A stretch of 64,000 nucleotides of DNA from Flectonema sp. DT1601 (Eukaryota), in contig OZ025790.1 of NCBI GenBank assembly GCA_964019425.1, forward strand, positions 372,001 through 436,000. The letters are read 5' to 3'. Each line of letters opens with the position of its first letter. The stretch's first letter is position 1. The notes beneath the pieces are model-generated. The model made no database searches, was not told the origin of the DNA, and saw only the letters and a list, made by a program, of their open reading frames with translations. Below are positions 1 through 64,000 of this stretch, piece after piece. Made by a program: the position numbers and the translations under genes.

Positions 1-971
1 ATAGGCTGGGCTGCAGTTTAGATGTCTTAGGTGTTAATAAGGGGTTCCTCTTAGCATTTTTCTTTGTTCCCACCTTATGATTTTCTTGAAGAAAAAAAAT
101 AGAAGTCATAATGGTGCTTCCCTCTGGAAGGGTTGTAAGCCATGGTGTCCAACTAAATTAAAGGACAAGTCTGGGATAATCCCTGCCAGAGGGGCGAGTA
201 TTCTACCATGGTTGAAATACTCTGGCAACTGATCTTCAATTTTATGTTGTTTGTTAGCTGCTGGTGTATCTTGATTATGTGTTGATACTTGCATTTTTTT
301 ATTTGTAATCTTCTATTACAATTCTCTTTCTGTTCTGGTCTGTTACTTCATTTGTCTTGTTTAACTTCAGTTATATCCATTTTACTTTTTATTGTTTCCC
401 ATCTACTTTTTATTTTCTATTAGTTCTGGTCAGAAACTCCTGGGCAGCAAGAAGGAAAGCAGTTTAGTACTTCTGGGTGTTTGGCATCACCCCCCATAGT
501 GAGCAAGTACAACAGGTAGCATTGGTAGTCTGTTGATCCTGAGTGATCCCAGCTACAGTTTTGTTTTTCTTTCTTTTTTTTAGAAGAAGATCAGGACATC
601 CAAGCACTGCTGGATAGTTGCTGAATGCAGGGCCTGCCTGTGGCATTATAATAACAGGCTAAGTCATTTGTAGTTCATAGTTTACCTTTGATTTTATAAC
701 TTCACACAGGGTACTATGAACGATGAGAGATCCAGTGGGATCACTCAGGGTCTAGTAGAGACCACCAATGTTGTGCGTTGATAGGCAAGGTGATCAACCT
801 TGACATTCTTTCTTTTCTCTCCTGTTGTGACAAACACAAAATACATGCACAGCTTACAGTGTGTTCTTTGTGTATGTTTTCTTCAGGTGTGAGTAGTTTT
901 TTTGTTCTTGCTCTTCAGGGAGGGCCTTAGCCAAAAGCTAACAGTCCAAATCTCACCTGGTAACTTAACTC
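1..971. repeat. Repeat family A (unit ~1.36 kb), partial copy ending at the fixed terminus ...AACTC
   Basis: Near-identical sequence recurs at 11.6-14.5k, 19.8-23.4k and 39-45k, and the same short ORFs recur in the track. Confidence 0.9.
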
Positions 972-2883
972 ATAATGTCACACAGTCATGTGGCAAGCTG
1001 AATAAGAAATTTGGGAGAGGAATAGGGGCAGTGAACTTTTGATTCAGGCCCTTCCCAACGAACAGGACGAAGACTTCTAAAACCTGAGATGAACCAATTG
1101 AGTTGAAACAAACAAATAACAGAGACGCAACACATACCGGAACATCATCGCAAGCAATGCTTCGGACCTCCGTCGACCTTCGTTCTTCCGGCGGCAAAGG
1201 GAAACAAGAAAGAACGGGCAATGAGACAAACCTGTTAGTTGGTGTTGTGTTGTTGTTAAAAACAAAAACATAAACGCCAGGAAGTTCGACAACGAAGACA
1301 TCGACATCGATCGCTACTCTGCAGATGTCCGGCGGGTGTTTGTCTACACTGTGTTTATTGTTTGTTTTTTTCCCAAGGTTCAACCCTGGGAAGAGAAGTA
1401 AAAAATTCCGTCAGTGTTGGCCTTCCTGTTCGAAGGTGCGCACCAATGACGATAAATAGAGTGGGGGGGAGAAAACCTTTGATCCAACTGGATCCCTTCA
1501 CGAGCTGACATTGCCATGTGAAGTTAAATATTCTGGCGATGCCAGCTCAGGCGACTTAGCCTGCTTTTTTCTTTAAATAAAAAAAATAAAAAGATACCAA
1601 CAGGTGGGGTGATGGGTTGCGCCACTGCAATCCAGTCACAAAAAGAAACAAAGGTAATCTCCAGGGTTCTCGACCCTTGGCTCTCCCTGCGCAAGCATCG
1701 CATGGAGGGTGACGCTAAGCACCCGGGGGGTACGAAACAAACTTTCCCCCTGCTGTCCTGTTTGAAATAAAAAAAAAAAAAAAAAAAAAAACAAAGGGAT
1801 AGAAGTAAACAGAATACATTACACCTCAACAGGTGACGCTAAACACCCAGGGGATACAAACCAAACTTTCCCCCTGTTGCCCTGTTTGAAATAAATTAAA
1901 AAAAAGAACAAGAAAACAGAATACAATACTCAGCAATCAGACTCGTTCACTCGCTTCGTCAGAGCCGTTCGAGCCGATGCTCATGTAAAGTTACCTGTTT
2001 TCTTTTAACAAATTAAATAAAATAAAATAAAAATAAAGTATACAAACCAAACTTTCCCTGGAATACAATACCTAACAATCAGTGCGTTCACTGGCCTTAG
2101 GGCTGTTCGGACTTATGCTTTGGACTGTTCCCTTGCAGAAAAAAAAGTAAAATAAACCAACTTTGGGACATTAGAAAAGCATAAAATAAAAGTTGCTACA
2201 ACCAAAAGACAACTGCAAAAAATAAGGTTTTTGTAGGGGAGCTACAATGTAGCAATAATGTCACACAGTCATGTGGCAAGCTGAATAAGAAATTTGGGAG
2301 AGGAATAGGGGCAGTGAACTTTTGATTCAGGCCCTTCCCAACGAACAGGACGAAGACTTCTAAAACCTGAGATGAACCAATTGAGTTGAAACAAACAAAT
2401 AACAGAGACGCAACACATACCGGAACATCATCGCAAGCAATGCTTCGGACCTCCGTCGACCTTCGTTCTTCCGGCGGCAAAGGGAAACAAGAAAGAACGG
2501 GCAATGAGACAAACCTGTTAGTTGGTGTTGTGTTGTTGTTAAAAACAAAAACATAAACGCCAGGAAGTTCGACAACGAAGACATCGACATTGATCGCTGC
2601 TCTGCAGATGTCCGGCGGGTGTTTGTCTACACTGTGTTTATTGTTTGTTTTTTTCCCAAGGTTCAACCCTGGGAAGAGAAGTAAAAAATTCCGTCAGTGT
2701 TGGCCTTCCTGTTCGAAGGTGCGCACCAATGACGATAAATAGAGTGGGGGGGAGAAAACCTTTGATCCAACTGGATCCCTTCACGAGCTGACATTGCCAT
2801 GTGAAGTTAAATATTCTGGCGATGCCAGCTCAGGCGACTTAGCCTGTTTTTTTCTTTAAATAAAAAAAATAAAAAGATACCAC
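972..2883. repeat. Repeat family C, ~1.5 tandem copies of a 1283-bp unit
   Basis: Identical ORFs at 1077 and 2360 (offset 1283); the family recurs at 9905-11620 and 16385-19286. Confidence 0.9.
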
Positions 2884-3395
2884 ATCGACTATGTCGATTA
2901 CTTTCTATTTTCCGTCCTGGTCAGGACGCTAAACTGATTGTTTTTTCTTTAAAAAATAAATAAAAAGAATAAAAAAGAAAAAAAAAAAAAAAAAAGAATA
3001 AACAATGTTATCATTGTTTTGTTATCGATCGACTTTGTCGACTAATTTCTATTTTCCGTCCTGGTCAAGACGCTAAACTGATTGTTTTTTCTTTAAAAAA
3101 TAAATAAAAAGAATAAAAAAAAAAAAAACAAAAAAAAAAGAATAAACAATGTTATCATTGTTTTTTTATCGATCGACTATGTCGATCACTTTCTATTTTT
3201 CGTCCTGGTCAGGACGCTAAACTGATTGTTTTTTCTTTAAAAATAAATAAAAAGAATAAAAAAAAAAAGAAAAAAGGAATAAACAATGTTATCATTGTTT
3301 TTATTTTATCGATCGACTATGTCGATTACTTTCTATTTTCCGTCCTGGTCAAGACGCTAAACTGATTGTTTTTTCTTTAAAAAATAATAAGAAGG

Positions 3396-3427
<32 letters not shown>

Positions 3428-3713
3428 AATAAACAATGTTATCATTGTTTTTTTATCGATCGACTATGTCGATCACTTTCTATTTTTCGTCCTGGTCAAG
3501 ACGCTAAACTGATTGTTTTTTCTTTAAAAATAATAAAAAGGATTTAAAAAAAAAATAAAAAAAAAAAAAAAAAGATTAAACAATGTTATCATTGTTTTTT
3601 TTTATCGATCGACTATGTCGATCACTTTCTATTTTCCGTCCTGGTCAAGACGCTAAACTGATTGTTTTTTTTTCAAAATTAATAAAAAAGAATATAAAAA
3701 AAAAATAAAAAAA
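2884..3713. repeat. ~120-bp satellite array, A-rich orientation
   Basis: Repeated AACAATGTTATCATTGTT, ATCGATCGAC and CGTCCTGGTCA(A/G)GACG blocks separated by poly-A tracts. Confidence 0.95.
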
Positions 3714-4147
3714 GAATTTCGATAAAGTGGGAAGTAACGGACTGGGAGCTTTTGGCTCCTGCCCTATTCCCGATGTAAACTTTCTTTTTATTTTTTATTT
3801 TTTTTAACAGGCCCAAAGGGCGACAATGATGGTTGCTGACCAAGGAATAATATTCAAATGAATTTTCGTTTCAAAGAAACGAACAGAATTAAGAGAGAGG
3901 CAGAGAAAAAAAAGAAAAAAAAGAAAGAAAAGAAAAAAGAAAAAAAAATATGAAGAGGAAATAATCAAACATGAAAAAAAAAAAAAAAAATATATAAATA
4001 AAAAAACGTTGTATGAAAAAGGAAAAAAAAAATAAAGACCAGAAAAGGAAAGAGAAAATGAAAAGGTATAATATTATTGTGGGGATATGAGGGATAGCAG
4101 GGAGATGCTCTTTTTTTTTTTTTTTTTTATTTTTTTTTTTTTATTTA
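3714..4147. repeat. Family B terminal cap module (~430 bp) adjoining satellite arrays
   Basis: Begins GAATTTCGATAAAGTGGGAAG. Copies at ~9480-9904, ~15960-16384, ~31930-35378 (split by a transposon), ~35843-36270 and ~38749-39047. Confidence 0.85.
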
Positions 4148-5122
4148 TTATTTAAAAAAAAAGGAAACAATCAGTTTAGTGTCTCGATCAGGACGGAAAA
4201 TAGAAATTAATCGACATAGTCGATCGATAGAAAAAAAAACAATGATAACATTGTTTATTCTTTTTTTTTTTTTTTTTTTTTTTTTAAATCCTTTTAATTA
4301 TTTTAAAGAAAAAACTTCCGTTTAGCGTCTTGACCAGGACAGAAAATAGAAAGTAATCGACATAGTCGATCGATAAAAAAAAAACAATGATAACATTGTT
4401 TATTCCTTTTTTTTTTTTTTTTTTTTTTTTAACTTTTTATTTATTTCTTAAAGAAAAAACAATCAGTTTAGCGTCCTGACCAGGACGGAAAATAGAAAGT
4501 AATCGACATAGTCGATCGATAAAAAAAACAATGATAACATTGTTTATTCCTTTTTTTTTTTTTTTTTTTATTTATCTTTTTATTTATTTTTTAAAGAAAA
4601 AACAATCAGTTTAGCGTCCTGACCAGGACGGAAAATAGAAATTAGTCGACAAAGTCGATCGATAAGAAACAATGATAACATTGTTTATTCATTTTTTTTT
4701 TTTTTTTTTTTTTATATTCTTTTTATTAATTTTTAAAAAAAAAAAAAAAATCAGTTTAGCGTCTTGACCAGGACGGAAAGTAGACAGTAATCGACAAAGT
4801 CGATCGATAAAAAAAACAATGATAACATTGTTTATTTCTTTTTTTTTTTTTTTTTTTTTTATATCTTTTATTTATTTTTTAAAGGAATAAACAATCAGTT
4901 TAGCGTCTTGACCAGGACGGAAAATAGAAATTAGTCGACAAAGTCGATCGATAAGAACCAATGATAACATTGTTTATTCATTTTTTTTTTTTTTTTTTTT
5001 TATTCTTTTTATTTATTTTTTAAAGAAAAAAATAATCAGTTTAGCGTCTTGACCAGGACGGAAAATAGAAATTAGTCGACAAAGTCGATCGATAAAAAAA
5101 AACAATGATAACATTGTTTATT

Positions 5123-5156
<34 letters not shown>

Positions 5157-5523
5157 TCTTTTATTTATTTTTAAAGAAAAAACAATCAGTTTAGCGTCTT
5201 GACCAGGACGGAAAATAGAAATTAGTCGACAAAGTCGATCGATAAGAAACAATGATAACATTGTTTATTCTTTTTTTTTTTTTTTTTTTTTTTATTCTTT
5301 TTATTTATTTTTTAAAGAAAAGAAAACGGAAAATAGAAATTAGTCGACAGAGTCGATCGATAAAAAAACAATGATAACATTGTTTATTCTTTTTTTTTTT
5401 TTTTTTTTTTTATTCTTTTTATTTATTTTTAGAAAAACAATCAGTTTAGCGTCTTGACCAGGACGGAAAATAGAAATTAGTCGACAAAGCCGATCGATAA
5501 AAACAATGATAACATTGTTTATT

Positions 5524-5558
<35 letters not shown>

Positions 5559-6860
5559 TTTTTTTTTAATTTATTTTTAAAGAAGAAACAATCAATTTAG
5601 CGTCTTGACCAGGACGGAAAATAGAAAGTAATCGACATAGTCGATCGATAAAAAAACAATGATAACATTGTTTATTCTTTTTTTTTTTTTTTTTTTTATT
5701 CTTTTTTATTTATTTTTAAAGAAAAAAAAATAGAAATTAGTCGACAAGGTCGAACGATAAAAAAAAACAATGATAACATTGTTTAATCTTTTTTTTTTTA
5801 TTTTTTTTTTATTTTTTTTTTATTTTTTTTATTATATTCTTTTTTATTAATTTTGAAAAAAACAATCAGTTTAGCGTCTTGACCAGGACGGAAAATAGAA
5901 AGTAATCGACATAGTCGATCGATAAAAAAACAATGATAACATTGTTTATTCTTTTTTTTTTTTTTTTTTAAATTCTTTTTTATTTATTTTTAAAGAAAAA
6001 AACGGAAAATAGAAATTAGTCGACAAGGTCGAACGATAAAAAAAACAATGATAACATTGTTTAATCTTTTTTTTTTATTTTTTTTTTATATTCTTTTTTA
6101 TTAATTTTGAAAAAAACAATCAGTTTAGCGTCTTGACCAGGACGGAAAATAGAAAGTAATCGACATAGTCGATCGATAAAAAAACAATGATAACATTGTT
6201 TATTCTTTTTTTTTTTTTTTTAAATTCTTTTTATTTATTTTTTAAAGAAAAAAAAAAAAATAGAAATTAGTCGACAGAGTCGATCGATAAAAAAAACAAT
6301 GATAACATTGTTTATTCTTTTTTTTTTTTTTTATTTTTTTTTTTTTATATTCTTTTTTAATTTTGAAAAAAAAAACAATCAGTTTAGCGTCTTGACCAGG
6401 ACGGAAAATAGAAAGTGATCGACATAGTCGATCGATAAAAAAAAAAAAAAAAAAAAATGATAACATTGTTTATTCTTTTTTTGTTTTTTAAATTCTTTTT
6501 ATTTATTTTTAAAGAAAAAAAACGGAAAATAGAAATTAGTCGACAAAGTCGAACGATAGAAAAAATAATGATAACATTGTTTATTCTTTTTTTTTTTTTA
6601 TTTTTTTTTTTATATTCTTTTTTATTAATTTTGAAAAAAACAATCAGTTTAGCGTCTTGACCAGGACGGAAAATAGAAAGTAATCGACATAGTCGATCGA
6701 TAAAAAAACAATGATAACATTGTTTAATCTTTTTTTTTTTTTTTTTTTAAATTCTTTTTATTTATTTTTTAAAGAAAAAAAACGGAAAATAGAAATTAGT
6801 CGACAGAGTCGATCGATAAAAAAAAACAATGATAACATTGTTTGATCTTTTATAATTTTT
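4148..6860. repeat. ~100/120-bp satellite array, T-rich orientation
   Basis: More than 20 monomers, reverse complement of the 2884-3713 array. Confidence 0.95.
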
Positions 6861-7083
6861 TTTTTTTTATTTGTTTTATTTGTTTTTAAAAAAAAAAAAA
6901 AAAAAACAAGCGGAATTGATCATAATGGGTGGTAGGGGTTGTTATAACTTCGTTTGAAAATTCTTCTTTTTTGATTTCTTTTTTTTTTTTTTTCTTTTTA
7001 TAGGAGTTAAGATCACTTTCAGGAGACAACACATGAACAAGAGCAGCAAGCAGAGTTGACACTATCAATTCAGATTTGAAATA

Positions 7084-7385
7084 CTGCAACTGGAAATATT
7101 ACTGCGCGGAAAAAACCGCACTAATTTCCAAATCTGCAAAAAACCGCACTAATTTTTCCACGCAGTAATATTTCCACCGCACTAATATTTCTGCTCAGAA
7201 GTGATTTTTTCTCCAGCTGCATTTTTCTGCTGGTGCCTTACACAGCAAAAAAGCAACCAAATTTTTTTCTACCACCAAGTGGAAAAAACCGCACTAATCT
7301 TTTCTCAAAAAAACCGCACTAATTTTTCCGCGCAGTAATATTTCCCCGCAATAATTATTCAGCGCAGTAATATTTCCAGTTGCAG
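7084..7385. mobile_element. ~300-bp MITE with 24-bp TIRs and TA target duplication (Tc1/mariner-type)
   Basis: TA|CTGCAACTGGAAATATTACTGCGC ... GCGCAGTAATATTTCCAGTTGCAG|TA; second copy at 23995-24295. Confidence 0.85.
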
Positions 7386-7826
7386 TACCGGGAATTAATT
7401 TACAAGGAGGTATCTCAAGTGACTTGCTATCTCTAGCGTGTCGGTATCTCTGGAGTGCTGGTATCTCGTATGTGCGTTGGTATCTCATGAGTGATGGTAT
7501 CTCTTGTGCATTAGAAAAACGAAAAAGAATGTCATGACCATGACGGAAGAATTGAGGAATTGAGTTAACATGTTCAATTTAACTTATTTAAACTTTTTTT
7601 TTTTTTTAACAGACCGTAACTATTTGAAAATAAAATGTAGATGGGAAACAGTGAAAAGTAAAATGGATGATAAAATTAATTGAGAAATATGACATAACAG
7701 ACCAGATAGAGAGTATTAAAAGGAAAATGAAAAGGAAAAGAGAAACTAGGTTAACACTTATTTAAATTAAGACCGGTTAGTCAGTTTAAGGTCCTGACTA
7801 GGACCAACAAAAAAGAAAGAAAAAAA

Positions 7827-8250
7827 TTAACGATCAAGCTGAGCTGATCTTGTTTTTATTACAAATAGGGGAGCGGGAGGGATGGAAGGAATAGAGGAAA
7901 AAAAAAGAAAAGGTTGATCAATTGGATCTGATCGTCGAGAAGAAGAAATTATTTTAAAGGTTGATCGGTATAGCCGATCGTTGAGAAAAATAAACAGATA
8001 TAAATACAATCAGTTTAAATTAAAAAAGAAAAAAAGATTAACGATCAAGCTGAGCTGATCTTGTTTTTATTTAAAATTAGGGGAGCGGGAGGGATGGAAG
8101 GAATAAAGGAAAAAAAAAAAAAAAAAAAAGGTCGATCAATTTGATCTGATCGTCGAGAAGAAGAAAACAATTATTTTAAAAAAATGATCGGTATAGCCGA
8201 TCGTTGAGAAAAGAACAGATATAAATACAATCGGTTTTGGTGATCGACGA
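7827..8250. repeat. Tandem duplication, two ~211-bp copies
   Basis: TTAACGATCAAGCTGAGCTGATC starts at 7827 and again at 8038 with matching downstream sequence. Confidence 0.8.
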
Positions 8251-8547
8251 GTGGAGCGATCACTTGACAAGAAGGAAAAAGAAAGGACCGATTAATTGGG
8301 GCTTTGGTTGTATTCCCAAGGCATATTTTTTTTTTTTTTTTTTTATTATTCATTTACATTATTTATTTTTTTTTTTTTTTTAAATTAATAATCACATTTT
8401 GTTCAAAAATATTTCATATTAGAGTAAAAGAAAAAGAAAAAAAGAAATAAGAGAAAAAAAAAAAAAAAAAACCATTGCTGGCCCCCTCACCACTCATAGA
8501 GGATGAGGAGGCCAGTAAGGCGTCACTCAAATCATACATAAACAATA

Positions 8548-9189
8548 ATAAACAATGTTATCATTGTTTTTTTTTTTATTGTTCGACTTTGTTGACTAAT
8601 TTCTATTTTCCGTTTTTTTTCTTTTTAAAAAATAAATAAAAAGAATTTAAAAAAAAAAAAAAAAAAAAGAATAAACAATGTTATCATTGTTTTTTTTTCA
8701 TCGATCGACTATGTCGATTACTTTCTATTTTCCGTCCTGGTCAAGACGCTAAACTGATTGTTTTTTTTTCAAAATTAATAAAAAAGAATATAAAAAAAAA
8801 CAAAAACAAAAAGAATAAACAATGTTATCATTGTTTTTTTTTTATCGTTCGACTTTGTCGACTAATTTTTATTTTCCGTTTTTTTTTCTTTAAAAATAAA
8901 TAAAAAGAATTTAAAAAAAAAAAAAAAAAAAAAGAATAAACAATGTTATCATTGTTTTTTTATCGATCGACTATGTCGATCACTTTCTATTTTCCGTCCT
9001 GGTCAAGACGCTAAACTGATTGTTTTTTCTTTAAAATAATAAAAAGGATTAAAAAAAAAAAAAAAAAAAAAAAAAAGAATAAACAATGTTATCATTGTTT
9101 TTTATCGATCGACTATGTCGATCACTTTCTATTTTCCGTCCTGGTCAAGACGCTAAACTGATTGTTTTTTCTTTAAAAAATAATTAAAA

Positions 9190-9224
<35 letters not shown>

Positions 9225-9904
9225 TTAATCAATGTTATCATTGTTTTTTTATCGATCGACTAAGTCGATCACTTTCAATTTTCCGTCCTGGTCAGGACGC
9301 TAAACTGATTGTTTTTTCTTTAAAAATAAATGAAAAGAACAAAAAAAAAAAAAAAAAAAAAAGGAATAAACAATGTTATCATTGTTTTTTTTCTATCGAT
9401 CGACTATGTCGATTAATTTCTATTTTCCGTCCTGATCGAGACGCTAAACTGATTGTTTCCTTTTTTTAAATAATAAATAAAAAAAAAAAAAAAAAAAAAA
9501 AAAGAGCATCTCCCTGCTATCCTCATATCCCCACAATAATATTATACCTTTTCATTTTCTCTTTCCTTTTCTGGTCTTTTTTTTTCTTTTTTTCCTTTTT
9601 CATACAACGTTTTTTATTTATATTTTTTTTTTTTTTTTTTTTTTTCATGTTTGATTATTTCCTCTTCATATTTTTTTTTTTCTATTCTTTCTTTTTTTTT
9701 TTTTTTTTTTTCTCTGCCTCTCTCTCAATTCTGTTCGTTTCTTTGAAACGAAAATTCATTTGAATATTATTCCTTGGTCAGCAACCATCATTGTCGCCCT
9801 TTGGGCCTGTTAAAAAAAAAAATAAAAATAAAAAGAAAGTTTACATCGGGAATAGGGCAGGAGCCAAAAGCTCCCAGTCCGTTACTTCCCACTTATCGAA
9901 ATTC
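8548..9904. repeat. Satellite array plus family B cap
   Basis: Satellite monomers to ~9480, then the cap ending CGAAATTC at 9904. Confidence 0.9.
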
Positions 9905-11620
9905 ACAGGTGGGGTGATGGGTTGCGCCACTGCAATCCAGTCACAAAAAGAAACAAAGGTAATCTCCAGGGTTCTCGACCCTTGGCTCTCCCTGCGCAAG
10001 CATCGCATGGAGGGTGACGCTAAGCACCCGGGGGGTACGAAACAAACTTTCCCCCTGCTGTCCTGTTTGAAATAAAAAAAAAAAAAAAAAAAAAACAAAG
10101 GGATAGAAGTAAACAGAATACATTACACCTCAACAGGTGACGCTAAACACCCAGGGGATACAAACCAAACTTTCCCCCTGTTGCCCTGTTTGAAATAAAT
10201 TAAAAAAAAGAACAAGAAAACAGAATACAATACTCAGCAATCAGACTCGTTCACTCGCTTCGTCAGAGCCGTTCGAGCCGATGCTCATGTAAAGTTACCT
10301 GTTTTCTTTTAACAAATTAAATAAAATAAAATAAAAATAAAGTATACAAACCAAACTTTCCCTGGAATACAATACCTAACAATCAGTGCGTTCACTGGCC
10401 TTAGGGCTGTTCGGACTTATGCTTTGGACTGTTCCCTTGCAGAAAAAAAAGTAAAATAAACCAACTTTGGGACATTAGAAAAGCATAAAATAAAAGTTGC
10501 TACAACCAAAAGACAACTGCAAAAAATAAGGTTTTTGTAGGGGAGCTACAATGTAGCAATAATGTCACACAGTCATGTGGCAAGCTGAATAAGAAATTTG
10601 GGAGAGGAATAGGGGCAGTGAACTTTTGATTCAGGCCCTTCCCAACGAACAGGACGAAGACTTCTAAAACCTGAGATGAACCAATTGAGTTGAAACAAAC
10701 AAATAACAGAGACGCAACACATACCGGAACATCATCGCAAGCAATGCTTCGGACCTCCGTCGACCTTCGTTCTTCCGGCGGCAAAGGGAAACAAGAAAGA
10801 ACGGGCAATGAGACAAACCTGTTAGTTGGTGTTGTGTTGTTGTTAAAAACAAAAACATAAACGCCAGGAAGTTCGACAACGAAGACATCGACATCGATCG
10901 CTACTCTGCAGATGTCCGGCGGGTGTTTGTCTACACTGTGTTTATTGTTTGTTTTTTTCCCAAGGTTCAACCCTGGGAAGAGAAGTAAAAAATTCCGTCA
11001 GTGTTGGCCTTCCTGTTCGAAGGTGCGCACCAATGACGATAAATAGAGTGGGGGGGAGAAAACCTTTGATCCAACTGGATCCCTTCACGAGCTGACATTG
11101 CCATGTGAAGTTAAATATTCTGGCGATGCCAGCTCAGGCGACTTAGCCTGCTTTTTTCTTTAAATAAAAAAAATAAAAAGATACCAACAGGTGGGGTGAT
11201 GGGTTGCGCCACTGCAATCCAGTCACAAAAAGAAACAAAGGTAATCTCCAGGGTTCTCGACCCTTGGCTCTCCCTGCGCAAGCATCGCATGGAGGGTGAC
11301 GCTAAGCACCCGGGGGGTACGAAACAAACTTTCCCCCTGCTGTCCTGTTTGAAATAAAAAAAAAAAAAAAAAAAAAAACAAAGGGATAGAAGTAAACAGA
11401 ATACATTACACCTCAACAGGTGACGCTAAACACCCAGGGGATACAAACCAAACTTTCCCCCTGTTGCCCTGTTTGAAATAAATTAAAAAAAAGAACAAGA
11501 AAACAGAATACAATACTCAGCAATCAGACTCGTTCACTCGCTTCGTCAGAGCCGTTCGAGCCGATGCTCATGTAAAGTTACCTGTTTTCTTTTAACAAAT
11601 TAAATAAAATAAAATAAAAA
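9905..11620. repeat. Repeat family C, ~1.3 copies
   Basis: Matches 972-2883. Confidence 0.9.
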
Positions 11621-14541
11621 TTTTATTTTCAGCTTAATTAGCTACAAATTGTTTCTACTAAGTGTTTCTCACTTAGTTTTTTTTTTTTGCTTTTCAGCTC
11701 CTTAAAAGCTGCTAAGTGTTTCTGCTAAGTGTTTCTCACTTAGAATTTTATTTTTATGTTCGTTTTCTATCCCTTCTCCTATCCCTTTTGTTCAAAATGA
11801 GCGGGAGGAAATTCTCTCATTCACGCTAAGATGCACTCTGAACTTTGATTTTTTGATCTGAGTGTGAGGGAATGACCTGTTAGTGCATTGGGCATAGGCT
11901 GGGCTGCAGTTTAGATGTCTTAGGTGTTAATAGGGGGTTCCTCTTAGCATTTTTCTTTGTTCCCACCTTATGATTTTCTTGAAGAAAAAAAATAGAAGTC
12001 ATAATGGTGCTTCCCTCTGGAAGGGTTGTAAGCCATGGTGTCCAACTAAATTAAAGGACAAGTCTGGGATAATCCCTGCCAGAGGGGCGAGTATTCTACC
12101 ATGGTTGAAATACTCTGGCAACTGATCTTCAATTTTATGTTGTTTGTTAGCTGCTGGTGTATCTCGATCATGTGTTGATACTTGCATTTTTTTTTTATTT
12201 GTAATCTTTTACTACAATAACTCTTGCAATTATCTTTTCTTTTTTATTCTCTATCTGTTCTGGTCTGTTTCTTCATTTTTTTACATTAATAATTACATTT
12301 TGTTCAAAAAGAAAAAAAAAGAAAAAGATTTCATATTAGAAACTAGGAAACTAGGTTAACACTTAGTTAAAATTAAGACCGGTTAGTCAGTTTAAGGTCT
12401 TGTCTAGGACCAACATTCTTGTTTAACTTCAGTTATATTCATTTTACTTTTTATTGTTTCCCATCTGTTTTTATTTTCTATTAGTTCTGGTCAGAAACCC
12501 CTGGGCAGCAAGAAGGAAAGCAGTTTAGTACTTCTGGGTGTTTGGCATCACCCCCCATAGTGAGCAAGTACAACAGGTAGCATTGGTAGTCTGTTGATCC
12601 TGAGTGATCCCAGCTACAGTTTTGTTTTTCTTTCTTTTTTTTAGAAGAAGATCAGGACATTCAAGCACTGCTGGATAGTTGCTGAATGCAGGGCCTGCCT
12701 GTGGCATTATAATAACAGGCTAAGTCATTTGTAGTTCATAGTTTACCTTTGATTTTATAACTTCACATAGGGTACTATGAACGATGAGAGATCCAGTGGG
12801 ATCACTCAGGGTCTAGTAGAGACCACCAATGTTGTGCGTTGATAGGCAAGGTGACCAACCTTGACATTCTTTCTTTTCTCTCCTGTTGTGACAAACACAA
12901 AATACACACACAGCTTACAGTGTGTTCTTTGTGTATGTTTTCTTCAGGTGTGAGTAGTTTTTTTGTTCTTGCTCTTCAGGGAGGGCCTTAGCCAAAAGCT
13001 AACAGTCCAAATCTCACCTGAAAATTCAACTCAGTCCTTGTCAGTTTTGGCATCAAACTTGTAATGGTTTAATCATTACAGGTTATTTACTGAAATATTT
13101 GTTCTAAAAGTTGCTAAGTATTTCTCACTTAGAAATTTTTTATTTTTTTATTTTCAGCTTAATTAGCTACAAATTGTTTCTACTAAGTGTTTCTCACTTA
13201 GTTTTTTTTTTTTGCTTTTCAGCTCCTTAAAAGCTGCTAAGTGTTTCTGCTAAGTGTTTCTCACTTAGAATTTTATTTTTATGTTCGTTTTCTATCCCTT
13301 CTCCTATCCCTTTTGTTCAAAATGAGCGGGAGGAAATTCTCTCATTCACGCTAAGATGCACTCTGAACTTTGATTTTTTGATCTGAGTGTGAGGGAATGA
13401 CCTGTTAGTGCATTGGGCATAGGCTGGGCTGCAGTTTAGATGTCTTAGGTGTTAATAGGGGGTTCCTCTTAGCATTTTTCTTTGTTCCCACCTTATGATT
13501 TTCTTGAAGAAAAAAAATAGAAGTCATAATGGTGCTTCCCTCTGGAAGGGTTGTAAGCCATGGTGTCCAACTAAATTAAAGGACAAGTCTGGGATAATCC
13601 CTGCCAGAGGGGCGAGTATTCTACCATGGTTGAAATACTCTGGCAACTGATCTTCAATTTTATGTTGTTTGTTAGCTGCTGGTGTATCTCGATCATGTGT
13701 TGATACTTGCATTTTTTTTTATTTGTAATCTTTTACTACAATAACTCTTGCAATTATCTTTTCTTTTTTATTCTCTATCTGTTCTGGTCTGTTTCTTCAT
13801 TTTTTTACATTAATAATTACATTTTGTTCAAAAAGAAAAAAAAAGAAAAAGATTTCATATTAGAAACTAGGAAACTAGGTTAACACTTAGTTAAAATTAA
13901 GACCGGTTAGTCAGTTTAAGGTCTTGTCTAGGACCAACATTCTTGTTTAACTTCAGTTATATTCATTTTACTTTTTATTGTTTCCCATCTGTTTTTATTT
14001 TCTATTAGTTCTGGTCAGAAACCCCTGGGCAGCAAGAAGGAAAGCAGTTTAGTACTTCTGGGTGTTTGGCATCACCCCCCATAGTGAGCAAGTACAACAG
14101 GTAGCATTGGTAGTCTGTTGATCCTGAGTGATCCCAGCTACAGTTTTGTTTTTCTTTCTTTTTTTTAGAAGAAGATCAGGACATTCAAGCACTGCTGGAT
14201 AGTTGCTGAATGCAGGGCCTGCCTGTGGCATTATAATAACAGGCTAAGTCATTTGTAGTTCATAGTTTACCTTTGATTTTATAACTTCACATAGGGTACT
14301 ATGAACGATGAGAGATCCAGTGGGATCACTCAGGGTCTAGTAGAGACCACCAATGTTGTGCGTTGATAGGCAAGGTGACCAACCTTGACATTCTTTCTTT
14401 TCTCTCATGTTGTGACAAACACAAAATACACACACAGCTTACAGTGTGTTCTTTGTGTATGTTTTCTTCAGGTGTGAGTAGTTTTTTTGTTCTTGCTCTT
14501 CAGGGAGGGCCTTAGCCAAAAGCTAACAGTCCAAATCTCAC
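11621..14541. repeat. Repeat family A, long variant (1525-bp period), ~2 copies
   Basis: Identical ORFs at 11999 and 13524. Confidence 0.9.
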
Positions 14542-14561
14542 TTTAAAAAATAATAAGAAGG

Positions 14562-14593
<32 letters not shown>

Positions 14594-15516
14594 AATAAAC
14601 AATGTTATCATTGTTTTTTTATCGATCGACTATGTCGATCACTTTCTATTTTTCGTCCTGGTCAGGACGCTAAACTGATTGTTTTTTCTTTAAAAATAAA
14701 TAAAAAGAATAAAAAAAAAAAGAAAAAAGGAATAAACAATGTTATCATTGTTTTTATTTTATCGATCGACTATGTCGATTACTTTCTATTTTCCGTCCTG
14801 GTCAAGACGCTAAACTGATTGTTTTTTTTTCAAAATTAATAAAAAAGAATATAAAAAAAAAATAAAAAAAGAAGAATAAACAATGTTATCATTGTTTTTT
14901 TTTTTATTGTTCGACTTTGTTGACTAATTTCTATTTTCCGTTTTTTTTCTTTTTAAAAAATAAATAAAAAGAATTTAAAAAAAAAAAAAAAAAAAAGAAT
15001 AAACAATGTTATCATTGTTTTTTTTTCATCGATCGACTATGTCGATTACTTTCTATTTTCCGTCCTGGTCAAGACGCTAAACTGATTGTTTTTTTTTCAA
15101 AATTAATAAAAAAGAATATAAAAAAAAACAAAAACAAAAAGAATAAACAATGTTATCATTGTTTTTTTTTTATCGTTCGACTTTGTCGACTAATTTTTAT
15201 TTTCCGTTTTTTTTTCTTTAAAAATAAATAAAAAGAATTTAAAAAAAAAAAAAAAAAAAAAGAATAAACAATGTTATCATTGTTTTTTTATCGATCGACT
15301 ATGTCGATCACTTTCTATTTTCCGTCCTGGTCAAGACGCTAAACTGATTGTTTTTTCTTTAAAATAATAAAAAGGATTAAAAAAAAAAAAAAAAAAAAAA
15401 AAAGAATAAACAATGTTATCATTGTTTTTTATCGATCGACTATGTCGATCACTTTCTATTTTCCGTCCTGGTCAAGACGCTAAACTGATTGTTTTTTCTT
15501 TAAAAAATAATTAAAA

Positions 15517-15551
<35 letters not shown>

Positions 15552-15806
15552 TTAATCAATGTTATCATTGTTTTTTTATCGATCGACTATGTCGATCACT
15601 TTCAATTTTCCGTCCTGGTCAGGACGCTAAACTGATTGTTTTTTCTTTAAAAATAAATGAAAAGAACAAAAAAAAAAAAAAAAAAAAAAGGAATAAACAA
15701 TGTTATCATTGTTTTTTTTTTATCGATCGACTATGTCGATTACTTTCTATTTTCCGTCCTGGTCAAGACGCTAAACTGATTGTTTTTTCTTTAAAATAAT
15801 TAAAAG

Positions 15807-15843
<37 letters not shown>

Positions 15844-16384
15844 ATAAACAATGTTATCATTGTTTTTTTTCTATCGATCGACTATGTCGATTAATTTCTA
15901 TTTTCCGTCCTGATCGAGACGCTAAACTGATTGTTTCCTTTTTTTAAATAATAAATAAAAAAAAAAAAAAAAAAAAAAAAAGAGCATCTCCCTGCTATCC
16001 TCATATCCCCACAATAATATTATACCTTTTCATTTTCTCTTTCCTTTTCTGGTCTTTTTTTTTCTTTTTTTCCTTTTTCATACAACGTTTTTTATTTATA
16101 TTTTTTTTTTTTTTTTTTTTTTTTTCATGTTTGATTATTTCCTCTTCATATTTTTTTTTTTCTATTCTTTCTTTTTTTTTTTTTTTTTTTTCTCTGCCTC
16201 TCTCTCAATTCTGTTCGTTTCTTTGAAACGAAAATTCATTTGAATATTATTCCTTGGTCAGCAACCATCATTGTCGCCCTTTGGGCCTGTTAAAAAAAAA
16301 AATAAAAATAAAAAGAAAGTTTACATCGGGAATAGGGCAGGAGCCAAAAGCTCCCAGTCCGTTACTTCCCACTTATCGAAATTC
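14542..16384. repeat. Satellite array plus family B cap
   Basis: Same monomers; the cap ends at 16384. Confidence 0.9.
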
Positions 16385-19286
16385 ACAGGTGGGGTGATGG
16401 GTTGCGCCACTGCAATCCAGTCACAAAAAGAAACAAAGGTAATCTCCAGGGTTCTCGACCCTTGGCTCTCCCTGCGCAAGCATCGCATGGAGGGTGACGC
16501 TAAGCACCCGGGGAGTACGAAACAAACTTTCCCCCTGCTGTCCTGTTTGAAATAAAAAAAAAAAAAAAAAAAAAACAAAGGGATAGAAGTAAACAGAATA
16601 CATTACACCTCAACAGGTGACGCTAAACACCCAGGGGATACAAACCAAACTTTCCCCCTGTTGCCCTGTTTGAAATAAATTAAAAAAAAGAACAAGAAAA
16701 CAGAATACAATACTCAGCAATCAGACTCGTTCACTCGCTTCGTCAGAGCCGTTCGAGCCGATGCTCATGTAAAGTTACCTGTTTTCTTTTAACAAATTAA
16801 ATAAAATAAAATAAAAATAAAGTATACAAACCAAACTTTCCCTGGAATACAATACCTAACAATCAGTGCGTTCACTGGCCTTAGGGCTGTTCGGACTTAT
16901 GCTTTGGACTGTTCCCTTGCAGAAAAAAAAGTAAAATAAACCAACTTTGGGACATTAGAAAAGCATAAAATAAAAGTTGCTACAACCAAAAGACAACTGC
17001 AAAAAATAAGGTTTTTGTAGGGGAGCTACAATGTAGCAATAATGTCACACAGTCATGTGGCAAGCTGAATAAGAAATTTGGGAGAGGAATAGGGGCAGTG
17101 AACTTTTGATTCAGGCCCTTCCCAACGAACAGGACGAAGACTTCTAAAACCTGAGATGAACCAATTGAGTTGAAACAAACAAATAACAGAGACGCAACAC
17201 ATACCGGAACATCATCGCAAGCAATGCTTCGGACCTCCGTCGACCTTCGTTCTTCCGGCGGCAAAGGGAAACAAGAAAGAACGGGCAATGAGACAAACCT
17301 GTTAGTTGGTGTTGTGTTGTTGTTAAAAACAAAAACATAAACGCCAGGAAGTTCGACAACGAAGACATCGACATCGATCGCTACTCTGCAGATGTCCGGC
17401 GGGTGTTTGTCTACACTGTGTTTATTGTTTGTTTTTTTCCCAAGGTTCAACCCTGGGAAGAGAAGTAAAAAATTCCGTCAGTGTTGGCCTTCCTGTTCGA
17501 AGGTGCGCACCAATGACGATAAATAGAGTGGGGGGGAGAAAACCTTTGATCCAACTGGATCCCTTCACGAGCTGACATTGCCATGTGAAGTTAAATATTC
17601 TGGCGATGCCAGCTCAGGCGACTTAGCCTGCTTTTTTCTTTAAATAAAAAAAATAAAAAGATACCAACAGGTGGGGTGATGGGTTGCGCCACTGCAATCC
17701 AGTCACAAAAAGAAACAAAGGTAATCTCCAGGGTTCTCGACCCTTGGCTCTCCCTGCGCAAGCATCGCATGGAGGGTGACGCTAAGCACCCGGGGGGTAC
17801 GAAACAAACTTTCCCCCTGCTGTCCTGTTTGAAATAAAAAAAAAAAAAAAAAAAAAACAAAGGGATAGAAGTAAACAGAATACATTACACCTCAACAGGT
17901 GACGCTAAACACCCAGGGGATACAAACCAAACTTTCCCCCTGTTGCCCTGTTTGAAATAAATTAAAAAAAAGAACAAGAAAACAGAATACAATACTCAGC
18001 AATCAGACTCGTTCACTCGCTTCGTCAGAGCCGTTCGAGCCGATGCTCATGTAAAGTTACCTGTTTTCTTTTAACAAATTAAATAAAATAAAATAAAAAT
18101 AAAGTATACAAACCAAACTTTCCCTGGAATACAATACCTAACAATCAGTGCGTTCACTGGCCTTAGGGCTGTTCGGACTTATGCTTTGGACTGTTCCCTT
18201 GCAGAAAAAAAAGTAAAATAAACCAACTTTGGGACATTAGAAAAGCATAAAATAAAAGTTGCTACAACCAAAAGACAACTGCAAAAAATAAGGTTTTTGT
18301 AGGGGAGCTACAATGTAGCAATAATGTCACACAGTCATGTGGCAAGCTGAATAAGAAATTTGGGAGAGGAATAGGGGCAGTGAACTTTTGATTCAGGCCC
18401 TTCCCAACGAACAGGACGAAGACTTCTAAAACCTGAGATGAACCAATTGAGTTGAAACAAACAAATAACAGAGACGCAACACATACCGGAACATCATCGC
18501 AAGCAATGCTTCGGACCTCCGTCGACCTTCGTTCTTCCGGCGGCAAAGGGAAACAAGAAAGAACGGGCAATGAGACAAACCTGTTAGTTGGTGTTGTGTT
18601 GTTGTTAAAAACAAAAACATAAACGCCAGGAAGTTCGACAACGAAGACATCGACATTGATCGCTGCTCTGCAGATGTCCGGCGGGTGTTTGTCTACACTG
18701 TGTTTATTGTTTGTTTTTTTCCCAAGGTTCAACCCTGGGAAGAGAAGTAAAAAATTCCGTCAGTGTTGGCCTTCCTGTTCGAAGGTGCGCACCAATGACG
18801 ATAAATAGAGTGGGGGGGAGAAAACCTTTGATCCAACTGGATCCCTTCACGAGCTGACATTGCCATGTGAAGTTAAATATTCTGGCGATGCCAGCTCAGG
18901 CGACTTAGCCTGCTTTTTTCTTTAAATAAAAAAAATAAAAAGATACCAACAGGTGGGGTGATGGGTTGCGCCACTGCAATCCAGTCACAAAAAGAAACAA
19001 AGGTAATCTCCAGGGTTCTCGACCCTTGGCTCTCCCTGCGCAAGCATCGCATGGAGGGTGACGCTAAGCACCCGGGGGGTACGAAACAAACTTTCCCCCT
19101 GCTGTCCTGTTTGAAATAAAAAAAAAAAAAAAAAAAAAACAAAGGGATAGAAGTAAACAGAATACATTACACCTCAACAGGTGACGCTAAACACCCAGGG
19201 GATACAAACCAAACTTTCCCCCTGTTGCCCTGTTTGAAATAAATTAAAAAAAAGAACAAGAAAACAGAATACAATACTCAGCAATC
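16385..19286. repeat. Repeat family C, ~2.3 tandem copies
   Basis: Near-identical ORFs at 16980 and 18262 (offset 1282). Confidence 0.9.
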
Positions 19287-19768
19287 ATCTTTTTATTTAT
19301 AAAAAAAAACAATCAGTTTAGCGTCTTGACCAGGACGGAAAATAGAAAGTGATCGACATAGTCGATCGATAAAAAAACAATGATAACATTGTTTATTCTT
19401 TTTTTTTATTTTAAATTCTTTTTATTTATTTTTTAAAGAAAAAAAAACGGAAAATAGAAATTAGTCGACAAAGTCGAACGAAGAAAAAAAACAATGATAA
19501 CATTGTTTATTCTTTTTTTTTATTTTAAAATCTTTTTATTTATTTTTTAAAGAAAAAAACTGAAAATAGAAATTAGTCGACAAAGTCGAACGATAAAAAA
19601 AACAATGATAACATTGTTTATTCTTTTTTTTTATTTTAAATTCTTTTTATTTATTTTTTAAAGAAAAGAAACGGAAAATAGAAATTAGTCCGATAAAAAA
19701 AAAAACAATGATAACATTGTTTATTCTTTTTTTTATTTTTTTTTTTATATTCTTTTTTATTAATTTTG
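19287..19768. repeat. Short satellite array
   Basis: Four to five monomers with AACAATGATAACATTGTT. Confidence 0.9.
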
Positions 19769-22700
19769 GGATCACTCAGGGTCTAGTAGAGACCACCAAT
19801 GTTGTGCGTTGATAGGCAAGGTGACCAACCTTGACATTCTTTCTTTTCTCTCCTGTTGTGACAAACACAAAATACACGCACAGCTTACAGTGTGTTCTTT
19901 GTGTATGTTTTCTTCAGGTGTGAGTAGTTTTTTTGTTCTTGCTCTTCAGGGAGGGCCTTAGCCAAAAGCTAACAGTCCAAATCTCACCTGGTAAACTCAA
20001 CTCAGTCTTTGTCAGTATTGGCATCAAACCTGTAATGGTTACATTAACTACCATTTCAACAGGTTATTTACTGAAATATTTGTTCTAAAAGTTGCTAAGT
20101 ATCTCTCACTTAGAAATTTTTTTTATTTTTTTATTTTCAGCTCAATTAGCTACAAAGTGTTTCTACTAAGTGTTTCTCACTTAGATTTTTTTTTTTGCTT
20201 TTCAGCTCCTTAAAAGCTGCTAAGTATTTTTGCTAAGTGTTTCTCACTTAGAATCTTATTGTTATGTTCGTTTTCTATCCCTTCTCCTATCCCTTTTGTT
20301 CAAAAAAAGCGGGAGGAAATTCTCTCATTCATGCTAAGATGCACTCTGAACTTTGATTTTTTTGATCTGAGTGTGAGGGAATAACCTGTTAGTGCATTGG
20401 GCATAAGCTGGGCTGCAGTTTAGATGTCTTAGGTGTTAATAAGGGGTTCCTCTTAGCATTTTTCTTTGTTCCCACCTTATGATTTTCTTGAAGAAAAAAA
20501 ATAGAAGTCATAATGGTGCTTCCCTCTGGAAGGGTTGTAAGCCATGGTGTCCAACTAAATTAAAGGACAAGTCTGGGATAATCCCTGCCAGAGGGGCGAG
20601 TATTCTACCATGGTTGAAATACTCTGGCAACTGATCTTCAATTTTATGTTGTTTGTTAGCTGCTGGTGTATCTTGATTATGTGTTGATACTTGCATTTTC
20701 TTATTTGTAATCTTCTATTACAATTCTCTTTCTGTTCTGGTCTGTTACTTCATTTGTCTTGTTTAACTTCAGTTATATCCATTTTACTTTTTATTGTTTC
20801 CCATCTACTTTTTATTTTCTATTAGTTCTGGTCAGAAACTCCTGGGCAGCAAGAAGGAAAGTAGTTTAGTACTTCTGGGTGTTTGGCATCACCCCCCATA
20901 GTGAGCAAGTACAACAGGTAGCATTGGTAGTCTGTTGATCCTGAGTGATCCCAGCTACAGTTTTGTTTTTCTTTCTTTTTTTTAGAAGAAGATCAGGACA
21001 TCCAAGCACTGCTGGATAGTTGCTGAATGCAGGGCCTGCCTGTGGCATTATAATAACAGGCTAAGTCATTTGTAGTTCATAGTTTACCTTTGATTTTATA
21101 ACTTCACATAGGTACTATGAACGATGAGAGATCCAGTGGGATCACTCAGGGTCTAGTAGAGACCACCAATGTTGTGCGTTGATAGGCAAGGTGACCAACC
21201 TTGACATTCTTTCTTTTCTCTCCTGTTGTGACAAACACAAAATACACACACAGCTTACAGTGTGTTCTTTGTGTATGTTTTCTTCAGGTGTGAGTAGTTT
21301 TTTTGTTCTTGCTCTTCAGGGAGGGCCTTAGCCAAAAGCTAACAGTCCAAATCTCACCTGGAAATTCAACTCAGTCCTTGTCAGTTTTGGCATCAAACTT
21401 GTAATGGTTTAATCATTACAGGTTATTTACTGAAATATTTGTTCTAAAAGTTGCTAAGTATTTCTCACTTAGAATTTTTTTTTATTTTTTTATTTTCAGC
21501 TTAATTAGCTACAAATTGTTTCTACTAAGTGTTTCTCACTTAGATTTTTTTTTTGCTTTTCAGCTCCTTAAAAGCTGCTAAGTGTTTCTGCTAAGTGTTT
21601 CTCACTTAGAATCTTATTGTTATGTTCGTTTTCTATCCCTTCTCCTATCCCTTTTGTTCAAAATAAGCGGGAGGAAATTCTCTCATTCACGCTAAGATGC
21701 ACTCTGAACTTTGATTTTTTGATCTGAGTGTGAGGGAATGACCTGTTAGTGCATTGGGCATAAGCTGGGCTGCAGTTTAGATGTCTTAGGTGTTAATAAG
21801 GGGTTCCTCTTAGCATTTTTCTTTGTTCCCACCTTATGATTTTCTTGAAGAAAAAAAATAGAAGTCATAATGGTGCTTCCCTCTGGAAGGGTTGTAAGCC
21901 ATGGTGTCCAACTAAATTAAAGGACAAGTCTGGGATAATCCCTGCCAGAGGGGCGAGTATTCTACCATGGTTGAAATACTCTGGCAACTGATCTTCAATT
22001 TTATGTTGTTTGTTAGCTGCTGGTGTATCTTGATCATGTGTTGATACTTGCATTTTCTTATTTGTAATCTTCTATTACAATTCTCTTTCTGTTCTGGTCT
22101 GTTACTTCATTTGTCTTGTTTAACTTCAGTTATATCCATTTTACTTTTTATTGTTTCCCATCTACTTTTTATTTTCTATTAGTTCTGGTCAGAAACTCTT
22201 GGGCAGCAAGAAGGAAAGTAGTTTAGTACTTCTGGGTGTTTGGCATCACCCCCCATAGTGAGCAAGTACAACAGGTAGCATTGGTAGTCTGTTGATCCTG
22301 AGTGATCCCAGCTACAGTTTTGTTTTTCTTTCTTTTTTTTAGAAGAAGATCAGGACATCCAAGCACTGCTGGATAGTTGCTGAATGCAGGGCCTGCCTGT
22401 GGCATTATAATAACAGGCTAAGTCATTTGTAGTTCATAGTTTACCTTTGATTTTATAACTTCACATAGGGTACTATGAACGATGAGAGATCCAGTGGGAT
22501 CACTCAGGGTCTAGTAGAGACCACCAATGTTGTGCGTTGATAGGCAAGGTGACCAACCTTGACATTCTTTCTTTTCTCTCCTGTTGTGACAAACACAAAA
22601 TACACACACAGCTTACAGTGTGTTCTTTGTGTATGTTTTCTTCAGGTGTGAGTAGTTTTTTTGTTCTTGCTCTTCAGGGAGGGCCTTAGCCAAAAGCTAA

Positions 22701-23376
22701 CAGTCCAAATCTCACCTGGAAATTCAACTCACTCTGTTCTGGTCTGTTACTTCATTTGTCTTGTTTAACTTCAGTTATATCCATTTTACTTTTTATTGTT
22801 TCCCATCTACTTTTTATTTTCTATTAGTTCTGGTCAGAAACTCCTGGGCAGCAAGAAGGAAAGTAGTTTAGTACTTCTGGGTGTTTGGCATCACCCCCCA
22901 TAGTGAGCAAGTACAACAGGTAGCATTGGTAGTCTGTTGATCCTGAGTGATCCCAGCTACAGTTTTGTTTTTCTTTCTTTTTTTTAGAAGAAGATCAGGA
23001 CATCCAAGCACTGCTGGATAGTTGCTGAATGCAGGGCCTGCCTGTGGCATTATAATAACAGGCTAAGTCATTTGTAGTTCATAGTTTACCTTTGATTTTA
23101 TAACTTCACACAGGGTACTATGAACGATGAGAGATCCAGTGGGATCACTCAGGGTCTAGTAGAGACCACCAATGTTGTGCGTTGATAGGCAAGGTGACCA
23201 ACCTTGACATTCTTTCTTTTCTCTCCTGTTGTGACAAACACAAAATACACGCACAGCTTACAGTGTGTTCTTTGTGTATGTTTTCTTCAGGTGTGAGTAG
23301 TTTTTTTGTTCTTGCTCTTCAGGGAGGGCCTTAGCCAAAAGCTAACAGTCCAAATCTCACCTGGTAAACTCAACTC
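19769..23376. repeat. Repeat family A tandem array (1357-bp period) plus a 645-bp truncated copy
   Basis: ORF offsets 20508 to 21865 and 22223 to 22868. Confidence 0.9.
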
Positions 23377-23994
23377 TGGCTGATTCACGTAATGGTTGGG
23401 TTCTCAAGACTGGTTGCTTGCTAATGTGAATGCTGACGTTCGAACTGCCCCGACTTTCGAGTAGTTTCCTTTTCCGGCGTGTAACAATCCCGACTGACGA
23501 AAAAGGTTGGAGGAATTGCTAGTTTGTTGGGTTATATTCGTAGCAGCTTCACGGTGACGGCGGCCTTACTGAGAATTATCCCTGGTTGTTACGTGTTGAA
23601 AGTCACAGGTTATAGCGTCAAAATAACACTCGCGTGGGTGGTTGCTCTCTTCGGAAAGCATAACTTCAGACCCGTCAATTCGCGGCGCTTATATCTACAC
23701 ACATTAATTAGTTGAACGAGTTCAAGTCACTTCCCTGCATAGCAGATCCGTGTCCTCTGTACTAACGCTATACTAAGTGTGACTGTGACTGATACACGTA
23801 ATGGTTGGGTTCTTTAAGTACTCAGGACTGGTTGCCTGCTGATGTGAATGCTGACGTTCGAACTGCCCCGACTTTCGAGTAATTTCCTTTCCGACTTAGG
23901 ATGACGCAGCGTGGTGGGTGCCTTGGGATTTAATAAATAAAGCGGAAATAAAGGGGCTTTCCCACCCCCCTTTATTCCGCTTATTTCCCCTTTA

Positions 23995-24295
23995 CTGCAA
24001 CTGGAAATATTACTGCGCTGAATAATTACTGCGGGGAAATATTACTGCGCGGAAAAATTAGTGCGGTTTTTTTAAGAAAAAATTAGTGCAGTTTTTTCCA
24101 CTTGGTGGTAGAAAAAAATTTGGTTGCTTTTTTGCTGTGTAAGGCACCAGCAGAAAAATGCAGCTGGAAAAAAGTCGATTCTGAGTAGAAATATTAGTGC
24201 GGTGGAAATATTACTGCGTGGAAAAATTAGTGCGGTTTTTTGCAGATTTGGAAATTAGTGCGGTTTTTTCCGCGCAGTAATATTTCCAGTTGCAG
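23995..24295. mobile_element. Second copy of the ~300-bp TA MITE, opposite orientation
   Basis: Same 24-bp TIRs and TA flanks; nested in a CCCCTTTATT-rich segment. Confidence 0.85.
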
Positions 24296-24451
24296 TATTT
24301 CCCCTTTATTTTGGAAAAAAAGGAAAAAAAGCCCTTTATTTGGATTAAAAGCCCTTTATTTCCCCTTTATTTTGGAATTACGGAAATTAAAGGGCATTAA
24401 AAGCCCTTTAATTTCCCCTTTATTTTGCCCCCTTTAAAGGGGTACAAGTAT

Positions 24452-26068
24452 GATATATAAATAAAAAAACGTTGTATGAAAAAGGAAAAAAAAAAAAAAA
24501 AAAAAAAAAGACCAGAAAAGGAAAGAGAAAATGAAAAGGTATAATATTATTGTGGGGATATGAGGGATAGCAGGGAGATGCTCTTTTTTTTTTTTTTTTT
24601 TATATTTTTTATTTTTTTTATTATTTATTATTTAAAAAAAAGGAAACAATCAGTTTTGCGTCTCGATCAGGACGGAAAATAGAAATTAATCGACATAGTC
24701 GATCGATAGAAAAAGAAACAATGATAACATTGTTTATTCTTTTTTTTTTTTTTTTTTTTTAAATCCTTTTAATTATTTTAAAGAAAAAACAATCAGTTTA
24801 GCGTCTTGACCAGGACGGAAAATAGAAAGTAATCGACATAGTCGATCGATAAAAAAAACAATGATAACATTGTTTAATCCTTTTTTTTTTTTTTTTTTTT
24901 TTTAACTTTTTATTAATTTTTAAAGAAAAAACAATCAGTTTAGCGTCCTGACCAGGACGGAAAATAGAAAGTAATCGACATAGTCGATCGATAAAAAAAA
25001 ACAATGATAACATTGTTTATTCCTTTTTTTTTTTTTTTTAACTTTTTATTTATTTTTTAAAGAAAAAACAATCAGTTTAGCGTCCTGACCAGGACGGAAA
25101 ATAGAAATTAGTCGACAAAGTCGATCGATAAGAAACAATGATAACATTGTTTATTCATTTTTTTTTTTTTTTTTTTTTTATATTCTTCATAGATGGAAGT
25201 GCCCTACAATTTGGAGGGCGTGTAGGGCGCTTGTAGGGCGCTTTTAATATAAATATTATTTTGGAGGGCGCTTTTTTTTACTTTTTTTATTACTATAAGA
25301 CAGCTAAGTTGACGGGGACTTACACTGACGCACAAGTATTTTGACGCAGAAGCCAAAAAAATTTTTTTTGACATGCTTGGCAGTCTTTCGGAAAAAAAAA
25401 AGGGTGTCAAGGGGTTCGAACCTGAGACCTCCAGGTCATGGTTCGGAGGTGAACAATGGCAAAAACAATGGGCCACTCCTTGAGAGCTTCCGGGCCTGCT
25501 GCAATCCCTGAAGCTGAAACTCATTTCAGTGGACGATGCATCCCAGATCTACAAGGAGCTGATTAGCCCGCAGAATGCACCGAGTCGAATATAAGGGATT
25601 CGAGGAGGGAGAGTGCGTTCTTGCTAACCTGTTAATAGGCCGGTCTTCACGGTACCGTGTGAGAAAAAAAAGAAGTTTACTGGTGTAAACTGATATCCCA
25701 GAGACGCATTTGATCGGGCGAACCGGAGAAAAGTCAAATAAGATGCGATTCGACCCTCGCTGAGGGCAGGGGTGTGTCAAAATGAGCTCGGCATTATATT
25801 AAATTTAATTAAAAAAGCGCCCTACGCGCCCTCCAGCGCCCTATTTTGGCCCTATTTTGGCCCTACAATGGCCCTATTTTGGCCCTACAAATTTTTGTGG
25901 CTGATTTTCACCAGGCGCCCTCCAAATTTGGAGGGCACTTCCATCTATGATTCTTTTTATTTATTTTTAAAAAAAAAAACAATCAGTTTAGCGTCTTGAC
26001 CAGGACGGAAAGTAGACAGTAATCGACAAAGTCGATCGATAAGAAACAATGATAACATTGTTTATTTC

Positions 26069-26099
<31 letters not shown>

Positions 26100-26497
26100 C
26101 TTTTATTCATTTTTTAAAAGAAAAAACAATCAGTTTAGCGTCTTGACCAGGACGGAAAATAGAAATTAGTCGACAAAGTCGATCGATAAGAAACAATGAT
26201 AACATTGTTTATTCATTTTTTTTTTTTTTTTTTTAATCTTTTTATTTATTTTTTAAAGAAAAAAATAATCAGTTTAGCTTCTTGACCAGGACGGAAAATA
26301 GAAATTAGTCGACAAAGTCGATCGATAAGAAACAATGATAACATTGTTTATTCTTTTTTTTTTTTTTTTTTATATTCTTTTTATTTATTTAAAAAAAAAA
26401 AAAAAAAAAACAATCAGTTTAGCATCTTGACCAGGACGGAAAATAGAAAGTAATCGACATAGTCGATCGATAAAAAAAACAATGATAACATTGTTTA

Positions 26498-26528
<31 letters not shown>

Positions 26529-26660
26529 TTCTTTTTATTTATTTTTAGAAAAAAACAATCAGTTTAGCGTCTTGACCAGGACGGAAAACTGGAAGTAATC
26601 GACATAGTCGATCGATAAAAAAAACAATGATAACATTGTTTCATCTTTTATATTTTTTAA
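24452..26660. repeat. Partial cap plus satellite array, interrupted by a MITE
   Basis: Collinear with ~3990-6860. Confidence 0.85.
25188..25949. mobile_element. ~760-bp non-autonomous TIR element with CATAG termini
   Basis: CATAGATGGAAGTGCCCT ... AGGGCACTTCCATCTATG, flanked by duplicated ATTCTT inside a satellite monomer; second copy at 38010-38748. Confidence 0.9.
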
Positions 26661-27361
26661 TTTTTTTTTTATATTTGAAGAAAAGAAAGAAGAAAAAAAA
26701 AAAAAAACAAGCGGAATTGATCATAATGGGTGGCAGGGGTTGATATAACTTCATTTGAAAATTCTTCTTTTTTAATTTCTTTTTTTTTGAAATTTTTTTT
26801 TTTTTTATTTAACAGGAGTTAAGATCACTTACATGAGTTAACACAACACAGATACGAGAGTAGCAAACTGAGGTAACACTACCAATTCAACAAAAAATAA
26901 TCAGGATCGGACACAAGGAGGAGAGTTCATTCTACCTCTCACTGTCCTTGCTGGTATCTTAAGTGTCTTGGTATCTCTTTTGTGTCGGTATCTCGGAAGT
27001 GCTGGTATCTCGTATGTGTGTTGGTATCTCTTGCGTGTTGGTATCTCTTGCACATAAGAAAAAATATTGAGTTAACATGATCAGTTTTATTTAAAAATTA
27101 AAGACAGACCGGAACTATTTGAAAATAAAATGTAGATGGGAAACAGTGAAAATTAAAATGAATGATAAAATTAAATGAGATTTAAGACATAACAGACCAG
27201 ATAGAGAGTAATAAAGGGAAAAGGAAAACGGAAAGGGTTCATTCACTTAGTTAAAGTTAAGACCGATTAGTCAGTTTAAGGTCTTGACTAGGACCAACAA
27301 AAAAAAAAAATAAATAAATAAATAAATAAATAAATAACGATCAAGCTGAGCTGATCTTGTT

Positions 27362-28482
27362 AATAAACAATATTATCATTGTTTTTATCGATCGACTTTG
27401 TCGACTAATTTCTATTTTCCGTCCTGGTCAAGATGCTAAACTGATTGTTTTCTAAAAATAAATAAAAAGAATAAAAAAAAAAAAAAAAAAGGGAATAAAC
27501 AATGTTATCATTGTTTTTTTTTATCGTTCGACTTTGTCGACTAATTTCTATTTTCCGTTTCTTTTTCTTTAAAGAATAAATAAAAAGAATTTAAAATAAA
27601 AAAAAAGAATAAACAATGTTATCATTGTTTTTTTATCGATCGACTATGTCGATTACTTTCTATTTTCCGTCCTGGTCAAGACGCTAAACTGATTGTTTTT
27701 TTTTTCAAAATTAATAAAAAAGAATATAAAAAAAAAAAAAAAAAAAAAGAATAAACAATGTTATCATTGTTTTTTTTTATTGTTCGACTTTGTTGACTAA
27801 TTTCTATTTTCCGTTTTTTTTCTTTAAAAAATAAATAAAAAGAATTTAAAATAAAAAAAAAGAATAAACAATGTTATCATTGCTTTTTTTTTATCGTTCG
27901 ACTTTGTCGACTAATTTCTATTTTCCGTTTCTTTTCTTTAAAGAATAAATAAAAAGAATTTAAAATAAAAAAAAAGAATAAACAATGTTATCATTGTTTT
28001 TTTATCGATCGACTATGTCGATCACTTTCTATTTTCCGTCCTGGTCAAGACGCTAAACTGATTGTTTTTTTTCAAAATTAATAAAAAAGAATATAAAAAA
28101 AAAAAAAAAAAAAGAATAAACAATGTTATCATTGTTTTTTTTTTATCGTTCGACTTTGTCGACTAATTTCTATTTTCCGTTTCTTTTCTTTAAAGAATAA
28201 ATAAAAAGAATTTAAAATAAAAAAAAAGAATAAACAATGTTATCATTGTTTTTTTATCGATCGACTATGTCGATCACTTTCTATTTTCCGTCCTGGTCAA
28301 GACGCTAAACTGATTGTTTTTTTTTCAAAATTAATAAAAAAGAATATAAAAAAAAAAAAAAAAAAGAATAAACAATGTTATCATTGTTTTTTATCGATCG
28401 ACTATGTCGATCACTTTCTATTTTCCGTCCTGGTCAAGACGCTAAACTGATTGTTTTTTTTTTCAAAATTAATAAAAAAGAA

Positions 28483-28513
<31 letters not shown>

Positions 28514-30149
28514 GAATAAACAATGTTATCATTGTTTTTTTTATTGTTCGACTTTGTTGACTAATTTCTATTTTCCGTTTTTTTTCTTTAAAAAATAAAT
28601 AAAAAGAATTTAAAATAAAAAAAAAAAAAAAACAATGTTATCATTGTTTTTTTTTATCGTTCGACTTTGTCGACTAATTTCTATTTTCCGTTTCTTTTCT
28701 TTAAAGAATAAATAAAAAGAATTTAAAATAAAAAAAAAGAATAAACAATGTTATCATTGTTTTTTTTATCGTTCGACTTTGTTGACTAATTTCTATTTTC
28801 CGTTTTTTTTTTCTTTAAAAAATAAATAAAAAGAATTTTAAAAAAAAAAAAAAAAAAAAAAAAGAATAAACAATGTTATCATTGTTTTTTTATCGATCGA
28901 CTATGTCGATCACTTTCTATTTTCCGTCCTGGTCAAGACGCTAAACTGATTGTTTTTTTTCTTCAAAATTAATAAAAAAGAATATAAAAAAATACAAAAA
29001 AAAGAATAAACAATGTTATCATTGTTTTTTTTATCGTTCGACTTTGTTGACTAATTTCTATTTTCCGTTTTTTTTTTCTTTAAAAAATAAATAAAAAGAA
29101 TTTTAAAAAAAAAAAAAAAAAAAAAAAGAATAAACAATGTTATCATTGTTTTTTTATCGATCGACTATGTCGATCACTTTCTATTTTCCGTCCTGGTCAA
29201 GACGCTAAACTGATTGTTTTTTTTTCAAAATAAAAAAAAATATTAAAAAAAAAAATAAAAAAAAAGAATAAACAATGTTATCATTGTTTTTTTTTATCGT
29301 TCGACTTTGTTGACTAATTTCTATTTTCCGTTTTTTTTTCTTTAAAAAATAAATAAAAAGAATTTAAAAAAAAAAAAAAAAAAAAGAATAAACAATGTTA
29401 TCATTGTTTTTTTTATCGATCGACTATGTCGATTACTTTCTATTTTCCGTCCTGGTCAAGACGCTAAACTGATTGTTTTTTTTTTCAAAATTAATAAAAA
29501 AGAATATAAAAAAATACAAAAAAAAGAATAAACAATGTTATCATTGTTTTTTTTTATCGTTCGACTTTGTCGACTAATTTCTATTTTCCGTTTTTTTTCT
29601 TTAAAAAATAAATAAAAAGAATTTAAAATAAAAAAAAAAAGAATAAACAATGTTATCATTGTTTTTTTTATCGATCGACTATGTCGATTACTTTCTATTT
29701 TCCGTCCTGGTCAAGACGCTAAACTGATTGTTTTTTTTTCAAAATTAATAAAAAAGAATATAAAAAAAATAAAAAAAAAAAAGAATAAACAATGTTATCA
29801 TTGTTTTTTTTTATCGTTCGACTTTGTTGACTAATTTCTATTTTCCATTTTTTTTCTTTTTAAAAATAAATAAAAAGAATTAAAATAAAAAAAAAAAAAA
29901 GAATAAACAATGTTATCATTGTTTTTTTATCGATCGACTATGTCGATTACTTTCTATTTTCCGTCCTGGTCAGGACGCTAAACTGATTGTTTTTTCTTTA
30001 AAAATAAATAAAGAGAATAAAAAAAAAAAAAAAAAGGAATAAACAATGTTATCATTGTTTTTTTTTTATCGATCGACTATGTCGATTACTTACTATTTTC
30101 CGTCCTGGTCAAGACGCTAAACTGATTGTTTTTTCTTTAAAATAATTAA
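27362..30149. repeat. Satellite array with alternating long and short monomers
   Basis: Monomers with and without the CCTGGTCAAGACGCTAAACTGATT block mostly alternate; the array resumes after 31775. Confidence 0.95.
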
Positions 30150-31775
30150 CCCTCTAATAAGAGGCCAAAAACCCTGTTTTTGAGAAAAATCGAAAAATTT
30201 GACATAGGGGAAAAGGGGTGTGGGGAAAAATACAAAAAAATTACAGGGTGAAAGACACCCCCCCGCGCATTGAAAAAAAACTGAGGTCAGCCCACAAGGG
30301 GGCCAAAATAACTTGAGAAATGCAACAACAGCCTAAAAAAACGCTGTTGCTTAGGACCCCTGGGTTCGCTTTGATTTTAGCAATGTTGTAGGAGTAGAGT
30401 GCTTCCGTTTCATGTTTTTCGGTGGGATATGATTGTGTGGGGCAAAGGTATCTTTTTTTGAGAACAAATCCGTGAACTGCAGTCCCCAAAAATATCAAAT
30501 TTTCGTAGGTAGTGACATTTTGTGTGAGTTTGGTGTGTTCCATGACCAATAAGTTGAGAACATGGCCTTTTTTTGAACTGAGCATATGTCCCGACGTCTT
30601 TTTCAGACTTCTTTTGGAGGGTGAAAACATTGAAGATAGAAATCTCTAACAAGTAGTGAAAGACTTTCAGGGTCCAGCGTTTTGTCATCAGAGTTCTTCT
30701 TGCCTTCCCCCTGATACCGTCTACGAGGTCAACACCACCCATCAGTTTGTTGTACTGATGGATCTGTACCGGTAAGTCGATGGTCACTTTTTGATGGATT
30801 TCCTTATTTTAGTCCATCACGTGGCTGTCTCATAATTCTCCTCGAGAGGCAATGTGCTGAAGACATGTACTTCTTTTGGATTGCCCCTGAATATATGTGA
30901 TGCACATTGTGCATTATGTGATGCACATTGTGCTAGGACTGAAAGTACGAGGCAGAGAACTTCTCCACCCGTCCCTGCGCCTCCGCCTTATTGATCTCGG
31001 ACCATTTGGGAACTATTGTTTCCCAAAAGCTGTGGATTTTGTAGAGCTTGTCAGCAGGTACGGGGTTGGTGACAGTGTAAAACTTTAGATTGGTTCGAAT
31101 TTAGAGGAACCGATCTCAGGAAGCGAAGTGGGGTGTGTACGCTGGGTCTGATGTACCGTTCCTGTAATCTGAGATATTTGGTTTATCACAGAGACCCACG
31201 AGGATATTGAGTCCTAAAGAGAGTTTGAGTTCAGCTACGTTAAGATTGAGTGCCTAGTTGTTGCTGCAGTGCGAAATCATCTCGTCACCTTTGGGGTGAA
31301 CACAAGTTCAAATTTCTGCAGTTCCTTCATCAATTTCAGGTCTGACATGTCCTGCAAGGACCGCCGAAACGTGTGTCGTTTTACCTTGGTGATTTTCTTG
31401 CTCCATTTCAGAGGGGAAATGCTTGGCTCTATTGTACTCTTTTCATCGCTCGAAGAAGACTCAGGAGCACCCAAATCTGGGATAGGTGACCCTACTGAAT
31501 CATTTTCGATGGAAATAGTTTTAGGGATTTTAATTTTTGGCTGAAAACATGGGATAGTCATGGGCAACCTGGCTAAGACTGTTCCCAGTGCAGAAAAAAA
31601 AAAATGAACTTTTTCTCAGAAAAAGCTGGTGATTTTTGCAGCACGATCCCACATAAAATTTGTCGTTTTTGGGCAGCTCTGGCTCCACCCTTGTACTCAC
31701 AAGGTACATTTTTCCCCTTTGTCAAAAAAAAAAAAACGCGAAAGGCCACTATAGTGGCCTTCAGGGCTTAAAGGG
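30150..31775 (-). mobile_element. Internally deleted piggyBac element
   Basis: TTAA|CCCT ... AGGG|TTAA. The flanks rebuild a satellite monomer (AATAATTAAAA..GATTT), and a transposase fragment lies inside. Confidence 0.9.
30410..30830 (-). pseudogene. piggyBac transposase C-terminal remnant
   Basis: YNKLMGGVDLVD matches the piggyBac YNxxMGGVDxxD motif, followed by RWTLKVFHYLLEISIFN. The upstream frame is broken. Confidence 0.85.
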
Positions 31776-31782
31776 TTAAAAA

Positions 31783-31815
<33 letters not shown>

Positions 31816-32082
31816 AATAAACAATGTTATCATTGTTTTTTTTTCTATCGATCAACTATGTCGATTAATTTCTATTTTCCGTCCTGATCGAGACGCTAAA
31901 CTGATTGTTTCCTTTTTTTAAATAATAAATAAGAAAAAAAAAAAAAAAAAAAAAAAGAGCATCTCCCTGCTATCCCTCATATCCCCACAATAATATTATA
32001 CCTTTTCATTTTCTCTTTCCTTTTCTGGTCTTTTTTTTTTTCTTTTTTTTCCTTTTTCATACAACGTTTTTTATTTATATAT

Positions 32083-35074
32083 CAGTCATTCCTTTTTTTT
32101 GCGAACAAATTCTGGACAATGAAAAATTTTTTCAAAAAAAAATGGTAAAAATTTCGATCGAAGCGGCATTTTAATGCGCTGCATCGTTGGGTTCATTTCC
32201 GTCCGAAATCGGGAGGTTGGCATCACATACTTGTCACCTGAATCGAGAAAAGAGATTTTGTGGTCTACTAAATCAGCTCAGCCGTGGACAAGTACCAAAA
32301 CTAAAAATTAATCGAAGGGTCTAATTTTACACTGCTGGCCCAGCGGGATCCAGAGAAAAAATAATCGAGCAAAAATATATTAAAGAGTACTAAGCATGTG
32401 CCGGTGAGCCAGATTGTTACTACCAGTTTTTTTGGACCTACTTTGATACTTAATGAAAACCCTCGTACAACACTTTTTTTATATGAAGTCACAACTTATG
32501 ATGAATTATGAGCTATCTGAGCCACATGAAGTGATATCATCATCATCATCATCATAGCTAGTGCTGATGGAAGACTTCTCATACTCGGAAGAAGTGCTGT
32601 CTGACTCCTCAGTAGTGCTATCTGACCCCTCGGAGGTACTACTTGGCGGGTGAGATGTGACTATTTTATATCCAACAGATCCCTGTATTTGCTCACAAAG
32701 ATCGTAGTCACCTGTGATGCAGAGGGTACAAAAGCATGAAACGGCGCGATATCCCATTGTAAAGTCTTGTACTTCATTTTGATAACCCCTCACTAGTGAG
32801 CGGAAGGAGAAGAAGTTACTACGGATACCGGTCAAGATTATCTCTCCGTGTCTAGGGGATATGTCGGTAATGTCAGGTAGGAAATTAAATACTCGCTCCG
32901 AGATGGGTTTGGAGGAATCAGTGATAGTCATCTTAGTGCGGGCAACTTCAAAAAGAGATTTCGCATCACTTATTTCACCTGTCAAATTGTAGCGATGTAC
33001 AGAGCGACCAATGTCAAGAGCAAACCTCTTCAATTGGTAGCCCTCAGAATCCCATGGTCCCTTACCATGTCCTGTAGGAAAGCAGTCCCATGTTACATCT
33101 ATATCTATTGCTGCCATCCAGCCAAGCATGTATTTAACTTTGAAGTGATTTCCTCCATCGCTAAAAATGTGGAAGTGAGCAAAATCATCCTGCAGCGTAT
33201 CCAGCAAGTGTGACAGAGCCTTGCAGACAGCTGGAAAAGTCTGAGTGAGATTGTTTGATATATAATAGTGGGTAGTGTATTGAATTATCCAACCAGGGTG
33301 CTTTTCAGTTGAAATCTTTTTTCCAACAAGGAATACCAGAATTGAGCTCTTCTTCTTCTGATAGTTGTCCTGCTGAAGTTGCTCAATTGGGCTGTGGACA
33401 AACTTCGCAGAGTAATCGACGAAGATGACGCAGTGCCCTGCAGGTAGGTTCTCTAGGAGCTGTCTACGGGCAGTATCGCAGCATTTGTTGGCATACTGAT
33501 GTTTGGTGAATACAAGTACTTCCTTCTTGAAAGCGAGCAAGAAGTTACAAAGGGGAAGTGTTTTCTCAACTGACTTGAGCAACTTGACAGCACCCTCCGT
33601 AACATTTTGAAAATCCAAGAATGTCACCTCTTCACGCAAGTCCGCAGCAGATAGATTGTTGGGAAACAGGGTTTCCAACTTATTGCATGTCTTGCATATA
33701 CCGAAAGCACACAAGTAGGATTCCTGACATAATACGAATTCTGTCAGTTGCTTCAAGCCTTTCAACTTTGGAATGCCGTTGAGTCTGATCTTCTGATGAG
33801 CCTGAAGCTTCCTGTAGCATGCGAGATGCCACCTACAGTGGCAACGAGTTGAGCTTGGTATCCTACAAATATTCCGTGGTCTCAATGACATGAAATATGA
33901 GTGGGATACCTCACCGCGATATTTGCAGTACTCACTCCAAGCATGTTGATACGGGTGTCTGCACCACCTCCTAAAGACTTTAATACTTTCCCCGTCTCTT
34001 ATTATCCAGCGTTCTTTGCGTGACTCGTCTGGTTCTGATGCTTCGGATATCCACCATTCGGTGATATTCTGAGCGAGGCTCCGGTTTCCTGATTTCCACG
34101 ATGGTGTAGTTGGTGACAGTATTCGATGTAGCTGACTTCGGATTTTATTTAATCGAAACAGTCTTTCAATATCACTCTTACTGTGGCGTTCTAACATTGC
34201 TTCGAGAATGGGTAACCTGTTGCTAGCAGGCAGATCATTGATACTGCTGATGAGTGAGTCTTGCAGTTCTTCCATAGTCAGGGAAGTGTGATTGCAAGTT
34301 TGCTGCTTAACCCTTTTTACTGGTGTTGATGGAGAGTCCCTCTTGCACTTTGTGGCATTTCGCAAGTGCGAATAACATGAAGTGCAAATACAGTTTTCAG
34401 GGGCATACATAGGTACACCCAGAATAACCCGACCATCATCCGAAACAGGGCGTAGCGACTTAACGCGTCTTGTCTTCCGAGTCTGCCGTTTGCAATCGTA
34501 ATTCAACGATGCACAATCTCTGCTGTTGACATCCCTTCTAAAACCCCAGGTCATTCCTATCTCTTTCACACATGGATTGCAGACACATGACTCAGAAGTA
34601 ACATTCTCAGCACGTTGAATCAATGTTTTGACAACTACTTCAGGGAAGCTTCCAACAAGTGGGCCATTATCACCACCACAGATGCAACATTTTCCTGACA
34701 TAATTGCTACTAAGAAGAACTGGGTCGATTAGTAAGTAAAAAATGCAACTCTCTTGAGGGTGGGGAAAAAAAAAAAAAAAAAGTAAAAAAAAAAAATTAG
34801 GGGTGTTTTTTACTCAGATTTTCTCGATCTTTCCATTCCAGGTCTGGGATTAATATTTATCATTGAGTAGTACCAAGGAAATCTTGTAAAGAGACGTTTA
34901 TCTCTTTTTAGCAGCACTTACCATGTTTAAAAGTATATCCCTATGCCTAATTTTACAGATCGCACCCTCCCCGATTTCAAAAAATAAAAAATCGAGCAAA
35001 AGTAACATATCGTGTACCCTTGCTCAGGCGGTGAGAAAATGGTGTTTTTTGTACGCAAAAAAAAGGAATGACTG
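32083..35074 (-). mobile_element. 2992-bp TIR DNA transposon, Sola-like, apparently autonomous
   Basis: 27-bp TIRs CAGTCATTCCTTTTTTTTGCG(A/T)ACAAA with one mismatch, ATAT flanks and a single long ORF; it splits a family B cap. Confidence 0.85.
32506..34701 (-). CDS. DDD transposase (Sola2-like motifs), 731 aa
   Basis: VIFVDYSAKF, HIFSDGGNHFK and FPTGHGKGPWD motifs, a Cys-rich N-terminus and location between TIRs. Superfamily assigned from remembered motifs. Confidence 0.8.
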   Translation of the reverse strand: MSGKCCICGGDNGPLVGSFPEVVVKTLIQRAENVTSESCVCNPCVKEIGMTWGFRRDVNSRDCASLNYDCKRQTRKTRRVKSLRPVSDDGRVILGVPMYAPENCICTSCYSHLRNATKCKRDSPSTPVKRVKQQTCNHTSLTMEELQDSLISSINDLPASNRLPILEAMLERHSKSDIERLFRLNKIRSQLHRILSPTTPSWKSGNRSLAQNITEWWISEASEPDESRKERWIIRDGESIKVFRRWCRHPYQHAWSEYCKYRGEVSHSYFMSLRPRNICRIPSSTRCHCRWHLACYRKLQAHQKIRLNGIPKLKGLKQLTEFVLCQESYLCAFGICKTCNKLETLFPNNLSAADLREEVTFLDFQNVTEGAVKLLKSVEKTLPLCNFLLAFKKEVLVFTKHQYANKCCDTARRQLLENLPAGHCVIFVDYSAKFVHSPIEQLQQDNYQKKKSSILVFLVGKKISTEKHPGWIIQYTTHYYISNNLTQTFPAVCKALSHLLDTLQDDFAHFHIFSDGGNHFKVKYMLGWMAAIDIDVTWDCFPTGHGKGPWDSEGYQLKRFALDIGRSVHRYNLTGEISDAKSLFEVARTKMTITDSSKPISERVFNFLPDITDISPRHGEIILTGIRSNFFSFRSLVRGYQNEVQDFTMGYRAVSCFCTLCITGDYDLCEQIQGSVGYKIVTSHPPSSTSEGSDSTTEESDSTSSEYEKSSISTSYDDDDDDITSCGSDSS

Positions 35075-35137
35075 ATATATATTTTTTTTTTTTTTTTTTT
35101 TTCATGTTTGATTATTTCCTCTTCATTTTTTTTTTTC

Positions 35138-35170
<33 letters not shown>

Positions 35171-35378
35171 TTCTCTGCCTCTCTCTTAATTCTGTTCGTT
35201 TCTTTGAAACGAAAATTCATTTGAATATTATTCCTTGGTCAGCAACCATCATTGTCGCCCTTTGGGCCTGTTAAAAAAAATAAAAATAAATTTCGATAAA
35301 GTGGGAAGAAAGTTTACATCGGGAATAGGGCAGGAGCCAAAAGCTCCCAGTCCGTTACTTCCCACTTTATCGAAATTC

Positions 35379-36034
35379 ATTGTTTTTTCTTTAAAAAATA
35401 AATAAAAAGTTAAAAAAAAAAAAAAAAAGGAATAAACAATGTTATCATTGTTTTTTTATCGATCGACTATGTCGATTACTTTCTATTTTCCGTCCTGGTC
35501 AAGACGCTAAACTGATTGTTTTTTCTTTAAAATAATTAAAAGGATTTAAAAAAAAAAAAAAAAAAAAAAGAATAAACAATGTTATCATTGTTTTTTTTTC
35601 TATCGATCGACTATGTCGATTAATTTCTATTTTCCGTCCTGATCGAGACGCTAAACTGATTGTTTCCTTTTTTTTAAATAATAAATAAAAAAAAAAAAAA
35701 ATAAAAAAATAAAAAAAAAGAGCATCTCCCTGCTATCCCTCATATCCCCACAATAATATTATACCTTTTCATTTTCTCTTTCCTTTTCTGGTCTTTTTTT
35801 TTTTTTTTTTTTTTTTTTTTCCTTTTTCATACAACGTTTTTTGAATTCGATAGAGTGGGAAGTAACGGACTGGGAGCTTTTGGCTCCTGCCCTATTCCCG
35901 ATGTAAACTTTCTTTTTATTTTTTATTTTTTTTTAACAGGCCCAGAGGGCGACAATGACTGTTGCTGACCAAGGAATACTATTCAAATGAATTTTCGTTT
36001 CAAAGAAACGAACAGAATTAAGAGAGAGGCAGAG

Positions 36035-36065
<31 letters not shown>

Positions 36066-36240
36066 AGAAATATGAAGAGGAAATAATCAAACATGAAAAA
36101 AATAAAAAAAAAATAAAATATAAATAAAAAACGTTGTATGAAAAAGGAAAAAAAAGAAAAAAAAGAAAAAAGACCAGAAAAGGAAAGAGAAAATGAAAAG
36201 GTATAATATTATTGTGGGGATATGAGGATAGCAGGGAGAT

Positions 36241-36271
<31 letters not shown>

Positions 36272-36646
36272 TTTATTATTTAAAAAAAGGAAACAATCAG
36301 TTTAGCGTCTCGATCGGGACGGAAAATAGAAATTAATCGACATAGTCGATCGATAGAAAAAAAAACAATGATAACATTGTTTATTCTTTTTTTTTTTTTT
36401 TTTTTAAATTCTTATTATTTATTTTTTAAAGAAAAAAAAACGGAAAATAAAAATTAGTCGACAAAGTCGAACGATAAAAAAAAACAATGATAACATTGTT
36501 TATTCTTTTTTTTTTGTTTTTTTTTTATATTCTTTTTTATTAATTTTGAAAAAAAAAACAATCAGTTTAGCGTCCTGACCAGGACGAAAAATAGAAAGTG
36601 ATCGACATAGTCGATCGATAAAAAAACAATGATAACATTGTTTATT

Positions 36647-36678
<32 letters not shown>

Positions 36679-38000
36679 CCTTCTTATTATTTTTTAAAGA
36701 AAAAACAATCAGTTTAGCGTCTTGACCAGGACGGAAAATAGAAAGTAATCGACATAGTCGATCGATAAAAAAACAATGATAACATTGTTTAATCTTTTTT
36801 TTTTTAAATTCTTTTTATTTATTTTTTAAAGAAAAAAAAAAAGGAAAATAGAAATTAGTCGACAAAGTCGAACGATAAAAAAACAATGATAACATTGTTT
36901 ATTCTTTTTTTTTTATTTTTTTTATATTTTTTTTTAATTAATTTTGAAAAAAAAACAATCAGTTTAGCGTCTTGACCAGGACGGAAAATAGAAAGCGATC
37001 GACATAGTCGATCGATAAGAAAACAATGATAACATTGTTTATTCTTTTTTTTTATTTTAAATTCTTTTTATTTATTTTTTAAAGAAAAAAACGGAAAATA
37101 GAAATTAGTCGACAAAGTCGAACGATAAAAAAAAACAATGATAACATTGTTTATTCTTTTTTTTGTATTTTTTTTATATTCTTTTTTATTAATTTTGAAA
37201 AAAAAAAAACAATCAGTTTAGCGTCTTGACCAGGACGGAAAATAGAAAGTGATCGACATAGTCGATCGATAAAAAAAACAATGATAATATTGTTTATTCT
37301 TTTTTTTTTTTTTTTTTTTAAATTCTTTTTATTTATTTTTTAAAGAAAAAAAATGGAAAATAGAAAATAGTCAACAAAGTCGAACGATAAAAAAAACAAT
37401 GATAACATTGTTTATTCTATTTTTTTATTTTTATTTTTTTTCTATTCTTTTTTATTAATTTTGAAAAAAAAAACAATCAGTTTAGCGTCTTGACCAGGAC
37501 GGAAAATAGAAAGTAATCGACATAGTCGATCGATAAAAAAAACAATGATAACATTGTTTATTCTTTTTTTTTTTTTAAATTCTTTTTATTTATTTTTTAA
37601 AAAGAAAAAAAACGGAAAATAGAAATTAGTCAACAAAGTCGAACGATAAAAAAAAAACAATGATAACATTGTTTATTCTTTTTTTTTTTTTTTTTTTATA
37701 TTCTTTTTTATTAATTTTGAAAAAAAAAACAATCAGTTTAGCGTCTTGACCAGGACGGAAAATAGAAAGTAATCGACATAGTCGATCGATAAAAAAACAA
37801 TGATAACATTGTTTAATCTTTTTTTTTTTAAATTCTTTTTATTTATTTTTTAAAGAAAAAAAAACGGAAAATAGAAATTAGTCGACAAAGTCGAACGATA
37901 AAAAAACAATGATAACATTGTTTATTCTTTTTTTTTATTTTTTTTTTTTATATTTTTTTTTTAATTAATTTTGAAAAAAAAACAATCAGTTTAGCGTCTT
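35379..38000. repeat. Divergently oriented satellite arrays separated by back-to-back cap modules
   Basis: A-rich array at 35379-35700, caps at ~35700-36270, T-rich array at ~36271-38000. Confidence 0.9.
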
Positions 38001-38009
38001 TATATATAT

Positions 38010-38748
38010 CATAGATGGAAGTGCCCTACAATTTGGAGGGCGTGTAGGGCGCTTGTAGGGCGCTTTTAATATAAATATTATTTTGGAGGGCGCTTTTTTT
38101 TACTTTTTTTATTACTATAAGACAGCTAAGTTGACGGGGACTTACACTGACGCACAAGTATTTTGACGCAGAAGCCAAAATTTTTTTTTTTGACATGCTT
38201 GGCAGTCTTTCGGGAAAAAAAAAGGGTGTCAAGGGGTTCGAACCTGAGACCTCCAGGTCATGGTTCGGAGGTGAACAATGGCAAAAACAATGGGCCACTC
38301 CTTGAGAGCTTCCGAGCCTGCTGCAATCCCTGAAGCTGAAACTCATTTCAGTGGACGATGCATCCCAGATCTACAAGGAGCTGATTAGCCCGCAGAATGC
38401 ACCGAGTCGAATATAAGGGATTCGAGGAGGGAGAGTGCGTTCTTGCTAACCTGTTAATAGGCCGGTCTTCACGGTACCGTGTGAGAAAAAAAAGAAGTTT
38501 ACTGGTGTAAACTGATATCCCAGAGACGCATTTGATCGGGCGAACCGGAGAAAAGTCAAATAAGATGCGATTCGACCTCGCTGAGGGCAGGGGTGTGTCA
38601 AAATGAGCTCGGCATTATATTAAATTTAATTAAAAAAGCGCCCTACGCGCCCTCCAGCGCCCTATTTTGGCCCTACAATGGCCCTACAAATTTTTGTGGC
38701 TGATTTTCACCAGGCGCCCTCCAAATTTGGAGGGCACTTCCATCTATG
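38010..38748. mobile_element. Second copy of the CATAG TIR element (739 bp)
   Basis: Same TIRs and interior as 25188-25949, flanked by ATATAT. Confidence 0.9.
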
Positions 38749-39047
38749 ATATATATATATATTTTTTTTTTTTTTTTCATGTTTGATTATTTCCTCTTCA
38801 TATTTTTTTTTTTCTTTTTTCTTTTCTTTCTTTTCTTTCTTTTTTTTCTTTTTTTCTCTGCCTCTCTCTTAATTCTGTTCGTTTCTTTGAAACGAAAATT
38901 CATTTGAATATTATTCCTTGGTCAGCAACCATCATTGTCGCCCTTTGGGCCTGTTAAAAAAAATAAAAAATAAAAAGAAAGTTTACATCGGGAATAGGGC
39001 AGGAGCCAAAAGCTCCCAGTCCGTTACTTCCCACTTTATCGAAATTC

Positions 39048-42000
39048 ACAGGCTAAGTCATTTGTAGTTCATAGTTTACCTTTGATTTTATAACTTCACA
39101 TAGGTACTATGAACGATGAGAGATCCAGTGGGATCACTCAGGGTCTAGTAGAGACCACCAATGTTGTGCGTTGATAGGCAAGGTGACCAACCTTGACATT
39201 CTTTCTTTTCTCTCCTGTTGTGACAAACACAAAATACACACACAGCTTACAGTGTGTTCTTTGTGTATGTTTTCTTCAGGTGTGAGTAGTTTTTTTGTTC
39301 TTGCTCTTCAGGGAGGGCCTTAGCCAAAAGCTAACAGTCCAAATCTCACCTGGTAAACTCAACTCTTTTTTCTTTTCTTTCTTTTTTTTTTTTTTTTCTC
39401 TGCCTCTCTCTTAATTCTGTTCGTTTCTTTGAAACAAAAATTCATTTGAATATTATAATTAATCATTACAGGTTATTTACTGAAATATTTGTTCTAAAAG
39501 TTGCTAAGTATTTCTCACTTAGAAATTTTTTATTTTTTTATTTTCAGCTTAATTAGCTACAAATTGTTTCTACTAAGTGTTTCTCACTTAGATTTTTTTT
39601 TTGCTTTTCAGCTCCTTAAAAGCTGCTAAGTGTTTCTGCTAAGTGTTTCTCACTTAGAATTTTATTTTAATGTTCGTTTTCTATCCCTTCTCCTATCCCT
39701 TTTGTTCAAAATAAGCGGGAGGAAATTCTCTCATTCACGCTAAGATGCACTCTGAACTTTGATTTTTTGATCTGAGTGTGAGGGAATGACCTGTTAGTGC
39801 ATTGGGCATAGGCTGGGCTGCAGTTTAGATGTCTTAGGTGTTAATAGGGGGTTCCTCTTAGCATTTTTCTTTGTTCCCACCTTATGATTTTCTTGAAGAA
39901 AAAAAATAGAAGTCATAATGGTGCTTCCCTCTGGAAGGGTTGTAAGCCATGGTGTCCAACTAAATTAAAGGACAAGTCTGGGATAATCCCTGCCAGAGGG
40001 GCGAGTATTCTACCATGGTTGAAATACTCTGGCAACTGATCTTCAATTTTATGTTGTTTGTTAGCTGCTGGTGTATCTTGATCATGTGTTGATACTTGCA
40101 TTTTTTTATTTGTAATCTTCTATTACAATTCTCTTTCTGTTCTGGTCTGTTACTTCATTTGTCTTGTTTAACTTCAGTTATATCCATTTTACTTTTTATT
40201 GTTTCCCATCTACTTTTTATTTTCTATTAGTTCTGGTCAGAAACTCCTGGGCAGCAAGAAGGAAAGCAGTTTAGTACTTCTGGGTGTTTGGCATCACCCC
40301 CCATAGTGAGCAAGTACAACAGGTAGCATTGGTAGTCTGTTGATCCTGAGTGATCCCAGCTACAGTTTTGTTTTTCTTTCTTTTTTTTAGAAGAAGATCA
40401 GGACATCCAAGCACTGCTGGATAGTTGCTGAATGCAGGGCCTGCCTGTGGCATTATAATAACAGGCTAAGTCATTTGTAGTTCATAGTTTACCTTTGATT
40501 TTATAACTTCACATAGGTACTATGAACGATGAGAGATCCAGTGGGATCACTCAGGGTCTAGTAGAGACCACCAATGTTGTGCGTTGATAGGCAAGGTGAC
40601 CAACCTTGACATTCTTTCTTTTCTCTCCTGTTGTGACAAACACAAAATACACACACAGCTTACAGTGTGTTCTTTGTGTATGTTTTCTTCAGGTGTGAGT
40701 AGTTTTTTTTGTTCTTGCTCTTCAGGGAGGGCCTTAGCCAAAAGCTAACAGTCCAAATCTCACCTGGAAATTCAACTCAAAAAAGAAAGTTTACATCGGG
40801 AATAGGGCAGGAGCCAAAAGCTCCCAGTCCGTTACTTCCCACTTTATCGAAATTCAATGAAGATCTTCCTGAAGTTGTAAGCCATGGTGTCGTTAGCATT
40901 TTTCTTTGTTCCCACCTTATGATTTTCTTGAAGAAAAAAAATAGAAGTCATAATGGTGCTTCCCTCTGGAAGGGTTGTAAGCCATGGTGTCCAACTAAAT
41001 TAAAGGACAAGTCTGGGATAATCCCTGCCAGAGGGGCGAGTATTCTACCATGGTTGAAATACTCTGGCAACTGATCTTCAATTTTATGTTGTTTGTTAGC
41101 TGCTGGTGTATCTTGATCATGTGTTGGCGTTTATGTTTTGTTTTCAACAACAACACAACACCAACTAACAGGTTTGTCTCATCGCCCGTTCTTTCTTGTT
41201 TCCCTTTGCCGCCGGAAGAACGAAGGTCGACGGAGGTCCGAAGCATTGCTTGCGATGATGTTCCGGTGTGTTGCGTCTCTGTTATTGAGTTGAATTACCA
41301 GGTGAGATTTGGACTGTTAGCTTTTGGCTAAGGCCCTCCCTGAAGAGCAAGAACAAAAAAACTACTCACACCTGAAGAAAACATACACAAAGAACACACT
41401 GTAAGCTGTGTGTGTATTTTGTGTTTGTCACAACAGGAGAGAAAAGAAAGAATGTCAAGGTTGGTCACCTTGCCTATCAACGCACAACATTGGTGGTCTC
41501 TACTAGACCCTGAGTGATCCCACTGGATCTCTCATCGTTCATAGAACCTGTGTGAAGTTATAAAATCAAAGGTAAACTATGAACTAAATTTCGATAAAGT
41601 GGGAAGTAACGGACTGGGAGCTTTTGGCTCCTGCCCTATTCCCGATGTAAACTTTCTTTTTATTTTTTATTTTTTTTTAACAGGCCCAAAGGGCGACAAT
41701 GATGGTTGCTGACCAAGGAATAATATTCAAATGAATTTTCGTTTCAAAGAAACGAACAGAATTAAGAGAGAGGCAGAGAAAAAAAAAAAAAAAAAGAAAG
41801 AAAAGGAAATGACTTAGCCTGTTATTATAATGCCACAGGCAGGCCCTGCATTCAGCAACTATCCAGCAGTGCTTGGATGTCCTGATCTTCTTCTAAAAAA
41901 AAGAAAGAAAAACAAAACTGTAGCTGGGATCACTCAGGATCAACAGACTACCAATGCTACCTGTTGTACTTGCTCACTATGGGGGGTGATGCCAAACACC

Positions 42001-44995
42001 CAGAAGTACTTAACTGCTTTCCTTCTTGCTGCCCAGGAGTTTCTGACCAGAACTAATAGAAAATAAAAAGTAGATGGGAAACAATAAAAAGTAAGAGTTG
42101 AATTTACCAGGTGAGATTTGGACTGTTAGCTTTTGGCTAAGGCCCTCCCTGAAGAGCAAGAACAAAAAAACTACTCACACCTGAAGAAAACATACACAAA
42201 GAACACACTGTAAGCTGTGTGTGTATTTTGTGTTTGTCACAACAGGAGAGAAAAGAAAGAATGTCAAGGTTGGTCACCTTGCCTATCAACGCACGGATGG
42301 ATATAACTGAAGTTAAACAAGACAAATGAAGTAACAGACCAGAACAGAAAGAGAATAAAAAGAAAAGATATAGGCAAGAGTTATTGTAGTGAAAGATTAC
42401 AAATTAAAAAATGCAAGTATCAACACATGATCAAGATACACCAGCAGCTAACAAACAACATAAAATTGAAGATCAGTTGCCAGAGTATTTCAACCATGAT
42501 AGAATACTCGCCCCTCTGGCAGGGATTATCCCAGACTTGTCCTTTAATTTAGTTGGACACCATGGCTTACAACCCTTCCAGAGGGAAGCACCATTATGAC
42601 TTCTATTTTTTTTCTTCAAGAAAGCAATGAAAAAAAAACAATGATAACATTGTTTTTTTTTTTTTTTTTTTTTTTTAAATCCTTTTAATTATTTTAAAGA
42701 AAAAACAATCAGTTTAGCGTCCTGACCAGGACGGAAAATAGAAAGTAATCGACATAGTCGATCGATAAAAAAATACAATGATAACATTGTTTATTCCTTT
42801 TTTTTTTTTTTCTTTCTTTTTATTTTTTTTTAAAGAAAAAAAACAATCAGTTTAGCGTCCTGACCAGGACGAAAAATAGAAAGCGATCGACATAGTCGAT
42901 CGATAAAAAAACAATGATAACATTGTCTATGATTTCGATAAATTGGGAAGTAACGGACTGGGAGCTTTTGGCTCCTGCCCTATTCCCGATGTAAACTTTC
43001 TTTTTATTTTTATTTTTTTTTTTTTTACATCCATTTTATTATTTTTTTAAAGAAAAAACAATCAGTTTAGCGTCTTGACCAGGACGGAAAATAGAAAGTG
43101 ATCGACATAGTCGATCGATAAAAAAACAATGATAACATTGTCTATGATTTCGATAAATTGGGAAGTAACGGACTGGGAGCTTTTGGCTCCTGCCCTATTC
43201 CCGATGTAAACTTTCTTTTTATTTTTATTTTTTTTTTTTTTAAATCCATTTTATTATTTTTTTAAAGAAAAAACAATCAGTTTAGCGTCTTGACCAGGAC
43301 GGAAAATAGAAAGTAATTGACATAGTCGATCGATAAAAAAAAACAATGATAACATTGTTTATTCCTTTTTTTTTTTTTATTCTTTTTATTTATTTTTAAA
43401 GAAAAAACAATCAGTTTAGCGTCCTGACCAGGACGGAAAATAGAAAGTGATCGACATAGTCAATCGATAAAAAAAACAATGATAACATTGTTTATTCTTT
43501 TTTTTTTTTTTTTTTTAAATCCTTTTTATTATTTTTTAAAGAAAAAACAATCAGTTTAGCGTCTTGACCAGGACGGAAAATAGAAAGTAATCGACAAAGT
43601 CGATCGATAAAAAAAACAATGATAACATTGTTTATTCTTTTTTTTTTTTTTTGATATTCTTTTTAGCAGTTTAGATGTCTTAGGTGTTAATAGGGGGTTC
43701 CTCTTAGCATTTTTCTTTGTTACCACCTTATGATTTTCTTGAAGAAAAAAAATAGAAGTCATAATGGTGCTTCCCTCTGGAAGGGTTGTAAGCCATGGTG
43801 TCCAACTAAATTAAAGGACAAGTCTGGGATAATCCCTGCCAGAGGGGCGAGTATTCTACCATGGTTGAAATACTCTGGCAACTGATCTTCAATTTTATGT
43901 TGTTTGTTAGCTGCTGGTGTATCTTGATCATGTGTTGATACTTGCATTTTTTTATTTGTAATCTTTCACTACAATAACTCTTGCCTATATCTTTTCTTTT
44001 TATTCTCTTTCTGTTCTGGTCTGTTACTTCATTTGTCTTGTTTAACTTCAGTTATATCCATTTTACTTTTTATTGTTTCCCATCTACTTTTTATTTTCTA
44101 TTAGTTCTGGTCAGAAACTCCTGGGCAGCAAGAAGGAAAGCAGTTTAGTACTTCTGGGTGTTTGGCATCACCCCCCATAGTGAGCAAGTACAACAGGTAG
44201 CATTGGTAGTCTGTTGATCCTGAGTGATCCCAGCTACAGTTTTGTTTTTCTTTCTTTTTTTTAGAAGAAGATCAGGACATCCAAGCACTGCTGGATAGTT
44301 GCTGAATGCAGGGCCTGCCTGTGGCATTATAATAACAGGCTAAGTCATTTGTAGTTCATAGTTTACCTTTGATTTTATAACTTCACATAGGTACTATGAA
44401 CGATGAGAGATCCAGTGGGATCACTCAGGGTCTAGTAGAGACCACCAATGTTGTGCGTTGATAGGCAAGGTGACCAACCTTGACATTCTTTCTTTTCTCT
44501 CCTGTTGTGACAAACACAAAATACACACACAGCTTACAGTGTGTTCTTTGTGTATGTTTTCTTCAGGTGCGAGTAGTTTTTTAGTTCTTGCTCTTCCCTC
44601 CCTTAGCCAAAAGCTAACAGTCCAAATCTCACCTGGTAACTCAACCCAGTCTTTGTCAGTTTTGGCATCAAACCTGTAATGGTTTCATCATTGAATTTAA
44701 CTACCATTTCAACAGGTTATTTACTTAATATATTTGTTCTAAAAGTTGCTAAGTATCTCTCACTTAGAATTTTTTTTATTTTTTTATTTTCAGCTCAATT
44801 AGCTACAAAGTGTTTCTACTAAGTGTTTCTCACTTAGAATTTTATTTTAATGTTCGTTTTCTATCCCTTCTCCTATCCCTTTTGTTCAAAAAAAGCGATG
44901 GGAAATTCTCTCATTCACGCTAAGATGCACTCTGAACTTTGATTTTTTGATCTGAGTGTGAGGGAATGACCTGTTAGTGCATTGGGCATAAGCTG
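39048..44995. repeat. Mosaic of family A, B, C and satellite fragments in both orientations
   Basis: Family A ORFs at 39913, 41830(+), 42411(+) and 43759; family C fragment at ~41125-41285; satellite at ~42630-43665. Confidence 0.85.
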
Positions 44996-45828
44996 TGCTT
45001 GTGATTCCTTTTGAAATTATTTTTTTTTGTTTTTTTGGATTTCCGACTCTTCTCATTCTCTCTCTCTCGCTGATATTTTTTTTTTTTTTAAATTTTCTTT
45101 TCATAGCGTCACTGTGGTGTCATATCATTCTCCAGTCATCGTGATTGATGAACTAGAGCTAGCAGTCCTACATTCCCTTACATGCTGAGGGGTTTCACAT
45201 TCACTTATTTCACTTTGTGTGGGATTCGGTTCTGCAAATCTGAATGCATGCAGCTGAGTGGCGAAAGAGTGGTGGTGGAAGACTATCGTTCCCTGGGTTC
45301 GTTTTAAAATTGTCATCGCAGACCGATGATATCGATGATAAATCATTTGCATTGTTGTTCGATGAAACACATGGCGATGATATAACAGATAACAAATCAA
45401 AAGTGAGATTGGGTCCCAAGGTGGCAGATAAACCTGATGAGGTAGTTGTTAGGGTCGATGATGAAACCGATGATTAGATGAATGACGAAACTGAAGATAA
45501 AGATGAAAACGAGACGGATGATGAACTACTATGTGTTTCATTAGTATTTGGGGTTGGGGGTGGAATAGTTCTTTCTTCTTCAGCAAATAAACACAAACAA
45601 GCAGTCACAGTAGCTTGAGAGGGCTTACATCAAGGAATGCCCAAACTGCAAATATATCGACATCGAAGGAAGACCCGTTTGATTTTCTGGGCATCATTTC
45701 TGTTGGCGGAATTGGTCGCACATTCATTTTTGAGTACTATACAGTTTATTACTATTTTCACGTAGTCAAATCATCACTACCTATTTGCGGTACAAGATTA
45801 TTTCAGCTCATTCCTTCTTCAGCAACAA

Positions 45829-46938
45829 ATGGCATGGTTGCAATCTCCCGTTACTGCTAGGCTGCGTGATACAAATGGTACTAAAAATGTTGAAATAAAT
45901 AACACGAAAAATATTAACACTTTTGAAAGTGATTTATTCGAAGGAGAACTGCTTGCCTGCATTAAGGGTGTTCGGGGGGAAGGAAATCCGTTTGAAGAAT
46001 TATATGCAGGTGATAAAAGGATATTATCTATTGTAATTTCAGGAAAATTTAAGAAGGAGTTATCGTGTGAATCTGTTACCTGTGGGATGCAGTTTCAGGA
46101 ACCACTTCAAAATTTACCCTGGGGAGTGATCTTGACACCCATTGAAAAGATCATAACTGCCTTGTCACCAGGTTCTGTGTGTGATTTACAAGGTACAAAG
46201 CCAAGATTGATGAACTTGTTGGTAACAGGTGCTGATGTGGTCCATAGCTCTCCTCAAAAGATTAATATTCTAACACAGCCTCTGCAGGAAAATTCCTCCT
46301 TCGGTGGTACAGTCCCTTCAGATAGAATGCGACTCACAAAACAACAGCTTTCAGAACACACATTCAAGACATCACTTTATTATGCGTTTGAATTTTGGTC
46401 TGACAAAATTGATTTGGAATCTTTCTGTTGTATCATTCCAGGAATTCCCAGAATTAGGTTAGCTCAATATTTAGGTGTTCAGGCGTATCCTGTTGTTGCT
46501 GTTGATTCCAATGGGTGTCCTCTATGGGATATTTGTATTAATAACAGCGTTCAGTTTGGGGGGGTTGAAGACCCAAAGTTAGAATACAAAAGTACCATAT
46601 CGGATACTCCTGCAGACATATCGGATACTCCTGCAGACATATCGGATACTCCTACAGAGGTGATAGCACCAACTGGCAGTGTTGTTAGTGGTCGTCGTCG
46701 TTCTGTAGTCCCTCCTGGCCGCCCTTCTCCCCCTCGAAAGAATACCAGCGTTGGTGTGCCTCCCACAATGGGTATTGTCTCATTTACCATATTCTTATTA
46801 CTGCTGTGGGCTAGTAGCAGTGGTAGGCTTTCTGTGTCTTTGCCGAACTGTTTTGGCATGTCTCCCGATGGAGTAAAATTAATTGATTCTGTTGCGTGTT
46901 TGGGGCTTGCTAGCGCAATTGGTTATGCGATCGCGTAG
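45829..46938 (+). CDS. DUF1769-like protein with predicted C-terminal membrane segments
   Basis: 369-aa ORF. FESDLFEGELL...KRILSIVISGKFK resembles DUF1769 from memory. Has ISDTPAD repeats and a hydrophobic C-terminus. Confidence 0.7.
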   Translation: MAWLQSPVTARLRDTNGTKNVEINNTKNINTFESDLFEGELLACIKGVRGEGNPFEELYAGDKRILSIVISGKFKKELSCESVTCGMQFQEPLQNLPWGVILTPIEKIITALSPGSVCDLQGTKPRLMNLLVTGADVVHSSPQKINILTQPLQENSSFGGTVPSDRMRLTKQQLSEHTFKTSLYYAFEFWSDKIDLESFCCIIPGIPRIRLAQYLGVQAYPVVAVDSNGCPLWDICINNSVQFGGVEDPKLEYKSTISDTPADISDTPADISDTPTEVIAPTGSVVSGRRRSVVPPGRPSPPRKNTSVGVPPTMGIVSFTIFLLLLWASSSGRLSVSLPNCFGMSPDGVKLIDSVACLGLASAIGYAIA

Positions 46939-47240
46939 GTAACAAACCGCATCATAGTCTATCATAGAGACTCGCAGATAACTGTACAGTTAGGAGTTAA
47001 ACTGACTGAATCGCTTTGTCTGAACTGAATTATTTCCGATGACTGATTTAGTTTCATTATATAAAGGACTTCTTTAAGTGTTATTCTCACTTCCTTAACA
47101 GGAAGATGTAAGTCATGGAATGTTGTATTCGTGGTTATCGGATGTGGGTAAGGAATATTTTATCTGATAGTTGGTTCAGGATTATTATTATTTTTTCCCG
47201 TTCTCCTTTTTTAGAATAAATCCACTGGGAAGTAATAAAA

Positions 47241-48800
47241 ATGGGTCACTTCGCTATTATCGGAAGCGACGGCATAGCCACTGAGCTTGGTGCCTCGCTA
47301 CTGAGCGAAGGTATTGCTAGCCGTGTTGTTTTCATGGATGAGGATGAGAAATTAGCAGAAAAAGCAACAAACGCTGTTAACAAAAATGCCTGTCGTGGAA
47401 TATTGTTAAAAGGACCAACTGATCTAAAATTAGATCTCACAAACCATGATATACAACAGGTAATAATAAACATAGGTGGCTATGCTTCAGGGAAATACCC
47501 TCCAATTACTAACAAAGATGAAGACTACGAAACTATTTCACAACGTAATGCTAGTGTTATGAAAGCTTACTATGAAAAGCCTGCTGAGTACCTTATAGCT
47601 GCTGCAGCATATTTAAAAGAAAGGTACGCTTCTAACCGTACTGATATAAGAACATCAGCCACAGCACATCTCGGAAAGGATCGTAACATTATCTCAATAG
47701 TGGGATCACGTCTGACTAAATACATGTTAGGCATACCAACAAAAGGTAGTTTCATCGCAGCTAAATCTGCTCTTAACTCACTGGCAATGTCACTTTCTCG
47801 TGACATGACAGCGAAGGGTATTACAGTAAGTATCGTGAACCCTGATTCAAAATGCAGCATTTCTTCAATTATCGATTCGTTCTTGTTAATGTACAGGGCT
47901 TCCCCTTCCTGTGACGTCACAGCTATTGACTTGGTTTCAATAAAAGACTGTAAACTCGGAATATATAATCCAAATAAAAACCTAAAAGGACACGTTGCCG
48001 TTGTAACTGGAGGATCCAACGGTATTGGCCGCGGAATAGCTATTGGTCTTGCAAGCCAAGGATGTGATATTGCTATCATTGGAAGGAACGAAAAGGACTT
48101 GAGAAGCGCTGCTCAAGAGTGCAAAGCCGCAAGTCCTACGTCAGTTATAAAATATTATCAAGTAGATGTCAATGATAGTGAATTGTTAAAGAAAACAATA
48201 GAAGACGCGGCACAATATTTTGGAAGAATCTCATGTTTGGTTTGCAGTGCAGGTGTCAACAGGCGTAGGAATGCCCTACTTCGCGATTCACAAAACCCCA
48301 AGAAATGGAAAATTGCTTCCCCTGAAGTCTGGGGTGATATGGTTGATGTGAACCTTAAGTCAGCTATGAGCGTGACGCAGTACTGCTTGCCATTTCTTGC
48401 AGATAGTGCTTGTGACCCTCGGCTTAGAGGAGGTCCAACCATTATCTATATCAGTTCGAGTATAACAAAGATTCCTTGGTCTCCTGTTGGAGGTCAAGTG
48501 TCTTACCAAACTACAAAGACTGCTCTTACTTCATTCTGTAATGGTATCCATCGTGATGTTAGTTCATTTGGAATCAAGTCTGTTGCATTCCATCCTGAAT
48601 TAGTTGATACTGCTTTGGGAACCCGCAGTCAAAATGGTAACAAACCAGCGTCACCAGAATACCTCATTCAAATAACAGACATGTCGTTAGCAGCTGACTA
48701 CGCTATACGGTGTTTGTCTAATCCAATTTCTATTGATTTCTTAAATGTTGGTGATGTTCAGCCAAAAAATAAACCCCCTCCTGTAAAGGGAAAACTTTAG
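47241..48800 (+). CDS. Double-domain short-chain dehydrogenase/reductase
   Basis: Second domain has VVTGGSNGIG, SAG and YQTTK; the first domain is degenerate; the protein ends in GKL. Confidence 0.85.
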   Translation: MGHFAIIGSDGIATELGASLLSEGIASRVVFMDEDEKLAEKATNAVNKNACRGILLKGPTDLKLDLTNHDIQQVIINIGGYASGKYPPITNKDEDYETISQRNASVMKAYYEKPAEYLIAAAAYLKERYASNRTDIRTSATAHLGKDRNIISIVGSRLTKYMLGIPTKGSFIAAKSALNSLAMSLSRDMTAKGITVSIVNPDSKCSISSIIDSFLLMYRASPSCDVTAIDLVSIKDCKLGIYNPNKNLKGHVAVVTGGSNGIGRGIAIGLASQGCDIAIIGRNEKDLRSAAQECKAASPTSVIKYYQVDVNDSELLKKTIEDAAQYFGRISCLVCSAGVNRRRNALLRDSQNPKKWKIASPEVWGDMVDVNLKSAMSVTQYCLPFLADSACDPRLRGGPTIIYISSSITKIPWSPVGGQVSYQTTKTALTSFCNGIHRDVSSFGIKSVAFHPELVDTALGTRSQNGNKPASPEYLIQITDMSLAADYAIRCLSNPISIDFLNVGDVQPKNKPPPVKGKL

Positions 48801-49998
48801 GCACGGTTCCCAGTCTGGTCGGGTCTGTAGCAGAATTCTTGTTGCAATAGTGCAATATACTTGGAGTAAACGTACGTTAGCTGACACTGATAAATGTTGA
48901 CGGAGTAGTGCGGGTTGTGCTAACTGTGTTAGTATTAACATTATAATTACTATTGTTATCCAACTGAGGGTCGTAAGGCATTTCCCCCGCGTACATTATA
49001 CTTCCAACAGATATATAGAGACGTTAAACTAATTTGATGGAACGATATATTTGAAGAGTCTCTTGATATTAAAAGTCGCTAGTGGTTGCTGTTGCAGAGT
49101 AAAAACTACCGCGATTATGTGTGATTAAGTATTTAATTAACTTCTTCCTCTTACCAACTCCAAAGGGTTTTGGTGTGCACTTGTACACAATAACTTAAGG
49201 ATGCCGATCGTTACAAAATATTTTCTCTTCCCTACCCCCCATTTCTTTTTTTCACGTACGTAAAGTTGGTTGACTTCTCGTACAACTAGTGAGGAGGAGT
49301 TTGTGCATCTTTTGTCGAATTATACGATTCATGTCCCGATTCGTTTTTTTTTTTTTTTTTTGGACCACCCTCCGAAAAAAAAAAACAAGAAAACTAAAAA
49401 TAAAATAAAACATCACAACAGAAAGCTATCCTTGTTCTTTCTTAGTTTAGAGTCATTTCTTCCCTCTATATGGCATTGGTTGTGTTGATTCGAACCCTCT
49501 CCAGAGAGTAGCGTTAGTACAGACACGGATCTGCTATGCAGGGAAGTGACTTGAACTCGTTCAACTAATTAGTGCTTTGGGCTATAAACTAGTCAGTGCA
49601 CATTCTGTTGTTTAGAGTCATCGCTTCCTCTCAAAAAACGCGGATTGGTTGTGCTGGTTTAAACTTTCCAACGCTGACGCGAGAAGGGTTTATTGTGTTC
49701 CTTTTTCTGTTTGATGTTTCACTCATCAGTTGTTTTATACCAGACAATCTGTTTATGTTCAAAGATGAAGACTGCTCACATCCTCGATTACATGAGTAAA
49801 GTTGTTTAGTATCTAAGAAGAAGGATATGATCTATTATTTATTGTTTCCTTGCAGTTCAGATATTTCTCAAAAGTAATGAAGACTGCTCACTGTTACCGA
49901 TGTTTGGAGACTTTCACTGGAACTTCCGCTGACTTGTCCCTATATTGTATTTATTTATTTATTTATTTCCTCTCCCCGATTCAGTTATTTTTAATTAA

Positions 49999-58390
<8,392 letters not shown>

Positions 58391-58957
58391 AAAGTATTTC
58401 TTTTCTCTCTCTGAAAAAAAAAAAAAAAGAAAATTAAAAAATTAACAGTAAAGAGAAAAAAAACACTATTTGTTCCATTTTAAACGCTCTCCCGACAACG
58501 AATATGTCTGGTAGCAATCCAGTTGTTAACTGTGTAAGCTTCGTATGCTGTGCTGAATTGCCTGGTAGCTTTCGACCGGACAATCAGAACGCAGCAGTTT
58601 CTTCCTCTCCGGTGTGTCATGTTGTTTATATGACACACAAACAGAATAAAAAAAAACTTCCTTTTTTCCTCTCGAAATGCTGGATCGCGTTGCATTCAGT
58701 GTTACGATTTTCCGTGTGTTGAGCTGTGCCTCGTTTTCTTTGTTATGTGTCTTCTTTTTCCTATTGTTGGAGATGGGAGTGTTGTAATGTTCGTACAGAC
58801 GTATTTGTGTATTTTATGTTAATGCAGGCTACCTCAACACTCTAATGTGAATTAATGTAATTGACTCTATTCTGTTGGTGAGTAGGACTTGATTGACTGA
58901 GATGTCGTAATTATGATTTTTTTTTTTTTAGATATTTTATTATCTTCTAACATTAAA

Positions 58958-59455
58958 ATGGGTGACTGCGTACGTTGGGCCGACCTCAGTGATGACGAGA
59001 TGGAATTTGGAGACCCTACCGAGGTCTTTGGTAAACTTCCTGAAGCGTCATCCCCTGGGATTTCAATCGACACTGAAGAAGTTCGCCAACAAAAGATTAA
59101 GGAGGCTCAGAGAGTTGCTCAGTTGGCAAAGAAAAAGAAGAGAGGTTTCACTCCACCTACCACTCCTCCAAATCAGGGGATTAGTTTGGGTAATAGAAAT
59201 ACTTACAGCAGTGGGTCGTACAATTCTGGTTCGTCTGCTGGAGTTGGTGCTTGGAGAAAAAAACTTCCAATGACAATCACACAGCCAGACCTTGACCAGG
59301 CTATTGACCAGATTACTTCACCGATTGAGGCACCGTTTGCTTCAAAGAAAAGTCAACTGACTATTTCTGAGCCGCATGTAACATGTTTTCCAGCACTAGT
59401 ATCTGATCCTTCTATAAGTGACATCGCTGCATCGTTAGTTAACATGCAATGGTAA
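58958..59455 (+). CDS. Hypothetical protein (165 aa)
   Basis: ORF starting MGDCVRWADLSDDE, preceded by poly-T-AG and AAAATG; family not recognised. Confidence 0.6.
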   Translation: MGDCVRWADLSDDEMEFGDPTEVFGKLPEASSPGISIDTEEVRQQKIKEAQRVAQLAKKKKRGFTPPTTPPNQGISLGNRNTYSSGSYNSGSSAGVGAWRKKLPMTITQPDLDQAIDQITSPIEAPFASKKSQLTISEPHVTCFPALVSDPSISDIAASLVNMQW

Positions 59456-59749
59456 GTTACTGTTAACCATTACTGGTTTACAAATAGTTATAATCCGCAT
59501 TAAGGGTTTACGTGACTTGACTTCTTCAATTCAAGTGAGGATATGACGGTATGATAAGTGCTTGAGAGAAGGCGTAAAATAATTAAAAAAAAAAAAAAAA
59601 ATACTTGTTTTACATTATTACAGTAACGGAGTTGTTCTTGTGAGGAAATCACTAAAATTATTCCGTTTTTCATGGTATCATTTTTTTTTTTTTTTTTTTT
59701 TTTTCCCCTTCCCTTGTAAAAGTACTGATGGGAATAGTGATGAAAACAG

Positions 59750-59782
<33 letters not shown>

Positions 59783-59995
59783 GCTTGAATACCTACCCCT
59801 TGCGGATTTAAAAAAAATTAAAAAAATAAATTAAAAACACTGTGTTCCTGACACAACATGACCGCAGTATGTATGGGGGTTTGAATGCCATATATTCTTA
59901 TTAGTTCGTTAATATGATTTCAGTCTTTTGCAACTATTCGCGTCTTTTTGCGGTAGTTTTCCATTTTGTTACATCCGTGTTTAATACACGATCAC

Positions 59996-60032
<37 letters not shown>

Positions 60033-62501
60033 TACGGTAAATGATCAATTTACCTTACTCGTATTGTTGTTGTTGGTTTGCGTACGCACCATGAAAAGTG
60101 TATTTCGTTAAATTGATAACTTTGTAAGTTCGTTTGTCAATAAAAGTGCGAATTTAATTTAAAAAAAAAAAAAAAAAAAATTATAATAATAACCACACAC
60201 TAGACTTTTGCTTTTTTTTTCTTTTTTTAAAAAAAAAAAGTGCAGTTTTCAAGACAAGAAAAAAAAAAAAGTCAGAACAGGGCTTTTTATCCTATTTTAA
60301 TTCATCACTTGAAAACAATTAATGTACCTTTTTTTTTGCTTCCTGGTGTCTTGGGCGGAATGTTACCTCCTGGAGTCACTTCATCACGATGAGGCAAAAA
60401 GATCAATTGGAAATAAAGATTTGATGAAAGCGAGTATCCTAAACAACGAATGAGCAAAATATAACAATACAACTTGTGCAGCTCAAATTACAATGATGAG
60501 TGTTTCTGTATCACATTGGTTTTTTCTTGCTTTGTATTTTCTTTGGTTGATTTTTTTTTTTTTGCCTCAATTTCTCCAACCTCTTCGTTTTTACACTTAA
60601 CTTTTTTTTCGCGGGAGTTTTTGTGTGTACACATGCTTCTGTTATTTTTTTCCGTCCCCCCTTCCCCATGTTCATTATCTCAGGTTATTTTGATTCAAAT
60701 TTATGAGTTTTTTTTAAAACCGAAAGTGATGAAAAAAAAGCCTGACTTAATTGTGCTTGTGTATTACGTACTTTTATTTTCTTTTGCACCATTGTTCACG
60801 TAGCAATGATTTGGTTTGTTGCCAGCTTTTTTATGAGCTGCATCGACCTTAGACCTCAACACTAGACCTTGCCCGGTTGGACTAGCTTTTTTAAAGCTTG
60901 GTTTCTTATCTTGGGATGAAATAAAATAACAAAAAAACAAAAAAAATAAAAAAAAATAAGTGGAAAGCACCAGGAGATTGTGGTCCTGTGCCACACATGC
61001 ATTTTAAAAAAATAAATTTGAAAAAAAAAAAAAAAAAGGAACTTGGTGCTTCTCCACCTCTCCCCCTTCACCCTTATGCAACCCTTAGAATTCATGTGTG
61101 TTTATCACGCGACGGAGTTGTTCTTTCAGAGCTACACCTACATTGGTATGTGGTGGCAAAGAGTCACCCCAGTTATTATTTGTTTGCCTTGTCAGCAGCA
61201 AGTTGAAACTGAATTGCCGTTTATTTCTTTCTTTCTTTCTCATTGAACCTCAGGAAAGCTTTTTCCGTTTCTTATTTCCTTTTTCTAAAACTAAAATCCC
61301 GGGCGGTCACGTCACGCCGGCAACAGTATTTCTATTTTGGGATAATTTTTGTTGCCAGGGGAAAAAAAAAAAAAAAAGAAAAAAAAACATAATAAAACGA
61401 TCTGTGACGGTCTTGTCTTGCTTGAGACATGTGGATGAGACTTGATTTCTGTTTCCCTTGAAATTTGAATCAAATCTGAGGTTCTACATTTCCCACATGA
61501 CAAAAAGTTTCTTGAGCCCACAGTACCGCGTCATCAAAAAAAAAAAAAAAAGTCTCTTCTGTCACGTTGAGCTGTCCAATTACAAGTTTTATTATTTCGT
61601 TAGTAGGTACGTCTTCTTTCTTCTTCTTCTTTTTTGTCTCAGTTTGTTATTTTCGTTCTGGTATTACATAGGTGGTACTGTGGGCTCAAAAAAAAAAAAA
61701 AATAATAATAATAAAAAAAAGCATTTCCTCCTCCTCCCGTACATTCTTTTATTTCAGCTTCTCATTTAAGTTCCGAATGCCCAATCAAAATGGCAACTTA
61801 ATTCTCCTTTCCATTTAAAAAGCGAAATCTCAGTTCTTTACCCTATGGCCTTCTCCTGGCTTGTTCTTCGTGAACAGTATTAGTGCTGGTGATGTAGTTT
61901 TCTTTTTGTGTTAGTCGTTAAAGGTTTTCTGTTGTCTCCGTCGAAAGGCTTTATGAACAACAGTAGTTGTAAAGTTTATGTGAAATAACTTTTTTTGTCG
62001 TTTCCACTTCCCCCTCCCTTTTATTTTATTTTCTCTTTTGTTGTGTTTTTCGATCGTCTTTTCCCCCCCCCTTTTCTTTTTGTTTTATTTTCTCTCTTTT
62101 GTGTGTTTCCTCTCCGATCGTTTTTTCTTCTTTTGGATGTAAAAATAAGTTTATAGAAATGACTTACTTCAAGGTAGCCTTCATCACCGGCAATTAGTTG
62201 GTTTTTGAAGATTTAAGTTGTTGTTGTGATGTCATTCAGATATTCTTCTTTTTTTTTCCTTTCCCCCTTGTGTTCTTTTCTCTATTTATTATTGATATGA
62301 TTACTTTTTATATTTATTTTCTCTAAAGAGCTACAGGTGTGTAATGGAGTGAACAACAACTTCGACAGCAGCCTCCTCCCCCTCAGTAAATGATATGAGG
62401 AGTGTAGGTTATTGAGATATAAGACTTGTTGTATTCTTGTACTCTGGTAGCTGTAGTGTTAACTTGTGTCTGTTTTGATTGTTATAATACATTTTAATTA
62501 G

Positions 62502-64000
<1,499 letters not shown>

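Follow-up and report, generated by a model that had tools for sequence, protein, structure and literature searches.

A 27-nt covarying stem-loop shared by three repeat families and its possible recognition by a borrowed Penelope-like reverse transcriptase

What mobilises repeats that share a short hairpin and a fixed end while differing over most of their length? We addressed this question in a 64,000-nt stretch of DNA (the window; Table 1), whose first 45 kb have an A+T content of 66% and are largely made up of nested repeats. The initial annotation had described a stem-loop common to two repeat families, A and B, and had proposed it as a cis signal for non-autonomous mobilisation, used either by a rolling-circle (Helitron-like) system or by a reverse transcriptase (RT). 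With a third family, C, the window contains three otherwise different, putatively non-coding repeat families. Exact head-to-tail arrays are built from a 1358-bp unit in A and a 1283-bp unit in C. In B, a 399-bp body is preceded by a 144-bp satellite and by additional upstream sequence. A 165-aa frame in C has no Pfam match, Rfam returned 0 matches at E<=1 in positions 1-46000 of the window, and ARAGORN found nothing and thus no tRNA head on the repeats. In A, 4-5 positions vary in the last 12 nt versus about 31 in positions 401-1300, a pattern that may reflect two haplotypes plus recombinants. The unit starts read AGTCC and AGCTT, and A and C carry small hairpins there. At A unit starts (e.g. 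21373-21424), two further hairpins lie in the first 52 nt after the junction; the 13-bp one of the two varies in length among copies and shows a T-G to C-G switch at nt 27.

Both 27-mers of the initial annotation occur where it placed them, at 921-947 for A and 9854-9880 for B. They differ at 5 of 27 positions, four of which are TT/AA versus GG/CC exchanges. A pattern covering both matched 21 times in the window (11 A, 10 B) and never in 100 shuffles. With a looser pattern search we identified a third variant, C (AGGGCCTGAATCAAAAGTTCACTGCCC; n=5, minus strand), which had been missed, as had other minus-strand hairpin copies and a decayed A hairpin at 44597 that lacks the outer stem. The window thus holds 11 A, 10 B and 5 C copies plus the decayed A, and variant C is a further covarying variant of the kind named beforehand as a test. 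The same fold recurs in all three variants: a CAAAA loop on a 5-bp stem (TTAGC/GCTAA in A), which a 1x2 internal loop separates from a 4-bp stem (GGGC/GTCC in A). In each family, outer stems whose sequence differs from family to family extend the structure. Every pairing cell across the variants forms (27/27); 3 of the 9 pairs change on both sides, and 2 more switch between G-U and Watson-Crick pairing. This level of pairing and covariation was reached by 14 of 500 shuffles, in a small test of three sequences, and structures slid along the three variants pair at 26-48%. The G-U pairs of all three variants are possible only on the strand on which the hairpin precedes the end. Since folding energy is better than in shuffles only for B (RNA z -2.6, versus 0.0 for A and -0.3 for C), the case for the hairpin is one of conservation, not of stability. 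Identity between families is 19-22 of 27 nt in the core; in the flanks it is 13-22 of 60 nt on the upstream side and 6-9 of 24 nt on the downstream side. One 99-bp stretch, 80% identical, is common to A and the upstream part of B.

A covariance model, proposed in the initial annotation and run here on the window, recovered the 27 hairpin copies and a 20-nt fragment, together with two further weak matches (E 5.7 and 7.4). It gave no match in the LINE, the DNA transposons or any other coding element of the window. We rejected a 10-nt match between variant C and the 3' end of the LINE: these nucleotides are the LINE's last codons, and the fold differs. A degenerate three-variant pattern matched 1 viral and 11 metagenome loci, which we consider chance matches: 0/12 were window-like by BLASTN, and the inner stem was fully paired in 1/12.

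The families share a polarity as well as a hairpin. All 10 B hairpins (two of them duplicates) are followed by an end 24-25 nt later; of the 12 A hairpins, 7 are followed by an end at +24/25, 4 by continuation into another unit and one by a cut at +9 (14541). The clustering of breakpoints that had been suggested as a check is therefore seen for A and B in the window. The ends first listed hold for A (971, 22730, 23376, ~39365 and ~40778) and for B at 9904, 35378 and 39047, with B 40856 corrected to 40855. That both families end in TC was right for most A and B ends; two B-type ends (41587 and the 20-nt fragment at 35289) instead stop one base short and read GAAATT-T, and besides the A copy cut at +9, four A points are head-to-tail junctions (13032, 20003, 21372 and 44647, the last reading CC). 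In C, TC|AG lies 26 nt after the hairpin; no C copy ends there and one stops 28 nt further on. TC|AG would be the C end by alignment only. We dropped a splice-acceptor reading of TC|AG, given that the ends fall before AG. A tabulation of junction bases in the window gave A or T after the end in 16/16 independent cases, mostly A (chance 0.665^16 = 0.0015). The sequence from 9905 and from 39048, directly after two independent B ends, is ACAGG in each case, with A|ACAGG in either host; this may be chance or a target preference. No poly(A), simple-repeat tail or linker was found at the ends or between tandem units. As for a 30-40 nt tail, 0/7 A ends carry one; one C stops at +28 and one A starts at nt 37. 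The opposite ends vary, as first described: nine A far ends lie at nine positions, 0 of them at the unit start, and insert lengths are 20, 77, 200, 223, 318, 646, 1320, 2158, 2964 and 4826 bp. The 20-nt insert comprises only the last bases of B, without the hairpin itself.

Table 1. Repeat features of the window.
Feature	Position	Strand
Family A stem-loop	921..947	+
24-nt spacer to fixed end TC; tail-to-tail with a C copy	948..971	+
C array, 1283-bp unit; copy stops 28 nt past its TC|AG point	972..2882	-
C stem-loop, third variant (others at 2309, 10613, 17093, 18375)	1026..1052	-
B inserted in C at 1599/1600-equivalent: 144-bp satellite and 399-bp body; no duplication, one extra C; contains nested minus-strand B	2883..9904	+
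Longest B copy, 4826 bp, in register within the satellite of another B	3714..8539	-
Family B stem-loop; fixed end 9904	9854..9880	+
C array	9905..11621	-
A variant array: partial and near-full unit, extra segment; cut 9 nt past last hairpin	11621..14541	+
Duplicate of 8540-11621	14991-18100	
C array, 2.3 units	16385..19287	-
A partial tandem: truncated unit (from nt 1123) and two full units, end TC	19767..22730	+
Reference A unit, 1358 bp, putatively non-coding	21373..22730	+
Truncated A (from nt 716), joined directly to preceding A end	22731..23376	+
20-nt B-end fragment without hairpin, in a B body	35289..35308	-
Truncated B in another B; one host base lost, TT shared at far junction	35843..38000	-
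Chain: B end, A(1041-end), B piece, A(37-end), B(325-end), A piece	38762..41125	+
223-bp truncated B in A at 1056/1058; 1-2 host bases lost	41587..41809	-
200-bp truncated A in A; one T lost, CC added at far junction	42095..42294	-
Two tandem mini-B ends, 215 bp apart	42932..43238	-
Diverged A, exactly one unit, nt 400 to nt 399 (circularly permuted); AGGGAGGG reads CCCTCCCT, removing outer hairpin stem	43666..44999	+

Six insertions retain both flanks (A in A, B in A, B in C, B in satellite, B in B, and the 20-nt fragment). The target-duplication check suggested for them gave 0/6 in the window. Each lost 0-2 host bases, and 5/6 far junctions carry 1-3 extra or 2-3 shared bases. These insertions also bear on whether the patchwork is an amplification or assembly chimera. 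The window does contain many orientation switches among few sequences; however, the hosts resume within 0-2 bases at all six insertions, the copies differ by 1-5%, and the A junction recurs in public contigs (see below), which together make a chimera extremely unlikely. In the stretch 40856-40892, 37 nt after a B end resemble scrambled A nt 497-537 before exact A resumes, possibly through templated repair.

One fixed end, read-through at the same point and truncation down to 20 nt would point to an enzyme with a set start on a multi-unit or circular template that can stop anywhere. We lean towards A, B and C being non-autonomous retroelements copied by a borrowed Penelope-like RT/endonuclease that recognises the shared stem-loop in their RNA, a reading to which we give somewhat better than even credence. 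Transcription of the arrays would yield a multi-unit RNA whose CAAAA stem-loop the Penelope-like enzyme binds. The enzyme would nick A/T-rich DNA, often an older copy, and reverse transcription would begin at an internal site of the RNA, either the TC point or the base preceding it. Copying would run upstream through unit junctions until a random drop-off, and host repair would close the far end by microhomology or with 1-3 extra bases. In favour of a Penelope-like enzyme we count the polarity, the partial tandems without linker, the parallel of an internal start, the A or T that follows all 16 independent ends, the strand-specific G-U pairs and the public contigs that bridge the A junction. 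Tandem and partial-tandem copies (pseudo-LTRs) are present in A (19767-22730 and 11621-14541) and in the C arrays, and a fixed 3' end with frequent 5' truncation is present in A and B only. As for the inverted truncated 5' copy of Penelope-like elements, head-to-head junctions lie at 8540, 11621, 19767, 27361, 38000 and 43666, two of them explained as nested insertions. We count against it that the partner RT was not found among the window's coding elements, that none of the six sites has a target duplication, and that a canonical hammerhead core is absent from the sense strands (the core pattern, as we take it to read, occurs once, antisense to A). A tail is hinted at only by C +28 and A nt 37, and the TC point of C is not an end in any copy. 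Helentron-type elements, too, typically have long internal satellites and a hairpin at each end of the unit. By analogy, the repeats appear to behave like non-autonomous Penelope-like elements (PLEs), a class to which they are not assigned here since no partner was seen in the window, and hammerhead and duplication, both with known exceptions, are missing.

The proposal of a cis signal for non-autonomous mobilisation is thus strengthened by the third covarying variant, the clustering at +24/25 and six insertions in continuous hosts; its mechanism had been left as two branches. The RT branch is favoured, in a Penelope-like form with tandem units and no tail rather than as LINE/SINE; the Helitron terminator, the less likely branch, fails the canonical terminal tests. 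If the repeats were SINE-like partners of a LINE, its RT would bind the 3' stem-loop and start at the RNA 3' end. The fixed 3' end, the truncation, the stem-loop and the presence of an APE-RT LINE in the window all fit; however, there is no poly(A) or simple-repeat tail, exact tandems cross the end point, and no tRNA or Rfam head was found on the repeats. The LINE in the window is not the partner, since it generates a 20-bp duplication and the covariance model does not match it. We regard SINE-like mobilisation as very unlikely. The LINE itself lies at 50529-57590 and 63039-64000, with ORF2 at 52311-57491 (1726 aa). Two different cathepsin paralogues carry it at identical CNGG codons, with a 20-bp duplication (AGGTTGCAATGGAGGGTTAA) at the complete copy, and it looks like an element that targets a protein-coding gene family.

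Among the window's genes are two for cathepsins, of which one has a C-terminal DUF3586 domain, as well as those for a short-chain dehydrogenase and a Duc1 protein. We take DUF3586 to be a mark of kinetoplastid and diplonemid cysteine proteases, and the cathepsin that carries it therefore makes a euglenozoan host likely. Several other elements are nested among the repeats. A TA-flanked element in a B body (32084-35076) is bounded by terminal inverted repeats (CAGTCATTCC...) and has an ORF of 740 aa on the minus strand (32506-34728); the ORF lacks a Pfam match, and the element is likely an unclassified DNA transposon. A piggyBac-like remnant (~30148-31778; DDE_Tnp_1_7 fragment) lies between TTAA sites inside the 144-bp satellite. 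One MITE family occurs at ~25188-25950 and ~38010-38750, with 4-bp duplications TTCT and TATA; a second, with TACTGCAACTGG... ends and internal 16-bp repeats, occurs at 7082-7387 and 23993-24297, the latter copy nested in an AAAGGG-rich palindromic element.

A possible but doubtful alternative is that the repeats are non-autonomous rolling-circle DNA elements. A Helitron-type HUH transposase would bind the hairpin, nick at TC|A and roll round a circle or array, leaving one exact and one repaired end. The absence of target duplication at 6/6 sites agrees with this, as do the small hairpins at the A and C starts, the exact tandem units with one circularly permuted copy, and the central satellite of B. 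Including its outer stems, the hairpin ends about 11-15 nt before the end, compared with 10-12 nt in Helitrons. Tandem truncated Helitrons are reported from plants (second-hand via PMC5148889), and Helitron ORFs from Diplonema (PMC10161547). The termini speak against it. The repeats have no 5'-TC and, as the initial annotation had pointed out, no canonical CTRR-3', their ends reading AACTC and AATTC; the end is followed by A or T rather than by T throughout. An inverted-repeat test of the A and C unit ends found no 11-18 nt inverted repeat (best exact match 7 nt), and the best alignment was equalled by 160/2000 shuffles for A and 1917/2000 for C. Furthermore, 0 copies have both ends precise, and the 20-nt end fragment would better fit an aborted RT start.

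Words of A occur in 16 of the 20 public sequencing runs listed (from 12 studies), 13 of which hold half or more of A; contigs were inspected in eight of the 20. No RNA run is among those listed with A, and the single RNA run inspected yielded 0 reads, which says nothing about transcription. In runs X1 and X2, a contig bridges the A end to the A start with the unit's exact first 35 nt. Run X6 has a closed A unit in a 1388-nt contig, and run X1 a closed 1352-nt unit that contains the last 76 nt of B, the other part being 1276 letters. All runs may share one source, and they therefore show that the A junction is real, not by what route it formed. Contig depth is higher on the 3' part of A, and unique genes at 45.7-48.9 kb have next to no cover in four runs; depth is not usable as evidence in either case. 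Public runs that contain the A unit bear many different organism labels, suggestive of a contaminant common to them or of a co-occurring organism.

Closed contigs raise the question of whether A, C and the 1352-nt unit exist as extrachromosomal circles in large numbers, be they organellar minicircles or a plasmid-like replicon, with the hairpin as replication origin and nicked concatemers patching nuclear breaks. The unit sizes are close (1358, 1283 and 1352 bp), runs with several different organism labels contain closed contigs of unit length, and the A copy at 43666-44999 is exactly one permuted unit. Yet circles and tandem arrays yield closed contigs equally, B has a satellite and nested transposons with target duplications, and one near-blunt signature is common to six insertions. 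The kinetoplast CSB-1/2/3 motifs, as we take them to read, are not common to the units either, with one 10/12 CSB-3-like match on the opposite strand of B. On balance, such circles are quite unlikely. Rather improbable, too, is a more speculative scheme of putatively non-coding circular replicons of ~1.3 kb, constrained in size, in at least three classes (A, C and the 1352-nt unit with B's end) that would share only a stem-loop origin. Their enzyme would be neither a described PLE nor a described Helitron, and integration would be one-ended and near-blunt.

What is new here is a compact covarying signal common to three families in a host that is likely euglenozoan. The RNA feature recognised by a Penelope-like RT has so far been located no more closely than to a region, 172 nt long in PAc, the Poseidon PLE of Anolis (PMC11167929). 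A 27-nt structure kept by covariation in three families would be a minimal candidate element for RT recognition and a handle on the partner enzyme. A partner of PLE type would belong to a lineage, likely Euglenozoa, for which we found no dedicated Penelope paper, only passing mentions in the available text on diplonemids and Euglenozoa. The D. papillatum genome has LINE, SLACS, TATE, MULE and Helitron ORFs (PMC10161547); its supplements gave 0 matches to Penelope, Helitron or PLE, a weak result given that the main text does name Helitron. For an HUH partner, the termini fit none of the Helitron classes described.

Among the DNA elements, canonical Helitron1 likewise has a hairpin shortly before a fixed end and makes no duplication, but the repeats lack its TC start, CTRR end and A|T target. 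Helitron2/Helentron elements (DINE-1/HINE, FoHeli; PMC4067079, PMC5148889, PMC11417382) resemble them in that a 3' stem-loop stands 8-35 nt from the end, tandem repeats lie at the centre, targets are not duplicated, the surroundings are T-rich and self-insertion occurs; subterminal inverted repeats of at least 11 nt, a T|T target and a two-ended copy are missing here. Replitrons (PMC10288648) share one precise end and a terminal hairpin. As for the terminal direct repeats that frame whole Replitron copies, the best exact direct match here is 6 nt, among copies without two defined ends. Unlike in Replitrons, truncation spans kilobases rather than a short fuzzy end. As far as the available text of these papers describes them, neither Replitrons (PMC10288648) nor Paramecium Helitrons (PMC13085455) are a closer match.

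Tandem non-autonomous PLE derivatives are already known (bioRxiv 10.64898/2026.07.22.740005), as are partial tandems in PLEs and in non-autonomous Chlamys elements, MRC1 among them (PMC8557442). These Chlamys elements form multicopy head-to-tail inserts with a partner-like 3' end and no hammerhead (PMC8557442); through 5' truncation, the median length of de novo Chlamys inserts is 128 bp (bioRxiv 2022.05.23.493040). Copies of Penelope in Adineta mostly have 8-10 bp duplications, with microhomology-joined exceptions (PMC3846280). Like Chlamys-N/MRC1 (PMC8557442) and retrozymes (bioRxiv 10.64898/2026.07.22.740005), the repeats described here are non-coding head-to-tail partial tandems with strong 5' truncation, in families alike chiefly at the 3' end. 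They differ from both in that the shared part is a 27-nt covarying stem-loop, that there is no target duplication and that no partner was seen in the window. Compared with non-LTR retrozymes (bioRxiv 10.64898/2026.07.22.740005), the units are 1.28-1.36 kb rather than 51-972 bp and have no hammerhead; Naiad and Chlamys also lack one, as do the A, B and C sense strands. Purified PAc first nicks A/T-rich DNA and then starts reverse transcription internally, at two adjacent sites in a stem-loop of a multi-copy RNA (PMC11167929). Its start sites lie inside the stem-loop, whereas those proposed here would lie 24-25 nt past the core, where a tail is doubtful; as in PAc, an internal RT start at fixed adjacent sites would be tied to a stem-loop, and the targets are A/T-rich and include the element's own copies (PMC11167929).
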